Translations under genes and position numbers: made by a program
The notes under the pieces: model-generated
The model's database searches: none
The model's input: the letters and a program-made list of their open reading frames with translations, nothing else
Told to the model about the DNA's origin: nothing
NCBI GenBank assembly: GCA_016124845.1
Contig: WGMW01000009.1
Coordinates: 149,624-213,623 of the forward strand
Reading direction: 5' to 3'
DNA: 64,000 nt
Origin: Flavobacteriales bacterium
Lineage (GTDB): Bacteria > Bacteroidota > Bacteroidia > UBA10329
In this document: one piece after another, positions 1 to 64,000 of the stretch
How positions within the stretch are numbered: position 1 is the stretch's first letter
Layout of the letters: the number at the start of each line of letters is the position of its first letter

Positions 1-708
1 GAACTGAACATTCGCTTCCAGAAAATATCTTCCAGTGTTCTTCTTTCGGCATCGTTCTGACGATTGAAAACCTCAGCACTTGCAAAGATGTTTCTTGCTT
101 CAGGGAAATACACCCAGAACATCGGCTCTTTACCACGAATCTCTCCTGTTGTTCTGTCGATATTGTCAGCTACAGGCTGGATACCGATGATACGAACATC
201 CAACACGGATCGCTGTCGGTCGAAGAACCAATCCTCCTTTAGACGAACTTCTTTGACGTTCGCAGGGTCGAATTCCTCCTCGATCACGGTCATCTGCAAA
301 TCGTATGGAGGATCTGGACTCTCGATATACTGCGTATCAATGAAGCTCAACTTACGCTCAATTTCCGCCTTGGTCAAAGTCATTGTGAACTCGTCATCCA
401 AAGGATCGTAGGCAGTCAGACTACCTTCACGAACCGCTTCGATAATAACCTGAGTCAAACTCCTACGATTCTTAATTGGCTCCGTAGGGTAATACAATGG
501 AAGATTCATCTTCTCCCTCAGATCAAGCTTACGCCAAATACGAGTTGCCCACATGACATCCGCTTCTCGCAAGTGCGTGTAAGGGATGACCTTTCTTGTA
601 GGGTAATGTTCTTTTACATAAACACCATCCAGTACATTCTGAGCAGTAGCGTTCATGGAACCCACGGCACCGAACGCAATCGTCAATATGATGAGCAACT
701 TTTTCATG
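1..708 (-). CDS. gldN: Gliding motility / T9SS protein GldN (PorN), N-terminal 236 codons; 3' end lies beyond the window start
   Basis: Reverse-complement reading from 708 gives MKKLLIILTIAFGAVGS... with a signal peptide, in frame to position 1. It sits directly downstream of gldM in the conserved gldKLMN order. The + strand ORF 64..411 is its shadow. Confidence 0.8.
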
Positions 709-740
709 GCATTTGCTTTTTGAGTTTTACCTCCAGCCTA

Positions 741-2363
741 TCAATTTAGTTTCAAACTGACAGGAGATAGTTTCTTAGGAGTAACGCCAGCAGCAGGTCG
801 ATTATTTTCATCAAGCATTACTGCTGATATATTTTCGATATAGACCCTTGAACCTTTCTTAAGTCTCTTGATCTGATCCAAATCCCCATCAGGAATTCTA
901 CTTCCTGTAACAGGTTTTGTTATCAAATCCGTTCCTACCTGATAAACAAGGTCAAACTTGGTTACTTGGAAGAACAACTCGAAATCGAAGTTCTGCATCT
1001 TAGGAATTACCGTAGGAGCCGCAGCCAATCGGTTTGCAGAAACAAGTCCTTCTTCAACGCCAGCAATCGTAGCTACCGGTGGTGGCACGTCTTTAACACG
1101 GAACTTGAAATCCCCCATTGGACGTACTTTACCTCCAATCTCGGCACTAACCTTTACGATGGCCTCGCTACCGCCTTTTACTTCGGCAATGTAGTTACCC
1201 TTTCCCTCCTTTCGGTCTGGAGAAAGCGTACCTCCTGATAGAGATGGCTTAACCAATTCAGGCGCTACACCTGGGACCGATATTGAAATTGGGTTTTTAA
1301 CTCCTCGGTAAAGTACATTCATCTTGGTTGGTGAGACAACGACACCTGACTTCATAACCATGTACTCTCCCTCGAATGGTCGGTTGATGAATGCACCGGA
1401 AGGAGCTTTCACACGAATTACACCTGAATACTTCTGAACACCTTCACCAGATGCTTTGACAGTATAGACACCAACTCCTCTATCCACCACAACGGATGTG
1501 CTGTCGATCGGCCCTACGATCTCGTCTTTAGTTGTATCAACTTTACCCAAGTAGACGTCAGGATTCTGAGTAGTACTGAACGCAGCTACAAAAATCTCAG
1601 CTTTATACTCGTCTCCTTGAAAAACCAAATTTGGAGCAATGATCTTCGCAGCAAGTGTATCGAATTTGAAGTCACTCGCATCAACCTGACGAAACAGTTC
1701 ATTGACAATATCAGCCTCCACATTCATTACGTCACTTTCCAACTTGCTAAGAATAGTCAAGCTACCGGCCGCCACAGTATGATAAAAATTCTCGTTTTCC
1801 CACGAATCGATGTCCTTATCACTCTTATCCTCGGTGTCAATGTGAATTTTAACCGCGCCTTTCGATTCGGCCGGAAGCAATTCTTCCATTCTGGACTTGA
1901 ACTCCTCAAGCTTTGCTTTTAGCTCAGATGCTCTTGCTCCTCGGCCGTCCACTTTTTCTCCACACATCAAGCGAGTGGGAGTGTCGTAGTCGTCCTTCTT
2001 CTGCATGTACTCTAACGTCAAGGTATCAGCAACCTCCCTTGGGATTTGATCTACCTTCATCTTCATAAGAACCTTGGTCGAGTCCAAATATGTGAGCATT
2101 TCCTGCGCATATTTCTTTGCCTCGTAGGCTTTATTCCAATAAGGAGTAACCTTATCTGGGTTGTTGCTCTTTGCACGATCGAAAGAGGCATATGCCATTT
2201 CAGTCTTATTGTGAAAGCCAATGTTCGTCAACTCGATACCATCGTTTACCACCACAAAGGCTTCCAAGATGTCCTTGGATACGTTCAGTGCCAAGAGCGC
2301 TGTAAGTACCAAGTACATCATCCCAATCATTTTCTGTCTTGGGGTTTCTTTTCCTCCTGCCAT
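741..2363 (-). CDS. gldM: Gliding motility / T9SS protein GldM (PorM)
   Basis: 540 aa with an N-terminal TM helix (MIGMMYLVLTALLALNV) and a long periplasmic region, typical GldM architecture. Position between gldL and gldN. Confidence 0.88.
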   Translation of the reverse strand: MAGGKETPRQKMIGMMYLVLTALLALNVSKDILEAFVVVNDGIELTNIGFHNKTEMAYASFDRAKSNNPDKVTPYWNKAYEAKKYAQEMLTYLDSTKVLMKMKVDQIPREVADTLTLEYMQKKDDYDTPTRLMCGEKVDGRGARASELKAKLEEFKSRMEELLPAESKGAVKIHIDTEDKSDKDIDSWENENFYHTVAAGSLTILSKLESDVMNVEADIVNELFRQVDASDFKFDTLAAKIIAPNLVFQGDEYKAEIFVAAFSTTQNPDVYLGKVDTTKDEIVGPIDSTSVVVDRGVGVYTVKASGEGVQKYSGVIRVKAPSGAFINRPFEGEYMVMKSGVVVSPTKMNVLYRGVKNPISISVPGVAPELVKPSLSGGTLSPDRKEGKGNYIAEVKGGSEAIVKVSAEIGGKVRPMGDFKFRVKDVPPPVATIAGVEEGLVSANRLAAAPTVIPKMQNFDFELFFQVTKFDLVYQVGTDLITKPVTGSRIPDGDLDQIKRLKKGSRVYIENISAVMLDENNRPAAGVTPKKLSPVSLKLN

Positions 2364-2415
2364 TTTCTAAATCAGTTCAGATTTTCGTTTGAATTAATTA
2401 TGAAAAGAATCGTCC

Positions 2416-3198
2416 TTAGGAACGATTCATAGCAGAAAGCATGTTTCCGTAAACAGTATTGAGGGCGCTGATATTCTGAGCCAACTGAGAAACTTCCTCC
2501 TTGTACTTACGGGCATCATCTACCGAATCGTTCAACGTACCCATCAGTTCACCCATACCAGCATAAAGTGAATCGGATGATTCCAAGAATTGCTTAGTAC
2601 CCTGCAATTGGAGTTCGTACTGCGAATTCAACTGAGTAATATTCTCAGCCATTTTCTTCATTTCAGAACCAAAATCAACTCCGTCACCATCTACAACCAT
2701 GGCACCCAGAGACGCACTTGCCTTCATGTAAGCGTCCGACAGACTTCCAACTGTCTCAGCAGCCTTCTTCACATTACCAACATATTCTTCCGTGGCAACC
2801 GATGCGTTTGTAATATCGCTCATCTTGGAAACATTTTCGCCAAGCGAACGAAGGTTATTGCCAAGACTTTCTATCAACTCAGGCCCGATCTTCGCGTCTT
2901 CAAGCAAGTTGTCCAACTCTTGAGACGGGGAAAGACCAGCATTTCCTTTTCCGCCACCTTCGCCACCTTCACCTGGAAGACCTGCCAACTCTGGATAAAC
3001 AAGGCTCCAATCTGGTTCCTCATGTGGTTTTTCGAAAGCAGAAAAGAAGAAAATGACCGCTTCAGTAGAAAGACCTACCGTAAGCATGATACCCGCACCT
3101 GGCCAGTGCTGAATTTTAAACAATGCCCCAACAATTACGATTGCCGCTCCGAAGCCATAGAGCTTCGCCATAAAACTTTTCCACTTTTTCCCCTGCAT
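2416..3198 (-). CDS. gldL: Gliding motility / T9SS protein GldL (PorL)
   Basis: 260 aa. The N-terminus MAKLYGFGAAIVIVGALFKIQHWPGAG with two TM helices is the characteristic GldL start. A Gly/Glu-rich linker follows. Confidence 0.88.
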   Translation of the reverse strand: MQGKKWKSFMAKLYGFGAAIVIVGALFKIQHWPGAGIMLTVGLSTEAVIFFFSAFEKPHEEPDWSLVYPELAGLPGEGGEGGGKGNAGLSPSQELDNLLEDAKIGPELIESLGNNLRSLGENVSKMSDITNASVATEEYVGNVKKAAETVGSLSDAYMKASASLGAMVVDGDGVDFGSEMKKMAENITQLNSQYELQLQGTKQFLESSDSLYAGMGELMGTLNDSVDDARKYKEEVSQLAQNISALNTVYGNMLSAMNRS

Positions 3199-3248
3199 GA
3201 TTTAAAGTAATAGATTAATAATTGATTTGGTTTTAACTCTTAAACAGA

Positions 3249-4520
3249 TTAGAAATCGGCCTTGTCTCTTCCAAGGAATTCCATTACACAACGGAAACCA
3301 ACATAGCACTTGGCCGTATCTTGATATTCGTAGGTTCTTGTTCCTGTTTGGATATAATAACCGATATCCTTCCATGAACCGCCACGGATAACTTTTCTTT
3401 TTAGTGAAGGAGGATCTGAATCCTTGGCTTCGTAATAATAGTCAGGATTGAGGTCGTGCGTAAAACTGAATGCACTTTCGTCATAAGCATTCTTGGTCCA
3501 CTCGGCAACGTTTCCGGACATACAATAGAGACCATAATCGTTCGGTGCATAACGATACACCTTCACCGTATGGAAACCACCATCTGCCACATAATTTCCT
3601 CGAAGTGGCTTGTAGTTGGCCAAGAAGCATCCTCTACTGTTTCTGATATATGGCCCACCCCAAGGATAAGGTGACAGGTCGAGACCTCCACGCGAAGCGT
3701 ACTCCCATTCAGATTCCGTAGGCAATCTGAAGTCTTGTACGAAAGTCTCATCATTGTGCGCCAACCAGCTGTTCAGCAACTGCGTTCTCCATATACAGAA
3801 TGCGCGAGCCTGCTTCCAAGTAACACCAACAACAGGATAATCATCGTAAGCTGGATGCCAGAAATACATCTTGGTCATCGGCTCATTGAATGAATACGTG
3901 AAATCGTGAATCCATGCCAGCGTGTCGGGATAGACATTAATGATATCCCTCTTGATAAACACCGAACGATCTTTCATACCCTGCTCACGATTCTCCTTTC
4001 TTGCTGCTTCCTTCAGATCGATCCAGAAGTACTCGAAATTCAGTTTTCGTGTATCAATCTCCCTTCTTCTGTAGAAACGCTCATGTTCTGGAAGGTACAT
4101 TTCTTCCAAAACCTCCATCATTTCCTCGTCATCGTACTCGATGTACTCATCCCAATTGATTCGCTCACCGTACTCTCCTTCTTCGAGCAAGTGATCTTCG
4201 CCAATCAGCAAATGTGCTATGGAGTCGCGAACCCAATAGACAAACTGTCGATATTCATTATTGGTGATCTCGGTCTCGTCCATATAAAACGCCTGGACAG
4301 AGACGGTCTTGGCCTGAGACGTAATAGCATACGGGACATCTTGATCGCTTGGCCCCATATTGTAACTTCCCATTGGGATAAAGAGCATACCATATGGATC
4401 ATCCATATACCATTCTTCTCTTCCCTGCACTCCAACCAACTGGCCCCGACCGTAGTTTCCACAACTTGTGAAACTACTTACGCCAGCTGCCACTAACAAC
4501 AACATAAGCAGCTTTTTCAT
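3249..4520 (-). CDS. gldK: Gliding motility / T9SS lipoprotein GldK (PorK), formylglycine-generating-enzyme (SUMF1) fold
   Basis: The ORF track extends to 4637, but the lipoprotein signal MKKLLMLLLVAAGVSSFTSC starts at 4520. The body has the FGE-sulfatase-like sequence typical of GldK/PorK. Confidence 0.85.
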   Translation of the reverse strand: MKKLLMLLLVAAGVSSFTSCGNYGRGQLVGVQGREEWYMDDPYGMLFIPMGSYNMGPSDQDVPYAITSQAKTVSVQAFYMDETEITNNEYRQFVYWVRDSIAHLLIGEDHLLEEGEYGERINWDEYIEYDDEEMMEVLEEMYLPEHERFYRRREIDTRKLNFEYFWIDLKEAARKENREQGMKDRSVFIKRDIINVYPDTLAWIHDFTYSFNEPMTKMYFWHPAYDDYPVVGVTWKQARAFCIWRTQLLNSWLAHNDETFVQDFRLPTESEWEYASRGGLDLSPYPWGGPYIRNSRGCFLANYKPLRGNYVADGGFHTVKVYRYAPNDYGLYCMSGNVAEWTKNAYDESAFSFTHDLNPDYYYEAKDSDPPSLKRKVIRGGSWKDIGYYIQTGTRTYEYQDTAKCYVGFRCVMEFLGRDKADF

Positions 4521-4700
4521 GGTATTTCCTTTTGATATGGAAGGCATAGGGAACGTGCCCACCATATTGGTTAAGATCGTTTGAATAAACTGTTTCGCAA
4601 TTGACATCCCTAAAACTTTTTCCCAATCAACCCGCATCGATCAGGTCCGGCCATGCTTTAACGAAACTTTTTTTCAAATGTTGCAAAGAATGATTTCTGA

Positions 4701-5636
4701 TTAGAGGAAACGAACGTTTCTGTAACGCTGATTTGCCACAGGAGACTTCAACTTGTAGCAGTATCCCAACATGATCTCGTGGCTTCCGCTGCTGTACTTA
4801 TTAAGACCAGAAGTTGTAATATCATACGAGTATCCTACGCGGAATTGCTTGATCTGCACACCTGCCATGACACCAACTGCGTCATCGATTCGGTAAGAAA
4901 CACCAGCCCAAACCATGTTTCTCCAAAGAGCACGCACGTTGATATCGAACTGTACTGAAGCAGCATCGGTCTTCAAGAAAATAGATGGATTCAGAGCCCA
5001 GTCTGGATTTGGCAAATGCCAAGTATAACCCGCCATTGCGTAATAGTGACGGGCAACTGTATACTTGCTCAACGTTGAACCTTGCTCGAACTTGATGGTT
5101 GGTCCAATCAAGTGATTCGCAGATATACCTGCATAAAGATTATCTGTATGATAGTAAACACCTACACCAAGATCAGGAGCGATTCCGCTTGACTTTGAAT
5201 TAACGATGTTCGGATCTCCTTCTTGAATTGGATCCAACTGAGAACCATCCAACGTGTTGTAGAGGAAGCCCACATCAACCCCAACACCAATGGTTCCAGG
5301 GCCGAGTGTATGACGATATGCATAAGACAGTTTGACACCGCCCGAGTACTGAGCACCCAATTTATCAGACAAGATAGAGATACCAACACCACCATGAAGC
5401 ACCTTCACGGTACCATCAACGTTGATCAGTGTTGTAATAGGACGGCCATTGAAGCCCACCCATTGCTGACGATGCAAAGCATTTGCACAAATACCGTTAT
5501 TGCTACCCGCATAACCAGCATTTGCATAAAGCCTATTGAACATGTTCATGGTCAACTGCGGGTCTTGCTGTGCAAAAACCGTTGTTCCGATGAAAAGTAG
5601 TGCCAATGAAGCGACAACAGTAAAAGTCTTTTTCAT
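4701..5636 (-). CDS. porP: Type IX secretion system membrane protein PorP/SprF family
   Basis: 311 aa with a signal peptide. The N-terminal QDPQLTMNMFNRLYANAGYAG... motif and beta-barrel character match PorP/SprF. It lies immediately upstream of gldK, as in porPKLMN. Confidence 0.8.
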   Translation of the reverse strand: MKKTFTVVASLALLFIGTTVFAQQDPQLTMNMFNRLYANAGYAGSNNGICANALHRQQWVGFNGRPITTLINVDGTVKVLHGGVGISILSDKLGAQYSGGVKLSYAYRHTLGPGTIGVGVDVGFLYNTLDGSQLDPIQEGDPNIVNSKSSGIAPDLGVGVYYHTDNLYAGISANHLIGPTIKFEQGSTLSKYTVARHYYAMAGYTWHLPNPDWALNPSIFLKTDAASVQFDINVRALWRNMVWAGVSYRIDDAVGVMAGVQIKQFRVGYSYDITTSGLNKYSSGSHEIMLGYCYKLKSPVANQRYRNVRFL

Positions 5637-5797
5637 ATCAAAGTAGTTCGATTTCCTTCTTTTTCCCTTTAAATCTTGAATTTTCAGTCCTTTTTCAAGA
5701 AGCGGCTAAGTAAACAAATATTTCAATCATCATCAAGACGCCTCTACGATAAATCGACTAAAAACACATACAAACAGCAAAATTCTAAAGACCCAGG

Positions 5798-6970
5798 TCA
5801 ACCAAGCTTCTGAAAAGTTTGCCACCAACGGTCTGGAATTTCGTCTTCGCAGGCCCGAAGATAATCATCATAAGTACATGGCACCATAAAGTGTCGCTCA
5901 TATTTCTTTCCGCGTTGCGAAGGATATGGCACCTCCATCCACCAGCGGTCACTTCTCGGGCTCTTGTAAAACACTACATCATACTTTCCGTCTCCCAGCG
6001 TGACGGTGTACTTGGTGTATTCACTCTTATCTGCAAACGGATAATCCTTTTTGCGTTTGTAAACGCCCCAAATGAAATACCACAACATTTGGGCAATCAG
6101 GTTTGCCGATCGTTCATCTCCAGCAACAAGATCGGAATTGTAAATACCGAAAGAGGTCAATTTATCGCTCAGACCCGCGTAGCGGGAAATGGCACATATC
6201 TGCTCTCCGTAAAAGCCGTTGGGCTCTTTTAGTGGGTTCAAAGGGAGATCTGAACTTCTGATTGAGGTAAGGTCGATACTTACAATATCTGCATTGCGCA
6301 CAACGGGCTCCACCGTTTCCAATCCCGTTTGAACCTCTCCCAGACGATAGATGTCAAAATACATCTTGTGCAACAGGTCGACCTCGGTCTCCAGCACATG
6401 ATGCGTTTGATATCCGAGATTGCTATAGTTGAAAAGAATGTTCGGTTGGTGAAGAATGATCTTTTGTAGAAAACGAGAAGCGTGAAGTTCGTCTTCCGCA
6501 TCTCCAAGGTCGAACCGCGAATCGACCGTCACCAAGTTGACAACCTGTTCCAACTTCTCGTAAGCGAGATAATTGGCCAATGTAAGATCTTGACTTCCAC
6601 CAAGCACAACGGCCAAGCCGCCTTGCCTCACAATGGAAGCCACCGCGTTGGTAACCGCGTAATAGGTATCTCCAACTGTTTCTCCTGGTCCAATGTTTCC
6701 GAGGTCGGTAATTCTAAGCGAACCGAAATGGTGTTTCAACCCATAAAGTTTCTCACGGATGAGCTGAATTCCACTTCCATTCGAATTCGGATCATCAGAA
6801 TTCCTGCTTTCAACAACACCGAAGAGTACAACCGTACCTTTTTCAATCTCAGGAAACTCACTTCCTATTGTGAATGCTGAGACATTCGCTCCCAATGTTC
6901 CATTGTCATGTTCGGCCAGAAGGTCTGGCGACAACGGCTCGAAGAACATGGCAATATCGGACACCATCAT
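5798..6970 (-). CDS. Arginase/agmatinase/formiminoglutamase family metallohydrolase
   Basis: 390 aa. The DxHxD-like and SxDxDxxDP-like (SIDLTSIRSSD) motifs are typical of the ureohydrolase family. Confidence 0.6.
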   Translation of the reverse strand: MMVSDIAMFFEPLSPDLLAEHDNGTLGANVSAFTIGSEFPEIEKGTVVLFGVVESRNSDDPNSNGSGIQLIREKLYGLKHHFGSLRITDLGNIGPGETVGDTYYAVTNAVASIVRQGGLAVVLGGSQDLTLANYLAYEKLEQVVNLVTVDSRFDLGDAEDELHASRFLQKIILHQPNILFNYSNLGYQTHHVLETEVDLLHKMYFDIYRLGEVQTGLETVEPVVRNADIVSIDLTSIRSSDLPLNPLKEPNGFYGEQICAISRYAGLSDKLTSFGIYNSDLVAGDERSANLIAQMLWYFIWGVYKRKKDYPFADKSEYTKYTVTLGDGKYDVVFYKSPRSDRWWMEVPYPSQRGKKYERHFMVPCTYDDYLRACEDEIPDRWWQTFQKLG

Positions 6971-9270
6971 TTTCTTGATCGAGCGGTACGCTTAGGCTTA
7001 TCGCCCTGCTTGGAGATGATCTCTTTACAATCCTCCAAACTCAATGATTCGGGCTCTGTTCCTTTCGGGATCTTGTAGTTCTTTTTCCCTCTTGATATAT
7101 ACGGTCCGTAACGGCCGTTCTTTACCTGTATCACTTCGCCATCATCCTGAAACTCGCTGATGAGCATCTTTTCCATCTGCTCTCGCTTCTGCAGGATCAG
7201 TTTCACAGCCGTTTCCTTGTCAACCGTCATCGGGTCTTCCTCTCCCAGCGAAACATAGGACTTGCCATGACGAACGTACGGGCCGTACTTGCCAATACCG
7301 ATTGTCAACTTTTCCCCTTCAAACTCACCGATCTCACGCGGTAATTTGAAGAGATCGAGCGCTTCCTCAAGCGACACGTCATCCATACTTTGGCCTGGCT
7401 GAAGACTTGCGAATTTGGGTTTTTCCTCATTGTCCGCTTCCCCGATCTGCACCATTGGCCCAAAACGTCCTAAGCGGGCGTACACGTTCCTTCCAGATGC
7501 AGGATCAACGCCAAGCAAACGTTCACCAGTTGCCTTCTTCGAATTCTTCTCCGTATCAACCGTGGTTTCATGGAACGGTCGGTAGAATGAATCGATCATC
7601 GCAGTCCATTCATTCTGATTGCTGGCAATGTCATCAAACTCCTTCTCTACTTGGGCCGTGAAGTTGTAATCGAGGATGTCCGTAAAATTCTCAACCAAAA
7701 AGTCGGTGACGACCTTTCCAATATCTGTTGGAAACAACTTGGCCTTTTCTGCACCTGTGATCTCGGTCTTGGTCTCTTCTTTCAGGGCATTTTTGGAAAG
7801 AAGAATGTAGCCATACTCGCGCTCCTGACCAGGACGGTTCTCCTTCACCACATAATTCCTCTTTATAATGGTATTGATGGTTGGTGCATAAGTTGATGGA
7901 CGACCAATTCCGAGATCCTCCAATTTCTTCACAAGGCTCGCTTCTGTGTAGCGCGGTGGAGGCGAGCTGAAACGCTCAATTCCTTCAATCCTGTCGGCAT
8001 CCAAACTTTGGCCCACTGACATCGGAGGCAGAATTCCTTTTGCATCCTCCGTCTCATCATCGGTTCCTTCCATATATACTTTCAGGAATCCATCGAATTT
8101 GATGACCTCGCCTTGCGCTTGAAATTCCAGTTCGGACGTGGAAACCGAAATGCTCACATTGGTCCGTTCCAGCTGCGCATCTTCCATCTGCGATGCGATG
8201 GTACGCTTCCAGATGAGATCGTACAGACGCTGATGCGAAGCGTCTCCTTTTATGTTCTGGTTAGACATATATGTAGGTCGAATGGCCTCGTGTGCTTCCT
8301 GAGCCCCTTTTGCCTTCGAGCTGTATTTCCGCGTTTTGCAATAATTCTCCCCGTAAAGTTTCGTGATCTCTTCACGGGCGGTGTTCAATGCAAGGTCAGA
8401 CAGATTGACGCTGTCCGTTCTCATGTACGTGATCAACCCCTGTTCGTACAGGTCTTGAGCCAACTTCATGGTTCGCGTTACACCGTAACCGAGTTTACGG
8501 CTTGCCTCCTGTTGCAACGTGGAAGTAGTGAACGGAGCTGCAGGTGTTCGCTTGCCTGGTTTGGTCTGAAGGTCTTTCACCTTGTAAGCCGCATCCCGAC
8601 AATTTTTGATAAATGCCAACGCTTCTTCCTTCGTGTCGAAACGTTTTGAAAGTTCTGCTTTCAACTCTGTTCCATTTACCACGAAATACCCGTTGATTCG
8701 GTAGGATGAAACCGCGTTAAAACCTTCAATTTCTCGCTCTCGCTCAACAATCAACCTCACGGAAACCGATTGAACGCGACCTGCGGAAAGATTCGGTTTC
8801 ACCTTTTTCCAAAGCACAGGCGAAAGCTCGTAACCTACCAATCGGTCCAGAATTCTACGCGCCTGTTGGGCGTTCACCAGGTCATCATTCAGCGTGCGCG
8901 GATTTTCAACTGCGTTGAGAATAGCAGATTTCGTGATCTCGTTGAAAACGATGCGCTTGGTCTTTTCCTTCGGGATCTTGAGCTCATCATATAAATGCCA
9001 AGCGATGGCCTCTCCCTCACGGTCCTCATCCGATGCCAACCAGACAACATCCGCCTCTCCACTCAACTTCTTCAATTCCTTGACCACCGCCTTCTTGTCA
9101 TCGGGCACAATATATTTCGGCCTGTAGTTGTTTTCGATGTCGATGCCCAGCTCCTTTTTAGGAAGGTCTCGGATATGGCCGAAGCTGGATTTCACGGTGA
9201 AATCCTTTCCAAGGAAACCTTCGATGGTTTTTGCTTTTGCGGGCGACTCAACAATTACAAGATTCTTCAT
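6967..9270 (-). CDS. topA: DNA topoisomerase I
   Basis: MKNLVIVESPAKAKTIEGFLG... is the TOPRIM N-terminus, and C-terminal zinc-ribbon-like repeats are present. The ORF track start at 9291 adds 7 codons. The gene overlaps the downstream gene by 4 nt. Confidence 0.93.
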   Translation of the reverse strand: MKNLVIVESPAKAKTIEGFLGKDFTVKSSFGHIRDLPKKELGIDIENNYRPKYIVPDDKKAVVKELKKLSGEADVVWLASDEDREGEAIAWHLYDELKIPKEKTKRIVFNEITKSAILNAVENPRTLNDDLVNAQQARRILDRLVGYELSPVLWKKVKPNLSAGRVQSVSVRLIVEREREIEGFNAVSSYRINGYFVVNGTELKAELSKRFDTKEEALAFIKNCRDAAYKVKDLQTKPGKRTPAAPFTTSTLQQEASRKLGYGVTRTMKLAQDLYEQGLITYMRTDSVNLSDLALNTAREEITKLYGENYCKTRKYSSKAKGAQEAHEAIRPTYMSNQNIKGDASHQRLYDLIWKRTIASQMEDAQLERTNVSISVSTSELEFQAQGEVIKFDGFLKVYMEGTDDETEDAKGILPPMSVGQSLDADRIEGIERFSSPPPRYTEASLVKKLEDLGIGRPSTYAPTINTIIKRNYVVKENRPGQEREYGYILLSKNALKEETKTEITGAEKAKLFPTDIGKVVTDFLVENFTDILDYNFTAQVEKEFDDIASNQNEWTAMIDSFYRPFHETTVDTEKNSKKATGERLLGVDPASGRNVYARLGRFGPMVQIGEADNEEKPKFASLQPGQSMDDVSLEEALDLFKLPREIGEFEGEKLTIGIGKYGPYVRHGKSYVSLGEEDPMTVDKETAVKLILQKREQMEKMLISEFQDDGEVIQVKNGRYGPYISRGKKNYKIPKGTEPESLSLEDCKEIISKQGDKPKRTARSRK

Positions 9271-9333
9271 TCTGTCCGTTTGGGTACTCAATTTTGGGCA
9301 ACAAAGAAAGCCAAATATTGAAAGTTCGAGCCG

Positions 9334-10332
9334 TTACGGAGAAACCTGAGGAAGTGTTACTGTGAATCTGGTGCCTTTTGGATGATTGTCTGAAACTGTG
9401 ATGCGACCACCGTGTTTTTCTACCAGAAGTTTTACCAGATAGAGTCCGATGCCTGTTCCTTTTGTCTTACGCACATCTTCATTTCCCCTTCGGTAGAATC
9501 GTTCGAAAACCTTCTGCTTGTCCTCATCAGGAATTCCTGAACCTTCGTCTGACACTTCCAATTTGATGGCGTTCGCATCTTTCAAAACGGACACCTCTAC
9601 TGCGCTTCCCTCTCCATATTTAATGGCATTGCCGATCAGATTGGTCAAAATGATCTGCATGGCCATTTCATCAGCATCCACCAAAATATTTTCGGTAGTA
9701 TTCAATTGTATACGTCCCGCATCTATTTCTGAAACGAACGCAGATCTGAGGATCCCTTGCACGAAGTTGTTCAGGTCGAATTTCTTCTTTTCCAACGGCA
9801 GCCCACCCGACTCGACCTTATTCACAAGAAGTAGGCTTTCCACCAGTTTCTCCAATCGGTCGGCATCACTCAATGCGCGTTTATAAATGGTAGAACGTTT
9901 CTCTTCATCCAAACTGCGCGATTGCAGGGTTTGCAACTGCAGTTTGATGGCGGCCAGAGGCGATTTCAACTCGTGTGTAATGGAAAGCAGAAAATTCTTC
10001 TGCTGCTCGGCCACGGCCAATTCCTTGGCAATACTTCTTCTTACCGACCAAAATCCCAAAAGCAGGATGGAAACGAAAACAGCTCCTTCTCCCAGCACCA
10101 TCCAAATACGGAGCGCGAGTTTTTCGTCCAGTTCCCCTTTTCGAATGAGAAATTCGGGGCCAATACTTTCTGTGACCGAAAGAAGTTCCAGTTTCAGCTG
10201 GTAGATCTCTGCATTGAGGTTGACGAGCATGTATGCCCACCATGCAAACTGAGCGAGCACATAAAAACCGAGAAGATAGATGACAAGCCCTTTGGGAGCT
10301 TTTTGCTGGAGTTTGAATAACCAGTTCTGCAT
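9334..10332 (-). CDS. Sensor histidine kinase (classical HisKA + HATPase_c), membrane-anchored
   Basis: N-terminal TM helices, an H-box ITHELKSPLAAI, an N-box and a G-box (GTGIGLYLVK). Confidence 0.85.
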   Translation of the reverse strand: MQNWLFKLQQKAPKGLVIYLLGFYVLAQFAWWAYMLVNLNAEIYQLKLELLSVTESIGPEFLIRKGELDEKLALRIWMVLGEGAVFVSILLLGFWSVRRSIAKELAVAEQQKNFLLSITHELKSPLAAIKLQLQTLQSRSLDEEKRSTIYKRALSDADRLEKLVESLLLVNKVESGGLPLEKKKFDLNNFVQGILRSAFVSEIDAGRIQLNTTENILVDADEMAMQIILTNLIGNAIKYGEGSAVEVSVLKDANAIKLEVSDEGSGIPDEDKQKVFERFYRRGNEDVRKTKGTGIGLYLVKLLVEKHGGRITVSDNHPKGTRFTVTLPQVSP

Positions 10333-10985
10333 TAACTGATGTCGAGAAGTGGGCCTTGCTCAAGCGCAAACCGTACGAGTCCGACCACATTTTTGACCCC
10401 CAATTTTTTGATCAGATTGCGTTTGTGCGTTTCCACCGTACGAAGGCTGATGTTGATCGTGTCGGCAATTTCCTGATTGGTATATTCCTTGGCCACGTAG
10501 TGAAGCACCTCTTTTTCGCGGTTGCTCAGAACAATGTCAAAATTATCCGAATCGCCTTCGGTGGTCAGCGACTGGGTCATGATGTCCAATACCTCCTGAC
10601 AGAAATAACTGTCACCACCGACCACGGTCTCAATCGCTTTCTTCACTTCATTGTGCGAGGCATTCTTAAGGATGTATCCCGAAGCACCGGCCTTCAGCAT
10701 TCTTCGTATCACCTGAACCTCTTCGTGCATGGAAAAGGCCAACACTTTAATATTGGGCCATCTCTCTTTGATGGTTTCTGTTGTAGAAACATCCAATTTC
10801 CCTTCCATGTTAATGTCCATGAGCACAACATCCGGTCTGGTCTTTTCAATACAGCCCAAGGCCTTTTCCCCATTCTCGGCCTCACAGACCACTTCAATCC
10901 CGTCCGATTTGTCGAATAGCGAAACAATGCCGCCACGCAGCATGGGATGATCATCGACCACAAGTAGCTTCACCTTGTTCATCAT
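10332..10985 (-). CDS. Response regulator, NarL/FixJ (LuxR HTH) family
   Basis: Receiver domain LLVVDDHPMLRGG...DVVLMDINM, plus a C-terminal LuxR-type HTH (EVLHYVAKEYTNQEIADTINISLRTVETH). Confidence 0.9.
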   Translation of the reverse strand: MMNKVKLLVVDDHPMLRGGIVSLFDKSDGIEVVCEAENGEKALGCIEKTRPDVVLMDINMEGKLDVSTTETIKERWPNIKVLAFSMHEEVQVIRRMLKAGASGYILKNASHNEVKKAIETVVGGDSYFCQEVLDIMTQSLTTEGDSDNFDIVLSNREKEVLHYVAKEYTNQEIADTINISLRTVETHKRNLIKKLGVKNVVGLVRFALEQGPLLDIS

Positions 10986-13900
10986 AACATCTTTGGAACT
11001 TCAATATTAATAAGAGTACCTGAATCCAACGCACTTTCTATATCAATCTGTCCTCCCATCAACGCAACCCTCGATCTGATATTTTTCAACCCGATACCAT
11101 TCACATCCTGCGACCTGTCGAATCCCTTTCCATCATCTTCCACCATCAGGTTCAAACTATCACCATGATCCATTAAACTTACGAAAACCCGTTTACAATT
11201 TGAATGTTTCTGTATGTTGTTCACCAATTCTTGGGTTATGCGGTAAAGGTTCATTTCAATGAGCGAATTGTAGCGAGGTTCAAGATCTGCATGATCGAAT
11301 TTTACTTGAATGCCCGACCTGTCCTGCAAACTGGCGCAGATCTGCTTCACGGCTTCTTTCAACCCGAAACTCTCCAGTACTTCCGGCATCAGGTCATGCG
11401 AAATTCCGCGCACTTCCCGAATGGCGCTTTGCAGGTTGGTGTTCAGTTTCTCAAGCTGATCTGAAAGTTTCTTTGAATTGAAAACAGCCTCATCTTCTCG
11501 GATCTGTGAAACCAACAGACCGATTGCCGAAAGGATCTGGCCGATTCCATCGTGCAACTCTGCGCCAAGACGTTTGCGCTCTTGCTCCTGTCCACGCAGC
11601 ACCGCGTTCATCTCAGAGCGTTCCTTGTTCTTCTCCTCAGTAATATCGCGGATAATGAGAATGGCCTTGAAGAATTTACCATCCTGAAACTTGGCCAGGT
11701 ACTTATTGTAGTAGGTGCGTACCGAACCATCCGGACCGGTATAACTGGTCGTTTCCACTTCAAAGCCCTTGCCTGTGGTTCGGAGCAACTCAAAACCGGT
11801 CCTGACAGATGCCTGAACCTCGGAATCGGGGTACCAGTCGAAAACGCTGCTTCCGACCACATCTTCGGTTCGAAGACCCAATGCTGTTTTATTTACAGAT
11901 TCAACCGTGCCGTCCTCGCTAAGCGTTGCAATGAAGTCCTCCACATTATCGAAGATCAAACGGAGCTGATTTTCAGACTGCTTGAGTTTAAGTTCCTGTT
12001 CCCGCTTTTCGGTCCTGTCCCGTATAAGCGACTGGATATACGTTTTTCTACCCTCTTTACGCTTCACAAAACGAACCTCTACAGGAATCGAATTCCCATC
12101 CTTTTTAATAACAGTTGTATCGAATGTCTGAGGTAAATTGGTCGGTAGTTCCTTCAGGTAATTCTGATACGTCCTGCCATTCCACCGTGGGTCGATATGA
12201 TGCGCTTTCATAGACAGAAGTTCCTCTCTGCTATACCCCAACATATCAGAAGCAACCTGATTGACGTCCAGAATATTCTGTGCCGCATCATGGAAAAAGA
12301 AGGCATCTCCTGAGTTGAGCGAAAGCGTTTCCATACGATCCTGAGTAAGCTTTGCCGCCAGTTCGGCCTCAACTTTAGGTGTTATATCCGTTGAGCAGAC
12401 GTAGAACCCGACCACCTCTCCCAGTTCCGACATTTCGGGACCAAGGGCGACACTGAAATAGTGATGCACTCCGTCTGCCATCACTCCATCATAATCATAG
12501 AACACCATATCGCCAGATGCTGCCATTTCAAATTTCCCCTTCAACCGAGAGAATCCATCTTCTCCAAGCACTTCTTTGATATGACGCCCTTCCAATTTCT
12601 TGGGGTCAATGCCCATCTTATTATAGGTGTCATTGAGAAACAGGTAGCGATAGTCCTTTGAGACCCTGGCTATGTAAATTGGTATGGTATTCAGAATTGC
12701 ACGGGTATCTGCCTCCATCCGCTCCAAAACCTGGTGCGTACGCTCAAGTTTGTGTTCGGCCTTTTTTCGAAGACGGATCTCTTTCTTCTGCTCTGCCTGA
12801 AGCACGCGGTTCTCAATGATCATGGCCGCGTGTTCAGCAAGGTCGCGCGCCTGTTTGAGTTCCATTTCGGTCAATGACGGCTGCCCTGACAGGCGAGTAA
12901 GGTCCAACGTTCCGAGAATACGCTTGTGGCTTACCAAGGGAATGTATGCGAATGAGGCGGGTAGAATGCGCACATCGATCCCTGCCTCTTCGGTCTTTTT
13001 TCGGAGTTCCTCAGACAGCTCTTTTACATAAACCTCTTTTCCAGTAGCTACCGCTTTGCCCACCATGCCTTGCCCCACCTTCAATTGTCGGCTGACCAAC
13101 TGTTGTTCAATGATGCGATGGATCTTCTCGTCCCGATAATGAATTGCCACCAGATTCAGTACCTGATTCTCCTCATCAAGAATATGTACATCGCACACTA
13201 CATCGAAAAACAGCGAAACCCGTATTACGAACTCCTGAAGGATGGAGTCGATACTGGAAGAGACATCGGCCAACACGGCCGATATTTCCAATTTGAACTC
13301 CGCCCATTGTTTTTCCCGTTCGAGACGCGCCTCCGCCTCCATTCTCCTGGCCACCTCTTGCCGCTGTCGTGCCTTAAGCAGACTGTTCTCTACAAAGAGT
13401 GCCACATAGTCTCCCAACCTACGAATCTGATCGGCCTGACTATCTGAGAATGCCTCTTGACCTTCGGTCCGGGTCAGATTCAATGAACCCAGCACCCTTT
13501 CGGCTCCCCGAAGCGGCACATACATTATGGATGACGGGACGATCTTCGGACTGACAGCACGCGGATTGACCCTCATGGCCTCTGGGACCGAAGGAATGAA
13601 CAGTTCGTTTCCCGTGGTGATAACGCGTCCTACCAACCCCTCGCCTTTCAGCACCGTACTGCTCTCAAATATCCTCCCGATGGTCTTCCTCACTTCGGGA
13701 TCTGGATGGAACATGGCCTCTGGCCGAATGATTCCGTTTGCTGTATCGAGCATCGCAATGTCGCACACCGCATTCAAGAACAGCGAAACCTCTTTGGCAA
13801 ACTGCTGAAGAGCTTCTGCGTATTCCAATTCGGGTTTGGAAAGAATGCGTGCAGCCTTCAGCAAAAACTGATTGACACGGTTGAGTTCGTCCAATTTTTG

Positions 13901-14341
13901 ACGCTGATCAACACTTTCGGTAATGTCTGTCGCGTAACCGATGCATTTGATCGGTCTTCCATCTGCATCGCGCTCATACACATATTCTTCGCTTCGGAAC
14001 CAGATCCAATCTCCGTCCTTGTGACGCATGCGGTAATCGAACTGCACAAATTCGTTGTCCTTCAGCTTTTGCAGGTCACGAGCCGCTTGTCTCATTGTAG
14101 GAAGATCATCTTCATGCACCAGTCCACGAATTCCAGTCCCTTGCTTCAGAACTGGATCTTCCTCGAAACCAAGCATTTTCTTCAGGGTCCACGAACGGTA
14201 GAGATTCACATCGTTTACGAGGTCGTGGATATAGATCATTCCAGGAACACGGTCAAACACCGATTCCAAGAACTTTCTATCCGCCTGAATTTTCTCGAAG
14301 AGTTCTGAATTAGAACCTGCTATTCCAACCGCCTTGCTCAC
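10982..14341 (-). CDS. Multi-sensor signal transduction histidine kinase (PAS/GAF repeats + HisKA_3 + HATPase_c)
   Basis: 1119 aa. It contains several PAS-like and GAF-like segments. The C-terminus has a NarX/LiaS-type H-box (ELHDGIGQILSAI) and an ATPase domain. It is translationally overlapped (ATGA) with the LuxR regulator. Confidence 0.85.
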   Translation of the reverse strand: MSKAVGIAGSNSELFEKIQADRKFLESVFDRVPGMIYIHDLVNDVNLYRSWTLKKMLGFEEDPVLKQGTGIRGLVHEDDLPTMRQAARDLQKLKDNEFVQFDYRMRHKDGDWIWFRSEEYVYERDADGRPIKCIGYATDITESVDQRQKLDELNRVNQFLLKAARILSKPELEYAEALQQFAKEVSLFLNAVCDIAMLDTANGIIRPEAMFHPDPEVRKTIGRIFESSTVLKGEGLVGRVITTGNELFIPSVPEAMRVNPRAVSPKIVPSSIMYVPLRGAERVLGSLNLTRTEGQEAFSDSQADQIRRLGDYVALFVENSLLKARQRQEVARRMEAEARLEREKQWAEFKLEISAVLADVSSSIDSILQEFVIRVSLFFDVVCDVHILDEENQVLNLVAIHYRDEKIHRIIEQQLVSRQLKVGQGMVGKAVATGKEVYVKELSEELRKKTEEAGIDVRILPASFAYIPLVSHKRILGTLDLTRLSGQPSLTEMELKQARDLAEHAAMIIENRVLQAEQKKEIRLRKKAEHKLERTHQVLERMEADTRAILNTIPIYIARVSKDYRYLFLNDTYNKMGIDPKKLEGRHIKEVLGEDGFSRLKGKFEMAASGDMVFYDYDGVMADGVHHYFSVALGPEMSELGEVVGFYVCSTDITPKVEAELAAKLTQDRMETLSLNSGDAFFFHDAAQNILDVNQVASDMLGYSREELLSMKAHHIDPRWNGRTYQNYLKELPTNLPQTFDTTVIKKDGNSIPVEVRFVKRKEGRKTYIQSLIRDRTEKREQELKLKQSENQLRLIFDNVEDFIATLSEDGTVESVNKTALGLRTEDVVGSSVFDWYPDSEVQASVRTGFELLRTTGKGFEVETTSYTGPDGSVRTYYNKYLAKFQDGKFFKAILIIRDITEEKNKERSEMNAVLRGQEQERKRLGAELHDGIGQILSAIGLLVSQIREDEAVFNSKKLSDQLEKLNTNLQSAIREVRGISHDLMPEVLESFGLKEAVKQICASLQDRSGIQVKFDHADLEPRYNSLIEMNLYRITQELVNNIQKHSNCKRVFVSLMDHGDSLNLMVEDDGKGFDRSQDVNGIGLKNIRSRVALMGGQIDIESALDSGTLINIEVPKML

Positions 14342-14408
14342 AACGCTAAATTACCGAAAAGCAAGAGGCAAGAAACAACAAAGCCCCGCAGAGGCGAGGC
14401 TTTGAGCG

Positions 14409-14481
<73 letters not shown>

Positions 14482-14574
14482 TCTTTTGAGGGCTGCAAAT
14501 GTAAAAATATTTCGAATTGAGAACACCTCGTAAAATCGCGTGTCAACATTCGGTTCGCTACCTTTACGTCTGTA

Positions 14575-15291
14575 ATGAATCTGGCCATCGACATCGGAAA
14601 CTCACGCACTAAATGGGCGCGTTTCAACCATCGGGATGTGATCGAATCGGGCATGACGCCCGAAACCGATTGGGATGCGCTGATGTCCATCATCGATTTT
14701 CACCCGAAGGATGCGGTCACCATTTCGAGCGTGGTGCATTTGCCTGAACCTTTCCTGAATTTCTGCGCCAACAGAAACGTGTTGCTCATCGACCATTCGA
14801 CCCCGATCCCGCTCAAGAACAATTACAGCACGCCAAGTACGTTGGGCATGGATCGGCTCTGTTCGGCCATCGGTGCCAAAAGTCTGTTCCCAGAAAATCC
14901 AGTACTGGTCATAGACATTGGCACCTGCATCAAATTCGAGTTTGTCTCAAATGACAGCACTTACGAAGGCGGCAACATCTCGCCTGGACTTCGAATGCGG
15001 TTTGCCTCGCTTAACAATTACACCTCAAAACTTCCTTCGCTGGAACCTGAGCTCACCGATGGCCCGATCGGCAGGTCAACAACCGAGGCACTTCGACTGG
15101 GTGTTCAACAAGGAATGTTGTTCGAGATCTGCACAATGATCGAGACCATGAAAGCGTTACACCCCGACCTGAAAACGGTGGGTACAGGAGGCGACCTTCC
15201 CTTTTTTGTAAATGACCTTAAAACTCACATCTTTGCAGACCTTTTGCTCGTGCTACGAGGCATAAATGAGATTTACCTACACAATTCTTAG
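14575..15291 (+). CDS. coaX: Type III pantothenate kinase
   Basis: 238 aa. MNLAIDIGNSRTKWA is the signature CoaX/Baf N-terminus. Confidence 0.85.
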   Translation: MNLAIDIGNSRTKWARFNHRDVIESGMTPETDWDALMSIIDFHPKDAVTISSVVHLPEPFLNFCANRNVLLIDHSTPIPLKNNYSTPSTLGMDRLCSAIGAKSLFPENPVLVIDIGTCIKFEFVSNDSTYEGGNISPGLRMRFASLNNYTSKLPSLEPELTDGPIGRSTTEALRLGVQQGMLFEICTMIETMKALHPDLKTVGTGGDLPFFVNDLKTHIFADLLLVLRGINEIYLHNS

Positions 15292-16630
15292 TTCGGTCAT
15301 CCGATCTGCGGTGTTCTTTTTCCTATTCGGAGGGGCGCTCGTAGCAACTGGTCAACCTTCCAACAATTCTCCGTATGCGAGGTATGGCTTGGGCAATTTA
15401 AACAATGGTGTCAACGTTCGCTCTGCAGGAATTGGTGGTTTGAGCATCGCCATGCGTGAAGACAGTATTCCATTTCTGGTCAATTTTCTGAACCCCGCGT
15501 CCTACACTTCGGTAGGTTTCACGGCATTCGACATCGGTGTTTACGGTAACGTGGCCAAACTATCCACCAGCACGGCTTCGCAGAATGTGAACAAGGCCAA
15601 TCTTTCCTACTTCGCATTCGGCTTTCCTGTGGTAAGCAAATGGTGGGGCGGAGCTTTTGGGCTTCGCGAGTTCAGCAGTGTGAACTATTCCGCATCCGAA
15701 TCCAAATTCGACACAACAGGAGCCTTCGGCCAGACCGACAAGTTCGAATATCAATACAAGTTCCAAGGCACAGGCGGTGTCAACCAGTTCTTCGTTGGAA
15801 TGGGACTGCGGCCTTTCAAGAATTTCTCCATCGGCATCAATGCCTCGTACCTGTTCGGAAGATTGAACCGTATTCAGCGTTTGGAGTTTCAAGAGAACTA
15901 CTACTTCAACGTAAAGACCGAGCGTTTTACCGATGTTGGCGGATTCTACGTGGACTACGGTCTCCAATATGTTGCGCCTCTTAAAAAGGGACAGAACGTG
16001 CTGATTTTCGGAGCCACGTTCGCACATCCGATGAAGGTTCGCGCCAACAGCACCACGCTGGCGCAGACATACACACTCACATCTTATGGCGAAGACATTC
16101 TCCGCGACACCATGCTCTACAGCGTGATCAAAGGCGGTTACATTACCATGCCCTGGAAATACGGTTTCGGGGTCACTTATAAGGTCGGAACGAAGTGGTT
16201 GATCGGGGCTGAGGCCCAACAACAACTCTGGAGCCAGTACCGCGATGTGAACGGAAAGAACGATTCGCTCTCCGATTCATGGAAAACTGCCGTAGGTCTC
16301 GAATACAAACCTTCGGTTGCGGAGACGGCACGGGGCATTTGGGCCTATTTCGGTAAGATGCATTACCGCTTTGGCGGCTACTATGGACTCAGCCAGTACA
16401 AGCTCAATGGCGTGCAGTTGCCACAGTATGGCATAACTCTTGGTTTCGGGTTCCCGCTAAGAAGAACAAGAGCAGGTTCCGACAAGTACATTCAGAGCAT
16501 GATCAACTTTGCAGTTGAATGGGGACAAAGAGGAATGACATCCAACTCCCTGCTGCTGGAAAACTTTTGGAATTTCAAACTCGGATTCACTTTAAATGAC
16601 AGATGGTTTATAAAACGCAAATACCAATAA
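15266..16630 (+). CDS. Outer-membrane beta-barrel protein (hypothetical)
   Basis: 454 aa with a signal peptide. Alternating aromatic/hydrophobic beta-strand pattern and a C-terminal aromatic residue region. Confidence 0.5.
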   Translation: MRFTYTILSSVIRSAVFFFLFGGALVATGQPSNNSPYARYGLGNLNNGVNVRSAGIGGLSIAMREDSIPFLVNFLNPASYTSVGFTAFDIGVYGNVAKLSTSTASQNVNKANLSYFAFGFPVVSKWWGGAFGLREFSSVNYSASESKFDTTGAFGQTDKFEYQYKFQGTGGVNQFFVGMGLRPFKNFSIGINASYLFGRLNRIQRLEFQENYYFNVKTERFTDVGGFYVDYGLQYVAPLKKGQNVLIFGATFAHPMKVRANSTTLAQTYTLTSYGEDILRDTMLYSVIKGGYITMPWKYGFGVTYKVGTKWLIGAEAQQQLWSQYRDVNGKNDSLSDSWKTAVGLEYKPSVAETARGIWAYFGKMHYRFGGYYGLSQYKLNGVQLPQYGITLGFGFPLRRTRAGSDKYIQSMINFAVEWGQRGMTSNSLLLENFWNFKLGFTLNDRWFIKRKYQ

Positions 16631-16632
16631 TG

Positions 16633-17994
16633 ATGAAAAAGACAGGTTTTACACTTACAAACATTTCGATGCTCGTTATTGTACAACTGCTGCTAATTGG
16701 AACATCGGGCTTTGCCCAAGATGGCGATGACAAGTTCGGTGCCGACCCAGACAAATGCAGAGAGAACGTCTCCCTTTACCGAGAATACTACAAGCAGAAG
16801 AATTATGATGACGCCATTATGGGATGGAGATGGGTTTTCAAAAACTGCCCTGCCTCTACCAAGAACATTGTGATCAACGGACCGACCATCATCGAGCATT
16901 TCATCAAGAAGAATGAAGGAAATCCAGATGTGAGAAAGGCCTACATCGATACGTTGATGATGGTTTACGACAAGCGTATTGAGCTTTACCCAGATGACAA
17001 AGGATATGGTTTAGGTCGTAAGGGCATGGACATGTACGAGTATGCCGAAGATGACTATACAGATGCTTACAACACTTTGATGGAATCGATGGAAACAGAT
17101 AAGTTGATCACCGATCCGTACGTGTTGATGCGACTTTACCTGGCAGGCATGAAGCGTTTGAAAGCGGAGCAGGTAGAACTGGAGACCATGTACGACCTAT
17201 ATGACAAGGTTTCTGAGATCCTTGATGACCAGTACAGCAAATTGCCTGAAGGAGCGACTGAAGACAACAACATTGATATGAAGAAAATCAATCAGGCGCG
17301 AAGCGTGATCGATCCGAACTTCGAGGCCATTGCCAAAGAAGACCAGTATGTGGCGTTGATGGAACCGAAAGTTGACGCAGAGCCAGATAATGTGCAACTG
17401 TTGGAGAAAGTGGTTGTGATGATGACCAAGAGAAAGTGGACAAACAACGATTTCTACCTGAAAGCCGCTGAGTTGCTGTACAAGAAGAATCCTTCAGCAA
17501 CTGCCGCTTACGGTCTTTACGAAGGCTACGCCAAGAAAGGTCAGGATGATGAAGCTGCCAAGTACTTGGAAGAATCTGTAAAACTGGAGCAGGACAAGAA
17601 CGAGAAGGCCGACAAGATGCTGAAACTGGCCAAGGTTTACGGTGGACAGAAAAACTACAGCAAGGCGCGCTCAACCGCGCAGGATGCTGCAGCGTTGAAA
17701 CCAGGTTGGGGCGAGCCATACATTTACATTGGCGAGCTCTATTTGGGAACTGCGGCAAGTTGTGGCTCTACTCCGTGCGATTCTAAATATGGCATTTGGG
17801 CTGCTGAGGACATGTTCCTGAAAGCGAAAGCCGTTGACTCTTCTATGGCTGAGGAAGCTGGAAAGAAAGCTGCTTCCTGCAAGAAGTACTACCCGATTGC
17901 CAAGGATTGTTTCTTCGAAGGAATCAAAGATGGCGACAAGGTTACCGTTGGAGGTTGGATCGGAGTTGAAACCACAGCTCGCATTGGTAGCTAA
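16633..17994 (+). CDS. Secreted hypothetical protein (TPR-like helical repeats)
   Basis: Start chosen at MKKTGFTL, a signal peptide located right after the upstream stop; the ORF track starts at 16603. The sequence is Lys/Glu/Tyr-rich and helical. Confidence 0.5.
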   Translation: MKKTGFTLTNISMLVIVQLLLIGTSGFAQDGDDKFGADPDKCRENVSLYREYYKQKNYDDAIMGWRWVFKNCPASTKNIVINGPTIIEHFIKKNEGNPDVRKAYIDTLMMVYDKRIELYPDDKGYGLGRKGMDMYEYAEDDYTDAYNTLMESMETDKLITDPYVLMRLYLAGMKRLKAEQVELETMYDLYDKVSEILDDQYSKLPEGATEDNNIDMKKINQARSVIDPNFEAIAKEDQYVALMEPKVDAEPDNVQLLEKVVVMMTKRKWTNNDFYLKAAELLYKKNPSATAAYGLYEGYAKKGQDDEAAKYLEESVKLEQDKNEKADKMLKLAKVYGGQKNYSKARSTAQDAAALKPGWGEPYIYIGELYLGTAASCGSTPCDSKYGIWAAEDMFLKAKAVDSSMAEEAGKKAASCKKYYPIAKDCFFEGIKDGDKVTVGGWIGVETTARIGS

Positions 17995-18010
17995 TTCACC
18001 TGACACGACA

Positions 18011-18589
18011 TTGACAAAAAAGGTAGGGAAGCTCTTGCTTCCTTGCCTTTTTCTTTTTGCACTTGTGCTTGGTGGCTGCGTGAACGACATGGACGAGGTG
18101 AACGCCATTGTGGAAAATGAACTTCTTCCTGTAGAAACGGCCGACAACATCCGCATCATCTATTCCGATTCGGCTGTTCTGAAAGTGATTCTTGAAGCGA
18201 AACACTTGGAACGCTTTATGGGCGAAGAGCCTTATTTGGAAATGACAGGAGGTGTGCATGTTCGGTTTTTCAATAACTTGGGTGAAACTGAATCGGAATT
18301 GCGCTCGAACTATGCGGTCAGCTATCAGAACAAGGATGTGATGGAAGCCAAGGAAAACGTGGTGGTGGTGAACAAGAAGGGCGAAACGCTCAATACGGAA
18401 CACTTGGTGTGGGAAAAGAAGACCGAGCGCATTCACACCGAAGAATTTGTGAAGATCACTACCGAAGATGAGGTTATCTTCGGCCATGGGCTGGAGTCCA
18501 ATCAGGATTTCACCAAATACAAGATCAAAAACATAAAGGGAACGATCAATCTAAAGGATGGAGAACACACGGGTACTGAAGATTCTTGA
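18011..18589 (+). CDS. lptC: LptC-like LPS export periplasmic protein (lipoprotein)
   Basis: The ORF track start at 17834 overlaps the upstream gene. A plausible TTG start lies at 18011 with signal/lipobox LFALVLGGC. The body resembles Bacteroidota LptC (…NTEHLVWEKKTERIHTEEFVKITT…). Confidence 0.55.
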   Translation: MTKKVGKLLLPCLFLFALVLGGCVNDMDEVNAIVENELLPVETADNIRIIYSDSAVLKVILEAKHLERFMGEEPYLEMTGGVHVRFFNNLGETESELRSNYAVSYQNKDVMEAKENVVVVNKKGETLNTEHLVWEKKTERIHTEEFVKITTEDEVIFGHGLESNQDFTKYKIKNIKGTINLKDGEHTGTEDS

Positions 18590-18776
18590 AATAGCTTGGC
18601 TCATCATCGGCATCGGAGCCGTGGTGATGGGCGCATACCAATACAACACGTACGGTTGGGAAACCGCGAAATGGCTCTTCTTGGGAGCATTGATCGCGGG
18701 CATCTTTTACGCAACCCGCAGGCGCATGCGCATGCGAATCGAGGCGGATAAAAAGAACAGAGAAGACAAAAAGTGA
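18558..18776 (+). CDS. Small membrane protein (2 TM), hypothetical
   Basis: 72 aa with two hydrophobic helices and a basic tail. It fills the lptC-CNNM gap with 4-nt overlaps. Confidence 0.35.
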   Translation: MENTRVLKILEIAWLIIGIGAVVMGAYQYNTYGWETAKWLFLGALIAGIFYATRRRMRMRIEADKKNREDKK

Positions 18777-20023
18777 GTTCACTTCTTATCATACTTATCT
18801 GCTTGGTGCTTTCGGCCTTCTTCTCAGGAATGGAGATCGCCTTTGTTTCGGCCAATCGTTTTAAAATAGAAGTTGACCGAAAAAAGGGAAACCTTTCGGG
18901 CAGCATCATCGGTGGATTTTTGGAACAGCCGTCACGTTTCATCAGCACGCTGCTGGTAGGGAACAATATTGCGCTGGTCGTTTACGGCATTGTGATGGCC
19001 AATGTGCTGGAGCCTTGGATCCGGACCTTCACCGAAACGGAATCGGCCATTCTTGTGGTTCAGACCATTCTTTCCACGTTGCTCATTCTGGTTACGGCCG
19101 AGTTTCTTCCCAAAGCATTTTTCCGCATCAACCCAAATCGCATGCTCGACCTTTTTGCTGTTCCTGCAAAGGTGTCGTATGTGCTGCTTTACCCGCTGGT
19201 TTGGGTCATCGACCGCTTCTCCAAACAGATCCTTTCTGCGCTGTTCAAAGTGAAGTTGAACGAGGAGAAAATGACCTTCGGGCGATCCGATCTGGATGAA
19301 TACGTGAACGAGTTCACCAGTTCGGATGAGGAACAGGAAGTGGACAGCGAGATCAAGATATTCCGCAACGCACTCAGTTTCAGCGACATCAAAGTGCGCG
19401 AATGCATGATTCCGCGAACGGAGATCGTGGCGGTGGATATTGAAACCGACATCAACGAACTGAAAGCCAAATTGGTGGAAACAGGACTTTCCAAGATCCT
19501 CATTTACCGCGATGAGATCGACAACATCATCGGTTACGTTCACTCGTTCGAGCTTTTTCAGCGGCCAAGCAGCATCAAGAACATCATCCGTCCGATAAGT
19601 CTTGTGCCCGAAAGCACCAAGGTGAAAGACCTATTGAAGCAGTTCGGGCAGCAGCGCAGAAGTGTGGCCGTGGTGCTGAACGAGTATGGCGGCACGGCTG
19701 GAATGGTCACCGTGGAGGACATCGTGGAAGAGATCTTCGGAGACATTGAAGATGAGCACGACAAGGAAGATCTGGTGGAGGAACGCATCAGCGAGAACGA
19801 GTATCGGCTTTCAGCCCGATTGGAGATCCATTACATCAACGAGGCCTTCAATCTCGACCTGCCCGAATCGGACAATTACACCACGCTGGCCGGCTACATC
19901 ATCGAACATTACCAGAGCATTCCGCAACTGGATGAAGTGATCCGCTTCGAAGATTATGAGTTCACCGTGACCAAAGTCGATAGCACGCGTATTGACGAGG
20001 TGGTGTTGCGCGTCTTAGATTAA
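18773..20023 (+). CDS. CNNM/CorC-HlyC family transporter (DUF21 + CBS pair + CorC_HlyC; GldE-like hemolysin family)
   Basis: 416 aa. N-terminal 4-TM DUF21 (FFSGMEIAFVSANR), followed by CBS domains and a C-terminal transporter-associated domain. Confidence 0.85.
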   Translation: MSSLLIILICLVLSAFFSGMEIAFVSANRFKIEVDRKKGNLSGSIIGGFLEQPSRFISTLLVGNNIALVVYGIVMANVLEPWIRTFTETESAILVVQTILSTLLILVTAEFLPKAFFRINPNRMLDLFAVPAKVSYVLLYPLVWVIDRFSKQILSALFKVKLNEEKMTFGRSDLDEYVNEFTSSDEEQEVDSEIKIFRNALSFSDIKVRECMIPRTEIVAVDIETDINELKAKLVETGLSKILIYRDEIDNIIGYVHSFELFQRPSSIKNIIRPISLVPESTKVKDLLKQFGQQRRSVAVVLNEYGGTAGMVTVEDIVEEIFGDIEDEHDKEDLVEERISENEYRLSARLEIHYINEAFNLDLPESDNYTTLAGYIIEHYQSIPQLDEVIRFEDYEFTVTKVDSTRIDEVVLRVLD

Positions 20024-20094
20024 ACAAATGTTAATGGTATATTAACGCCTCAACGCGGCAAGTTGAGCAACTTTGCGCCCGAACACGCTCGGAT

Positions 20095-20775
20095 ATGAAG
20101 GATAATCCAGTAATTCTAATTGTCGATGACGAGGAAGACATCCTCGAATTTCTCGAATACAATCTGAAAAAAGAGGACTTTGAGGTGCATGTAGCTTCGT
20201 CTGGTCGTAAGGCCATTGACATTGCTCAGCGCGTTAGCCCCGACCTGATAATATTGGACGTGATGATGCCCGATCTGGATGGCATCGAAACCTGTAAGGA
20301 GCTGCGCGATCTTCCGAACATGAAGAACACACTGATTGCTTTCCTTACCGCCAGAAATGAAGATTATTCGCAGATCGCAGGCTTCGATGCTGGCGCGGAT
20401 GATTACATCAACAAACCGATAAAGCCGCGTGTGCTGGTGAGCCGCATCAAGGCATTGCTTCGCAGACACAATCCGATCAACCAGAATCAGGTTTTTGAAA
20501 CCGGATCAGGATTGAAGATCGACCGCAACAAATACGTGATCGAGTTACAGGGAAAAGAGCTGACGCTGCCGAAGAAGGAATTCGAACTGCTGGCGTTGTT
20601 GGCATCCAAACCTGGTCATGTTTTCACTCGCGATTTCATCCTCAGCTCTGTTTGGGGCGAGCAGGTGGTTGTGGGCGATCGCACCATCGATGTGCACATC
20701 CGCAAGCTTCGCGAAAAGATCGGTGACCGCTCCATAAAAACGGTGAAAGGAGTTGGGTACAAATTCGAAGAGTAA
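20095..20775 (+). CDS. Response regulator, OmpR/PhoB winged-helix family
   Basis: Receiver ILIVDDEEDILE...DLIILDVMMP, plus a C-terminal winged helix (TLPKKEFELLALLASKPGHVFTRD...). Confidence 0.9.
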   Translation: MKDNPVILIVDDEEDILEFLEYNLKKEDFEVHVASSGRKAIDIAQRVSPDLIILDVMMPDLDGIETCKELRDLPNMKNTLIAFLTARNEDYSQIAGFDAGADDYINKPIKPRVLVSRIKALLRRHNPINQNQVFETGSGLKIDRNKYVIELQGKELTLPKKEFELLALLASKPGHVFTRDFILSSVWGEQVVVGDRTIDVHIRKLREKIGDRSIKTVKGVGYKFEE

Positions 20776-21841
20776 CTTTGGGCTTGTGAAAGCCCCGAAG
20801 CAGAAAGATCTTATCCTATTTACTTCCATTGCGCTGTCGGTAGCACTGACAGCGGTGATCGCATTGCTCGACTTTTTGTTGTTCGATCAGTTCAACTGGA
20901 TCCGCTCGCTGATCACTTTCCTGCTGGTTTTTGGAGTGTCCATGTTCATGGTGCGCTATGTGGTGGATCGGTTCATCTACGAGAAGATCAAACTCATTTA
21001 CAAGACCATCTACAACCTGAAAACCCCGAAAGCCGACCTGAAACGGAAGCTGCGCGAAGATGAAGACGCGCTCGATACCGTGAACAAGGAAGTGGTTTCG
21101 TGGGCAGAAACGCAAAAGCGTGAAATTCAAACACTTAAAGATCAGGAAGAGTACCGAAGAGATTTTCTCGGAAACGTTTCGCACGAGTTGAAAACGCCCA
21201 TATTCAACATTCAGGGTTACATCCACACGCTTTTGGATGGCGGGTTGGAGGACGAGGAGATCAACCGCAAATTCCTGATACGTGCCGATAAAAGCGTGGA
21301 ACGCATGATCTCGGTGGTGGAAGATCTGGAGGTCATTTCGAGATTGGAATCAGGAAGGCTGGAACTGAACATCCAGCGCATCAATATTGTGGAGTTGGCC
21401 AAGGAGGTGATCGAGCTACAGGAGATGAAAGCAGAGAAGCGCGATATCGTTATCCGTTTCAATGAGAAATACGACAAGCCGATCTACGTGTTGGCCGATG
21501 GCGACCAGATCCGTCAGGTGTACATCAACCTCATCGACAACAGCATTAAGTATGGTGTGAACGAAGGCACCATCAAGCTGCGCTTTTACGACATGGATCA
21601 GAACATTCTGTGTGAAGTGGCAGATGATGGCCCCGGAATAGAACCGAAACACCTGTCGCGCCTTTTCGAACGTTTTTACCGCGTGGACAAGGCCCGCGAC
21701 CGTCACGCTGGTGGAACAGGTCTCGGACTGGCCATCGTCAAGCACATCATCGAAGCGCACGAACAGACCATCAACGTGCGTTCACAAACGGGAGAGGATT
21801 CTGGAACCACCTTCTCGTTCACGCTCAAGAAAGCGAAGTAA
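20753..21841 (+). CDS. Sensor histidine kinase (PhoR-like)
   Basis: TM helices, H-box LGNVSHELKTP and HATPase G-boxes. It overlaps the regulator's stop; the true start is uncertain. Confidence 0.85.
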   Translation: MGTNSKSNFGLVKAPKQKDLILFTSIALSVALTAVIALLDFLLFDQFNWIRSLITFLLVFGVSMFMVRYVVDRFIYEKIKLIYKTIYNLKTPKADLKRKLREDEDALDTVNKEVVSWAETQKREIQTLKDQEEYRRDFLGNVSHELKTPIFNIQGYIHTLLDGGLEDEEINRKFLIRADKSVERMISVVEDLEVISRLESGRLELNIQRINIVELAKEVIELQEMKAEKRDIVIRFNEKYDKPIYVLADGDQIRQVYINLIDNSIKYGVNEGTIKLRFYDMDQNILCEVADDGPGIEPKHLSRLFERFYRVDKARDRHAGGTGLGLAIVKHIIEAHEQTINVRSQTGEDSGTTFSFTLKKAK

Positions 21842-22880
21842 CCAACGCATCGACTGCCGCTTTGTAATCATCGCTCAAACGCGGCTTGAACCCAGAGAAC
21901 TTGTCGCGTTGCTCCCACGCCTTCGCAAGGTTGAAACTGCGCTGATTCATCATCATGTGTTTTCCTTCACGATGGTATTTCTGTGCGAGATATTCCTGCT
22001 CGGTCTGCCCTGGAGTGGGTACAAAAACCGCCTGCTTGCCCAAGGCCGCAAGGTCCATAATGGTGGAATAGCCCGAACGCGAGACCACCAATTTCGCGGC
22101 AGCCATTTCCTGTGCCAACTCGTTGGCTGAAAGATGAGAGACGATGCGAACATTGCCAATTGTTTCATCCCGTTCACGGTCGGGCGTGCCGAGTACCGCT
22201 ACGGCCTTGCCATCAAAATCCTGTAGCTGTTTCAGTACTTGTAGTTCAAAACGTGTGCGCTGCGGTTCGGGTCCGGAGATCACCACCAAAACGTCCGTGG
22301 TTTCTTCTTTCTGCTCCGCATGAAACCGTGAAAGCGGACCGATGTACTGCCCATTCTTCGGTAACGGAAACTTGTGGGCAAGATCGCCCGAAAGGCCATC
22401 CACCGCATAATCGGGAACCCACACTTGTCTGAACTTCCGCATGTAATCGGCATGCATGCGATACAGGATCGGCTCCACCAACATTGGTGCTTTGATCATA
22501 ACCTGATGCGTCATATACACACTCGGGATCTTGCGTGTGTGCAGCCCGAAACGGTTGTCCGAGATCACCGCATCCAATTTCAGTTTCGGAATGAGGCTTT
22601 GCAGTTCATGATGTTCCTCGCGAATGCGATTGAGAATATGAGGCGTTGAGCGAAACATCTTCCAAGCCATGCCGCTGCCTTCGGGATAGGAAATATCATA
22701 GCCTTCAAATTCAACAGATTCCACCTCAGGAAACTCCGACCGAAGCAATAGCAACGATCTTCCCGAAGCCGCAACAATCGGCTGCTGCCCCATGTTGAGA
22801 AGATGACGGATGATGGGAACACACCGCGTGGCGTGACCAAGTCCCCAGTCCAGCGGGGCTATCAGAATCCGCTTATCCAT
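21825..22880 (-). CDS. Glycosyltransferase, MurG-like GT-B (GT28/GT1 family)
   Basis: 351 aa. The N-terminus LIAPLDWGLGHATRCVPII resembles the MurG/UDP-glycosyltransferase Gly-rich loop. Its 3' end overlaps the convergent kinase gene by 17 nt. Confidence 0.65.
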   Translation of the reverse strand: MDKRILIAPLDWGLGHATRCVPIIRHLLNMGQQPIVAASGRSLLLLRSEFPEVESVEFEGYDISYPEGSGMAWKMFRSTPHILNRIREEHHELQSLIPKLKLDAVISDNRFGLHTRKIPSVYMTHQVMIKAPMLVEPILYRMHADYMRKFRQVWVPDYAVDGLSGDLAHKFPLPKNGQYIGPLSRFHAEQKEETTDVLVVISGPEPQRTRFELQVLKQLQDFDGKAVAVLGTPDRERDETIGNVRIVSHLSANELAQEMAAAKLVVSRSGYSTIMDLAALGKQAVFVPTPGQTEQEYLAQKYHREGKHMMMNQRSFNLAKAWEQRDKFSGFKPRLSDDYKAAVDALVTSLS

Positions 22881-22979
22881 AATTATGTCGCAAAATGATA
22901 AAATTCGACAGATGCACCATTAACACATTAAGAATAAACCTCTTACCCCGTTATCTTTGCACTCCCCTTAATTCACATC

Positions 22980-24881
22980 ATGCAAAAGTTAATTGTTACA
23001 ATAGTAGGCCTCGCCTTCTATCTTGTTTCCTATGCTGCTGACCCGACAGGACCAGACAGCACCTACAACGAAGTTGAAGCGCCCGTTTATCAACGAGAAA
23101 TGGACTATAAGGGGCATACCAAGACCAGCTATTATGTAACCATGGACGATGGTGTTCGCTTGGCGGTGAATGTCTACTTGCCCAAAGGGCTGAAAAAGGA
23201 TGAGAAGATTCCTGCCGTCCTTTTCATGACGCGCTATTGGCGAGGTGTTGGTATCAAATGGCCGTTCGCTGGCCTGTTAGATATCGTTCCGCACACACCG
23301 AATTTCCCTGTCCTGGAACTACCAAAATATGGCTACGGACTGATTACTGTGGATGTTCGCGGCAGCGGGGCTTCCGAAGGGACCAAGACCCTCACGCTCT
23401 GCGACATGCGCGAAGTGCTGGATTTCAATAATCTTATCGATTGGGCGGTGGATCAGGAATGGTGCAACGGGAACGTTGGCGCTACGGGCGTTTCATACAT
23501 CGGAAATACGGCACTTTACGCCACTTACAACGAGCATCCAAACCTGAAGGCCATCGTTCCCACCTATTCTGTGTGGGATCTTTATGATGATGTTTCCACG
23601 CCAGGCGGCATCTATTTCCACCAGTTTCTGAAGCAATATGGCTACTTCTGTTCATCGCTCGATAAGAACGTCATCCCAGATAGTCGCAAGCAGAAAGGGG
23701 CTGCGCTTGCCTATGGCGTGGAGCGCGTGAAAGGCTACAGTAAAAAAGACATGGAAAAGGTGTGGGAATCGCACACGTGCAACCACTACCAATGCACGGA
23801 AGGCAGCGTTGCCAACTTCGCAGATGACGAATGGACCATCAATGGCAATTTCCGTCTGAAAGATGTTCTTTCTCCACACATGTTTGCAGACAGGATCAGA
23901 GAATCAGGTACAGCCGTTTACTCGTGGAGCGGTTGGTGGGATGCGGGTTTCTCTCACTCTGCCATCCGCCAGTTCATCAATCTCAATGATGGAAGAAACC
24001 GACTACGATTAGGCCCATGGAACCACGGTGGCGGGGCCAATGTGAGCCCGACCATGGCAAGCGCTTCCGAGCATGATGACGTGAAGGAGGTCGTTCGGTT
24101 TTTCGATTACTATCTTAAAGGTATTGACAACGGTTTTGAGCGTTCTCCTCGCGTGTACTATTACACCATGGTGGAGAATGAGTGGAAGACCGCAGACAAA
24201 TGGCCGATAGATGCGCAACGCAAAAATCTCTACCTCGCCCCAAATGGAAATGCTTCATGGGATGAGACGACTGACGCAGAAAGTTTCACCGCCTACACGG
24301 TTGATACAACCCATGGCATTGGTGCAGATTGCCGCTGGAATTTTGGTACTACACATACAGGAGTGACCTACGCGAACGCAGATGCCGAGGACAGCATCAC
24401 AGCCGTTTTCACCCTACCTGTGCTGGAAGAGGACATGGAGGTGACAGGCCATCCGCAAGTGAATCTTTACCTCAAAAGTGCAACGCAGGACGGTTCTGTT
24501 TTTGCCTACTTGGAGGACATGGACGAGAACGGAAACGTATGGAAGGTAACTGATGGGCAGCTTCGGTTCATCCACCGAAAGATCGTTGCGGAAGCTCCGC
24601 ATTATCAGGATGTGGTTCCTTACCATAGCTATGAACGGGCCGATGCAGAACCCATGGACACCACGGCCGTGGAGTTGGTCTCATTTGATATGCTGCCAAC
24701 CTCTCATCTTTTCAAGAAAGGACATCGCATTCAGATCCGTTTGGCGGGTGTGGATGTGTACAATTTCAAGAACCTGTATCCTAACGGAGGTTCATGGGAA
24801 ATTCACCATGATGCGGAACATCCAACCTCTGTTGAATTGCCTTTGGTTGACAGGAATGTTGCCATGGGAATGGGCGAATGA
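22980..24881 (+). CDS. CocE/NonD family hydrolase (S15 X-Pro dipeptidyl-peptidase-like)
   Basis: 633 aa with a signal peptide, a GxSxG nucleophile (GVSYIG) and a C-terminal beta-sandwich. Confidence 0.75.
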   Translation: MQKLIVTIVGLAFYLVSYAADPTGPDSTYNEVEAPVYQREMDYKGHTKTSYYVTMDDGVRLAVNVYLPKGLKKDEKIPAVLFMTRYWRGVGIKWPFAGLLDIVPHTPNFPVLELPKYGYGLITVDVRGSGASEGTKTLTLCDMREVLDFNNLIDWAVDQEWCNGNVGATGVSYIGNTALYATYNEHPNLKAIVPTYSVWDLYDDVSTPGGIYFHQFLKQYGYFCSSLDKNVIPDSRKQKGAALAYGVERVKGYSKKDMEKVWESHTCNHYQCTEGSVANFADDEWTINGNFRLKDVLSPHMFADRIRESGTAVYSWSGWWDAGFSHSAIRQFINLNDGRNRLRLGPWNHGGGANVSPTMASASEHDDVKEVVRFFDYYLKGIDNGFERSPRVYYYTMVENEWKTADKWPIDAQRKNLYLAPNGNASWDETTDAESFTAYTVDTTHGIGADCRWNFGTTHTGVTYANADAEDSITAVFTLPVLEEDMEVTGHPQVNLYLKSATQDGSVFAYLEDMDENGNVWKVTDGQLRFIHRKIVAEAPHYQDVVPYHSYERADAEPMDTTAVELVSFDMLPTSHLFKKGHRIQIRLAGVDVYNFKNLYPNGGSWEIHHDAEHPTSVELPLVDRNVAMGMGE

Positions 24882-24897
24882 TCCAACTCTCCCCCAT

Positions 24898-24919
24898 CCC
24901 CTCTCTTGCAAGAGAGGGG
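24898..24919. terminator. GC-rich hairpin between convergent genes (likely bidirectional terminator); member of the C/G palindromic repeat family
   Basis: cccctctctt-gc-aagagagggg is a perfect 10-nt inverted repeat. It is preceded by ctcccccaTcccct, which matches the intragenic element at 35409. Confidence 0.45.
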
Positions 24920-24929
24920 CGAGTTGTAG

Positions 24930-25586
24930 TTAAAGCACCTTCGGTCCTTTGATGAAACTGCTGACAGGAACTGCCAGCACAGCCCCAATGATGGGTGCAG
25001 TAATGTAAAGCCACAAATTTTCGAGATGACCTGAGACCAGCGCGGGTCCCAGCGAGCGAGCTGGATTCATACTTGCGCCCGTGATCGGCCCACCGACTAA
25101 GGCCAACAGTGCCACGGTGGCACCGATGGCAATACCCGCCAGCGTTCCTACTTCTTTAGAACCTGTGGCCACCATGATGATGATGAGCATGAGCAGGAAG
25201 GTGATGACCACCTCCATCAAAAATGCCTGCGAGATGGTATCGGAAACGAGTGTGGCACCGAGGTAGGTCGATTCGTTGGGGAACATGAACCGCAGCAGCA
25301 CGCAGGCCAAGATGGAACCCACGCTCTGAGCAAGGATATACGGAATCACTTCCTTCATCGGGAATCTGCCAGAGATCCAAAAGGCGATGGTGACCGCAGG
25401 ATTGATGTGCGCGCCTGAAACATCGCCAAAGGCATACACCACCGCCATGACGATGAGGCCGAAAACGGTGCAGATGGCCAAATGGCCCACTACGCCACCC
25501 GTTACGTCATTCACTACTATGGCCCCGCACCCTGTGAAGACCAACCCGAAGGTTCCGAGTACCTCTGCTAAAAGTTTCCGTGTCAT
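24930..25586 (-). CDS. aqpZ: Aquaporin / MIP family channel
   Basis: Two NPA motifs (HINPAVT, MNPARS) and six TM helices. Confidence 0.9.
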   Translation of the reverse strand: MTRKLLAEVLGTFGLVFTGCGAIVVNDVTGGVVGHLAICTVFGLIVMAVVYAFGDVSGAHINPAVTIAFWISGRFPMKEVIPYILAQSVGSILACVLLRFMFPNESTYLGATLVSDTISQAFLMEVVITFLLMLIIIMVATGSKEVGTLAGIAIGATVALLALVGGPITGASMNPARSLGPALVSGHLENLWLYITAPIIGAVLAVPVSSFIKGPKVL

Positions 25587-25942
25587 GGATTAAATGTAGA
25601 GAATACATCCCAACCTACAACTTACAGGAACCGTCAACACAATAGCATGGTTTGAAACTAAGACCTGTTTGCACGAACTGAACAAACTTCGGTAGATAAA
25701 GGGAATTACGGCATTGAGCGCGATACGGTGTACAATACCGTGACCGACTATATGGATTACGACTTCGCTGCGGAAGTCTTGGGGGAGCAGCTATCCAATT
25801 TACCTTAGACATATCCACTCTTCCATTCATTTGGTCGTAGTACGGCCGAATGATACTCCCAATTCATTGCCTGAGTTTCCATTCTTGCCGTCTGAATGAG
25901 CACCCTTGGTATCTCGGTAAGCATTGTATATAAATTTGCAGC

Positions 25943-26539
25943 ATGATCAAACCAATGGCCTTTTTGCTTTCGTTCGCGCTGGTGCTGGGCGCAAGCGAAC
26001 CGTGGGTGCTTACCAAGGATAAGAACCGCATCAGCACCTACATTGGCAATCCCGGCCAGAACGGGCTGCGCCCCACCCGCTCGGTAATGGCCGTTAGCGG
26101 AAGCCCCGAAATGGCGCTCAAGGTCATCCTCGATATTGCTTCCTACCCCCGTTGGATACCTTACTGCGAAAGCACAAAGATGCTTGACCGCCCCAACGAT
26201 TCCACCTTCTTCTACTACCAGTTCATGGACATGCCGCTGGTCAAGAACCGCGACCTCATCGTAAAGGTGATCTCCTCCAAAATAGCCTCCGGCTACAGCA
26301 TTACCATGCGTGTGGCCCCCGACCATATTCCGGTGGATGAGGATGCGGTGCGCATCGCCATTTTTACGGGCGATTACACCATTGAACAACAGGGAACGGA
26401 CAGCACCCTGATAACGTTCGACAATATGGTGGACCCGGACGGGCTCATCCCCGATTTTGTACTCAATTGGGCCAGCCGTTCGCAGCCGTTCAAGACCTTC
26501 AGCAACCTGAAGGAACACATGGCCAACTACGGCAAGTAA
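25943..26539 (+). CDS. START/SRPBCC lipid-binding domain protein (secreted)
   Basis: 198 aa with a signal peptide. START-like core (…YPRWIPYCESTKML…DLIVKV…). The opposite-strand ORF 25805..26695 is a GC-driven shadow. Confidence 0.55.
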   Translation: MIKPMAFLLSFALVLGASEPWVLTKDKNRISTYIGNPGQNGLRPTRSVMAVSGSPEMALKVILDIASYPRWIPYCESTKMLDRPNDSTFFYYQFMDMPLVKNRDLIVKVISSKIASGYSITMRVAPDHIPVDEDAVRIAIFTGDYTIEQQGTDSTLITFDNMVDPDGLIPDFVLNWASRSQPFKTFSNLKEHMANYGK

Positions 26540-26543
26540 GCTC

Positions 26544-27590
26544 CTAATCCTTTCTACTGGAAATATAGACGCGCCATTTGTCCAGCACGGTCTGCATGTC
26601 TTCGGGCAGGTCGGCCTCAAACGATAGGCGCTCTTTGGTAATGGGCTGCGTAAACGCCAACGAACGGGCGTGCAACGCAGGCCGTGGCATGGCATCGAAA
26701 CAGTTCTGAATGAACTGCTTGTATTTGGTAAAGGTGGTGCCCTTCAGCACCTTGTCGCCCCCATAACGTTCGTCATTGAACAGCGGGTGGCCGATGTGTT
26801 TCATGTGCACCCGTATCTGGTGCGTGCGTCCCGTTTCGAGCTTGCATTGCACCAGCGTTACGTACCCGAAGCGTTCCAAAACCCTGTAGTGCGTAACGGC
26901 ATGTTTGCCTTGGTCGCCATCGGGAAAAACGTCCATCTGCAGGCGGTTCTTGAGCGAACGGCCGATATTGCCGGTAACGGTACCCTTTTCCTCTTCAAAT
27001 TCGCCCCACACCAGCGCGGTGTAGAGTCTGTCGGTGGTACGGTCGAAGAACTGCTTGGCCAGTCCGCTCATGGCCAGTTCATTCTTGGCCACTACCATAA
27101 TGCCCGATGTGCCCTTGTCGAGCCGATGCACCAGCCCGGGGCGCGGCTCATCGAATTTGCCCATGTCGGGCAGATTCTTGAAGTGATACATGAGCGCATT
27201 GACCAGCGTACCGCTGTAGTTGCCATGGCCAGGGTGCACCACCATATCGGGCGACTTGTTCACCACCACCACATCGGCATCCTCATAAACGATGTTCAGC
27301 GGAATGTTCTCTGGGATGATGGTGCGGTCGCGGGGCGGTTCGGCCATCACCACCGTGATGACATCCCTGGGCTTCACCTTGTAGTTGGGTTTCACCTCGT
27401 TGCCGTTCACCAGCACATTGCCTGCGCGGGTGGCCACTTGTATCTTATTGCGCGTGGCGTTGGCCACACGGTCCATCAGAAACTTATCGATGCGCAAAGG
27501 TTCTTGGCCGGGGTCGGACACAAAACGATGGTGTTCGTAGAGGTCCTCCTGCTCGTCCGCCTCTTCGTACAGGTCGTTATCCCCGCTCAT
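26544..27590 (-). CDS. rluD: 23S rRNA pseudouridine synthase, RluA/RluD family
   Basis: S4 domain (LRIDKFL) and catalytic motif HRLDKGTSG. The opposite-strand ORF 26670..27647 is a shadow. Confidence 0.9.
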   Translation of the reverse strand: MSGDNDLYEEADEQEDLYEHHRFVSDPGQEPLRIDKFLMDRVANATRNKIQVATRAGNVLVNGNEVKPNYKVKPRDVITVVMAEPPRDRTIIPENIPLNIVYEDADVVVVNKSPDMVVHPGHGNYSGTLVNALMYHFKNLPDMGKFDEPRPGLVHRLDKGTSGIMVVAKNELAMSGLAKQFFDRTTDRLYTALVWGEFEEEKGTVTGNIGRSLKNRLQMDVFPDGDQGKHAVTHYRVLERFGYVTLVQCKLETGRTHQIRVHMKHIGHPLFNDERYGGDKVLKGTTFTKYKQFIQNCFDAMPRPALHARSLAFTQPITKERLSFEADLPEDMQTVLDKWRVYISSRKD

Positions 27591-29551
27591 TGGCGCACTA
27601 CGCGTTTGGTAAAGCTTCGGCCATCGGCCAGAATGTTGAGGAGATAGGTACCTGCGTGCAATCCGCTCATATCAATGGAACCCAAGTAGCCGCGTTGCGA
27701 AAGCACCCTCCTACCCGCAAGGTCGAACACTTGAATGGTGGCATTCTTGGCCTGGGTGGGGTTCAGTCCCTGAAGCCGCACCTCTCCCGTTGTCGGATTG
27801 GGAAATACGTTGAGGCTCACCACCTCGGGCATCTCATCTGTACCTGTCCACGTGTACGGTTGCCCGAACACCGGACGGATCATAACAGATCCAGCTATGG
27901 AACTCTGCGCCCAGTAGTCTCCAAGGTTGTAATACACTTTATCCGAATGATCGGCCCGTAGGTCGAAACCGATGGAAAACTTCTGATCGGTGGCCGGTTG
28001 TTGTGTCCAACCGATCCAAATATTATCACTTACAATCAGTTCGCGGTCCAGCATGTAATGGTAGAAGTAATTGACCTGATCCGTGTAGTGCAAATTGAGT
28101 TCCTGCGAGGTCCACATGGTATCTCCTGGTTCCTCATTCCCAGACCACACCACCAATTTCACAGGCTCATTCGACAAATCGTACTGAACTGGATTGAGAT
28201 AGATCTGAATACCTCTGAGTACACTTTCGGGTCTCTTAATGTTGTATTTAACGGCCACCTTCCCTTCATTTTCCAACTCACCAAGTCCATATCCGAGTTC
28301 TGCGGTACCATCATCATACGCATAGTAATTGTAAAACTCCTGTTTGAAAACAGAGGTATCATTGGGATGATAATCATCCTCCAAGTTTTCCATCAAGTGT
28401 TTCACTACGAAGTACGTTGAGTCCCAGGTCAGTTCATTATCGGTCGGGAAACTCCAATTGTCTGTCCAGTAGGTAAAGTTGCTATTGATGTTGAGGTTGC
28501 ACGTATTTCTTTGGTTGCCACAGACCACCCAAGGATCGACCAACGGAGAAGAAAGGGTGTCGTCAAACACTTTGGTGCCACCTGGGTTAAATATGTTGAA
28601 TTTGTAATCGGCACGGAGCACCGTATCTGCATTATTACGGATCATGAAGAAATTCGTGTCTCCCATAAGCGAGAGTGCATCTCCTAAACTGTCGATGTAC
28701 TTGTAGTGGTTCCAAGGCATGCTGTTGAATTCTTTGAGAATACTTGCCGTGGCACTCTGAAAACCAATGGTGTCATTGTCCCAAGAGGTCTGCCCAAGAA
28801 AGGCCAGATCCTTGATCAGCGTATCAGCCGATGTTCTTCCTTCATCAAGCTCAATATAGTCGATATGCCAATGATCCACGCTTCCGGCCCGCGAAGCAAA
28901 GTTCTTGAAACGGAACTGAAAGCCGTTGTACAGGTATTCCTCTCCCATGATCGGCAACATCACTCTGCGGAACTTATTGTCCTCCAGAATATATCCTGCA
29001 TGCTGCCATACCTGCACCCAAGCTCCTGAAGTGTCTTTGAAATCCAGGATCAGATAATCCTCCGATTCGGGAGCATTGCCAAGACCCTGAGCCTGATAAA
29101 AGAAACTCAGAAACACCGTATCGGTAGCACCTTGAAGATTGATCGGTTTGGACCTCAGGCTATCGGACTGATAAGATTGTGAAATACCAAAACCATAAGC
29201 TCTTCCCTGTTCATCAAGTCCATCAAATGTGGCCACTCCCTGCGAAATGGGGTTGATGGCCATGTGGTTGTTGATGTAAACGGTGTTCCCGATCCACAGG
29301 TCAGGGTTCGGGTAAAGGTCTGCAGCGGTTCTCAAGCGAGAAAACGGCTCCGAGAAATCATCGAAAAAAGGAAGGTCGAGCGTGTCTCCGGCAGCTCTTG
29401 CACCAACCGAATGTTGCCTCGAAACCTTCTGCCATGCCTCATAAAGAAGCGGATTGGAATTGAGGTCATACAACTTCTCCTGTGCCTGTGCACCAAAGGC
29501 AAAGCCAAGAGCAATGATAAATAGGCTAATCTTCGCCATCTTTCTGTTCAA
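27587..29551 (-). CDS. Secreted protein with T9SS C-terminal sorting domain (Por_Secre_tail)
   Basis: 654 aa with a signal peptide. The C-terminal approximately 80 aa (VFPNPTTGEVRLQGL…IQVFDLAGRRV…GTYLLNI…) is a canonical type-A CTD. Confidence 0.75.
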   Translation of the reverse strand: MNRKMAKISLFIIALGFAFGAQAQEKLYDLNSNPLLYEAWQKVSRQHSVGARAAGDTLDLPFFDDFSEPFSRLRTAADLYPNPDLWIGNTVYINNHMAINPISQGVATFDGLDEQGRAYGFGISQSYQSDSLRSKPINLQGATDTVFLSFFYQAQGLGNAPESEDYLILDFKDTSGAWVQVWQHAGYILEDNKFRRVMLPIMGEEYLYNGFQFRFKNFASRAGSVDHWHIDYIELDEGRTSADTLIKDLAFLGQTSWDNDTIGFQSATASILKEFNSMPWNHYKYIDSLGDALSLMGDTNFFMIRNNADTVLRADYKFNIFNPGGTKVFDDTLSSPLVDPWVVCGNQRNTCNLNINSNFTYWTDNWSFPTDNELTWDSTYFVVKHLMENLEDDYHPNDTSVFKQEFYNYYAYDDGTAELGYGLGELENEGKVAVKYNIKRPESVLRGIQIYLNPVQYDLSNEPVKLVVWSGNEEPGDTMWTSQELNLHYTDQVNYFYHYMLDRELIVSDNIWIGWTQQPATDQKFSIGFDLRADHSDKVYYNLGDYWAQSSIAGSVMIRPVFGQPYTWTGTDEMPEVVSLNVFPNPTTGEVRLQGLNPTQAKNATIQVFDLAGRRVLSQRGYLGSIDMSGLHAGTYLLNILADGRSFTKRVVRQ

Positions 29552-30470
29552 AATCTTCTGGATATTCCTCCATGAGCAGTGTATCCAAATTCAATGTTTC
29601 CCGGCTGTATAACGTGGAATCGTATTCAATGGATGCCGTGTCTTCTGTCAGGTAAAGGATGATGGAACTGCCAAGTGCCATCATTTCACGTTCGTTGAAC
29701 TCAGGTATCTGTCGGTAAACACGTACAAGTCCGGTATCGGTAACGGGTGTATCCACTTTAAATGTTGCCAAATTGAGCGATAAGGCCTGAATGCGTTCCA
29801 GAGCCTCGTCCAATCTGTAATGTATCAGATACGGAATAGGTACCTTTTTATTGCTCAGTCCGAGACCCAGCACCAGATCGACCACAGTTCCTTGAAAAAC
29901 GGTCTTTCCTTTCTGTACCGATCTGCCGTTGATCTTCTGCCCGATGACCGCGTTCTTGGCAATGTCGGGTTGATATTCCAACGTTCCCAATTTCAGTCCC
30001 ACACTTTCAAGCACCGCTTTTGCCTGTCTCAACGAGAGGTTGTGTACATCGGGCATCGCTATCTGCTTCGGAAGCATGGCGTTCACCGTCAGGTAAACCT
30101 TGCGTCCCTTCTTTACCGAATAACCGGCAGCAGGATCCTGATCGGCAACTGCGCCTCTTGGAAGGTCATCCGCGTAAATGGAATCTACAACCTCATATTC
30201 CAGGTCGGTGGTATCGAAAGCAGCTTCGATCTCCGATAGCGGAACGCCCACAAAATCAGGCACCTGAACCGTTACACCATGCTCCGTGTAGGAATCGAGC
30301 CAATAGTAAAGACCCACCGCTGCGATGGCTGCCACCACCAATGCAATGGCCACGTTGACCACAAAAAGTTTGCTGAAAATGAACCTGATAAATCCCACGC
30401 GTTGTGTTGAAATTGCCTGATTGGAACGGCAGCCAAAGATATAAATTATGAACCCGCGGCTGTTTAGCAT
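29526..30470 (-). CDS. PASTA domain-containing membrane protein
   Basis: TM helix followed by three repeats of a PASTA-like approximately 70-aa unit (VPDFVGVPLSEIEA…, MPDVHNLSLRQAKAVLESVGLKLG…, IPYLIHYRLDEAL…). The start is uncertain. Confidence 0.6.
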   Translation of the reverse strand: MLNSRGFIIYIFGCRSNQAISTQRVGFIRFIFSKLFVVNVAIALVVAAIAAVGLYYWLDSYTEHGVTVQVPDFVGVPLSEIEAAFDTTDLEYEVVDSIYADDLPRGAVADQDPAAGYSVKKGRKVYLTVNAMLPKQIAMPDVHNLSLRQAKAVLESVGLKLGTLEYQPDIAKNAVIGQKINGRSVQKGKTVFQGTVVDLVLGLGLSNKKVPIPYLIHYRLDEALERIQALSLNLATFKVDTPVTDTGLVRVYRQIPEFNEREMMALGSSIILYLTEDTASIEYDSTLYSRETLNLDTLLMEEYPEDFEQKDGED

Positions 30471-30533
30471 TTATTGGGAAGAACATGGAGCAGCGACCAT
30501 AATTTCAACTACATTTCATCCGTTCGAAAAAAC

Positions 30534-31514
30534 ATGAAAAAACGCGTTGCAGTTGTTTACGGTGGCTATTCTTCAGAGGTGGTCATTTCTGAGTTGAGTG
30601 CCAAAGTCGTGTTCAATCATTTGGATGCCGACAAGTACGAGAAGTACATGGTGAAGATCGTTCGCGAAGGGTGGACGGTTGAAGCAGACGGCAATTCAGT
30701 CTCTGTAGACCGAGATGATTTTTCATTCGAAATGAATGGTAAAAAACTCACGTTCGATGTGGTTTTCAACGCGATTCACGGAACTCCGGGCGAAGACGGC
30801 AAACTGCAAGGTTATTGGGACATGCTGGGAGTTCCGTACACGTCTCCAGGAGTTTTGGCTTCCTCTCTCACCTTTAGCAAAAGTTATTGCAATGGTTTTC
30901 TGCGCCAGTTTGATGATGTGAACATTGCAGCTTCTGTGATGATCCGAAAAGGTGAAGCGGTGGATTCCAAAGCGATTCTTGAGAAGATCGGTCTGCCATG
31001 TTTCGTAAAACCGAACAACATGGGATCCAGTTTCGGCATCACCAAACTGAAGCAAGCTGACAAATACGATGAGGCTTTGGCAACAGCGTTGGAACATGAT
31101 GACGAAGCGGTGGTTGAGCAGTTCATTAACGGAACCGAAATTGCCAGCGGTGTATTCAGCCACAATGGCGAAGTGACCGCTTTGCCGCTCACCGAGATCG
31201 TTTCCAAGAACGAATACTTCGACTTTCAAGCGAAATATGAAGGAGCAAGTGAGGAGATAACGCCCGCGCGGATTCCAGATCCGGTACGTGACCTGATTCA
31301 GGAAACCACCCGCAGGGTTTTCACGCGATTGAAACTGCGAGGCATGTCACGCGTAGATTACATCGTTCAGGATGGTGTGCCATATCTGATCGAGGTGAAC
31401 ACGATTCCTGGGCTCTCGGAAGAAAGTCTGCTGCCGCAGCAAGTTGCTTATTCAGGAATGAGTCTGAAAGAGTTTTTCGGACTACTTGTTGAAGACGCCA
31501 TGGTAGGGGCGTAA
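30534..31514 (+). CDS. ddl: D-alanine--D-alanine ligase
   Basis: MKKRVAVVYGGYSSEVVIS… plus an ATP-grasp core. The ORF track start at 30474 adds 20 unlikely codons. Confidence 0.9.
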   Translation: MKKRVAVVYGGYSSEVVISELSAKVVFNHLDADKYEKYMVKIVREGWTVEADGNSVSVDRDDFSFEMNGKKLTFDVVFNAIHGTPGEDGKLQGYWDMLGVPYTSPGVLASSLTFSKSYCNGFLRQFDDVNIAASVMIRKGEAVDSKAILEKIGLPCFVKPNNMGSSFGITKLKQADKYDEALATALEHDDEAVVEQFINGTEIASGVFSHNGEVTALPLTEIVSKNEYFDFQAKYEGASEEITPARIPDPVRDLIQETTRRVFTRLKLRGMSRVDYIVQDGVPYLIEVNTIPGLSEESLLPQQVAYSGMSLKEFFGLLVEDAMVGA

Positions 31515-31526
31515 ATCCTTACGCCC
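31507..31526. terminator. Hairpin between convergent ddl and rdgB (putative bidirectional terminator)
   Basis: gggcgtaa-atcc-ttacgccc is an 8-bp stem that includes the ddl stop codon. Confidence 0.4.
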
Positions 31527-31539
31527 TAACAACGCAATC

Positions 31540-32115
31540 TCAGTATGGCATGAGGAAATCAACCAGTTTCTGAACCGCTCGTCCTCGGTGACTAATCTTG
31601 TTCTTCTGGTCTAAACTCATTTCGGCAAATGATTCCTTAAAACCATCAGGTCGGAAGATCGGGTCGTAGCCGAAACCTTTTTCACCGTGTTCTTCAGTTA
31701 GAATCTCGCCATCTACACGACCTTCAAAAAAATATTCCTCACCATTCAGGATCAGGCTGATCACGGTACGGAAACAGGCAGAACGGTCTTCCACGCCTTC
31801 CATCTTTCCAAGCACTTTATCCATGTTATCCTGAAAAGAACAGCCTTCGCCAGCGTAGCGCGCAGAATAAACACCCGGCTCACCGTTCAGCGAAGCAATT
31901 TCCAAACCCGTATCGTCCGAAAAGCAGTTCTTTCCGGTTCGCTCAAACACGTATCGCGATTTAATGCTGGCATTTTCATCCAGCGTAGCGCCCGTTTCGG
32001 GAATATCCACATCTCCCAACACATCTTTCAACGAAAGCACCCTGAATTCCTTCGGAAGTTTGGAACGCACCTCCTCCAATTTGTGCGCATTATTGCTTGC
32101 AAAAACGATTTCCAT
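31540..32115 (-). CDS. rdgB: Non-canonical purine NTP pyrophosphatase (RdgB/HAM1 family)
   Basis: 191 aa. MEIVFASNNAHKLEE… and FGYDPIF motifs. Confidence 0.9.
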   Translation of the reverse strand: MEIVFASNNAHKLEEVRSKLPKEFRVLSLKDVLGDVDIPETGATLDENASIKSRYVFERTGKNCFSDDTGLEIASLNGEPGVYSARYAGEGCSFQDNMDKVLGKMEGVEDRSACFRTVISLILNGEEYFFEGRVDGEILTEEHGEKGFGYDPIFRPDGFKESFAEMSLDQKNKISHRGRAVQKLVDFLMPY

Positions 32116-32133
32116 GGCGCGAAAATAACCAGC

Positions 32134-32166
32134 AGACCTTCAAGGTTTCGGAAACCTTGAAGGTCT
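32134..32166. promoter_or_regulatory. Perfect 16+16 bp palindrome in divergent promoter region
   Basis: agaccttcaaggtttc-g-gaaaccttgaaggtct. It lies 19 bp upstream of the rdgB start and about 28 bp upstream of the membrane-protein ATG. Confidence 0.4.
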
Positions 32167-32193
32167 ATCCACTTGGGTTCGTTAATTAGCAGA

Positions 32194-33825
32194 ATGGAAT
32201 TCCTGAAGAACAATCGTTTGGTTCTGCATCTGATGATGGGCATTCTGCTCACCATCATCTATCCGATGCAGGAACTGTTCTCAGGCAACCAAAACATCTA
32301 CTTTCTGTGGGGAATGGCCGATTTACTTCCAAATGCATTTACAGCCGACCCACTACTCCAATCTTCCGATCCGTACCCACTTTTCAGTTGGCTCATTTCC
32401 ATTTTTCCTGTTGCGTTCTTGGACGTCTGGACAACTATTCTTTACGTTCTACTCAACGCGATCTATTCATTTTCACTTTTCGGAATTGCCGACCAAGTGG
32501 CCAACATCTATCGCCACAAAAGCCGACTTTTTTCCTTTACGGCACTCTTCCTTTTTCTCCATTCATCGCCCATTTGGGGAACGTATTTCAATCTTATTTC
32601 CGGCCTCGACCTCCGTTGGATTTGGGACAGCGGTATTGCCGAGCAAGGAGTGCTTCGCGGCTACCTGCAACCCAGCGTTTTCGGAGTATTTCTTTTGCTG
32701 AGTTTCTATTTCGCTTCGCGGAGAAATTTTACCGCGGCCATTTTGGCCGTTGCACCAGCAGCAGCCATCCACGCCAATTACCTTTTTCTTGGAGGAATTC
32801 TCACGTTCATTTATCTGATTCAAGCACGGTTTGAAAAGAAATCCATCCTGGCATCCAGCGTCCTTTTGGCTGCAGTTCTCCCCTATTCCATCTATTTGGC
32901 AAACAACTTTTTCCTTCTTGAAGCGGAGCTCAAAACGGCAATCGAACAAGCGGTTTTGGCCAGCTTTGAAAGCAACATTCATCTGAATCCAAGCAACTGG
33001 ATAAATCCAAAGTTCTTCGTTCAACTGGTAGCGCTGTCATTGGGCACCTGCTCAATATGGAATACACGTTTTCGAAACCTCTTTCTCACCATTTTGGGCA
33101 TTGCGGTTGTGCTCACCGCCATTGCGTATATCACAGAAAACACAACGCTGATCAGCCTCAATCCTTGGCGGTTTTCAATTCTGCTGATTCCTGTTTCGGT
33201 CTCGGTTCTCCTCTCAAAATTGATTTCTGCTGGCACTTGGAATCTTCTAAAATCGATTGTAATTCCACTCATTGGAAGCATCTGTGTGATGCTGGTCTAT
33301 TATCGCATTTTCGGGAATTCCTCGTCCGAATTCAAGAATCAATGGTCGGTCATTCACCTTTCCCTTTCTGCGGTCCTGGTGGCTTCCACAGTTTGGCTTT
33401 ACAAATTTGAATGGTACTCAAATAGTCTGTATTCACTTTTGATTTTTGCATTGATCTTGGTCGGAATCACAGACATGTTTATTGAGAAGAAAACCAAGTC
33501 AGCCTCGGAACAATTTCAAGTCATTTCGAAACTGAAAGGCTCAGAGCCGAACACCATCTACATCATTCCACCCGATTGGACCTCCTTCAGAATGAACGCG
33601 CAGAAAGCTGTTTTTGTGGATGAGAATCAGGTTTACGGTCCCGCACTTCCCGCTTTGATGGGACGGAAAGAATGGCTCGAGAAAGGTGATTTCAAATCGA
33701 TTTTTGGTTCAGTGCCATCTGAATACACAGTAAAACTAATAATACCGGATTCACCACAAGCGGACGAAGCCATTCCACGGGAATCCATTACGGGAATCTA
33801 CACCTGTTACGTGATAAGACCATAA
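32194..33825 (+). CDS. Polytopic membrane protein (about 12 TM + C-terminal soluble domain), possible GT-C-type glycosyltransferase
   Basis: Start set at the ATG (MEFLKN); the ORF track begins at a TTG at 32173. Many hydrophobic helices, a periplasmic loop with acidic residues early in the protein, and an approximately 120-aa hydrophilic C-terminus. Confidence 0.45.
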   Translation: MEFLKNNRLVLHLMMGILLTIIYPMQELFSGNQNIYFLWGMADLLPNAFTADPLLQSSDPYPLFSWLISIFPVAFLDVWTTILYVLLNAIYSFSLFGIADQVANIYRHKSRLFSFTALFLFLHSSPIWGTYFNLISGLDLRWIWDSGIAEQGVLRGYLQPSVFGVFLLLSFYFASRRNFTAAILAVAPAAAIHANYLFLGGILTFIYLIQARFEKKSILASSVLLAAVLPYSIYLANNFFLLEAELKTAIEQAVLASFESNIHLNPSNWINPKFFVQLVALSLGTCSIWNTRFRNLFLTILGIAVVLTAIAYITENTTLISLNPWRFSILLIPVSVSVLLSKLISAGTWNLLKSIVIPLIGSICVMLVYYRIFGNSSSEFKNQWSVIHLSLSAVLVASTVWLYKFEWYSNSLYSLLIFALILVGITDMFIEKKTKSASEQFQVISKLKGSEPNTIYIIPPDWTSFRMNAQKAVFVDENQVYGPALPALMGRKEWLEKGDFKSIFGSVPSEYTVKLIIPDSPQADEAIPRESITGIYTCYVIRP

Positions 33826-33849
33826 TGCGTCAATCGTACTTTTGAATTC

Positions 33850-34680
33850 ATGTCCGCAGCAAAGCCCATTCGTCACATCCGTTCGAAACAGTCGTTCTCC
33901 GATTGGCTGCGGCAACTCATAGAAAGGCGCGAAACGCTGTGGTTCTTCATTTGGAAAGATCTGAAAGTGCAGTACCAGAAACCCGTTTTCGGTTTGCTTT
34001 GGTCTGTTTTCCAGCCACTTGTCTATTTCGGGATCATCCTTTCGGTGATGCGATTTTCAGGCAGAACATCAAGCATTTCAGAAATGTCATTTTCGCTTTA
34101 CCTCATCAGCGGTTTGGCCATTTGGAACTTCACCACCTCCAGTATTTTGGGTGCGGTGAACAGCATTCAATCCAATGCTGGCATCATCAGCAAATCATTC
34201 TTTCCGAGGTTTTACTTGATTCTCGCACCCGTTCTCAAAAGCACATTCGACTTCCTCATCATGCTGCTGATTGTGCTTGGTTTTGAAATCTACTTTCAAC
34301 AACCGTTCGTGTTCGAAAACCTCGGTTTTGTGATGACTTCAGTGTTTATCGCGATGACAACCGCACTCGGTTGGTCAGCCATTGCGGCAAGTTTGGTTGT
34401 GGCCAATCGGCACATCAGACATGCCATTCCTGTACTGCTTTATGCCATGATCTTTGCCCTGCCTGTTTTCTATTCGATGCAGGAAATCGGCAACCCAACG
34501 CTTCAAACTGCTTATCACTTCAACCCAATTGCTGGCGCGATGGACCTGCTGCGCAGCGGTTTCGGAAGCGGAATCACCTTGCAGCCGATGGTTTCATGGT
34601 TACTTCAATCCGTAATCTGGTTAGCGCTCGGAATCATCCTTTTCCGAAGAACAGAAAGAACCTTGGCAGATAACGTATGA
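33850..34680 (+). CDS. wzm: ABC-2 type polysaccharide export permease (Wzm/KpsM/TagG family), copy 1
   Basis: 276 aa with 6 TM helices. N-terminus ETLWFFIWKDLKVQYQKPVFGLLWSVFQPL is typical of ABC-2. Confidence 0.85.
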   Translation: MSAAKPIRHIRSKQSFSDWLRQLIERRETLWFFIWKDLKVQYQKPVFGLLWSVFQPLVYFGIILSVMRFSGRTSSISEMSFSLYLISGLAIWNFTTSSILGAVNSIQSNAGIISKSFFPRFYLILAPVLKSTFDFLIMLLIVLGFEIYFQQPFVFENLGFVMTSVFIAMTTALGWSAIAASLVVANRHIRHAIPVLLYAMIFALPVFYSMQEIGNPTLQTAYHFNPIAGAMDLLRSGFGSGITLQPMVSWLLQSVIWLALGIILFRRTERTLADNV

Positions 34681-35876
34681 AGGTGATCAGCGCAGAACGG
34701 CTTTCGAAATCGTACTTCCTGAAAACGGAAGGCGACCGCGAATTCCACGCGCTGAAAGACATTTCTTTCGACATCAACGAAGGCGAAATAGTTGGCATTA
34801 TTGGCCACAACGGAGCGGGAAAAAGCACGCTTCTGAAACTGCTTTCTGGCATCACACTCCCTACTTCGGGCGAAGCCAAAGTGGTCGGCTCGTTCTCCAG
34901 CCTACTGGAGGTCGGCACAGGTTTCCATCCTGATCTGAGCGGCCGCGACAATATCTTTCTGAATGCTTCCATTCTCGGCATTTCCCGTAAGGAAGTCCAA
35001 GCAGAAATGGACAATATCATTGCGTTTTCGGGCGTGGAAAAATTCATCGACCAACCGCTGCGCACTTACTCCAGCGGCATGAAACTGCGCTTGGCGTTTT
35101 CCATCATCGCGCACCTCAAAACCGACATCATTGCGTTGGACGAGGTGCTTGCTGTGGGCGATTCCATGTTTCAGTTGAAATGCATGGAGCGCATCTTTGA
35201 TTTCAAGCAGCAAGGTCGAACGATTCTGTTCGTCTCACATAATCTGAGTGCAGTGAAAAAACTCTGCGAACGGACAATTGTGCTTAATGCTGGCGAGATT
35301 ATCTACGATGGACCGACAGAGGAAGCGATTGACTTTTATTTGGATTCGAACCGAACGGGAAATGCACTTGACGAAATAAGATTTGTGAAGAGAATTGAAG
35401 TGATGACCTCCCCCAACCCCTCCTTTCCAGGAGGGGAGCTGTCACTTCGCTCTGACGCTGGATCAGCGAACCAGCTCTCCCCCTTGAAAGGGGGAGTACT
35501 CCGCCTGAGGCGGAGGGAGGGGGTCTATACAAGAATTCTCCTCCATTTTCATGAGCTCCCATCCGATTCCGAACTGGACCTCGGCATCAACATCAGCACA
35601 CAAGATGGCATGCCACTCTATCATTTCAGCAACCGATTCTTGGGCAAAACATTGATTCCCAAAAACGGAGCGTTAGAGCTCGAACTGGCCTTCAATCATC
35701 AGTTGAAAGCAGGTAATTACCACGTTTCAGTTTACATCGGCCAAGATGAACAGCAGTTGCTTTGGCAAGAAAATGCTGCCACGCTGACCGTTGCTCCATT
35801 TACGCCTTACGGCTTCCACAATCCTGATGCAATTCAAGCATCAATCATCACAGATTTCGACATTAAGCAGCTGTAG
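34677..35876 (+). CDS. wzt: Polysaccharide export ABC ATP-binding protein (Wzt/TagH family) with C-terminal extension, copy 1
   Basis: Walker A GHNGAGKST, signature YSSGMKLRL and Walker B IIALDEVL. The approximately 160-aa C-terminal domain contains the in-frame repeat insertion. Confidence 0.85.
   Translation: MKVISAERLSKSYFLKTEGDREFHALKDISFDINEGEIVGIIGHNGAGKSTLLKLLSGITLPTSGEAKVVGSFSSLLEVGTGFHPDLSGRDNIFLNASILGISRKEVQAEMDNIIAFSGVEKFIDQPLRTYSSGMKLRLAFSIIAHLKTDIIALDEVLAVGDSMFQLKCMERIFDFKQQGRTILFVSHNLSAVKKLCERTIVLNAGEIIYDGPTEEAIDFYLDSNRTGNALDEIRFVKRIEVMTSPNPSFPGGELSLRSDAGSANQLSPLKGGVLRLRRREGVYTRILLHFHELPSDSELDLGINISTQDGMPLYHFSNRFLGKTLIPKNGALELELAFNHQLKAGNYHVSVYIGQDEQQLLWQENAATLTVAPFTPYGFHNPDAIQASIITDFDIKQL
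35408..35523. repeat. Intragenic C/G-rich triple-hairpin palindromic element inserted in-frame in wzt
   Basis: Three consecutive stem-loops: cccctcc/ggagggg, ctccccc/gggggag and ctccgcc/ggcggag. Length about 116 nt. It encodes the low-complexity SPNPSFPGGELSLRSDAGSANQLSPLKGGVLRLRRREGVY. It shares the ctcccccaNcccct leader with the hairpin at 24889. Confidence 0.5.
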
Positions 35877-37849
35877 TGAAAACGCCCATTCTTTTACTGG
35901 TTTACAATCGCCCGAAGCAGACCTCAATGGTCCTGAAACGGTTGCAGCAATGTGATGTAAAGAACGTTTTCGTTTCTGCTGATGGACCGAAAAACGCTGA
36001 AGACAGAATGCTCACCGAAGAAGTGGAATCGGTTTTGAACCGCTTCGATACTATCTTCAAAAGCAAACGCTTTTCCGATAAGAATCTTGGCTGCAAGCAC
36101 GCAGTCATTTCCGGAATTGACTGGTTTTTCAATCAGGTTGACGAAGGCATCATTTTGGAAGATGATTGTCTTCCATGTCCGCACTTTTTTCCATTCGTAG
36201 AAGAACTGCTGAACCGCTATCGCGATGAGCGGAAAGTGATGATGGTCGGTGGCAACAATCCGCTGGGTGAATGGCAAACCGAAGGCGGCCATTTCTTCTC
36301 GCGTATCGGTACCGTTTGGGGCTGGGCCACTTGGAAAGACCGCTGGCAAACATTCAACTCCGAACTTCCTGAGTTTGACCATTTCATTTCGAGTCGAGGT
36401 TTTGAACGCGCATTCGGGCCTACGAAATTGGCCGCATCACGACTTGAATTGACACGAAAATCATTGCGTGGAGAAATCGATACATGGGATTATCAATGGA
36501 ATGCCCACATGCTCATGAACCAAGGTGTGGCTGTGATTCCTGAACGGAATCTGGTTGAGAACATTGGTTTTGAAAATAGTGGAACGAACATTAACTCAAA
36601 ACCGAATTGGATAGTGAATGAAGTCTCTAATGAACCATTGAAAATCGGTTCACAAAAGCTCCATTCCGACCGCGAATTTGAAGTGGAATGGGAATTGGCG
36701 AGACGGTCGAATTTACCCGGAAATACTTCTTCGAAATCGTTTCAAGAAAAAGGAGAAAAGGAAAAACGGAGGTGGAAAATCCTCATCATCAACTCAACCG
36801 ACATGGGCGGTGGCGCGGAGAAAATTGCGTTTACGCTTCATGAACAATTGTTAGCACTTGGACATGATTCGCAGTTGCTGGTTCAGGTCAAAAAATCGGA
36901 TTTAGATTCCATCCAAGAGATTGCGGATTGGAAATCGCAGATTGAGAACTTTCAACCCGATGTGATCCATATCCACAACCTCCACGGGACTTCGATTCCG
37001 TTGGATGTATTGTCCGAAATCTCACGAAGCATTCCCGTGTTTTTCACATTGCATGATTCCTGGCTGGCAACAGGAAGTACAGAACATCCTTTCGAACCGG
37101 AGCCAGAAAAACTGAATCTCTTGGAATTGTTAGAATGGCAGAAGGAATTCACCCATCGACACGAGGTGATTTCCAATAGTAATTTCTGTTTCACCGCCCC
37201 AAGCCAATGGATGCGCGAATTGTTTTTCAATGCTCATGGCATCCGGCCGTTTTTCGTTCCGAATTCCATTGAAAAAGTAGCCCCAAGTGAGATTGAAATT
37301 CCATCAAAGCGTTTCATTCTTTTTGTGGCCAATCGGCCTGAAACGAATCCCTACAAGGATTTTGCTACGCTAAAAAAGGCGTGGAAAAAAGCCAATGAAA
37401 CACAGGGAGAATACGGTTGTGACCTGATTGTTCTCGGGGGCGAACCGAAAACCGAAAAAGTCGGAAACCGAACGCTTTTCATCATAGAAAAACAGTCAAC
37501 AGAAAATGTCTTGGCCTTCATAGAAAAATCACTTTTAGTGATCCAGGCAAGTTTGCAAGACAATGCTCCGCTCACCATTTTGGAAGCGCATTCTGTGGGT
37601 AAAAGCTTGGTCGGTTCTTTGGTTGGTGGTATTCCTGAATTGATGGATGAGGAAGAAAAAGAGTGGCTTTATGAAGCGGAAAGCGCGGATGACCTGTGCG
37701 AGAAATTGATTGCTGCGTTGCAATCAGAGACAAGAGGTAGAGAGACAAGAGACAAGGAAACGTGTTCTATATGTTCTATAGAATCAATTGTCAACACGTA
37801 TCTTGGTCATTATCTGTCTCTCCAAAGTCGTCAACTTTCACAAAGTTGA
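35876..37849 (+). CDS. Two-domain glycosyltransferase: N-terminal GT-A-like domain (DxD-like EDDC) fused to C-terminal GT4 (GT-B) domain
   Basis: 657 aa. N-terminal approximately 270 aa (…ILEDDCLP…) and C-terminal approximately 350 aa (…IHIHNLHG…, …EAHSVGKSLVGSLVGGIPEL…). Its start overlaps the wzt stop. Confidence 0.7.
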   Translation: MKTPILLLVYNRPKQTSMVLKRLQQCDVKNVFVSADGPKNAEDRMLTEEVESVLNRFDTIFKSKRFSDKNLGCKHAVISGIDWFFNQVDEGIILEDDCLPCPHFFPFVEELLNRYRDERKVMMVGGNNPLGEWQTEGGHFFSRIGTVWGWATWKDRWQTFNSELPEFDHFISSRGFERAFGPTKLAASRLELTRKSLRGEIDTWDYQWNAHMLMNQGVAVIPERNLVENIGFENSGTNINSKPNWIVNEVSNEPLKIGSQKLHSDREFEVEWELARRSNLPGNTSSKSFQEKGEKEKRRWKILIINSTDMGGGAEKIAFTLHEQLLALGHDSQLLVQVKKSDLDSIQEIADWKSQIENFQPDVIHIHNLHGTSIPLDVLSEISRSIPVFFTLHDSWLATGSTEHPFEPEPEKLNLLELLEWQKEFTHRHEVISNSNFCFTAPSQWMRELFFNAHGIRPFFVPNSIEKVAPSEIEIPSKRFILFVANRPETNPYKDFATLKKAWKKANETQGEYGCDLIVLGGEPKTEKVGNRTLFIIEKQSTENVLAFIEKSLLVIQASLQDNAPLTILEAHSVGKSLVGSLVGGIPELMDEEEKEWLYEAESADDLCEKLIAALQSETRGRETRDKETCSICSIESIVNTYLGHYLSLQSRQLSQS

Positions 37850-37868
37850 CGACTTTCAAGCGCAAGAA

Positions 37869-38810
37869 ATGCCCGAATTCTCCATCATAACACCGGTGCT
37901 GAACCAAGCTTCGACCATTGAAAAATGCATCGAATCGGTTGCCATGCAAAACGTGGATGTTGAACACATTATCATTGATGGTGGCAGCACTGACGGAACG
38001 GTTGACATCATCCGAAAACACGAAGACAAACTTGCGTTTTGGGTAAGCGAGCCTGACCGTGGACAAGGCCATGCCATCAACAAAGGATTGAAACGGACAA
38101 CTGGAATTTGGTTCAACTGGCTGAACGCAGATGACCAACTGACGGAGAATGCTTTGCAAACTGTTCTTGAAACCGCAAAACCAGACACCGAAGTGGTGGT
38201 TGGCAAATGCCGACACATTAACGAGAAAAACGATACCGTTGCGGAAGGTTCTGCGCGCATTTGGGATTCATTGGCAGCCACTTTGGGCAACTACAGCATG
38301 GGGCAGCCATCCGTCTTTTACCGAACAGAAACCGTGGAACAGTTGGGCGATCTGAACGAAAACCTCCACCTCTGTTTGGATATGGATCTGTGGTTCCGTT
38401 TTCTGCTGAAATTCGGGCAAGACCACATTCAAACCACTGATACGGTTCTGTCAGAATTCTTGGTTCACAAGGGCGGAAAATCCTCTTCTCAGGCTGAGCA
38501 AATGCGAGCCGAGAAATACGGCATTTACCATGCGCTTCTTTCCAATTTTGAACTGCCAGAGGTAATTGCGCACTTCCTTTCACTTCATCCGATCCCTGAA
38601 TCTGTCAGCTACCAACCTCCATCCGGCCTGAACGCAGAAGAACTGTTATCCAACTTTGCGTGGCATCTGATGGTAGGTGCTTATGACCAGAACGCGCTGG
38701 AGGTATGCCAACTCTTTTTTGACGTGGTGAAAAAAGGTTCCCGATTGTCCGAACGGCAGAAGTTGGAATGGATTGCCCGTATCGCATCGGCCAAATTCAC
38801 GCTACGATGA
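37869..38810 (+). CDS. Glycosyltransferase family 2
   Basis: The start at MPEFSIITPVLNQ is the internal Met of ORF 37788. DGGSTDGT and DxD (NADDQ) motifs are present. Confidence 0.8.
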   Translation: MPEFSIITPVLNQASTIEKCIESVAMQNVDVEHIIIDGGSTDGTVDIIRKHEDKLAFWVSEPDRGQGHAINKGLKRTTGIWFNWLNADDQLTENALQTVLETAKPDTEVVVGKCRHINEKNDTVAEGSARIWDSLAATLGNYSMGQPSVFYRTETVEQLGDLNENLHLCLDMDLWFRFLLKFGQDHIQTTDTVLSEFLVHKGGKSSSQAEQMRAEKYGIYHALLSNFELPEVIAHFLSLHPIPESVSYQPPSGLNAEELLSNFAWHLMVGAYDQNALEVCQLFFDVVKKGSRLSERQKLEWIARIASAKFTLR

Positions 38811-39748
38811 CTACGGGACCATTAGTCAGCATTCTGATGCCTGCTTACAATGCGGGGAAATTCATTACAAACTCCATCGAATCAGTTCTGAATCAGGATC
38901 ATCAGAATTGGGAATTATTGATTCTGGATGATGCGAGTACAGACTCTACCAATGAAATCATCGAGTCATTCTGCGATGAACGAATCAAAATCTCAGCACA
39001 TCGGGAAAACCAAGGTTATCTGATTACATGCAATGAATTGTTTGAGAAAGTACAAGGTGACTTCATTACATTTCTGGATGCGGACGACACCTGTTCCAAG
39101 AATAGGATCTCAACCTGTTTGGCGGCATTCGAATCTGACCCGCAATTGGATTTTCTGACCACGGATCATTCCAAAATTGACGAATCGGGGCGGCAACTTT
39201 CGGAACAACAGGTATCGGTTGATTACGACAGATACGCAACGGATCCAAACTATTACCCGACCATCTGCTGTGCTACGATCTTTCTTCGAAAAAAGCTGCT
39301 GCAACAGGTTGGTGGCTACCATCCGTTCTTTAAAGAAATTGGAGGTGAGGATTACCATTGGCTATTCCAATTGAGCAGGAAAGGAAAAGGCAAGCACGTG
39401 TCAGAACCCATGTATTTCTACCGCAAACATGCAAATCAGCTTCACCTAAAAAACCGGAATCCGCTCAAGTATTTTGCAAAAGAGATCGATCAGGAGATAA
39501 GAAAAGAACTGCTGGTTGGTAATGCCCTGCTATCTGAACCGGAGTCTTTGAGGGAGAAATGGCAATCCAAAATTGAAAGCCAACCATCCGAACTTTCTTT
39601 CAGGAAAGCTGCTGAAGCAATCAATGAAGGAAATCTAAAGTCGTTTTTATCTTTTTTGACAGCTGGTATTTTTGCCAGCCCATTGAAACTGAAGAATGTT
39701 AAACGAGGTGCTTACCTCGCTTATTCATTTCTTGCGCGAATCGCGTAG
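38807..39748 (+). CDS. Glycosyltransferase family 2
   Basis: Start at MTTGPLVSILMPAYN, in an ATGA overlap with the upstream stop. LDDASTD and DADD motifs are present. Confidence 0.8.
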   Translation: MTTGPLVSILMPAYNAGKFITNSIESVLNQDHQNWELLILDDASTDSTNEIIESFCDERIKISAHRENQGYLITCNELFEKVQGDFITFLDADDTCSKNRISTCLAAFESDPQLDFLTTDHSKIDESGRQLSEQQVSVDYDRYATDPNYYPTICCATIFLRKKLLQQVGGYHPFFKEIGGEDYHWLFQLSRKGKGKHVSEPMYFYRKHANQLHLKNRNPLKYFAKEIDQEIRKELLVGNALLSEPESLREKWQSKIESQPSELSFRKAAEAINEGNLKSFLSFLTAGIFASPLKLKNVKRGAYLAYSFLARIA

Positions 39749-39762
39749 CCGAAATACTATCT

Positions 39763-40635
39763 TTGGGCGCATTCGGAATGGCTACAGGCACAGAAGAAAA
39801 TTGGTCGCTCGTCATCAAGCCGCAGTCAAAATGGCTTGACCTTAAACTCGATGAGATCTGGGATTACCGCGACCTGATCTGGATTTTCGTGAGAAGGGAC
39901 ATTGTGGCAGTTTACAAACAGACCGTGCTTGGTCCGTTGTGGTTCTTCCTTGCACCAATTTTCACTGTCATTGCGTACAATTTTGTTTTTAACACGATTG
40001 CCGGTATTGATACTGATGGTATTCCTCCGTTGGTATTTTATATGGCAGGCACCACACTTTGGAATTATTTTCAGGTCAGTTTTACAAGTACATCAAATAC
40101 GTTTACCGGAAACGCGGCCATTTTTGGCAAGGTCTATTTTCCCCGAATGGTGGCCCCTATCTCCATGGTTATTTCCGGCATGTTCAAATTCGGAGTTCAG
40201 ATGTTGATGTTCCTGACCTTTCTTGGATATTACTTGATATTTGAGCAGACCAGCTTACATTTTACAAAGTGGGTGTTTGCATTTCCTTTACTCGTTCTTA
40301 TGATGAGCGGTCTATCGTTGGGATTTGGAATTATTGTTTCCGCCCTTACCACGAAGTATCGTGACCTTAAGAACTTCATTGGATTCGGAGTGACTCTGCT
40401 GATGTATGTTACCCCTATCATCTATCCGGCATCCGCTCTCAAAGGCAATCTTGTTTGGGCGGTCAGGCTGAATCCCATCGCTCCGATCATTGAAGCCTTC
40501 AGGCTCGGTTTTACCGGAAACGGGACTGTTTCGGTAGCTGAGGTGGTATATAGCGGAATTTTCACACTGATCATTCTGTTTATTGGTTTGGTAACATTCC
40601 ATCGTGTGGAACGAACATTTATGGATACTGTCTGA
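39763..40635 (+). CDS. wzm: ABC-2 type polysaccharide export permease (Wzm family), copy 2
   Basis: 290 aa with 6 TM helices. The ABC-2 N-terminal motif (LIWIFVRRDIVAVYKQTVLGPLWFFLAP) is present. Confidence 0.85.
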   Translation: MGAFGMATGTEENWSLVIKPQSKWLDLKLDEIWDYRDLIWIFVRRDIVAVYKQTVLGPLWFFLAPIFTVIAYNFVFNTIAGIDTDGIPPLVFYMAGTTLWNYFQVSFTSTSNTFTGNAAIFGKVYFPRMVAPISMVISGMFKFGVQMLMFLTFLGYYLIFEQTSLHFTKWVFAFPLLVLMMSGLSLGFGIIVSALTTKYRDLKNFIGFGVTLLMYVTPIIYPASALKGNLVWAVRLNPIAPIIEAFRLGFTGNGTVSVAEVVYSGIFTLIILFIGLVTFHRVERTFMDTV

Positions 40636-41888
40636 TGAGCGATGTGGTCATTAAGGTTGAAAACCTTTCCAAGCAATATAGGCTTGGAATGGTCGGTGCA
40701 GGGACCTTGCGCGAAGATCTGGTCGGATGGTGGTACCGAGTTCGAGGAAAAGAAGATCCCTACCTGAAAATCGGTGAGGCCAATGATCGTTCCTCTACGG
40801 GAAACAGTGATTACGTCTGGGCACTTCGGGATATAGATTTTGAAGTTAAAAAAGGGGAAGTTTTAGGAATCATTGGCAAAAATGGAGCAGGCAAGAGTAC
40901 ACTTCTAAAACTACTTTCCAGAGTTACAGCACCAACTTCTGGGACAATCAAAGCCAAAGGAAGGATTGCAAGTCTTCTGGAAGTTGGAACAGGTTTTCAT
41001 CCTGAATTGACAGGTAGAGAGAACATCTACCTGAATGGTGCCATTATGGGAATGCGGAAATCTGAAATTACCTCCAAATTTGACGAGATAGTCGATTTTG
41101 CAGGTGTGCAGAGATATGTTGACACACCTGTAAAAAGATATTCATCTGGAATGTATGTGCGGTTAGCATTTGCAGTTGCAGCACATCTGGAACCGGAGAT
41201 TTTGATCGTAGATGAGGTGCTTGCTGTCGGTGATGCCGAATTTCAGCGAAAGGCCATAGGTAAGATGGAAGATGTTTCGAATGCGGAAGGGCGCACGGTT
41301 CTTTTCGTAAGCCACAATATGAAGGCTGTACGTTCTCTATGTTCGCGTGCTATCTTATTAGAAAATGGTCAAGTTACAATGAATGCGGACTCAGATGATG
41401 TGGTTGATCGCTACCTGTACACCAACTACCATAGCGAGAGTAAGCTTGTTTATGAAGTTCCTGACGTAGACAATTCATCGGAGGCCCACCTGCTATCAGC
41501 CAAGGTAATCAGCGACACACCTATAACTACGGAGAGCACCATCATGCTTGAAGCAGAGGTTTTGTTCAACGCGGCAGTAGAATTCCACATGAACATTCAT
41601 GTCTATTCCTTCGAGCGAGACCACTTGTTCCAAGCTTCGAGTAAGGTACTAAAGTCGCAGAAGGGAGATAAGGTAAAAGTCCGTTTTACTATTCCGCCAC
41701 ACCTACTGAATGAGAAGTTGCACTCCATCACGGTCACCTTCGTTAAAAACCGATCGACCACCTTTAAACTTATCGATAACGTGCTGGTATTCGGTATTTC
41801 CGAAGACAGGAACAACCTGAACTGGTATGGCAAAACTCCAGGACTGCTGAAACCGGAAATTCCGTCAATCGTTACCAAGCTGAAATGA
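40635..41888 (+). CDS. wzt: Polysaccharide export ABC ATP-binding protein (Wzt family) with C-terminal extension, copy 2
   Basis: Walker A GKNGAGKST, signature YSSGMYVRL and Walker B ILIVDEVL. An approximately 170-aa C-terminal beta-rich domain is present. Confidence 0.85.
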   Translation: MSDVVIKVENLSKQYRLGMVGAGTLREDLVGWWYRVRGKEDPYLKIGEANDRSSTGNSDYVWALRDIDFEVKKGEVLGIIGKNGAGKSTLLKLLSRVTAPTSGTIKAKGRIASLLEVGTGFHPELTGRENIYLNGAIMGMRKSEITSKFDEIVDFAGVQRYVDTPVKRYSSGMYVRLAFAVAAHLEPEILIVDEVLAVGDAEFQRKAIGKMEDVSNAEGRTVLFVSHNMKAVRSLCSRAILLENGQVTMNADSDDVVDRYLYTNYHSESKLVYEVPDVDNSSEAHLLSAKVISDTPITTESTIMLEAEVLFNAAVEFHMNIHVYSFERDHLFQASSKVLKSQKGDKVKVRFTIPPHLLNEKLHSITVTFVKNRSTTFKLIDNVLVFGISEDRNNLNWYGKTPGLLKPEIPSIVTKLK

Positions 41889-41895
41889 ACCGACC

Positions 41896-42564
41896 ATGAT
41901 CAAGAAACTGATATACAGAAGTCTGTCCGAACGAAACCGGATGCTGGTTGACTTTGACTGGCTGCGTTTCAAGGCTCGACATTGGGGCAATCGTCCAAAA
42001 GGTGAACTACCAAACAAGCTTCACTTAGGATGTGGACGAAGAAAGGTGACAGGATTCTTGAATGCTGACATTATGGGGTCAGACTTCGACATGGACTTTG
42101 GCGTTGGAGTCCTTCCTTTACCATCAGACCATTTCGAAGCCATCGTATCTCAGGAAGTGATTGAGCACTTGGAGCTCACCCAAGAACTCATTCCACTTTT
42201 ACGAGAGTTGAAAAGAATTCTGAAATCTGGTGGTGAGCTTTGGCTATCATGTCCAGACATGCAAAAAGTGTGCGCCAACTACATGAAGGACAAAGGTGTT
42301 GCATTATTGGAGGACAGAAAAAAGCGGATTCCAGATTTCGATCTGGGAGACATGCCCGTACAGCACATCATCAATCATCTTTTTCATCAGGATGGGGAAC
42401 ACAAGAACCTGTACGATTTCGAACTCTTAGAGTGGGCCATTAAAAAAGCCGGTTTCAGCGATATTAAAGAAATTGATGAAGCAACGCTTCTCAAAAGATT
42501 CCCCGAATTTCCTCCAAGAAATGATGGCTTCGTGTGCATGTATGTGAAAGCGGTCAAAAGGTAG
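41896..42564 (+). CDS. Class I SAM-dependent methyltransferase
   Basis: Motif I LHLGCGRR and motif post-II (ELWLSCPD). Confidence 0.7.
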   Translation: MIKKLIYRSLSERNRMLVDFDWLRFKARHWGNRPKGELPNKLHLGCGRRKVTGFLNADIMGSDFDMDFGVGVLPLPSDHFEAIVSQEVIEHLELTQELIPLLRELKRILKSGGELWLSCPDMQKVCANYMKDKGVALLEDRKKRIPDFDLGDMPVQHIINHLFHQDGEHKNLYDFELLEWAIKKAGFSDIKEIDEATLLKRFPEFPPRNDGFVCMYVKAVKR

Positions 42565-42572
42565 TCTTGACA

Positions 42573-43340
42573 ATGCCGCGTATCGTAGTCTATACGGCCA
42601 TTTTCGGTAATAAAGATGATGCTCCAGAACTCATCAACAAGAAACAGCTTGGTAATCTTGATGTTACATTTGTATGCCTGACCGACAATCCGAATCTGAG
42701 GTCGTCTGACTACGAAGTGAAACTGGTAGAAAAACGCTTTTCAGATATCACAAAAAACGCCAGGAACATAAAGATCAACGGGTTTGATGGCATCGAGAAT
42801 TTTGACATCGCCATTTGGCACGACTCCAGTATACAATTGCACTGCGATCAATTGGCAAAGCTCGCTGAATTTGGACACGAACACGGGATATCCGCATTTC
42901 ATCACGTTCGTTACTGCGTTTATCTTGAAACGATTGCCTGTATTGACCAGAAAAAAGATAATCCGTTAACTCTAACCAAGCAGGTATACAATTACTTCAA
43001 AGAAGGGTTTCCTGCAAATTTCGGTCTGCACGAAACCACAATAATGGTATTTAATCTCAAAACTTATTTGCAGAGTGAACTGAGAACAATTTGGTGGAAA
43101 GAGATTGAAAAGCATAGCAGACGAGATCAAATATCCCTTCCTTACGCAAGGTGGAGGTCGGGCATTGAGGTCAACCTGCTCGCACATTGGAAGGAAAAGG
43201 GTCACAATAATGAGTTCTCCACTTATGTAGGTCACCGTTACGCCCACTACAACGACTCATGGCCTTATTCATTTCTAACTTCATTTCTCGTCAGAACGAT
43301 ATGCAAAAAGCTGTTGTACGAAATGAGGCGCAGAAGATGA
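42573..43340 (+). CDS. DUF616 / TOD1-MUCI70-like putative glycosyltransferase
   Basis: The start at MPRIVVYTAIFGNKDD is the internal Met of ORF 42534. The N-terminal VVYTAIFG motif is typical of the DUF616 family. Confidence 0.5.
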   Translation: MPRIVVYTAIFGNKDDAPELINKKQLGNLDVTFVCLTDNPNLRSSDYEVKLVEKRFSDITKNARNIKINGFDGIENFDIAIWHDSSIQLHCDQLAKLAEFGHEHGISAFHHVRYCVYLETIACIDQKKDNPLTLTKQVYNYFKEGFPANFGLHETTIMVFNLKTYLQSELRTIWWKEIEKHSRRDQISLPYARWRSGIEVNLLAHWKEKGHNNEFSTYVGHRYAHYNDSWPYSFLTSFLVRTICKKLLYEMRRRR

Positions 43341-43395
43341 CTTGTGCTGAATGTCCTAACCAAGCCAAATCTTATATTGCATCGATTTCCCACCA

Positions 43396-44487
43396 ATGGC
43401 CGACCGCATTAACGTAACCAAAACACACTTGCCTCCGCTGGATGAATACCAGCGGATGATCGGAGAGATATGGAAGTCCGGTCAGTTGACAAACGTGGGG
43501 GCAAAACATGTTGAGCTTCAGAATAAACTGAAAGAATACTTAGGAGTAAAACACTTGCAGCTGGTCTCTAACGGGACGATAGCCATACAGCTTGCCATTA
43601 AGGCCTTGGGGCTAACTGGCGAGATCATTACAACTCCATTCTCATACGTAGCAACGGTATCATCCATTGTATGGGAAAATTGCTCACCTGTTTTTGTAGA
43701 CATTGACAGAGACGATTTCTGTGTTGATGCAACCAAGATCGAAGCAGCAATAACCGAGAATACCTCGGCCATTCTTGCAACACACGTTTATGGTATTCCA
43801 TGTAACGTGGAATTGATACAAGAGATCGCAGACCGACACAACCTAAAGGTGATCTACGATGCTGCACATGCTTTCAGTATTGAACTGGATGGAAAGTCAC
43901 TCTTGAACTACGGAGATGTTTCAACGCTCAGCTTTCATGCAACCAAAGTGTTTCACACGGGCGAGGGCGGTGCAGTAGTAACCGATAATGATGAACTCGC
44001 TCATAAATTATGGTACCATGGAAACTTTGGGCACCGCGGACCAGAAGAGTTCTGGGGATTGGGCATTAATGCAAAAATGTCGGAGATACATGCTGCTTTG
44101 GGGTTGTGCATTCTTCCATGTATGGATGAAATTCTCAGAAATCGGAAAAAAACGGTAGTCCTTTATGATAAGATTTTCACTCCTGTAAAATCGGTCAAAC
44201 GCTTGGACATCAAGAAAGGAATCAAACACAATTACTCATACTATCCTGTAGTTTTCGATTCGGAAGAAACGCTGCTTTCAGTGCTTGATGCGCTTCAAAA
44301 GCTGAACATTTATCCGAGACGTTACTTCTACCCTTCGTTGAACAAGCTTCCATATCTGCACAAACATGTAGAAATGCCTGTTGCCGAAGACATAAGCAGG
44401 AGAATTCTTTGTCTTCCACTTTCTTCAGATCACAACGCTGATGTGGTGAATACGATCGGGTCAGCAATCATTGATATTGTCAAATGA
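43396..44487 (+). CDS. DegT/DnrJ/EryC1/StrS family PLP-dependent sugar aminotransferase
   Basis: 363 aa. …LSFHATKVFHTGEGGAVV… carries the PLP-lysine motif, and the fold looks like an amino-sugar transaminase. Confidence 0.88.
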   Translation: MADRINVTKTHLPPLDEYQRMIGEIWKSGQLTNVGAKHVELQNKLKEYLGVKHLQLVSNGTIAIQLAIKALGLTGEIITTPFSYVATVSSIVWENCSPVFVDIDRDDFCVDATKIEAAITENTSAILATHVYGIPCNVELIQEIADRHNLKVIYDAAHAFSIELDGKSLLNYGDVSTLSFHATKVFHTGEGGAVVTDNDELAHKLWYHGNFGHRGPEEFWGLGINAKMSEIHAALGLCILPCMDEILRNRKKTVVLYDKIFTPVKSVKRLDIKKGIKHNYSYYPVVFDSEETLLSVLDALQKLNIYPRRYFYPSLNKLPYLHKHVEMPVAEDISRRILCLPLSSDHNADVVNTIGSAIIDIVK

Positions 44488-45221
44488 CCAGAATCCTACT
44501 CATTTCTGACATTGGGTTTCAGATCGAACATTTCAGGAAGCTGTTCGCAATTCATAAGTGCGATTCATTTGCCACACTCTCCGTTCACTGCTCACCTGGC
44601 AGCGAAACAGAACTGAAGAATGTGAGTCCAGCGGTCACTTCGTTGAACATCAAAGAAAATGTTGAGTGGATATTGACCTCTTTCGATGTTGTGGTCTCCT
44701 ACCATTGCCGTCAACTGTTTCCAGCAGAAATTGTACGCCATCTGCGCTGCATCAATATTCATCCTGGTCTTAATCCGTATAACCGCGGTTGGTATCCGGG
44801 AGTGTTCAGCATTGCCAATGGACTTCCCGCTGGCGCTACCATTCATGAAATTGATGAGAAGATCGATAATGGGCCGATAATAGCCCAGAAACAGATTGAG
44901 ATTCTCCCAGAAGACACTTCAGGCACGGTCTACCCCAAGATCATTCAGGCGGAATACGACCTGTTGGAGGAGTGGTTCATGCCCATGCTTACTGGCAACT
45001 ATAAGACATTCAGCCCGAGCGAAACGGGAAATCTCAACTACAAAAAAGACTATTACGCACTTCAGCAACTTGACCTGAATCAGACCTCAACTGTTGGAGA
45101 AACCATTGATAAGTTAAGAGCGCTAACCCACCCACCCTACAAGAACGCTTACTTTATTGACAAGGAAACGGGTGATAAAATTTACATCTCCGTGGAGATG
45201 AAACGCGTAAAAAAAGAGTGA
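44484..45221 (+). CDS. Sugar N-formyltransferase (Fmt-like formyl_trans_N family)
   Basis: The catalytic motif NIHPGLNPYNRG is a variant of N-x-H…SLLP…RG. An Asp is present downstream. It is adjacent to the aminotransferase gene. Confidence 0.75.
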   Translation: MTRILLISDIGFQIEHFRKLFAIHKCDSFATLSVHCSPGSETELKNVSPAVTSLNIKENVEWILTSFDVVVSYHCRQLFPAEIVRHLRCINIHPGLNPYNRGWYPGVFSIANGLPAGATIHEIDEKIDNGPIIAQKQIEILPEDTSGTVYPKIIQAEYDLLEEWFMPMLTGNYKTFSPSETGNLNYKKDYYALQQLDLNQTSTVGETIDKLRALTHPPYKNAYFIDKETGDKIYISVEMKRVKKE

Positions 45222-45919
45222 TGAGGGTGGCAATAATGCAACCGTATCTCTTTCCGTACATCGGGTATTTTCAGCTTATCCATGCGGTGGATAGGTTTGT
45301 GGTGTTTGATGATGTGAACTTCATTAAACGCGGGTGGATAAACCGGAACCGAGTTCTTCTCAACGGAAACGACCACATGTTTACTGTGCCACTTATTGGG
45401 GTCAGTCAGAACAAACTCATCAATGAAATAAGGATTGACCCGAACACAAAATGGCGCGAAAAGATTCTGACCACGATAAGGCATGCCTACAAGTCAGCAC
45501 CTCATTTCGATGAAGTTTACCCTTTGATTGAATCCGCTTTCATGAATGATTCTGACATGATATCAGACTACGCCAGAAACAGTTTGGAAGTAATCTGTAA
45601 GTACCTGAAGATCGAAACATCCATCATCAGCAGTTCCAAAACTTACAATGGCTCTGAACTGAAAGGAGTAGAACGAATTATTGACATCTGCAAAAAGGAA
45701 AAAGCTAATACATACATTAACGCAATTGGAGGAACCGACCTGTACAATCAATCTCAATTTGAAAGTGATGGTATCAAACTTCATTTCCTAAAGACTGACA
45801 ACATCAGCTACACACAGGGTAAAAATGAATTTGTGAAAGGTCTTTCCATTATTGATGTCGTTATGTTCAACTCCGTTGAGCAGACCCGAAATCTGTTGAA
45901 CCAGTATCAGCTGATATGA
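45218..45919 (+). CDS. WbqC-like family protein
   Basis: The N-terminus VAIMQPYLFPYIGYFQLI is the WbqC signature. Confidence 0.7.
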   Translation: MMRVAIMQPYLFPYIGYFQLIHAVDRFVVFDDVNFIKRGWINRNRVLLNGNDHMFTVPLIGVSQNKLINEIRIDPNTKWREKILTTIRHAYKSAPHFDEVYPLIESAFMNDSDMISDYARNSLEVICKYLKIETSIISSSKTYNGSELKGVERIIDICKKEKANTYINAIGGTDLYNQSQFESDGIKLHFLKTDNISYTQGKNEFVKGLSIIDVVMFNSVEQTRNLLNQYQLI

Positions 45920-46545
45920 CCAAGAAGTACGACAAAATTGTAAAGCATTACGAAGATTGTCTTGACCAGCATGGCGACACTCACAAGGGAGTTGACTGGC
46001 CAAATCCGGAGGATGCTGAGGTTAGATATTCGGTGATGTTGGGAATTGCCACGTTTCATGATGTTAATGAAACCACCTCCATTCTCGACTTTGGCTGTGG
46101 CACTGGTCATCTACTGGAGTACATCTCGGGCAATACTGAAATAAAAATTGAATACAGCGGACTGGACATTTCCAAGAAGTTTGTTGATGTTGCCCGATCG
46201 AAGTTCCCGAACAACACCTTTTACTGTTTGGACATTCTTGAAACACCGATCGGAAGAACATTCGATTTCATTGTAATGAATGGCGTTTTCACCGAAAAAC
46301 GAGAACTTTCCTTTGATGAAATGTGGGAGTATTTCACCAACATGCTCAAGGTGGTTTTTGACTATTCCGATAAAGGGATCGCCTTCAACGTAATGTCTAA
46401 GAACGTTGATTGGGAGCGCGAGGACCTTTTCCATGTCTCTCTTGATAAACTGACCGACTTTCTGGTCAAGAACCTAACCCGTAACTTCGTTATCCGCAAC
46501 GATTACGGACTCTACGAATACACCGTTTACGTTTACAAAAACTGA
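45916..46545 (+). CDS. Class I SAM-dependent methyltransferase
   Basis: Motif I ILDFGCGTGHL. Confidence 0.8.
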   Translation: MTKKYDKIVKHYEDCLDQHGDTHKGVDWPNPEDAEVRYSVMLGIATFHDVNETTSILDFGCGTGHLLEYISGNTEIKIEYSGLDISKKFVDVARSKFPNNTFYCLDILETPIGRTFDFIVMNGVFTEKRELSFDEMWEYFTNMLKVVFDYSDKGIAFNVMSKNVDWEREDLFHVSLDKLTDFLVKNLTRNFVIRNDYGLYEYTVYVYKN

Positions 46546-46546
46546 C

Positions 46547-47200
46547 ATGGCCAAAGTTGTCGTATTTGGAATTCAAGATTTTGCCGAACTGGCCCATTAC
46601 TACCTGACAAACGACTCTGACCACGAAGTGGTGGCTTTCTCTGTGAACGCATCTTACCTCCCGGAAAGCAAAGAGTTTCGCGGACTTCCAGTTGTTGCAT
46701 TTGAAGAAGTGGAGCACATCTATCCTCCATCGGAGTTCAAGTTCTTTGCACCTATGGCTCCCAATAGAATGAATCGTCTTCGTGAAGAGGTCTACTTGGC
46801 CATAAAGGAAAAGGGATATGAATGTATTTCTTACATAAGTACGAAAGCAACTGTTTGCGATAATAAAATCGGTGACAATTGCTTCATTCTCGAAGACAAT
46901 ACGCTACAACCGTTCACTACCATTGGCAACAACGTTGTGATGTGGAGCGGCAATCATATTGGGCATCACGGAGTTATCAAGGATCATGTAATGTTCACAT
47001 CACATGTGGTTCTTTCGGGCCATTGCGTGATCGAAAACTATTGTCTCCTTGGTGTAAATAGTACCATACGAGATGGTATAACATTAGCCGAAGGCACATT
47101 CGTAGCCATGGCAGCGGCAATAACCAGAAATACTGAGCCTTGGAGCTTTTACAAGGGGAATCCAGGGATTTCGACTGACAAATCCACGAAAGACCTCTGA
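46547..47200 (+). CDS. Sugar N/O-acyltransferase, NeuD/PglD hexapeptide-repeat family
   Basis: Rossmann-like N-terminus (VVVFGIQDFAELA), followed by left-handed beta-helix hexapeptide repeats. Confidence 0.75.
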   Translation: MAKVVVFGIQDFAELAHYYLTNDSDHEVVAFSVNASYLPESKEFRGLPVVAFEEVEHIYPPSEFKFFAPMAPNRMNRLREEVYLAIKEKGYECISYISTKATVCDNKIGDNCFILEDNTLQPFTTIGNNVVMWSGNHIGHHGVIKDHVMFTSHVVLSGHCVIENYCLLGVNSTIRDGITLAEGTFVAMAAAITRNTEPWSFYKGNPGISTDKSTKDL

Positions 47201-47202
47201 CC

Positions 47203-48132
47203 GTGTGGATCAAGAAAGGGCTTGTCTTTAATGTTGATGGAAGCCAAGCATGGAATAAGAGCCATGCTCAGGTTCCTGTAGTAGACGTGTTGGCAGACCG
47301 TCTGCGCATCTATTATGCAACAAGAAATGTGGAGGGTAAAAGCAATATTTCGTTCATCGAAACGGATAAAGAAAACCCTTTGAAGCTCACCTATGTCCAC
47401 GACAAGTGCCTATTCGATTTTGGCCAATTAGGAACATTTGATGACAGCGGGATCATGCCTTCGTGCATTCTTAATGTCGGTGAACTTAAGTACCTATACT
47501 ACATAGGTTGGACCACACGCGGAACGGTTCCTTACCAGAACGCAGTTGGCTTAGCTGTAAGTTCTGATGGAGGAATCACATTTTCAAGAGTTTCTGAAGG
47601 CCCGATCATCACCGTAAATGCAATAGAACCATACTTTTCCGGGACGTCATTTGTCATGCACGAGAATTCACGTTTCAAGATATGGTACCTCTCTTGTACA
47701 GGTTGGACGAACATGGAAGGCAAACCCGAACCGCTTTACAATATCAAATATGCAGAATCGAATGATGGGAGAAACTGGAACCAAACAGGTACTGTAGCCA
47801 TCGAATTGCAGGATGATGAAGGTGGTCTCGTAAGTGCCAGTGTTATCCGCACTGACGGCATTTACAAAATGTGGTTTGGCAAAAGGAAAGCCACAGATTA
47901 CAGAAACAATCCAGACAATACGTACCGTATCGGCTATGCTGAGTCAACGGATGGAATTAATTGGATCAGAAAAGATGAACTTTCAGGAATAGACGTGAGC
48001 GAGGTCAGTTGGGACTCTCAAATGATCTCATATCCTTATGTGGTAGAAGTCGATGGTCGGCTGTTGATGTTTTACAACGGAAACGGATTTGGCAAAAGCG
48101 GATTCGGATATGCTGAGTGGAATTCTAATTGA
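47203..48132 (+). CDS. Beta-propeller protein (GH43/GH130-like fold), hypothetical glycan-processing enzyme
   Basis: 309 aa with a GTG start. Repeated Asp/Trp-containing blades (SSDGGITF, SNDGRNW, STDGINW). Confidence 0.45.
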   Translation: MWIKKGLVFNVDGSQAWNKSHAQVPVVDVLADRLRIYYATRNVEGKSNISFIETDKENPLKLTYVHDKCLFDFGQLGTFDDSGIMPSCILNVGELKYLYYIGWTTRGTVPYQNAVGLAVSSDGGITFSRVSEGPIITVNAIEPYFSGTSFVMHENSRFKIWYLSCTGWTNMEGKPEPLYNIKYAESNDGRNWNQTGTVAIELQDDEGGLVSASVIRTDGIYKMWFGKRKATDYRNNPDNTYRIGYAESTDGINWIRKDELSGIDVSEVSWDSQMISYPYVVEVDGRLLMFYNGNGFGKSGFGYAEWNSN

Positions 48133-48138
48133 AAGCAA

Positions 48139-48966
48139 ATGAGCGAACTGGAATTTTATAATGAGAACGGATATGTACTCAAACAATCGTTTTTCGATAC
48201 AGGTGAAGTCGCAAACATTCTTAATGAAGCCAAGGGGGTTTTCCTGAAACAATTTCAAGCAAAAGGTTATTTCAACGACTCCACCTTGCTGAAAGACATC
48301 TCTGAAAAGGGCTTTAATTCCGCCTTGTTCAGGTTGTTTCAAGAAGACTTTCAGTGCCTCAGTAATTGTGGAAAGCAAGTTCAGCATCTGATTGACCTAC
48401 ACCGCTTGAGTTTGGATGAACGCATAGTTAGAACCATCCGTTCCCTTGGAATGGAGGTTCCTGTTGTCAGCACTCGCCCGGTACTATTCTTCAATCATCC
48501 AAATCTGGCTAAAGAAAAGGTCTACTATCAAGTCGATGCACATCAGGATTGGCGTAGCATGCAAGGTTCTTTGAACTCAATGGTAGTCTGGATTCCACTC
48601 GTTGATGTTCCGTTGGAGTTGGGTGCCCTTCAAGTGCTACCGAAAAGCCACTTGATGGGGCTCAGAACAGACCATTTACACCAAGGTTTTGGTATGGTGA
48701 AGCTAACGCCCGAGGAGGAGAAATCGCTGGTATCGGTTGAAGTAAAAGCAGGGGATGCACTTTTCTTCTCCAGCTTTCTCATTCATCAGAGCGGACAGAA
48801 CACCAGCGAAAATCCACGGTGGAGTACACATTTCCGCTACAACGACCTCAATGAACCGACCTTTGTACAGAGAGGTTACCCACATGCTTACATTTACCGT
48901 CCGGTCGGTGAGCAACTAACCCCAGACTTTCCCAGCTTGGAACAGGTAAAAGCAACATTTAAATGA
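48139..48966 (+). CDS. Phytanoyl-CoA dioxygenase (PhyH) family Fe(II)/2-oxoglutarate oxygenase
   Basis: HxD (HQDW) … H (FLIHQSG) facial triad, with a C-terminal Arg (RWSTHFRY). Confidence 0.75.
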   Translation: MSELEFYNENGYVLKQSFFDTGEVANILNEAKGVFLKQFQAKGYFNDSTLLKDISEKGFNSALFRLFQEDFQCLSNCGKQVQHLIDLHRLSLDERIVRTIRSLGMEVPVVSTRPVLFFNHPNLAKEKVYYQVDAHQDWRSMQGSLNSMVVWIPLVDVPLELGALQVLPKSHLMGLRTDHLHQGFGMVKLTPEEEKSLVSVEVKAGDALFFSSFLIHQSGQNTSENPRWSTHFRYNDLNEPTFVQRGYPHAYIYRPVGEQLTPDFPSLEQVKATFK

Positions 48967-49685
48967 AAACGGTAGAAACCAAGGTACGTTCGACTCCAAT
49001 GAAACTGATGGCACATACTCGGTCATTGGAACTATGCTCAAGAATGAACTACGAGACTGAGAACCTGGATTTCATCGACAAGATGAAGGAAGGTGATGTG
49101 ATGTACGACCTCGGTGCCTGTGAAGGCCGGTTCTCCGTTTATGCTGCCCTCCATGGAATTAGATGTGTGTCATTCGAACCAGAGCAGGAAAACTTCAAGG
49201 TGCTGACCAGCAATATTGAACTCAATGGAATAGACGGTTCGCTTATAACCCCGCTGAACTATGGCGTAAGTGACCAAACGAAGGAAGGACGCATGAACAT
49301 TGGTCAACCTTGGGCCGGAGGTCATCAAAAAGTAGTGGACAGTGGTGAAAAACGAGCTGATCTTGACTTCGATTTCAAAACGGTGCAAGAAATCAAGTTG
49401 ATAAGCCTTGATGACGCAGTTGTCAAATTGGGCATTCCGTTACCAAACTATCTCAAAGTTGATATTGATGGTTCGGAAATACCTTTTATGCGAGGTGCGC
49501 AGAAGGTTTTGTCAGGACCTCAACTCACGGGAGTCATTTATGAGTTGCAAGTTGAAGATGAGAGTTATGATTTTGTCGTAAAGAACCTTGCAGAACATGG
49601 CTTCAGAGAAAACTCTAGGCACCAAGTACCGAACGAGCCGAACCTGTTCAATATCATCTTCTACAGAGATGAGCAGCCCAGCTGA
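48963..49685 (+). CDS. FkbM family methyltransferase
   Basis: The MYDLGACEGRFSV glycine-rich SAM motif is typical of FkbM. Confidence 0.75.
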   Translation: MKTVETKVRSTPMKLMAHTRSLELCSRMNYETENLDFIDKMKEGDVMYDLGACEGRFSVYAALHGIRCVSFEPEQENFKVLTSNIELNGIDGSLITPLNYGVSDQTKEGRMNIGQPWAGGHQKVVDSGEKRADLDFDFKTVQEIKLISLDDAVVKLGIPLPNYLKVDIDGSEIPFMRGAQKVLSGPQLTGVIYELQVEDESYDFVVKNLAEHGFRENSRHQVPNEPNLFNIIFYRDEQPS

Positions 49686-50622
49686 ACCATCTTACCCTAA
49701 GGTTATTGTTTGGATAGTAACCTACAAGCACGAAGCTTACATAGAAAAAGCCGTCCGATCCGTCCTTGCGCAGCAGACAGATTTCCCTTTCGACATTTTC
49801 ATTGCAGAAGACAATTCGCCAGATGGCACCCGTGATATCTGTAAACGATTGGCTTCAGAACACCCAGATAGAATCACGCTTTTTTTGAATGACCCGAACA
49901 AAGGAGCCACGCAGAACGGATTCTTTCTGTACCACCAATGCATTGATCATGGTGCTGACTACATAGCCACCCTTGAAGGTGACGATTTCTGGATGACGAC
50001 AGACAAGTTACAAAAGCAGGTGAACGTGCTGAATGCTCAGCCTGACGTTTCCCTTGTCTTCACGGATGCAGTAAAAGTCAAGGACGGTTTAAATGTTCCG
50101 TTTTACCACCAGGATAAACCTCCGAGAACCTTAGACATGGCAGGATACGTTCGCGGTAAGTTTCGCATTCCAACATGTACTGTTCTCATGAGAAGTAGCA
50201 TCATGAAAGAAGTACTTGCCGCAGTACCAAAACTGGAAGGTCTGTTTCACGTAGACTTTTTCATGTGGTGCGTAGCTGGAAAACAGGGAAGACTCTATTT
50301 CATAGACGAGGTGACAGCAAGCTACACTGTGCATTCAGCAAGCATGACCCGTGCAACTACTGAACTGGACACGCTCACTAAAGGCATGAACATGAATGCA
50401 TTCTTAGCGGATTATTTTGGTTCTCCGATCAGCAAACATTTTCTTCAGAATAATTGGTGGTATTATCTGGAATACGCTTTCATGGAAATTCGTAACAAAA
50501 AGTATTTCAACTCCTTGGGATGGCTCCTAAGGTCCTTATCTAACTCCTTGAAGTTCAACCACAGAAATCAGGCTCAGATCATAAGGGATTATGTTTATCG
50601 GCTACGTCATCGCTCTGTTTAG
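49669..50622 (+). CDS. Glycosyltransferase family 2
   Basis: Start at internal Met MSSPAEP. …IVWIVTYKHEAY…EDNSPDGT… and DxD (EGDD) motifs are present. Confidence 0.75.
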   Translation: MSSPAEPSYPKVIVWIVTYKHEAYIEKAVRSVLAQQTDFPFDIFIAEDNSPDGTRDICKRLASEHPDRITLFLNDPNKGATQNGFFLYHQCIDHGADYIATLEGDDFWMTTDKLQKQVNVLNAQPDVSLVFTDAVKVKDGLNVPFYHQDKPPRTLDMAGYVRGKFRIPTCTVLMRSSIMKEVLAAVPKLEGLFHVDFFMWCVAGKQGRLYFIDEVTASYTVHSASMTRATTELDTLTKGMNMNAFLADYFGSPISKHFLQNNWWYYLEYAFMEIRNKKYFNSLGWLLRSLSNSLKFNHRNQAQIIRDYVYRLRHRSV

Positions 50623-50683
50623 GAGTTATTATCATCTTCAGTTTGAGTAGAAAACAATAATTTTTCAGTTCTTAGGTACCAAT

Positions 50684-51712
50684 ATGCGATTTACCAAACC
50701 AAAGGGAACCAAATTGATCTGCCTGACCCCAGTGGTCAATGAAGCCTTTGAATTGCACCGGTTCTTAAGGTGTGCAAGCGTTTGGGCTGACCACATTATT
50801 GCAGGCTATCAAGAATCAACGGACAACACACTGGAAATCCTTCAGGGTCACGAAAAGGTCACCATCGTAAACAGCCCTAATAAAGACTGGAACGAACTGG
50901 TTATGCGTTCCATGTTGTACGAGGCAGCGAGAAAAGTTGAAGCAGAAAAGCGCATCATCATGAATTTGGATGCCGATGAACTTTTCTCGGCCAATTTTCT
51001 GACCTCTTCAGAATGGAAGACCATTCTTGAACTGCCTGCCGGTTCGATTGTTCGAATGCCATGGGCCAACCTTCATGCGGATATGAAAACGTACAGTCCA
51101 AGCAACATGATAGAAGTAGGATTCGTGGACGATGGAACATCGACTCTGACAGGTAGCGTAATGCATATGGGCCGTGTTCCTTGGCCAAACTACGATATAA
51201 CGATCCTGAGGTGCAACGAAATCAAATTGCTGCATTATCAACTGACAAACCCGGAAAGGCAAGAGAGTAAGTCGAGATGGTATAGAGCATACGAAAAGGT
51301 AGGGAAAGGGCAGTTTGGCCCAAACATTTTCCGAAAATACTCCCCTCCTCTTCAAAAACCAGCCGTACTTCCCGTAAACGACAGTTGGTTCAACGGGTAC
51401 AATGAATTAGGAATTGACGTAACCTCAGCCGTTTACGGATATGACTACTCACACGACTATCGGCTATTAGAATACTTGGATGAATTCGGAACCAAATACT
51501 TTCGTATGACCAATATTTGGGGAAAAGACTGGGTTCAATTCGCCACTGGTAAAAAAGAAAACCCAGAACGATTCAAAGACCCTAGAGGGAAGTTTGACAG
51601 ATTGATTTTCCGATACATGCGCTGGTCTTTCGCAACCCAAAAAACTCCATTGAGCAGACTCATCATTGGCATGATTGACCGAACGTTGAAACTCATCGGT
51701 TACTCCAGTTAA
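50684..51712 (+). CDS. Hypothetical GT-A-like nucleotide-sugar transferase (DxD motif NLDADE)
   Basis: 342 aa with a Rossmann-like N-terminal half. Family is uncertain. Confidence 0.4.
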   Translation: MRFTKPKGTKLICLTPVVNEAFELHRFLRCASVWADHIIAGYQESTDNTLEILQGHEKVTIVNSPNKDWNELVMRSMLYEAARKVEAEKRIIMNLDADELFSANFLTSSEWKTILELPAGSIVRMPWANLHADMKTYSPSNMIEVGFVDDGTSTLTGSVMHMGRVPWPNYDITILRCNEIKLLHYQLTNPERQESKSRWYRAYEKVGKGQFGPNIFRKYSPPLQKPAVLPVNDSWFNGYNELGIDVTSAVYGYDYSHDYRLLEYLDEFGTKYFRMTNIWGKDWVQFATGKKENPERFKDPRGKFDRLIFRYMRWSFATQKTPLSRLIIGMIDRTLKLIGYSS

Positions 51713-51743
51713 ACTGAACAAACCTTTCGTTTTACCCTACCGA

Positions 51744-52595
51744 ATGACCCCTGTTGTAAGCGTATGCATCATCAGTTATAAGCAGGAAGCTTTTATTGAA
51801 GCAACTCTTTCGGGGGCAATGCGACAACAATTGAATGTTCCGTACGAAATTGTGGTTGGAGACGACAGTTCGCCAGACAGTACCCTGACCATAATTGAAA
51901 GGCTGGCAAGCCAGGACTCAAGAATTCGAATTCTTGAGAAAGAAAAGAACCTGGGAATGCACGGCAACTGGGCACGAACAATCAAGGCGTGCAACGGAAA
52001 ATACATTGCTCTTTGCGAAGGAGATGACATCTGGAACGACCCGATGAAACTGCAGAAACAGATCGATCTTCTTGAGAATAACCCAAACGCTTCCGCTTGT
52101 TTCAGTAATGCTGATGTACTCAATGAAGATGGTTCGGTCAGTCCGTATGCTTACGTGGACACAGAGTTTGAGATCTTATCAGCAAAAGACTTTTTCGAAC
52201 TGAACTTCAACCCGGTTCCAACCTGCACATTGGTTTTCAGACGTTCTTGTTTCCAAGATTTTCCACCAGCGTATTTTCAAAGTCCGTTTGCAGATTGGAT
52301 CCTGCACACGCTTCTCATCCAAAAAGGCGACTACATCTATCTGCCTGAAAAAACATCTACATATCGCAAGCATGATGGAGGTGTTTGGTCTGGAATCAAA
52401 GAAGAAAAACAACTTCAGAACAAGTTAAAGGCACTAAGGCTGATTCGTTCAATCGTGGGTGATTCTTTCAAAAACGCCAATGCATCAGCCATTCGAAAAC
52501 AACTGGACAAGCTCCTCTATTTTTATCGGGGACAGAAACAGCACGGTAAGTTTTGGAAAACGTGGTTTGAATTGAAAATACTGGTGTTCAGATGA
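51744..52595 (+). CDS. Glycosyltransferase family 2
   Basis: VSVCIISYKQEAFIE…DDSSPDST…EGDD. Confidence 0.8.
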   Translation: MTPVVSVCIISYKQEAFIEATLSGAMRQQLNVPYEIVVGDDSSPDSTLTIIERLASQDSRIRILEKEKNLGMHGNWARTIKACNGKYIALCEGDDIWNDPMKLQKQIDLLENNPNASACFSNADVLNEDGSVSPYAYVDTEFEILSAKDFFELNFNPVPTCTLVFRRSCFQDFPPAYFQSPFADWILHTLLIQKGDYIYLPEKTSTYRKHDGGVWSGIKEEKQLQNKLKALRLIRSIVGDSFKNANASAIRKQLDKLLYFYRGQKQHGKFWKTWFELKILVFR

Positions 52596-53608
52596 AAAAC
52601 GAAGGCATTTCGGTCATCGTTTGCTGCTATAATAGCACGAGTAGAATTGAACCTACGCTACAGCATATACTTCAGCAGGAAACGGATGGCTCTTTCAATT
52701 GGGAGATCATTGTAATTGACAACAATTCAACCGATGGTACAGCACAGTTTGCCAAAAAGCTTCTCGCGGAAGCCGAAACCCCAGTTTCAAATCGAGTGGT
52801 CTTCGAACCAAAACCCGGACTGAGCAACGCCCGCAACAAGGGCTTCGAAGAAGCCACGTACAATATTGTACTGATGGTGGATGACGACAACAGTCTTTGC
52901 TCCGATTATCTCCAAGGTATTTGGAACGCATTCAAAAAAAACGCGAGCGCAGGCATGGTCGGTGGCCTTGGAATTGCAGCTTTGGAGGCTACCGCTCCCG
53001 CTTGGTTCTGGGAATATGATTATTGCTATGCCATTGGTCCGCAATCAAACAACGGCAAAGCCATCGAACACCTTTATGGTGCAGGATTAGCCTTGCGTAT
53101 GGATGTCATGGAAAAAATCCGAGGTGCGGGTTTCACCGGTCTTCTTTCGGATAGAATTGGGAAAACCCTCATGTCTGGTGGTGATACTGAATTGTGCTAT
53201 GCTTTCAGAATGGCCGGTTACGAATTGGTTTTCAACCCAGAGATCTTCTTTATGCATCATCTGCCCAAAGGCAGGGTCAATTGGAGGTATCTGCGTAGAT
53301 TATTCTATGGTTTTGGGCAGACAAAGGCATATCTTGACATATACACATCTTGCTTGGCAGGAAGAGAAATGCCAGAGAATGGCCGTCTTCCGTTCTGGTT
53401 CAATCGAGCCGTGTACCTGGCAAATAATGCAAAAAGTGATTTAACGATCCTTTTGCTGGGAGCGTTCTTCAACTTGGAGGGCAATGACCGATTGTTAAAG
53501 GCACTTGCCCGATTAGGACAAGTGAAAAGAATTGTTCAGCTGAATACTGCCTACATCAGCCTCTTCTCAAAAATTCACCTGCTCAAAAAACACCTGAACA
53601 AAGGATGA
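52592..53608 (+). CDS. Glycosyltransferase family 2
   Basis: ISVIVCCYNS…IDNNSTDGT…VDDD. Confidence 0.8.
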   Translation: MKNEGISVIVCCYNSTSRIEPTLQHILQQETDGSFNWEIIVIDNNSTDGTAQFAKKLLAEAETPVSNRVVFEPKPGLSNARNKGFEEATYNIVLMVDDDNSLCSDYLQGIWNAFKKNASAGMVGGLGIAALEATAPAWFWEYDYCYAIGPQSNNGKAIEHLYGAGLALRMDVMEKIRGAGFTGLLSDRIGKTLMSGGDTELCYAFRMAGYELVFNPEIFFMHHLPKGRVNWRYLRRLFYGFGQTKAYLDIYTSCLAGREMPENGRLPFWFNRAVYLANNAKSDLTILLLGAFFNLEGNDRLLKALARLGQVKRIVQLNTAYISLFSKIHLLKKHLNKG

Positions 53609-54618
53609 ATCAGCCGTTGGTCACAGTACTTATCCCAATGTACAATGCCGAGGACTTCGTGGAGCAATCCGTTCGAAGCATTCTTGAACAGACCTATACA
53701 AATTTTGAGTTACTGATAATTGATGATGGATCTACGGACCGATCCGTACCCGTTGTGGAATCCTTCAGCGACCAACGCATTAAACTTGTTCGGAACGAGA
53801 AAAACCTGAAACTCATTGCCACGCTGAACAAAGGTCTTAGCCTTGCCAAAGGAAAGTACATCGTAAGATTGGACGCTGATGACATTGCCATCAAAGAAAG
53901 AATAGAAACGCAGGTATCGTTCATGGAAGAGCACCCCGAAGTAGGGTTATGCGGAACCTGGTATGAAGCGTTCGGTGATGTTTCTTCCGTGGTCAGATAC
54001 CCAACAGACCACCAAAGTCTCAAGTACATGTCACTATACCAATGCCCGATCATTCACCCTTCCACTATTTTCAGAACTTCCGTAATAAAAGAGCACGGTC
54101 TGAAATATGATCTGGATTACCCACATGCAGAAGATTATAAGCTGTGGGGGCAATTTGCCATGGTAAGTCAACTTGCAAATGTTCCAGAAGTTTTACTTCG
54201 ATACAGATTACACGACAGTAATATTTCGAAACAACAGGCGTCAACACAGAAAAGCAACAGTATTCGAATAAGAACGGAGTTGTTCCATGAACTAGGTTTG
54301 AATGTAAGCCCAAACCAATTGGAAGCCTTTATGCAAATGAATCATCAGGTTGACAACTTGACTTTGGAGCAACTGAAAAGTTTGGGCACTTTACTTAGCA
54401 ACATGATAGTGTCCAACAACAACAGCTCCTATTTGAATTCTGAATGGCTTTCTCGAACATTGAACAATAAATGGTATGAGACCTGCTCCAACCATGCTCA
54501 CTTGGGCTGGAGCGTATTCAAGACGTATTTGTCTTATGAAAATCTCTTGTCAGAAAAACCTCGATTAGAGAAAACGTCAAAGATTTTCGTGAAATCAATT
54601 CGCGGAGAATTGCAATAG
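53605..54618 (+). CDS. Glycosyltransferase family 2
   Basis: VTVLIPMYNAEDFV…IDDGSTD…LDADD. It is a paralogue of the next gene. Confidence 0.85.
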   Translation: MNQPLVTVLIPMYNAEDFVEQSVRSILEQTYTNFELLIIDDGSTDRSVPVVESFSDQRIKLVRNEKNLKLIATLNKGLSLAKGKYIVRLDADDIAIKERIETQVSFMEEHPEVGLCGTWYEAFGDVSSVVRYPTDHQSLKYMSLYQCPIIHPSTIFRTSVIKEHGLKYDLDYPHAEDYKLWGQFAMVSQLANVPEVLLRYRLHDSNISKQQASTQKSNSIRIRTELFHELGLNVSPNQLEAFMQMNHQVDNLTLEQLKSLGTLLSNMIVSNNNSSYLNSEWLSRTLNNKWYETCSNHAHLGWSVFKTYLSYENLLSEKPRLEKTSKIFVKSIRGELQ

Positions 54619-54659
54619 CCACTTTCAGAAATTTTTCCGGAGTTCTAATTTTGTTCTTC

Positions 54660-55679
54660 ATGGGACAATCGATTCTGACAGTTCTCATGCCGGTTTACAA
54701 TGCCGAACAACATTTGAAAGACGCTATTAATAGCGTTTTGGATCAGTCTTTTCAGAATTTCAAACTCCTGATCATCAATGATGGGTCTACTGACGGCTCA
54801 ATGAATATCATTGAAAGTTTCAATGATAAACGGTTAGAAGTTATCCAACTTCAAGAAAATGGGGGGGTGGTAAATGCACTGAATATTGGAATTGACTCCA
54901 TTGACACCAAATATATTGCTCGTGCAGATGCCGATGACATCTGTCTGCCAGATCGATTCAAAAAACAGATCGACTTCATGGAAACCCATTCCGAAGTGGG
55001 AGCTCTTGGAACAGGATTTGACAGTTTGATGCCAGATGGCTCCATCAGATCGGGAGGCCGATTTTCTACTGAACATGACATTATCCGTTTGCGGCATCTG
55101 TACCAGATACAGATCATTCATGGTACTTCCATGCTACGCACGGATGTTCTGAAAAACTATGGATTGAAATTCGACCCAGACTTCAAGCATGCGGAGGATT
55201 ACGACTTCTTCGACCGAGTGGGAAATGTGAGCCGAATAGCCAATATTCCCGAACCGCTCTATCTGATCCGGCATCACGAAACCCGCGTTTCTGAACAGTT
55301 CTCAGATATACAGAAACGGAATTCAGACCGAGTGAAAGTCAGAATCTTTCAGGCAATGGGAATTGATGTTACCGAGACAGAATTGGAACTCATCCAATGG
55401 TTGATGTACCAGAACTATTCTTGGTTTGATCTCGAAAAGGTTTCCGCTCTTTCATCTCTGCTGGGCCGAATCATTCAAGCCAATAACAATAGCGGGTATT
55501 TCGAACCTGAATTTCTCCGTTTTCAGCTGTGTTCACGATTTCTTCACCTCTGTAATTTCATGGCGAAAACCGAACCTGAAATCCCACAGATTCTTCGCGG
55601 CCTGAAAGAAGTTCGCTTTTCGGATGGCCCGAAATTGTTCTTCAACATTAATCTCAAATCATTCTTAGCGCGATTCTGA
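54660..55679 (+). CDS. Glycosyltransferase family 2 (contains G7 homopolymer tract)
   Basis: LTVLMPVYNAEQHL…INDGSTD…ADADD. It is collinear with 53605..54618. Confidence 0.85.
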   Translation: MGQSILTVLMPVYNAEQHLKDAINSVLDQSFQNFKLLIINDGSTDGSMNIIESFNDKRLEVIQLQENGGVVNALNIGIDSIDTKYIARADADDICLPDRFKKQIDFMETHSEVGALGTGFDSLMPDGSIRSGGRFSTEHDIIRLRHLYQIQIIHGTSMLRTDVLKNYGLKFDPDFKHAEDYDFFDRVGNVSRIANIPEPLYLIRHHETRVSEQFSDIQKRNSDRVKVRIFQAMGIDVTETELELIQWLMYQNYSWFDLEKVSALSSLLGRIIQANNNSGYFEPEFLRFQLCSRFLHLCNFMAKTEPEIPQILRGLKEVRFSDGPKLFFNINLKSFLARF

Positions 55680-55798
55680 TTCGACTTCTTTGAATCATTG
55701 AATTACCAAAATCACGTAACGAACCAGCCTTTGTGTCTTTAGTTTTTCTTTCTTTAGGCCAACGATCGCAGGTTTGCGACAAACAGAATGCAATCTGA

Positions 55799-56506
55799 AT
55801 GAGCTGGTTCTACCGTTTGTACTACCCTCTAAGGCTTAGAGCCATTTACTCGTATCATCTTCGCCACAAGAACAAGAAGAACGGTTTGGGGGAATTGCTC
55901 CGCTCACAAGGGAAAACCCGTTGGTTGGATATGGGCGCATCGGGCAGTTTCAGTGATGGTTTTTTCTTCGCGGATCTGTACCCACCGGAAGAAGCGAACG
56001 ATAAATTGAGAGACCACTACTTTCAGTTCAATGCCACTTTGGATCATCCAACGGAAAAGTTCGAATCGATGGGAAAGTTCGACCTCATTCGAATGCAGCA
56101 TGTGCTGGAACATTTGCCGATTGAGACACTGCCAAAGGCGTTTGAGAACTTCCATCGACTGATGAATGATGAGGGCTGGATCCTGATAACCGTTCCAGAC
56201 CTACGACTGATGGCCAAAATGTATCTGAGAAGTGCGCTCGACACTCCTTCGGCATTTTCAGAATGGGCGGAAACCCGAATTGAAAAAGGAAGCCCACAAA
56301 GCTATTATTTCTCCATTTTCACCCATAGCGTTCCATATCAGGCGCATCATTGGTGTTTTGATGAAGAGGGAATGCGTTACGCCATGGAAAAATCCGGCCT
56401 GTTCAAAAACATTAAGGCTTTAACCCCATTCAGCAGGTTGGCCGATGTGCCTTTCACACATAATCGACCGGGCGAAGACCTCTGCATTGTAGCTCAAAAG
56501 GCCTGA
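55799..56506 (+). CDS. SAM-dependent methyltransferase (Methyltransf_23-like)
   Basis: WLDMGASGS motif I-like and ILITVPD. The start is uncertain. Confidence 0.55.
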   Translation: MSWFYRLYYPLRLRAIYSYHLRHKNKKNGLGELLRSQGKTRWLDMGASGSFSDGFFFADLYPPEEANDKLRDHYFQFNATLDHPTEKFESMGKFDLIRMQHVLEHLPIETLPKAFENFHRLMNDEGWILITVPDLRLMAKMYLRSALDTPSAFSEWAETRIEKGSPQSYYFSIFTHSVPYQAHHWCFDEEGMRYAMEKSGLFKNIKALTPFSRLADVPFTHNRPGEDLCIVAQKA

Positions 56507-56508
56507 CA

Positions 56509-57459
56509 ATGTCTGGATCCGACCATAGTACAAAACCTTTCTTTTCAGTCATCATCCCAACTTACAATCGGGCCAGATCCATCATGGATGCGGTGAAGAG
56601 TGTTCAGGCGCAGACTTTTACGGACTTTGAGCTTTTGGTAATCGATGATGGCTCGAAGGACAACACGGGAGAACTGGTGAAAGCGGCTTCGGTGGCAGAT
56701 TCCAGGGTCAGATACATTTATCAGGATAATGCCGAAAGAAGTGCCGCGCGTAACCACGGAATTGAACTTGCCCAAGGCCGCTACATCTGCTTTTTAGATA
56801 GTGACGACATCTATTTGGAAGACCATTTGGAGCAATTCCATCGAACGATTGTGGCGAATGATTTTCCAAGGGCTATGGTTTTGGGAAATTCATTGGCTGA
56901 AATAAATGGCGAATACCGAAAAGACCCGCCTTACGTCACGGAAACGGACGACCCGATTGAACTTGTGCTGAAGATTTCCATCTGTTCGCAGCGCGTTTGT
57001 ATTGAAAACTCCATCCTGAAAGAGAACCGATATGATGTAAAGCTTCGGGTTGGCGAGGATCAGGAGCTCTGGAGCCGAATCGTTCGGAAATACCCGATCG
57101 TTCATTCCGACCAATACACGGTTGTGCTGCGCGATCTTGGCGACCGCACCATCGACTACCTGAACACCGACACCTACTTGGCCAATCTGCAAATTCGAAA
57201 ACGGATCATTGCGCAAGATGTGGACGGACGAATCCGACCAGAATGGAGGAAGTTCGCACTCAGCGCAGCGTATTATAAACTGGCGGTCAGTTACTTGAAA
57301 AGAGGAAAACTTGCCGCCTTTTACTTGAACATGATCCGCTCAATTCTTGCTGATACGGGTCATTTTTTGAAGGACAAATTGCTGGTTATCGGCTCGACCA
57401 TTCCGTTGGTAAAGCGACTTACGGTTGGAAAGCTGCCTAAATTCGTTCAGCAGGCATGA
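56509..57459 (+). CDS. Glycosyltransferase family 2
   Basis: FSVIIPTYNRARSI…IDDGSKD…LDSDD. Confidence 0.85.
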   Translation: MSGSDHSTKPFFSVIIPTYNRARSIMDAVKSVQAQTFTDFELLVIDDGSKDNTGELVKAASVADSRVRYIYQDNAERSAARNHGIELAQGRYICFLDSDDIYLEDHLEQFHRTIVANDFPRAMVLGNSLAEINGEYRKDPPYVTETDDPIELVLKISICSQRVCIENSILKENRYDVKLRVGEDQELWSRIVRKYPIVHSDQYTVVLRDLGDRTIDYLNTDTYLANLQIRKRIIAQDVDGRIRPEWRKFALSAAYYKLAVSYLKRGKLAAFYLNMIRSILADTGHFLKDKLLVIGSTIPLVKRLTVGKLPKFVQQA

Positions 57460-58598
57460 GAATTCTCCAGATTGTTCCATCATTGATCCGAGGCGGGGCC
57501 GAACGACTTGTTCTCAACCTTACCCAAGAATTGGAAGCGCAGGGACACGAAGTAAAAATCTTCGCGTTGCACGATGAGAACCTTTACCGTTCGCTTCAAA
57601 GCAAAACCGAGGTGGTGATCACACCTGCTCGCGTTTCCTATTCGCTGCTTGGTCAGGACACTTCTGATACCGAAAGTTTCGACAAAGCCGTTCGCGAGTT
57701 CGACCCGCAGATCATTCACAGTCATTTGATTGAAGCGGAGCTAATCAGTCGTCATAAACCTTACGAAAAGGCAGTTTACATTTCGCATTGGCATGGCTGC
57801 CCTGAGATGCTTCGGAAAGTTCCATTAGCCGCATTCCTAAAGAAGGATACTTGGTGGAATTGGAACGTTAAACGCAACCTGATAAGCGGTTACAAAGAGT
57901 GCAACAACCATTTTCTGTGTATTTCTGAGTTTATGAAAGAATGGGTCATGGAGCATTTGGAAGCCGACCCGAAAGCCTGTTCCATCATCAATAATGCAGT
58001 GGACACCAGTCTGTTCCGACCTATGGAAGTTGAACGTGACAATTCCGTATTCCATCTAATTGCGGTCGGAAAACTGAACTACAACAAGAACCAGCAGTTT
58101 TTGGTGCGAGTAGTGGCTGAACTGCTGAAGCTTGGGGTTGAATCAGACCTGACGTTGCTCGGTAGTGGTGCTGAGGAACCCAAGCTAAAGCAACTTGCAT
58201 CCGAACTTGGCGTTGGCGAACGAATCCACTATCCAGGAACGGTAGATAATCCCGAAATCTACTTGAACAAGGCGGATCTTTTGGTGCATGCTTCGCATTA
58301 CGAAGCATTCGGATTGGTACTACTGGAAGCGATGGCATGCGGAAAGCCCGTTGTCTGTTTCAATGATGGTGGTCCAGCCGAAGTGGCAGTTGATGGACAC
58401 AACGGTTTTGTTGTGAAACGAAATGATCTGAAAGGTTTTTCTGAAGCCGTTGCAAAACTGGCGCAAGACCAGGACCTATACGCTGAATTGAGCCGAAACG
58501 CGTTGGATTTCAGCGCGAATTACGGCTTGAAGCAATACGCAAATAAGGTTTTGGGGCTTTATGAAAAACTGCTTTCCGAACGGAAAATCCGGTCATAA
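57456..58598 (+). CDS. Glycosyltransferase family 4 (GT-B)
   Basis: MRILQIVPSLIRGGAERLV… plus the C-terminal E(x7)E-type motif region (EAFGLVLLEAMACGKPVV). Confidence 0.85.
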   Translation: MRILQIVPSLIRGGAERLVLNLTQELEAQGHEVKIFALHDENLYRSLQSKTEVVITPARVSYSLLGQDTSDTESFDKAVREFDPQIIHSHLIEAELISRHKPYEKAVYISHWHGCPEMLRKVPLAAFLKKDTWWNWNVKRNLISGYKECNNHFLCISEFMKEWVMEHLEADPKACSIINNAVDTSLFRPMEVERDNSVFHLIAVGKLNYNKNQQFLVRVVAELLKLGVESDLTLLGSGAEEPKLKQLASELGVGERIHYPGTVDNPEIYLNKADLLVHASHYEAFGLVLLEAMACGKPVVCFNDGGPAEVAVDGHNGFVVKRNDLKGFSEAVAKLAQDQDLYAELSRNALDFSANYGLKQYANKVLGLYEKLLSERKIRS

Positions 58599-59651
58599 AT
58601 CTTTCGAATCAGTCCAAGCCAGGTCACCTTCGGTAGGCTGATAATTTTCCATTTCCTTGTCTGATCGATCAACCCTGTAAAACGGCTTCCCGTCTTTCAA
58701 AATCACCTGAAAACGCGTTTCCGCTGATTCAGATTCAGCTTTCAACACGTCAGGATATTCCCCGAAAAGTTGCTTGTCGATGACTTCCAACCGATTGCAG
58801 AACTCACGCTGAAATCGCCATTTCAAACTCCTATGATCACTCGTTCCTAACTCGCGTTCGCACCATGCTTTCTTGAACGTCTCAAAGTCCGCAATCTCTT
58901 TTGGACGATTCGAATCCGAGTACTTGTTGAAAGCCTCTCGCCATTCGAAATACTGCCTGCGGTAAATAAGATTATCATCCGATTTCAACCCTTCGCAGTG
59001 GAAGTAATATCGCTTGATTTCCTTTTCAATGGCGTAGTAGAATGGCACGCGGATCACATCGAACTTGCCGTATTCCACGTACTCAATATCTTTTCCATAA
59101 CGAACCAATATCGGCTCGCCTGGGTCGATGGCGGGAAGGTTTTTCCGGGTGTGATGAAAATCTCCACGCAAGTTGGTTCTCGGCAGCTGAATCGTTCTTG
59201 GTCGGTCGTCTTTCAGCACCTTTTCGCGCAGCAATTTCATATCGTCTGAACCAGAAGTCCGACAGACCATGTCCGCATCCCAGCGCAAATGCCATTTGAA
59301 GCGTGTGTGTTCCAATCCTGCGTTTCGGCAATCGCCTAAAAGTGCACCTAGCATTTCCAACACATCTACTTCAATCCTGTCTCCGAATTCAGCCTTAAAA
59401 TCCTTCATCACCTGAAGTGTGGCATCATCGGAACCATTGTCGATACATACCACTTGATCGACAACTCCGACTAGACTTTTCAGACAGAATGGAATAATGT
59501 ATTCCTCATTCTTGGCAGAGACCACGGCCGTAATGCCATCTTTCAGAGGTTCTCCATTTTTAGCCCTGTCCCAATTTCGGTTCCAACGGTACCAGCAATT
59601 GTAAAGCACCACCGAAAGGATTTTCCGAACGAGCGATTTCAGCTGATTCAT
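58593..59651 (-). CDS. GT2-like glycosyltransferase (GT-A fold) with C-terminal extension
   Basis: ITAVVSAKNEEYIIPFCLKSL…IDNGSDD… and DxD-like DADM. Confidence 0.5.
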   Translation of the reverse strand: MNQLKSLVRKILSVVLYNCWYRWNRNWDRAKNGEPLKDGITAVVSAKNEEYIIPFCLKSLVGVVDQVVCIDNGSDDATLQVMKDFKAEFGDRIEVDVLEMLGALLGDCRNAGLEHTRFKWHLRWDADMVCRTSGSDDMKLLREKVLKDDRPRTIQLPRTNLRGDFHHTRKNLPAIDPGEPILVRYGKDIEYVEYGKFDVIRVPFYYAIEKEIKRYYFHCEGLKSDDNLIYRRQYFEWREAFNKYSDSNRPKEIADFETFKKAWCERELGTSDHRSLKWRFQREFCNRLEVIDKQLFGEYPDVLKAESESAETRFQVILKDGKPFYRVDRSDKEMENYQPTEGDLAWTDSKDL

Positions 59652-60724
59652 GCGAGGCCAAAGATGCGTTTAACCTTTTGAACCGCCACCCCGACCATAG
59701 TCGTGTTGTTCTGCTGCGCATGAAAATGGACCGGTTCCCATCGTTTCAGCAGATAGTAATAGAGTGAATATCCGCCTGGCAGATTGCGAAAGAGATTGAA
59801 ACGTCTTTGCCATTTCGCAAATTCCGGTTTCAATGAATCATCGCGTTTCAGTTCAAGTCCATCTAACCGAAATGGAAAAACCTGATGTTCGGTTTTCTCA
59901 CCTGAAAACTCCAACTCCACTACTCCACTTTTTCTTCCGCTTCCGCGGATTGGCCAAACGTTCTTTCCCATCACAATATCATCGAAACAGAAATTGCCCA
60001 AACTGAAATAAATTGGTGCCTGCTTGTAAAGCAAATGAGATTGGAAGGTATGGGTGTGGTGACCGATGATAGCATCCGCACCTGCATCCACCATTTTCTT
60101 GGCATGGTTGATTTGTTCTTCGTGCGGGAAATAACCGTAATCGCATTTTCCACCCCAATGAAGGAGCAGTACCACTTTATCAACTTTGGATTTCAATGAT
60201 CGAATATCCTCCAAGATCTTGGGAAGATCGTACATGTTCGGATAGACTTTCGCTTCAGCGGGCATTTTCGGATTCGTATCCTCATGCACGCAATTCAGGA
60301 ATCCGATCGTCATTCCATTCTTCTCAAAAATGAATGGTTTGGCCGCCATTTCCTGGTTCAGCGAAGCGCCTAAATGCGCAATTCCCAACTCGTCCAGTTT
60401 CTGAACCGTGTTCTGAAATCCCTCTTCGAGGTTATCGTAAACGTGATTCGTGGCAAGCGAAACCAAACCAAGGTTCAGGTTTTTCAGCGCATTCAACGCC
60501 TTCACTGAAGTATGGATCCGTGGGATTTTCTTTTCGTTCTGAGCCGTTCCTTCAGCCAAGCATTCTAAATTCCCAACCACCAGATCGGCATCTTGAAGAA
60601 TCGGGGCAACGGCTTCAAACGGGTTCTCGCCCGATTCCAAAAGCTGAATGTATCTGTTGTTGAAAGCCACATCACCAATGAACTTGATCCGTATGGGTTG
60701 CGTGCTTGCCATGTGCTCGTTCAA
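59648..60724 (-). CDS. CapA/PgsA-family metallophosphoesterase (capsule biosynthesis protein CapA-like)
   Basis: Calcineurin-like motifs GDV, VVGNLE, SLATNH, LLHWG and GHHTH. Confidence 0.7.
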   Translation of the reverse strand: MNEHMASTQPIRIKFIGDVAFNNRYIQLLESGENPFEAVAPILQDADLVVGNLECLAEGTAQNEKKIPRIHTSVKALNALKNLNLGLVSLATNHVYDNLEEGFQNTVQKLDELGIAHLGASLNQEMAAKPFIFEKNGMTIGFLNCVHEDTNPKMPAEAKVYPNMYDLPKILEDIRSLKSKVDKVVLLLHWGGKCDYGYFPHEEQINHAKKMVDAGADAIIGHHTHTFQSHLLYKQAPIYFSLGNFCFDDIVMGKNVWPIRGSGRKSGVVELEFSGEKTEHQVFPFRLDGLELKRDDSLKPEFAKWQRRFNLFRNLPGGYSLYYYLLKRWEPVHFHAQQNNTTMVGVAVQKVKRIFGLA

Positions 60725-60766
60725 TACTAAATATAAATTGCGAATTTAGGCCGCAACGCGCGGCAG

Positions 60767-62545
60767 ATGTTACTCGGAACGGTTCGGAATTCAAGCAGGT
60801 TTTTGGCGGAAAGTGACCATGGGTTTCGAAAGATTCCTTTCGGTGAGATTTCGCTGCTGATCAATGATTTCGGTCGAGGAACCCGTGGACTTTTTGAGCA
60901 AACGGACGACCGTTTCACCTTTACTTCCGAAAAGCCTTACCTAAGAACAGAGAACGGTTACCGAACGGTTGAAAAAGCCGAGGAGAATCTGAAGGAAATC
61001 GTCTCGAAAGCGGAGAACAACTTTGCGGCTTTCGAGATCGGCAAGACTGTTTCGGGCTGGTCGGCTTATGCTTCTTCCGCACGGATTACGCGGGCGCGGA
61101 TGTATTTCCTGTTTGTAGAAGACGGCATTCTCTGGTCGGATGATCTGCGGGAGCTTATTCCCTACTCTACCCGCGAAATGAATCCGATGGGTGCGTTTTC
61201 CATTCTCAAGTATGGCGATGTACCCGAATTCATCACGGTGGTGAAAGGCATCTTTTGCGTTCCTGTCGGACAGCGATTGACCTTCAACGAAAAAGATTTT
61301 GAAGGTTGGTTGAGCAAAGGCGAAATTCCACGAAGTGCCTTCGAATTCTTCTTCAACCTCGATTTCCCGATGGATGGTGGCGACATCCCAAAAACGGAGA
61401 AATTGATGGAAGCCGAGTTTGAATTCGTTTCCACTTTAAACCCAATTGTTCCCGTCTCTGGTGGTGTTGATAGCACGCTGGCCAACTGTCTCATCGATAA
61501 GTTCATTGAGAAACCTTACCCAGCGTATTACATTCAATTTGGGAAGGATGACCCCGAAGTGAAATTCGCGAAGGAAGCAGCCGCTGCCACCAAGGCCGAA
61601 TTGGAAATTGCGCTGTTCGAGCCTGAAGACACCATTCCGAGCTTCGAATATCAGAACGAACACGCTATACAGCCGATCGGTGAAAGTTCTACCATTTCAA
61701 CCGCGTATCATTTTATGCGTCAGGGTCATTCGGGCTACAAGATCATTGATGGCACGCTGGCCGATGGCTGCTACGGTTCCACCAATTACAACCGAAACGT
61801 GATCGGTGATCTGCCCGAACGGCCGCAATGGCAACAGCGTTTGAATGAGTGGATCGCAGCACAACTCCAAAGCAGAAAGTTGCCTGGTTACGAGCGTTTC
61901 CATCCTCGCGATAGCTATATCGATGATCCGTATCTGCAGTTCATGGATGTGTACTTGGGGCCATTCGGCAATATGTGGTTGAAGGATTCTAAGAAGCATT
62001 CGGAGGCGTTGCTTCCGCTGTGGCAGTACTATTACGACTATCTAAAACCTGAAAAAGCGAAGCAGGACGATTGGATGCGCTACAGTGTTTTCAAGATGGT
62101 GAACTACGCTTGCAAGAACAATACAGCCAAGAGTTACGACAATTCGCAGCCGCAGAATTCGGGGCTTTATCCATTCACTTGGAAGTCGATTCTCGAAGAC
62201 CAAGGGCATTACTCTTGGGCGGAAAAAACGCTGGAGAACACCATCAAATATCCGCTCAAAAAAATCCTGTCGCAGTACATGAACCACGATTTCATCTACC
62301 GCAAAAAGGTCGGGTTGAACTCATGTTTCGAGGATTGGATCCATTTGCCATTCCTGAAAGACCATTTCTCAAAGATCGTAGGTCGACCGAATGGCGTTGG
62401 GGAATATTTCCTTGGAGGAAGGAAAAACTTCTTGCTGAATCTTTACGCCAAAGACGAACCGTTGCATACCAACTTGGCGCGACTGGTCATCAACATCAGC
62501 ATCTTGGATGCGTGGTTAGAGCGACATAACATTTCTGTCAAATGA
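60767..62545 (+). CDS. Asparagine synthetase B-like amidotransferase (PP-loop SGGVDS), N-terminal glutaminase domain apparently divergent
   Basis: The PP-loop PVSGGVDS lies mid-protein. No Cys2 is present at the annotated N-terminus. The start is uncertain. Confidence 0.65.
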   Translation: MLLGTVRNSSRFLAESDHGFRKIPFGEISLLINDFGRGTRGLFEQTDDRFTFTSEKPYLRTENGYRTVEKAEENLKEIVSKAENNFAAFEIGKTVSGWSAYASSARITRARMYFLFVEDGILWSDDLRELIPYSTREMNPMGAFSILKYGDVPEFITVVKGIFCVPVGQRLTFNEKDFEGWLSKGEIPRSAFEFFFNLDFPMDGGDIPKTEKLMEAEFEFVSTLNPIVPVSGGVDSTLANCLIDKFIEKPYPAYYIQFGKDDPEVKFAKEAAAATKAELEIALFEPEDTIPSFEYQNEHAIQPIGESSTISTAYHFMRQGHSGYKIIDGTLADGCYGSTNYNRNVIGDLPERPQWQQRLNEWIAAQLQSRKLPGYERFHPRDSYIDDPYLQFMDVYLGPFGNMWLKDSKKHSEALLPLWQYYYDYLKPEKAKQDDWMRYSVFKMVNYACKNNTAKSYDNSQPQNSGLYPFTWKSILEDQGHYSWAEKTLENTIKYPLKKILSQYMNHDFIYRKKVGLNSCFEDWIHLPFLKDHFSKIVGRPNGVGEYFLGGRKNFLLNLYAKDEPLHTNLARLVINISILDAWLERHNISVK

Positions 62546-62694
62546 AGATTTGCGGAATAATCGAACGTCACAAACACCGTCATGCTGAACTTGTTTCAGC
62601 ATCCATTCAGACCCTGAAACAAGTGCAGGGTGACGGAATCTGCGAAGTTTTAAAGAATAAGCAACTTGGACTAAACCCGCAACTGATCAAATGA
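62542..62694 (+). CDS. Candidate 50-aa small ORF bridging the asnB-like and GT4 genes (both ends overlapped)
   Basis: Translation: MKICGIIERHKHRHAELVSASIQTLKQVQGDGICEVLKNKQLGLNPQLIK. Its ATG overlaps the upstream TGA, and its TGA overlaps the downstream ATG. It covers three mutually exclusive hairpins. Confidence 0.25.
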   Translation: MKICGIIERHKHRHAELVSASIQTLKQVQGDGICEVLKNKQLGLNPQLIK

Positions 62695-63842
62695 CGCGCG
62701 TACTTTATATCGGTGACCCGAGCAGCGTTCACGATCTGAAATGGGTCAGTTACTTCAGCACGCGAGATGATTTTGAAGCGTATTTCCTGGTTCAGGAACA
62801 CGAAATGCACCTGATAACGCCCGAGCGGAAGAAGCAGTTCGAAGAGCTTGGAATTACGGTCGAAGGCCCGATAAAAAGCTATTCGCTGTGGCGATTTTGG
62901 GAAAACCGCGCTTCCATCAACAAAATCAAAAAAGTCATCGCGAAGCGAAAAATTGATGTGGTTCATCCGCTTTTTGCCACACCATTTTCGCTGTGGACAC
63001 GGAATCTTCCTGTTCCATCTATTATCACTTGCCGAGGTTCAGACATTCATGTCGTTCTGGCCAGTTTGGGCAAAGGTTCTTTTCTACAAAAGATCCATGG
63101 AAAGTTGCTTTTGAAGCGGTTCCGATCGGCATTCGAAAATGCCGCTGCAATCACATGCACTTCACAAGGACAATTGGACAGAATCAATTCCATTTTCGGC
63201 ACGGATCTGAAAGCAGAGATTATCCGAACAGGCGTGAATGTGGGCGAGATCAATCAGCTGGAAGCAAAGCTAAAATTGCCACCGATTTTCAGTGGCAAGA
63301 AGATCATTTTCCTTCCGCGCTACATCCGACCCATCTACCAAACGGAGCTACAGCTGAAAGCATTGATGGAGACACCCCAAAACCTTCGACCACAACTGGC
63401 ATTGGTGCTCATCAAAGGGAATCGGACTCCTGGTTCGTACATGGTAAAAGTTGAGCGTTTGCTGAAGGAATGTGGATTGCCCTATCACATCTTTGATTCA
63501 CTGACACAACATGAAATGTGGTCAATGTTCAAGTTGAGTTCGCTGGCCATCATGACCCCAAAAACAGACGGAACTCCGAACTCGGCCTTGGAAGCCATGG
63601 CTGCAAGATGTCCACTCATTCTGGGTTCGTTCAAGTATGATGAGGATTTATTTTCCGAGGAATTCTGCCACCGAATGAACACCGATTCGGTCGCTGAACT
63701 GACGGAATTAATCACGGAATCACTTCAGAATTATCCTCAGAAAAAAATCAGTGCCGCTTTTGAGAATGTCTCAAAACGTGGCAATCGACCTGTGGAAATG
63801 GAGCGTTTGAAGGCGCTTTATCTATCCCTCGCGAAGGGATAA
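62691..63842 (+). CDS. Glycosyltransferase family 4 (GT-B)
   Basis: 383 aa. C-terminal …GTPNSALEAMAARCPLI… is the GT1/GT4 donor-binding motif. Confidence 0.8.
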   Translation: MTRVLYIGDPSSVHDLKWVSYFSTRDDFEAYFLVQEHEMHLITPERKKQFEELGITVEGPIKSYSLWRFWENRASINKIKKVIAKRKIDVVHPLFATPFSLWTRNLPVPSIITCRGSDIHVVLASLGKGSFLQKIHGKLLLKRFRSAFENAAAITCTSQGQLDRINSIFGTDLKAEIIRTGVNVGEINQLEAKLKLPPIFSGKKIIFLPRYIRPIYQTELQLKALMETPQNLRPQLALVLIKGNRTPGSYMVKVERLLKECGLPYHIFDSLTQHEMWSMFKLSSLAIMTPKTDGTPNSALEAMAARCPLILGSFKYDEDLFSEEFCHRMNTDSVAELTELITESLQNYPQKKISAAFENVSKRGNRPVEMERLKALYLSLAKG

Positions 63843-64000
63843 AACCTTCTTGCAGAATTCTGGGTAATTGATGTCGGCCGAATAAAAGGTTCCCCACATG
63901 TTCTTGGCTTCGGCACGCATGGCGTCAATTTTCTCAGCATCCATCGAAGCCACTTTTTCGATGACCTCCGCCACATCTTTCGGGTTCACTTCCTGATCAA
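63822..64000 (-). CDS. 3' end of a minus-strand gene continuing beyond the window (unknown, possibly glycan-related)
   Basis: The open frame from 64000 down to the stop at 63822 translates as …DQEVNPKDVAEVIEKVASMDAEKIDAMRAEAKNMWGTFYSADINYPEFCKKVLSLREG*. It overlaps the GT4 3' end by 21 nt. Confidence 0.3.
   Translation of the reverse strand, partial: DQEVNPKDVAEVIEKVASMDAEKIDAMRAEAKNMWGTFYSADINYPEFCKKVLSLREG

Follow-up and report, generated by a model that had tools for sequence, protein, structure and literature searches.

Two adjacent, complete Wzm/Wzt export pumps in a Flavobacteriales genome probably serve two different surface glycans

Gene content of the array

The window, a stretch of 64,000 nucleotides from a Flavobacteriales genome, contains an array of 27 genes, all co-directional, that holds two intact and divergent Wzm/Wzt pairs (Table 1). 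Between 32173 and 58598 the largest intergenic gap is 119 bp. Module 1 (32173-39748) comprises a GT-C protein, Wzm1/Wzt1, a 657-aa GT13-like/GT4 enzyme and two GT2s, while module 2 (39763 to about 58598) comprises Wzm2/Wzt2, sugar-modification genes and many GT2s. All parts are of known kinds, and no published description of a tandem arrangement of two pairs was found in the literature. The two full pairs had been placed at 33850-35876 and 39763-41888 in a preliminary description of this DNA, and the ORFs lie exactly there, all of them intact. Also in agreement with that description, Pfam gave no match to the Wzx, Wzy, Wza, Wzc, WecA or WbaP families for any of the window's genes. A GtrA, SMR or MATE flippase was not found in the window either, and no initiating transferase, ligase or chain-terminator was identified for module 1 or module 2.

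Table 1. Features of the co-directional array, with positions in the window
Feature	Coordinates	Strand	Basis
GT-C-fold polytopic membrane protein, module 1	32173..33825	+	DUF6798-related, uncharacterised subfamily
Wzm1, divergent ABC-2 permease, 276 aa	33850..34680	+	Wzm2 similarity, PDB matches, orthologue PF01061
Wzt1, 399 aa	34677..35876	+	ABC_tran, Wzt_C, Aquifex Wzt match
Two-domain glycosyltransferase, 657 aa, module 1	35876..37849	+	Pfam GT4; AF2/Foldseek GT13-like
First soluble GT2, module 1	37869..38810 (ORF opens 37788; likely start M28)	+	Glycos_transf_2 8e-26
Second soluble GT2, module 1	38807..39748 (ORF opens 38768; likely start M14)	+	Glycos_transf_2 2e-33
Wzm2, canonical Wzm-type ABC-2 permease, 290 aa	39763..40635	+	ABC2_membrane 3.8e-15, 56 bits
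Wzt2, 417 aa	40635..41888	+	ABC_tran 4e-23; Aquifex Wzt 1.5e-62
Small SAM methyltransferase, module 2	41896-42564	+	Pfam
TOD1/MUCI70-like GT-like protein, module 2	42534-43340	+	Pfam
DegT-family sugar aminotransferase and dTDP-4-amino-4,6-dideoxyglucose N-formyltransferase	43396..45221	+	Pfam, NCBIfam
Six-gene sugar-modification sub-cassette, module 2	45218..49685	+	Pfam, NCBIfam
Eight GT2 genes, one methyltransferase, one GT4	49588..58598	+	Pfam; end of co-directional run

The GT-C protein at the head of module 1, which the preliminary description had missed, probably starts at M8 (nt 32194), giving a protein of 543 aa. AftA and ArnT are among its top structural matches, and no published description of its subfamily was found in the literature. 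This membrane transferase is new and is the signature partner of pair 1, accompanying module 1 even where module 2 is absent (L041).

The 657-aa enzyme begins with a GT-A domain that is closest to GT13 (about residues 1-250, with an invariant EDD at 95-97), followed by a charged linker and then a GT4 domain at about residues 310-657. Pfam detected only the GT4 domain (residues 340-623), and the profile of the N-terminus gave weak matches to POMGnT1 and GnT-I. The AF2 model of the GT13-like domain had a pLDDT of 92, and Foldseek matched the N-terminal domain to the GT13 structures of POMGnT1 and GnT-I (E 2e-10 to 2e-9, TM 0.52-0.61). The enzyme had been likened to processive polymerases such as WbdA; it does have two domains as stated, but not in the WbdA layout, and its processivity is putative. 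Neither of the two GT2s of module 1 has hydrophobic or membrane segments and neither is GtrB- or ArnC-like, and in relatives the first is conserved at 44-82% and the second at 44-63%. Together these three genes are conserved synthetic machinery of module 1, and not a separator between the pairs as first thought.

In module 2, the small SAM methyltransferase had no homologue in any compared locus and was found in this genome only. The TOD1-like gene follows Wzt2 or Wzm2 in L003, L005, L047, L048, L050, L052, L078 and L081. The formyltransferase passes the NCBIfam model PRK07579 (266 bits, cut-off 238) and the aminotransferase is best matched by the DesI type, under the cut-off of the DesI model, so that the two probably represent a Qui4NFo (4-formamido-4,6-dideoxyglucose) pathway; both genes are found together again in module 2 of L003, L042, L048, L050, L052, L053 and L078. 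The sub-cassette that follows (WbqC-like, methyltransferase, NeuD/PglB/VioB-family acetyltransferase, GH130-like, PhyH dioxygenase, FkbM methyltransferase) is 91-97% identical to that of L050, whereas the nearby Wzm2, Wzt2, TOD1-like and DegT proteins are only 47-79% identical, and it therefore looks to have been recently exchanged. The gene content of the final array of transferases is only partly common to relatives, and the content downstream of Wzt2 varies between them in a mosaic fashion.

The two exporters and their C-terminal domains

Wzm1 had no Pfam match of its own, but PF01061 is carried by its orthologues (77-89% identity). It aligns with Wzm2 over the full length (26% identity, E 6e-24), and its five strong hydrophobic segments are at positions corresponding to those of Wzm2. 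In the PDB comparison Wzm1 matched TarG (4.6e-6) and mycobacterial Wzm (4.9e-5) and, with E allowed up to 10, gave no match to Aquifex Wzm. Wzm2 matched mycobacterial Wzm (1e-15), TarG (1.7e-15), Aquifex Wzm (5e-14) and KpsM (1.7e-6). Wzt1 consists of an ATPase domain (1-220), a hypervariable linker (221-290) and a conserved Wzt_C domain (291-399); its ABC_tran match (E 1e-20) is above the Pfam cut-off and its best PDB match is Aquifex Wzt (9e-63). Wzt2 consists of an ATPase domain (1-262) and a hypervariable Wzt_C-type domain (263-417). In both proteins the Walker A, signature, Walker B and H-loop motifs are intact. Among solved structures both pairs are closest to Aquifex Wzt, TarGH and mycobacterial Wzm/Wzt, and by homology they fall within the glycan-exporter clade and not among the drug or lipoprotein exporters. 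The concern that one pair might be a pseudogene or a non-glycan ABC-2 exporter can thus be set aside, since both cluster with glycan exporters and neither is a pseudogene in the window.

A Wzt_C-type domain forms the C-terminus of each Wzt protein, in line with the carbohydrate-binding-like extensions first reported for them. Wzt1 passes the Wzt_C model (36.5 bits, Pfam cut-off 30.4). Wzt2 falls under the same cut-off (1.3e-4, 22.4 bits), and its domain was assigned through hhalign of the Wzt2 and Wzt1 C-terminal profiles (probability 91.8%, E 7e-7, identity about 7%). The divergence claimed for the pairs was also borne out: the ATPase domains of the two Wzt proteins are 52% identical, and no pairwise sequence alignment was obtained between their C-terminal domains, nor did either align at the sequence level with that of Aquifex Wzt. 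Since the two domains share only about 7% identity, different ligands are implied.

The two domains also differ in how they have evolved. In Wzt1, the C-terminal core tracks the ATPase domain (e.g. 94/80, 77/66 and 65/44% identity), and its core motifs are kept among relatives (DLGINI..LYHFSNRF..HQLKPGNY..PYGFHNPDAIQA). In contrast, the Wzt2 proteins of relatives retain 73-79% identity in the ATPase domain and only 16-41% in the C-terminal domain. Such a contrast between a conserved and a hypervariable domain is what would be predicted if the two pumps met two different terminal structures, and hence two polymers.

Separability and linkage of the modules in relatives

The relatives compared were all uncultured MAGs or metagenome contigs. 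Among them the modules occur in tandem in L005, L006, L038, L042, L043, L046, L048 and L050, and both pairs are kept in lineages as distant as 30-38% GT-C identity. Down to this same level module 1 is kept as a block that moves from one genomic context to another, being present in three different neighbourhoods: Ddl/Ham1 (the window, L005, L042, L046, L048), dnaA/ABC-F (L038, L043, L045) and epimerase/desaturase (L041, L044). In one lineage (L041) module 1 stands alone, with no second pair, and an alpha/beta-hydrolase-like ORF lies downstream of it, ahead of housekeeping genes. Module 2 in turn stands alone, with no module 1, in L078, L060, L065, L069 and L084; stand-alone glycan loci elsewhere start with Wzm2, as in L078, where housekeeping genes are directly upstream and no module 1-type GT-C is nearby. 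The junction between the modules carries insertions, namely an epimerase (L038, L043, L045), a minus-strand ORF (L005) or about 2.2 kb (L058). Since the modules are each found alone as well as together, both of the options offered in the preliminary description, two polymers or a composite locus, are supported. Judged from sequence and synteny, two units lie side by side in this locus and do not form a single integrated pathway. The possibility raised there, that relatives might have the pairs in separate loci, holds in that each module stands alone in some of them, but the tandem itself has been kept in two genomic contexts or more.

The modules are adjacent in at least 12 of the 13 informative loci carrying module 1, which is beyond the need of two unrelated pathways and hints at functional coupling. 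One such coupling would be dual-chain assembly, in which each pump exports a polymer of its own and the GT-C then links the two in the periplasm into one composite glycan, whose stem is conserved and whose distal chain varies. Dual-chain pathways combining ABC and Wzx export make the cell-wall polysaccharides of Lactococcus and Enterococcus, and this would be the ABC+ABC counterpart. The retained tandem linkage, the periplasm-acting fold of the enzyme at the head of the cassette and the tightly spaced, co-directional run are all consistent with it. We nevertheless consider it unlikely, as the GT-C accompanies module 1 in L041, where module 2 is lacking, module 2 stands alone without this GT-C nearby (L078), and en-bloc transfer by this GT-C family is hypothetical.

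Wzm2 is well conserved but lacks a neighbouring Wzt2 in L002, L003/L047, L045 and L081, which is at odds with a strict one-pump-per-polymer model. A close relative, L006, has both Wzt1 and the 657-aa GT in fragments, which may reflect decay of the module or a fault in the assembly. Both observations would suit redundant or partly decayed pumps, whereby the second pair is a fusion relic being lost or both pairs are interchangeable for one polymer. However, where Wzt2 is missing Wzm2 (75-79%) is among the best conserved cassette proteins, which points to selection rather than decay. With the four genes of the window intact, both pairs kept across distant lineages and the C-terminal domains so dissimilar, redundancy appears very improbable.

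Proposed pathways and comparison with known systems

We propose that the array consists of two independent ABC-transporter-dependent glycan modules placed head-to-tail, and that these probably produce two different polyprenol-linked polysaccharides, each with its own cap-checking Wzm/Wzt pump. In module 1, the four cytoplasmic transferase domains of the 657-aa enzyme and the two GT2s would build a lineage-conserved glycan, the conserved terminus of which would be read by the C-terminal domain of Wzt1 before Wzm1/Wzt1 carries the chain across the inner membrane. The GT-C may then act on this glycan in the periplasm, either by decoration or by transfer to the final acceptor. Module 2 would build a strain-variable, O-antigen-like and serotype-like polymer, using about ten GTs, several methyltransferases and the TOD1-like protein, with sugar nucleotides supplied by a probable Qui4NFo/Qui4NAc pathway. 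Recombination would shuffle its gene content, with the C-terminal domain of Wzt2 diversifying alongside. The carbohydrate-binding domain of each pump would thereby check the non-reducing end of its own chain.

Alternatively, module 1 might serve to decorate the module 2 polymer, with Wzm1/Wzt1 exporting a short lipid-linked glycan donor for the GT-C in a variant of the three-component GT-C decoration systems. It is established that GT-C enzymes can decorate ABC-transporter-dependent O antigens in the periplasm (PMC11127046), and since no flippase was found in the window an ABC pump could fill that role. This seems quite doubtful, however, as the Wzt_C domain of Wzt1 is a genuine one, of the sort usual in the export of capped polymers, four cytoplasmic GT domains far exceed the needs of a decorating donor, the GT2s are not of the membrane-bound GtrB or ArnC kind, and module 1 is found alone in L041.

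The proposal of two polymers with separate pumps is in keeping with E. coli O8/O9a and related systems, where serotype-specific Wzt binding domains read the chain cap (PMC11127046). As in E. coli O9a/O8 and Klebsiella O3/O5, an ABC-2 permease and a Wzt_C ATPase are encoded beside cytoplasmic GTs, and the binding domain that is serotype-specific there is hypervariable in Wzt2. Unlike in those systems, there are two tandem pairs, the host belongs to the Flavobacteriales, the WbdD terminator has no counterpart in the form of a WbdD-like coiled-coil kinase/methyltransferase, and a GT13-like GT-A domain is combined with GT4 where the WbdA polymerase is GT4+GT4. Among solved structures, the Wzm/Wzt of Aquifex aeolicus (6oih, 6m96, 7k2t, 8dku) comes closest to both ATPase domains (E about 1e-62), and its Wzm is a good match for Wzm2, unlike Wzm1.

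In Citrobacter youngae O1/O2 (the GT136 three-component system) and in mycobacterial galactan synthesis (Wzm/Wzt, then AftA and other GT-C enzymes), an ABC-exported glycan is modified by GT-C enzymes after export (PMC11127046). Module 1 similarly encodes a Wzm/Wzt exporter with a GT-C fold enzyme, but without a polyprenyl-phosphate sugar synthase or small flippase, and its GT-C belongs to an uncharacterised DUF6798-related family.

Burkholderia pseudomallei has wzm/wzt and wzm2/wzt2 at separate loci, for O antigen and capsule. Its type B O-antigen cluster contains two wzt and one wzm homologue (PMC3541218), and the names wzm2/wzt2 occur in PMC10913486. It thus resembles the present genome in having multiple Wzm/Wzt-type components per genome or cluster, but is of a different phylum and is without two complete tandem pairs or a conserved GT-C partner.

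Pseudomonas aeruginosa makes a conserved common polysaccharide antigen via an ABC transporter and a variable O-specific antigen via Wzx/Wzy, from separate loci. One conserved and one variable glycan per cell is also what we propose here, except that both would be exported by ABC pumps, from adjacent loci.

Two exporter pairs and their class

The seven genes named in the preliminary description, two Wzm/Wzt pairs among them, were found as open reading frames where it had placed them, within a run of 27 genes that all lie on the plus strand with intergenic gaps of at most 119 bp and numerous start/stop overlaps. A sigma-70 promoter scan gave 16 sites against 18 in shuffled controls and a terminator scan 11 against 15, with consensus patterns that are not those of Bacteroidota; on operon structure, these scans add nothing to what gene spacing suggests. 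The families of Wzx, Wzy, Wza, Wzc, WecA and WbaP had no Pfam match across the window, as had been reported from the sequence. The remaining window genes include T9SS core, housekeeping and regulatory genes. One T9SS-cargo protein is encoded near the glycan locus at a position kept in relatives, and three sizeable ORFs elsewhere match no Pfam family at E up to 1e-5. A third glycan block, oriented differently, follows module 2 and continues beyond the window end in L040. It comprises a minus-strand GT2, a PGA_cap-family protein, two asparagine-synthase-like proteins, four GT4 proteins and a 473-aa protein without a Pfam family, after which housekeeping genes return ~7 kb past the window end.

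Coordinates of the features discussed, in the window and in other loci
Feature	Locus	Position	Strand	Remark
T9SS/gliding core	window	741-5636	minus	gldM, gldL, gldK-like FGE-sulfatase-domain gene, PorP/SprF gene
Three ORFs without Pfam family	window	15266-17994 and 25805-26695		454 aa and 463 aa, both +; 296 aa, minus
T9SS-cargo protein	window	27587-29551		654 aa
Gene run	window	32173-58598	+	modules 1 and 2
GT-C protein	window	32173-33825	+	module 1
Wzm1	window	33850-34680	+	pair 1, module 1
Wzt1	window	34677-35876	+	pair 1, module 1
657-aa glycosyltransferase	window	35876-37849	+	module 1
its N-terminal domain	window	35876-36745	+	~250 residues
Wzm2	window	39763-40635	+	pair 2, module 2
Wzt2	window	40635-41888	+	pair 2, module 2
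Six-gene sub-cassette	window	45218-49685	+	WbqC-like, methyltransferase, VioB-family acetyltransferase, GH130-like, PhyH dioxygenase, FkbM methyltransferase
its counterpart	L050	14895-19347		metagenome contig
GH130-like and PhyH genes	window	47203-48966	+	
Third glycan block	window	58593-64000		
its continuation	L040	1-7132		
Wzm2 without adjoining Wzt2	L002	13875-15485		
Wzm2 without adjoining Wzt2	L003	13845-14761		
Wzm2 without adjoining Wzt2	L045	19657-20741		
Wzm2 without adjoining Wzt2	L047	4272-5164		
Wzm2 without adjoining Wzt2	L081	2-510		
Region of split Wzt1 and broken 657-aa glycosyltransferase	L006	8806-11951		
~210-aa ORF	L038	11685-12323	minus	
~210-aa ORF	L041	11692-12321	minus	
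~210-aa ORF	L043	9235-9873	minus	
~210-aa ORF	L045	11800-12438	minus	

The two pairs are divergent, as first described: Wzm1 and Wzm2 align end to end at 26% identity (E 6e-24), the Wzt ATPase domains share 52%, and the C-terminal domains are not alignable pairwise. Wzm1 had no Pfam match of its own. That it is an ABC-2 permease is shown by several results, namely the alignment with Wzm2, PDB matches to TarG (4.6e-6) and mycobacterial Wzm (4.9e-5), the presence of PF01061 in orthologues of 77-89% identity whose source names are LPS/polysaccharide export permeases, and hydrophobic segments in register with those of Wzm2, five strong segments being detected and the sixth not resolved. The TarG and mycobacterial Wzm matches, together with the PF01061 orthologues named as polysaccharide exporters, ruled out the permease of a drug or lipoprotein exporter. 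Wzt1 has an ATPase of the Wzt/TagH clade (ABC_tran, E 1e-20) with complete catalytic motifs (Walker A GHNGAGKST, signature YSSGM, Walker B IIALDE, H-loop VSHN), and its PDB matches were Aquifex Wzt at 9e-63, TarH at 1e-54 and KpsT at just 2e-31. In pair 2, Wzm2 scored 56.4 bits for ABC2_membrane against a cut-off of 26.9 and matched PDB entries at 1e-15 to 5e-14 (mycobacterial Wzm 1e-15, TarG, Aquifex Wzm), and Wzt2 scored 83 bits for ABC_tran and 1.5e-62 against Aquifex Wzt, with the Walker A, signature, Walker B and H-loop motifs all complete.

With PDB match scores taken as a proxy for a reference phylogeny, the nearest solved structure to both Wzt proteins is Aquifex aeolicus Wzt (E ~1e-62), followed by TarH/TagH and mycobacterial RfbE/Wzt, with KpsT far behind. 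The preliminary description had allowed that one pair might be a pseudogene or belong to a non-glycan family; neither pair is a pseudogene and both are nearest to the Wzm/Wzt and TarGH glycan exporters. A KpsMT group 2 capsule system was rejected since KpsE (PCP-3), KpsD (OPX) and the KpsS/KpsC beta-Kdo transferases are lacking in the window by Pfam, and the KpsM/KpsT PDB matches are also much weaker than those to Wzm/Wzt and TarGH. From homology and the neighbouring glycosyltransferase genes, we infer that both pairs would export a completed polysaccharide linked to undecaprenyl diphosphate, with cap recognition gating export.

Both Wzt proteins had been credited with C-terminal extensions resembling carbohydrate-binding modules. 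This held directly for Wzt1, which scored 36.5 bits for Wzt_C (PF14524) against a cut-off of 30.4 and whose core is kept in relatives, but Wzt2 reached only 22.4 bits, under the same cut-off, and a PDB profile search with its C-terminal domain found no relatives. The link came from aligning the two C-terminal profiles with hhalign (probability 91.8%, E 7e-7, 129 columns, ~7% identity), and the Wzt2 orthologue of L046, one of the related loci, gave a weak Wzt_C match. We conclude from these comparisons that both domains are probably of the Wzt_C type, with binding surfaces predicted to be unrelated.

Transferases of module 1 and the variable genes of module 2

The first protein of module 1 belongs to the GT-C superfamily, with the polytopic membrane fold common to ArnT, PglB, AftA and the ALG enzymes. 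Nearly invariant residues are D59, which follows the first membrane helix, and D146, D152 and E157 in a second conserved loop. Its family is uncharacterised, is related to DUF6798 and comprises ~1,900 clusters at 50% identity; the literature searched contained no mention of DUF6798.

The 657-aa protein has a single, C-terminal GT4 region (Pfam, residues 340-623), and its N-terminal domain has no Pfam family. The AF2 model of that domain (pLDDT 92) has a GT-A fold, its nearest relatives being the GT13 enzymes POMGnT1 and GnT-I (Foldseek E 2e-10 to 2e-9, TM 0.52-0.61), and an EDD motif (E95-D96-D97) is invariant in 41 sequences. Since the model is GT-A, the enzyme was correctly described earlier as a GT-A/GT4 fusion. 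The proposed likeness to WbdA does not hold, as WbdA has two GT4 mannosyltransferase domains and this enzyme one GT4 and one GT-A. By its modelled fold the domain is GT13-like; by sequence alone it gave a weak PDB profile match (E 0.04-0.2), too weak to establish membership of CAZy GT13. The GT13-like family has more than 7,700 matches, mostly stand-alone bacterial proteins of ~300 aa from many phyla. Pfam has no model for them, and a single source name was encountered, 'GR25 family glycosyltransferase involved in LPS biosynthesis'. The two GT2 proteins that complete module 1 are soluble and have no membrane segments; on that ground, and because ArnC-type matches were weak, the idea that either is a GtrB-like polyprenyl-phosphate sugar synthase was discarded.

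Gene content after Wzt2 differs among relatives, a TOD1/MUCI70-like protein, a DegT aminotransferase and a formyltransferase being recurrent; the formyltransferase lies above the NCBIfam cut-off for dTDP-4-amino-4,6-dideoxyglucose formyltransferase. The six-gene sub-cassette is 91-97% identical to its counterpart in L050, whereas nearby Wzm2, Wzt2, TOD1-like and DegT proteins are just 47-79% identical, which suggests a recent exchange by recombination inside the variable module. Within the sub-cassette, the GH130-like gene (a weak match) and the PhyH Fe(II)/2-oxoglutarate dioxygenase gene lack an NCBIfam assignment and are unusual to find beside sugar-nucleotide pathways.

Separability of the modules and contrasting Wzt domains

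Relatives were gathered by scanning a genome collection with the 657-aa protein and a metagenome collection with Wzm2; the contigs carrying distant homologues of the GT-C protein and Wzm1 were added, and the window proteins were mapped onto all loci. The module 1 order of GT-C, Wzm1, Wzt1, 657-aa glycosyltransferase, GT2 and GT2 is kept down to 30% GT-C identity, next to Ddl/Ham1 (the window, L005, L042, L046, L048), dnaA/ABC-F (L038, L043, L045) or two epimerases and a desaturase (L041, L044). The more distant lineages have a conserved minus-strand ORF of ~210 aa without a Pfam family between GT-C and Wzm1, which is lacking in the window. In L041, an alpha/beta-hydrolase-like ORF comes after module 1 and housekeeping genes come next; there is no second Wzm/Wzt pair within 10 kb. 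Module 2 consists of Wzm2/Wzt2 at the front and variable genes behind them. It heads glycan loci in L078, L060, L065, L069 and L084, where module 1 is not close by, and in L078 the upstream genes encode GcvP, T9SS cargo, UbiA and a peptidase. The module junction is exactly where insertions occur: L038, L043 and L045 have an epimerase there, L005 a minus-strand ORF and L058 ~2.2 kb. Since the modules are found apart and insertions lie at their junction, the two pairs belong to two units able to exist separately. Still, genomes with module 1 most often have the two modules in tandem, an arrangement seen in two of the three contexts.

Three findings fit poorly with two fully separate pathways: the adjacency of the modules, the loci with Wzm2 but no adjoining Wzt2, and a locus in which module 1 is fragmented. 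So strong an adjacency leaves room for functional coupling. One reading is a single two-pump pathway, in which conserved and serotype-variable chains, each with its own cap-reading pump, would be joined in the periplasm, or jointly attached to an acceptor, by the GT-C protein. In L002, L003/L047, L045 and L081, Wzm2 is intact (64-79% identity) and has no adjoining Wzt2; no Wzt2 remnant was found beside it, a TOD1-like or DegT gene follows directly, and in L002 and L003 Wzm2 is the best conserved cassette protein (75-79%). Either Wzt2 is displaced further downstream in these loci or the Wzt1 ATPase serves both permeases, and the latter is what the single pathway would hold wherever Wzt2 is missing. 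With each module also found alone, we regard such a pathway as unlikely. L006 comes from MAG HK-STAS-BACT-68, closely related to the window. There, Wzt1 falls into two ORFs (234 and 145 aa) and the 657-aa glycosyltransferase into three (124, 87 and 281 aa), the N-terminal part of the latter being divergent (43% identity), while Wzm2/Wzt2 are intact. Decay of the module, allelic replacement and an error in the MAG consensus are candidate causes.

The two Wzt proteins diverge in different ways. The Wzt1 C-terminal core retains long motifs in all lineages, whereas the alignment of the Wzt2 C-terminal domain has only six invariant columns. A conserved transporter body with a swapped binding domain and mosaic genes is the pattern of serotype-specific ABC-dependent O antigens (PMC11127046), and by analogy the Wzt2 domain and its mosaic gene set would fit this pattern.

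Percent identity of Wzt regions in related loci to the window proteins
Locus	Wzt1 ATPase	Wzt1 linker	Wzt1 C-terminal core	Wzt2 ATPase	Wzt2 C-terminal domain	Remark
L001	94	14	80			contig stops ahead of Wzt2
L005	77	9	66	79	41	
L006				78	20	Wzt1 fragmented
L042	56	13	33	73	21	
L038	65	11	44	77	17	
L043	65	7	42	77	16	

Proposed pathways and known systems

With the folds, gene identities, separability and conservation contrast as observed, we propose two ABC-transporter-dependent pathways side by side. In the first, the four cytoplasmic transferase domains of module 1 would build a lineage-conserved glycan, whose conserved terminus would be recognised by the conserved binding domain of Wzt1, leading to export by Wzm1/Wzt1. 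The GT-C protein may then act on this glycan in the periplasm, by adding a decoration or by linking the chain to its acceptor. In the second, module 2 would make a variable, O-antigen-like polymer, probably with Qui4NFo/Qui4NAc and methylated residues, which Wzm2/Wzt2 would export. We also infer, rather than show, the nature of both products and the role of the GT-C protein.

Within one genome, the locus sets a conserved, predicted cap-reading domain beside one that diversifies along with recombining genes, a natural contrast that is useful for studying the co-evolution of exporter specificity and glycan structure. The DUF6798-related GT-C family gains its first, testable functional context in a defined ABC-export module, as does the unannotated bacterial GT13-like GT-A family. 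The components are all of known kinds and involve no new principle, and with carriers that are all uncultured Flavobacteriales the practical impact is limited.

Published descriptions of ABC-transporter-dependent glycan loci usually have a single Wzm/Wzt pair, and two complete tandem pairs were not described in the literature searched. Closest to this is a type B cluster of Burkholderia pseudomallei, which has one wzm and two wzt genes (PMC3541218), another near case being a loosely annotated one from Massilia. The closest systems include the Wzm/Wzt systems with a binding domain in E. coli O9a and Klebsiella, and the Aquifex transporter. Pseudomonas, which pairs one conserved and one variable O polysaccharide, is also among the closest. 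So too are Citrobacter youngae (GT136) and mycobacterial arabinogalactan, in which a GT-C enzyme modifies an ABC-exported glycan (PMC11127046).

Follow-up and report, generated by a model that had tools for sequence, protein, structure and literature searches.

We analyzed a stretch of 64,000 nucleotides (the window) from an uncultured marine Flavobacteriales lineage, in which one gene of a polysaccharide export locus carries a hairpin-rich insert. The host gene, wzt copy 1, is located at 34677..35876 on the forward strand, encodes 399 amino acids and was characterized by means of the ORF list, Pfam, AlphaFold2 and Foldseek. Its product is the ATPase of an O-antigen/polysaccharide ABC exporter. 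Pfam placed ABC_tran at residues 26-157 (1e-20) and Wzt_C at residues 282-375 (6e-9), so that the ABC nucleotide-binding domain and the C-terminal Wzt_C beta-sandwich by which a Wzt protein is identified are both present, and the third feature, an adjoining gene for the ABC-2 permease Wzm, is present as well. The wzm gene (33850..34680) and the downstream glycosyltransferase gene (beginning at 35876) both overlap wzt copy 1. For the wzm ORF of the window itself no Pfam family was obtained at E <= 0.01, and its counterparts in the syntenic loci L001, L003, L005, and L007 are ABC2_membrane proteins. The AlphaFold2 model of Wzt copy 1 had a mean pLDDT of 86.9, and its best Foldseek matches were the WzmWzt structures 8DNE, 7K2T, and 8DKU of A. 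aeolicus. The nearest match in the protein collection showed about 84% identity, an identical protein being absent from that collection.

Within this gene, orthologue alignments, comparison of the DNA of filled and empty alleles, and folds delimited a complete inserted element at 35404..35525 (forward strand), which has the form of an ORF-less doublet, TGA-CCTCCCCC ... GGAGGGGG-TC, is 117-122 nt long and encodes Wzt residues ~244-283. All its parts are given on the forward strand. The 5′ outer arm CCTCCCCC (35407..35414) is the left terminal inverted repeat and is followed by the 2-nt spacer AA; the same arm also heads the module in other genomes. Hairpin 1, CCCCTCCT-TTCC-AGGAGGGG (35417..35436), is perfect over 8 bp and forms the core of a 5′ module found throughout the family described below. 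Then follows a variable central region of 40 nt (35437..35476) with a weak GCTGGATCAGC palindrome. Part of this region recurs in the shorter wzt inserts of L003, L005, and L007, which occupy the same site, and the sequence GGAGGGGAGCTG...GCTGGWTCAGC occurs in the centre of both the window element and the L003 insert. Hairpin 2, CTCCCCCT-TGAA-AGGGGGAG (35477..35496), again perfect over 8 bp, is the hairpin of the inverted 3′ module. Hairpin 3, CTCCGCC-TGA-GGCGGAG (35499..35515), perfect over 7 bp, is an extra one between the hairpin of the 3′ module and the 3′ outer arm GGAGGGGG (35516..35523), the right terminal inverted repeat, which was assigned from the folds and from arm covariation. In both RNA and DNA folds, positions 35407-35414 pair with 35516-35523, and this outer stem of CCTCCCCC and GGAGGGGG encloses all three hairpins.

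A preliminary description of the stretch had reported three C-run/G-run stem-loops within wzt, and all three are indeed perfect. They had been called back-to-back, whereas hairpins 1 and 2 are parted by the 40-nt spacer at 35437-35476, and the enclosing stem, i.e. the terminal inverted repeats, had been overlooked. The insert had also been given as about 116 nt, a multiple of 3 and in frame: the reading frame is kept, but 116 is not divisible by 3, and the element spans 39-40 codons. The peptide quoted at that time is encoded by the stretch and lies within the 399-aa ORF. The fold is well beyond chance (z about −5). As RNA, the element had a minimum free energy of −72.2 kcal/mol compared to −52.8 ± 3.9 for shuffled sequences (z = −4.98), none of 200 shuffles being as good, and folded as DNA it reached z = −5.19. 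Its GC content is 61% versus 46.7% for the window. Of the three forward frames, the only one free of stop codons is the frame used in wzt. A scan of the window with Rfam 15 at gathering thresholds gave a tRNA at 14409-14481 as sole match and none at the element, where a permissive scan yielded only sub-threshold noise from microRNA models and no intron; no terminator-like site was found at the element either. The closed four-way fold suggested a tRNA-like cloverleaf, which was rejected: all stems repeat a single motif, and the Rfam tRNA model did not match.

The insertion became evident from orthologues. Absence of the segment from the paralogous Wzt copy 2 had been taken as a sign of insertion, but the C-terminal domains of the two copies do not align at all, and this comparison is uninformative; the status of the segment as an insertion therefore relies on the orthologues. 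Of 109 wzt alleles, 103 lack the insert (empty alleles), among them every one of the 16 with 75-84% identity; the filled ones are that of the window and P0019-P0023. The window protein exceeds its orthologues by exactly 36 codons (399 versus 363 aa). Filled alleles are patchy on the tree: that of the window lies deep inside an empty clade, and P0022 is found among empty alleles. Also, the upstream flank at 35379..35406 (forward strand; residues 235-244, RFVKRIEVMT, containing ATTGAA) is more like that of the other filled alleles than that of the window's own clade. By sliding identity and DNA comparison, its identity was 0.20 to its own clade, 0.50 to the filled alleles of a distant clade and 0.20 to the empty alleles of that distant clade. 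The pattern K-x-I-E is present in the upstream flank of all six filled alleles, whereas empty relatives are devoid of this signature. The flank may be either a tract transferred together with the insert or a preferred target. The shared tract is short, about 7-10 codons, and may be due to a target preference or to structural compensation, with no co-conversion involved. With the nearest empty allele only ~84% identical (protein), no target-site duplication or exact boundary was definable at wzt.

Vertical inheritance of one ancient insertion at wzt, lost precisely many times and persisting as a relic without recent mobility or lateral spread, could explain why the inserts of P0019-P0023 agree with the window element in the 5′ module and partly in the centre, which fits a single origin, and why their 3′ halves are decayed. 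Such a history would require many independent clean losses, with 103 of 109 alleles empty and both the window allele and P0022 nested among empty ones; moreover, the window copy keeps three perfect hairpins, and the flank signature follows the insert rather than the clade. We consider it quite improbable. The patchiness of filled alleles on the tree together with a flank signature absent from empty relatives rather suggests homing-like spread within wzt.

In the AlphaFold2 model, which is otherwise confident, the insert forms a loop of pLDDT below 50. It connects the first strand of the C-terminal domain (237-245) to the second (283-291) and is placed at the junction of the ATPase domain and the C-terminal domain. 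According to this prediction the insert would form a disordered surface loop, a placement no less compatible with tolerance than with a function such as the altered substrate recognition considered in the preliminary description. Insertions into this first beta-hairpin loop of the Wzt C-terminal domain are shown to be tolerated. An insertion of unrelated sequence is present in the same loop in P0070.

Copies of the module were detected elsewhere in the window and in many other genomes. A general repeat scan and the strict pattern CCCCTCC...GGAGGGG gave no second copy in the window, but a looser hairpin scan found a solo module, CTCTCCCCC-AT-CCCCTCTCT-TGCA-AGAGAGGGG, at 24884..24921 (forward strand). 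This site, which is also matched by the search string proposed in the preliminary description (0 matches expected by chance), is intergenic, just past the stop codon of the ORF at 22980..24881 and ahead of the convergent ORF at 24930..25586, so that the 64-kb window holds two family copies. In a genome scan, the end module CCTCCCCC-NN-CCCCTCC-loop-GGAGGGG was found at at least 120 loci, compared to about 0.5 chance matches estimated for uniform base composition. Among the matches listed, about 85 of 120 loci (~71%) belong to Bacteroidota, and the carriers include the cultured species Flavobacterium restrictum, F. gawalongense, Prevotella jejuni, and Segatella maculosa. The family takes three forms: solo modules of 27 nt, ORF-less inverted doublets of about 70-160 nt, and full cassettes in which modules bracket a DUF559 gene. 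Among the matches listed, 26 ORF-less doublets of 69-162 nt have the end architecture of the Wzt element. In an nhmmer search with the whole Wzt element, other doublets matched at the ends only, the centre not being conserved. The two ends of an element belong together: the outer arms of one element were complementary in 68 of 308 hairpin pairs, versus 38.4 ± 4.5 for permuted partners, and the 2-nt spacer of the modules also covaries between the element ends.

In view of these copies, it is hardly credible that the segment is a low-complexity loop grown locally by slippage or hairpin-driven duplication, with no mobile element involved. Its C-run and G-run sequences are slippage-prone, and the unrelated insertion in P0070 speaks for a tolerant loop, but local growth is contradicted by the occurrence of the same 27-nt module, outer arm and spacer at at least 120 loci in unrelated genes and genera, and again in the window. 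The proposal that the segment is an in-frame insertion behaving like RPE, REP or MITE repeats, of a type that was not recognized, has thus held: the closest orthologues lack the residues, and further copies exist, many of them in frame in real enzymes. The Wzt insertion belongs to this module family, which is large, mostly found in Bacteroidota and apparently undescribed; literature searches, of incomplete coverage, for motif strings, REP/RAYT in Bacteroidetes, in-frame MITEs, DUF559/PF04480 and in-frame endonuclease insertions in aminoacyl-tRNA synthetases returned no description of it.

Many modules reside inside genes. Among the matches listed, 44 of 142 modules (31%) lie in long open frames compared to 65% of random positions, meaning that the modules are depleted from coding DNA yet far from excluded. 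Hosts confirmed by Pfam are UvrD, Acs, IleRS, LeuRS, MnmA, Fmt, a P-type ATPase, and methylmalonyl-CoA mutase, and for two LeuRS orthologues the presence and absence of modules are reciprocal. Among cultured carriers, LeuRS of F. restrictum LB1R34 contains the module-encoded segment SSPNPSEGGE, and in F. gawalongense GSP16 the host is the P-type ATPase. Modules are free of stop codons in all six frames, and the favoured frame gives a flexible Ser/Pro/Asn/Gly/Glu linker. The frame x-SPNPS-x-GGE, which is that of Wzt, is used in 15 of 22 forward-oriented solo modules inside genes, whereas about 7 would be expected. Such a bias is expected only if the modules are translated and therefore points to translation. 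From the sequence, the Wzt insert is probably also translated, as extra residues of the loop.

This bears on the idea that the element acts at the RNA level, as a programmed pause, a bypass or an excised intervening sequence, or that it was recruited as a linker changing glycan recognition by Wzt. The very stable closed fold would bring the host flanks together, the position at the junction of the ATPase and C-terminal domains is suggestive, and ORF-internal elements sometimes use bypassing, as in T4 gene 60 (bioRxiv 10.1101/2022.08.31.505936). Against this, the element is in-frame and stop-free only in the frame used, the family shows a reading-frame bias, and the DUF559 cassettes described below are in-frame on both sides. 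RNA excision or bypassing is disfavoured because these features would then not be selected. Neither a terminator-like site nor an Rfam match supports a role of the RNA, and a function specific to Wzt is at odds with the same modules in dozens of unrelated proteins. Overall, we regard such roles as very unlikely.

A partner gene was found for the modules. DUF559 ORFs adjoin modules or are bracketed by them at six loci (L110, L041, L072, L114, L031, and L019). The DUF559 proteins next to modules, except for the L041 copy, which has an internal stop and was left out, were aligned, and with this alignment 80 metagenome loci were retrieved, which were not chosen for hairpins and sample one DUF559 subfamily, not all DUF559. 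In this set, a C-run hairpin lies within 200 nt of the DUF559 ORF in 65 of 80 loci and on both sides in 42 of 80, with a density of 3.66 per kb near the ORF compared to 0.20 per kb further off (18-fold). The inverted bracketing architecture is consistent across the loci. Furthermore, 30 of the 80 cassettes reside in frame within genes for LeuRS, MetH, IleRS, RecG, and other enzymes, and one leuS site recurs ten times among them. These cassettes are fused to the host on both sides with continuous reading frames, and no Hint/intein domain was detected in ten host-DUF559 fusions (Pfam, E <= 1e-5). Physical association with DUF559, an inverted-repeat architecture and in-frame residence in many genes hence characterize the module family. 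Structures matched by the DUF559 profile are 3HRL and 3R3P, the latter being the homing endonuclease I-Bth0305I (PMC3239194); the cassette proteins have conserved E-x-D...H residues. Within the window and the related contigs L001-L008 no DUF559 gene was found, and no similarity to DUF559 cassettes was detected in the inner part of the Wzt element, so that the two are linked via their common termini only.

A different enzyme might be responsible: an unlinked transposase (IS200/RAYT-type or DDE) could act in trans on an insert that is REP/REPIN- or MITE-like, with DUF559 as cargo, hitch-hiker or preferred landing site. The inverted hairpin doublet resembles REPINs and BIMEs, modules are found on either strand and also in arrays, and their depletion from coding DNA is as for REPs. 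Many unrelated sites fit transposition better than homing, and a trans-acting enzyme need not adjoin its substrates. On the other hand, clustering of 792 ORFs from 8-kb loci revealed no transposase family recurring beside modules among the matches listed, DUF559 being the only mobility-type family that does so; the modules are devoid of the GTAG or CGTC tag that defines REP superfamilies (PMC3733652); and DUF559 genes are bracketed on both sides by inverted, enriched modules as RAYT is in REPtrons, with another enzyme in that place. We judge this alternative to be unlikely, while giving it real weight.

Our preferred reading, which we hold to be probable rather than established, is that the Wzt insert derives from a DUF559-associated mobile element, has no ORF of its own, is translated into a loop and owes its spread to recombination of a homing-like kind. 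A non-autonomous element, made up of a non-conserved centre flanked by two hairpin modules in inverted orientation, would have entered wzt with the frame kept, in the loop that connects the first beta-strand of the C-terminal domain to the second, and would be read through to give a disordered loop of ~36-39 extra residues. The DUF559 protein, a Vsr-like PD-(D/E)xK nuclease, is the candidate for the mobilizing enzyme acting in trans: it would cut empty sites, and with a filled allele as template for repair, the element and a short adjoining flank would be copied in (homing-like gene conversion). New sites would be seeded by rare ectopic events. We infer both the mobilizing role of DUF559 and the homing-like mechanism. 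PD-(D/E)xK nucleases are not transposases, and the spread to many non-homologous sites is therefore not explained by this enzyme. More tentatively, and with somewhat less than even confidence, we propose that the Wzt insert is the miniature of an unrecognized selfish class, in which a DUF559 homing-type gene bracketed by linker-coding inverted hairpin repeats invades essential genes (LeuRS, MetH, IleRS, MetRS, RecG, Tgt, and others) at conserved positions and survives by read-through and retention as an extra domain or loop.

The element can be compared with several known systems. Rickettsia palindromic elements (RPEs) are in-frame palindromic repeats in Rickettsia ORFs (Ogata et al. 2000, as summarized in PMC3733652). 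Like the present elements, RPEs as outlined there are hairpin-forming repeats of ~100-150 nt, located in-frame in genes of functional proteins, adding surface peptides, present in many copies and without a known mobilizing enzyme; in-frame insertion into functional ORFs at the protein surface holds for Wzt and the other hosts as well. They differ in that the hosts are mainly Bacteroidota and not Rickettsiales, by which the family is set apart from the RPEs, in the apparently unrelated C-run/G-run sequence type, and in the modular forms (solo, doublet, cassette) with DUF559 as recurrent partner, a partner missing from the RPEs as outlined there.

A REP is an imperfect palindrome of 20-40 nt with a GTAG or CGTC tag at one end, and some REPs also occur inside genes (PMC3733652). 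With REPs, BIMEs, REPINs and REPtrons the family has in common short GC-rich palindromic units, inverted doublets and clusters, and a nuclease-type gene between two inverted units. Module size and palindrome fit a REP, but the conserved flank is CCTCCCCC-NN and not one of the tags, the bracketed gene encodes a PD-(D/E)xK DUF559 nuclease and not RAYT (a Y1 HUH transposase), and a much larger share of the family is in coding sequence, with a reading-frame preference. MITEs (Nezha, Correia/NEMIS, and RUP) are similar in their 70-300 bp, terminal inverted repeats, lack of an ORF and a larger relative with the same ends. In the present case, the larger relative carries an endonuclease gene (DUF559) where a parent IS would encode a transposase, and each end forms a hairpin.

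The yeast mitochondrial GC clusters and byps are likewise short GC-rich hairpin elements invading protein-coding genes (Lang et al. 2014). Byps are reportedly passed over by the translating ribosome and are not required to preserve the frame, whereas the present elements keep it and show frame bias. ORF-internal homing genes (inteins, group I introns, T4 mobA/gene 60, and mobE) resemble the cassettes in the Vsr-like nuclease fold, the Vsr-like EDxHD family including the homing endonuclease I-Bth0305I (PMC3239194), and further in the recurrence of one conserved essential-gene site across lineages (leuS, metH), patchy distribution, and flanking tracts that travel along. For such genes, protein splicing, RNA splicing, gene splitting with added tails, and bypassing are listed as strategies of host rescue (bioRxiv 10.1101/2022.08.31.505936). 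The present inserts would instead be read through and kept in the protein, joined by module-encoded linkers. A splicing module as in inteins and introns is absent, with no Hint domain in the ten fusions and no Rfam intron at Wzt, and the Wzt copy is devoid of an endonuclease ORF, DUF559 occurring only in larger relatives. A bypass of the T4 gene 60 type does not match an insert that is in-frame and stop-free in the frame used and a family with frame bias.

Translation through the insert, with linkers encoded by the repeats, would provide a further way for endonuclease genes to reside inside essential genes, one not among the strategies of bioRxiv 10.1101/2022.08.31.505936. For annotation, it would follow that many Bacteroidota proteins with segments of the SPNPS-x-GGE or PLSFGEGLG type, or with a whole DUF559 domain, contain parasitic inserts, which can mislead domain annotation, alignments, and structure models. 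With DUF559 as candidate enzyme and three related forms at hand, the movement of RPE-type in-frame palindromic repeats becomes testable. If the proposed reading is true, ORF-less doublets and solo modules are scattered through the proteomes of Bacteroidota, and this would suggest how RPE-type repeats are mobilized.

The element within the first wzt copy (window 35407-35523) reads CCTCCCCC-AA-(CCCCTCCT TTCC AGGAGGGG)-40 nt-(CTCCCCCT TGAA AGGGGGAG)-TA-(CTCCGCC TGA GGCGGAG)-GGAGGGGG, with hairpins in parentheses. A preliminary description had proposed three back-to-back hairpins; there are three and all are perfect, but the first two are separated by 40 nt, and the enclosing inverted repeat had been overlooked. 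Since the terminal octamers pair, the entire stretch is a closed multi-branch fold. The RNA minimum free energy was −72.2 kcal/mol versus −52.8 ± 3.9 for shuffled sequences (z = −4.98), and the DNA fold gave z = −5.19. With a GC content of 61% versus a window average of 46.7%, the element lies inside a 399-aa ORF (34677..35876) with ABC_tran and Wzt_C domains, and only one forward frame across it is stop-free, that of wzt. Neither an Rfam family nor a terminator-like site was found at the element.

For Wzt orthologues, 5.8 billion proteins were searched; the syntenic ones returned belong to uncultured marine Flavobacteriales. They confirmed the in-frame insertion proposed earlier, as the 16 closest (75–84% identity outside the insert) comprise 363–366 aa versus 399 aa, and among 109 aligned orthologues, only the window protein and P0019-P0023 have additional residues here. 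The earlier comparison with the second Wzt copy carried no information, as the two copies have unalignable C-terminal domains; their ATPase domains share 52% identity, and they are encoded in two separate wzm/wzt pairs (33850-35876 and 39763-41888) of one glycosyltransferase-rich cluster. An AlphaFold2 model based on 109 sequences (mean pLDDT 86.9) places the insert in a disordered surface loop of residues ~246–282 (pLDDT <50 at residues 250–276), between strands 237–245 and 283–291, which form the C-terminal domain's first beta-hairpin. Outside this loop, the model is confident, and its top structural matches are full-length A. aeolicus WzmWzt transporters. Another orthologue, P0070, carries an unrelated insertion of ~20 aa (SLTDVPDKNKSAPTTILRNA) in the same beta1-beta2 loop (alignment, window residues ~244–284), so this loop tolerates insertions in general.

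In all filled wzt alleles, i.e. those with the insert, it starts with the module CCTCCCCC-NN-YCCCTCC-loop-GGAGGGG. An exact scan for this pattern in one genome per species revealed at least 120 loci, while ~0.5 were expected by chance according to our own estimate for uniform base composition. Of the 120 loci listed, about 85 belong to Bacteroidota, including Prevotella, Bacteroidaceae, Flavobacterium, Chitinophagaceae, and Prolixibacteraceae; the others, chiefly from Planctomycetota, Desulfobacterota, and Proteobacteria, have longer stems. Modules were found at these loci as single copies, arrays, and doublets, the latter consisting of a module, a non-conserved spacer, and an inverted module (hairpin-NN-GGGGGAGG); 26 ORF-less doublets of 69–162 nt were among them. 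Outer arms within one element were complementary in 68 of 308 pairs, versus 38.4 ± 4.5 with permuted partners, and the 2-nt spacer also covaries between both ends; the ends thus qualify as true inverted repeats. The Wzt element, a typical doublet, is an in-frame inserted member of this dispersed inverted-repeat hairpin family. The search string suggested in the preliminary description indeed has a second match in the window, with none expected by chance: a solo module at 24884-24921 (CTCTCCCCC-AT-CCCCTCTCT-TGCA-AGAGAGGGG), located between ORF 22980..24881, whose stop codon immediately precedes it, and the convergent ORF 24930..25586.

Several loci showed further arrangements. In a Prolixibacteraceae MAG (L105:156-1030), four module-initiated repeat copies are spaced by 349, 175, and 174 nt; another hairpin repeat (ctccccctggggtcgggggtaaat) flanks a DUF559 gene 3.7 kb from this array. 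In Prevotella loci (L041:3000-5200, L083:4790-5130, and L115), full and truncated modules form head-to-tail arrays, with units such as GCCTCCCCCGAAAG. Those in L041 surround a DUF559 pseudogene that contains an internal stop and lies upstream of a gene judged by eye to be guanylate-kinase-like. Three betaproteobacterial loci (L039, L091, and L112; Rhodocyclaceae/Methyloversatilis) share ~70 conserved nt downstream of the module (...gcgcctggcggcgcgtgccgccttgccttggggcggcc) and may represent a different element sharing the hairpin by coincidence.

By clustering of all ORFs in the module loci listed, DUF559 was the only recurrent mobility-type family near modules. The LeuRS gene of locus L110 contains an in-frame segment of ~110 aa, identified as DUF559 (Pfam E = 4.7e-37), between two inverted modules. 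DUF559 ORFs were present in 7 of the 120 loci listed, abutting or bracketed by modules in 6. For the reverse test, 80 metagenome DUF559 loci were taken regardless of hairpins. A perfect C-run hairpin was located within 200 nt of the ORF in 65 of them and on both sides in 42, and hairpin density was 3.66 per kb near the ORF versus 0.20 per kb at >400 nt. These cassettes have a uniform layout, cCTC(A/C)CCC-NN-hairpin, ORF, hairpin-NN-GGGG(T/G)GAGGtc. Next to a DUF559 gene, L200 (1247-1480) has at least three 64-nt units in tandem, each a module-like hairpin with both outer arms. The hairpin family is thus physically associated with DUF559 genes, which probably supply its mobility. The DUF559 profile matches the uncharacterised structure 3HRL (E = 3e-32); a more distant match is 3R3P (E = 4.5e-5), the catalytic domain of the homing endonuclease I-Bth0305I. 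This agrees with the published clade of Vsr, DUF559, and I-Bth0305I (PMC3424549, PMC3239194). The conserved E-x-D...H...D residues are preserved.

In 30 of the 80 metagenome loci, DUF559 is fused in-frame within a host gene (≥80 open codons in the DUF559 frame on either side). Ten hosts checked by Pfam were LeuRS, MetH, IleRS, MetRS, RecG, Tgt, Acs, a MiaB-like enzyme, a Type ISP restriction enzyme, and a UvrD-like helicase; the host domain was often split into two, and none of these ten fusions contained an intein domain. The same leuS site, after a ...GAxVxF segment and before VFTTRPDT, holds an in-frame cassette in ten metagenome loci and L110 from many different organisms (L110:3669-4037; ~1501-1860 in L130, L131, L136, L141, L147, L152, L156, and L157), with module-encoded linkers flanking DUF559 and no intein domain. 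Six metH genes (~1501-1870 in L142, L149, L155, L159, L162, and L166) carry in-frame DUF559 between the B12-binding cap and the B12-binding domain, which may be another recurrent 'homing' site.

Modules lay in long open frames in 44 of 142 cases versus 65% of random positions. Hosts according to Pfam encode a UvrD-type helicase, acetyl-CoA synthetase, IleRS, LeuRS, MnmA, a formyltransferase, a P-type ATPase, and methylmalonyl-CoA mutase; in two LeuRS orthologues (67% identity) modules are reciprocally present and absent. The P-type ATPase gene of Flavobacterium gawalongense (L042:1081-3558) has two separate module-derived inserts, SSPNPSEGGE and ...SSPSPSGRVGEGN. Solo modules, doublets, and cassettes all reside in-frame in real genes. 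Direct reading of the 27-nt module showed no stop codon in any of the six frames, and 15 of 22 forward-oriented intragenic modules use the frame x-SPNPS-x-GGE (~7 expected), as does the Wzt insert (TSPNPSFPGGE). If the RNA were excised or bypassed, there would be no selection for this frame bias or for an in-frame, stop-free Wzt insert. Family members in genes thus appear to be translated, and we infer the same for the Wzt insert.

When a wzt tree was built with the insert region left out, the window allele fell deep within a clade whose other members are all empty; P0019, P0020, P0021, and P0023 grouped together, and P0022 was nested among empty alleles. Over the ten residues upstream of the insert, the window protein has an identity of 0.50 to the distant clade's filled alleles, versus 0.20 to both its own clade and the distant clade's empty alleles; beyond this flank, in both directions, the window gene conforms to its own clade. 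The inserts of P0019-P0023 are shorter: they have lost the 3' half but still contain the 5' module and some of the centre. This pattern fits an element spreading laterally and site-specifically with co-conversion of a short flank, presumably in a homing-like manner at allelic sites. K-x-I-E (ATTGAA) precedes the insert in 6/6 filled alleles, and the shared flank might conceivably reflect a target preference instead; an ancient insertion shared by all filled alleles and followed by many losses also retains a small probability.

The Wzt element behaves like Rickettsia palindromic elements (RPEs), and its architecture resembles REPINs and MITEs. However, it occurs outside Rickettsia, has neither the GTAG or CGTC tag of REPs nor a RAYT partner, and no transposase-bearing parent was found, so that it fails the defining tests of RPEs, REPINs, and MITEs. 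DUF559 cassettes are similar to homing endonuclease elements but have no intron, intein, split-gene tails, or bypass as rescue devices. In the literature, as far as covered, no description of the motif, the hairpin family, or its DUF559 association was found, and the chance that cassettes represent a new class is substantial. Translation initiation in Bacteroidota is largely independent of Shine-Dalgarno sequences; intragenic hairpins rich in GGAGG may therefore be unusually harmless in these bacteria, which could explain the taxonomic bias of the family.
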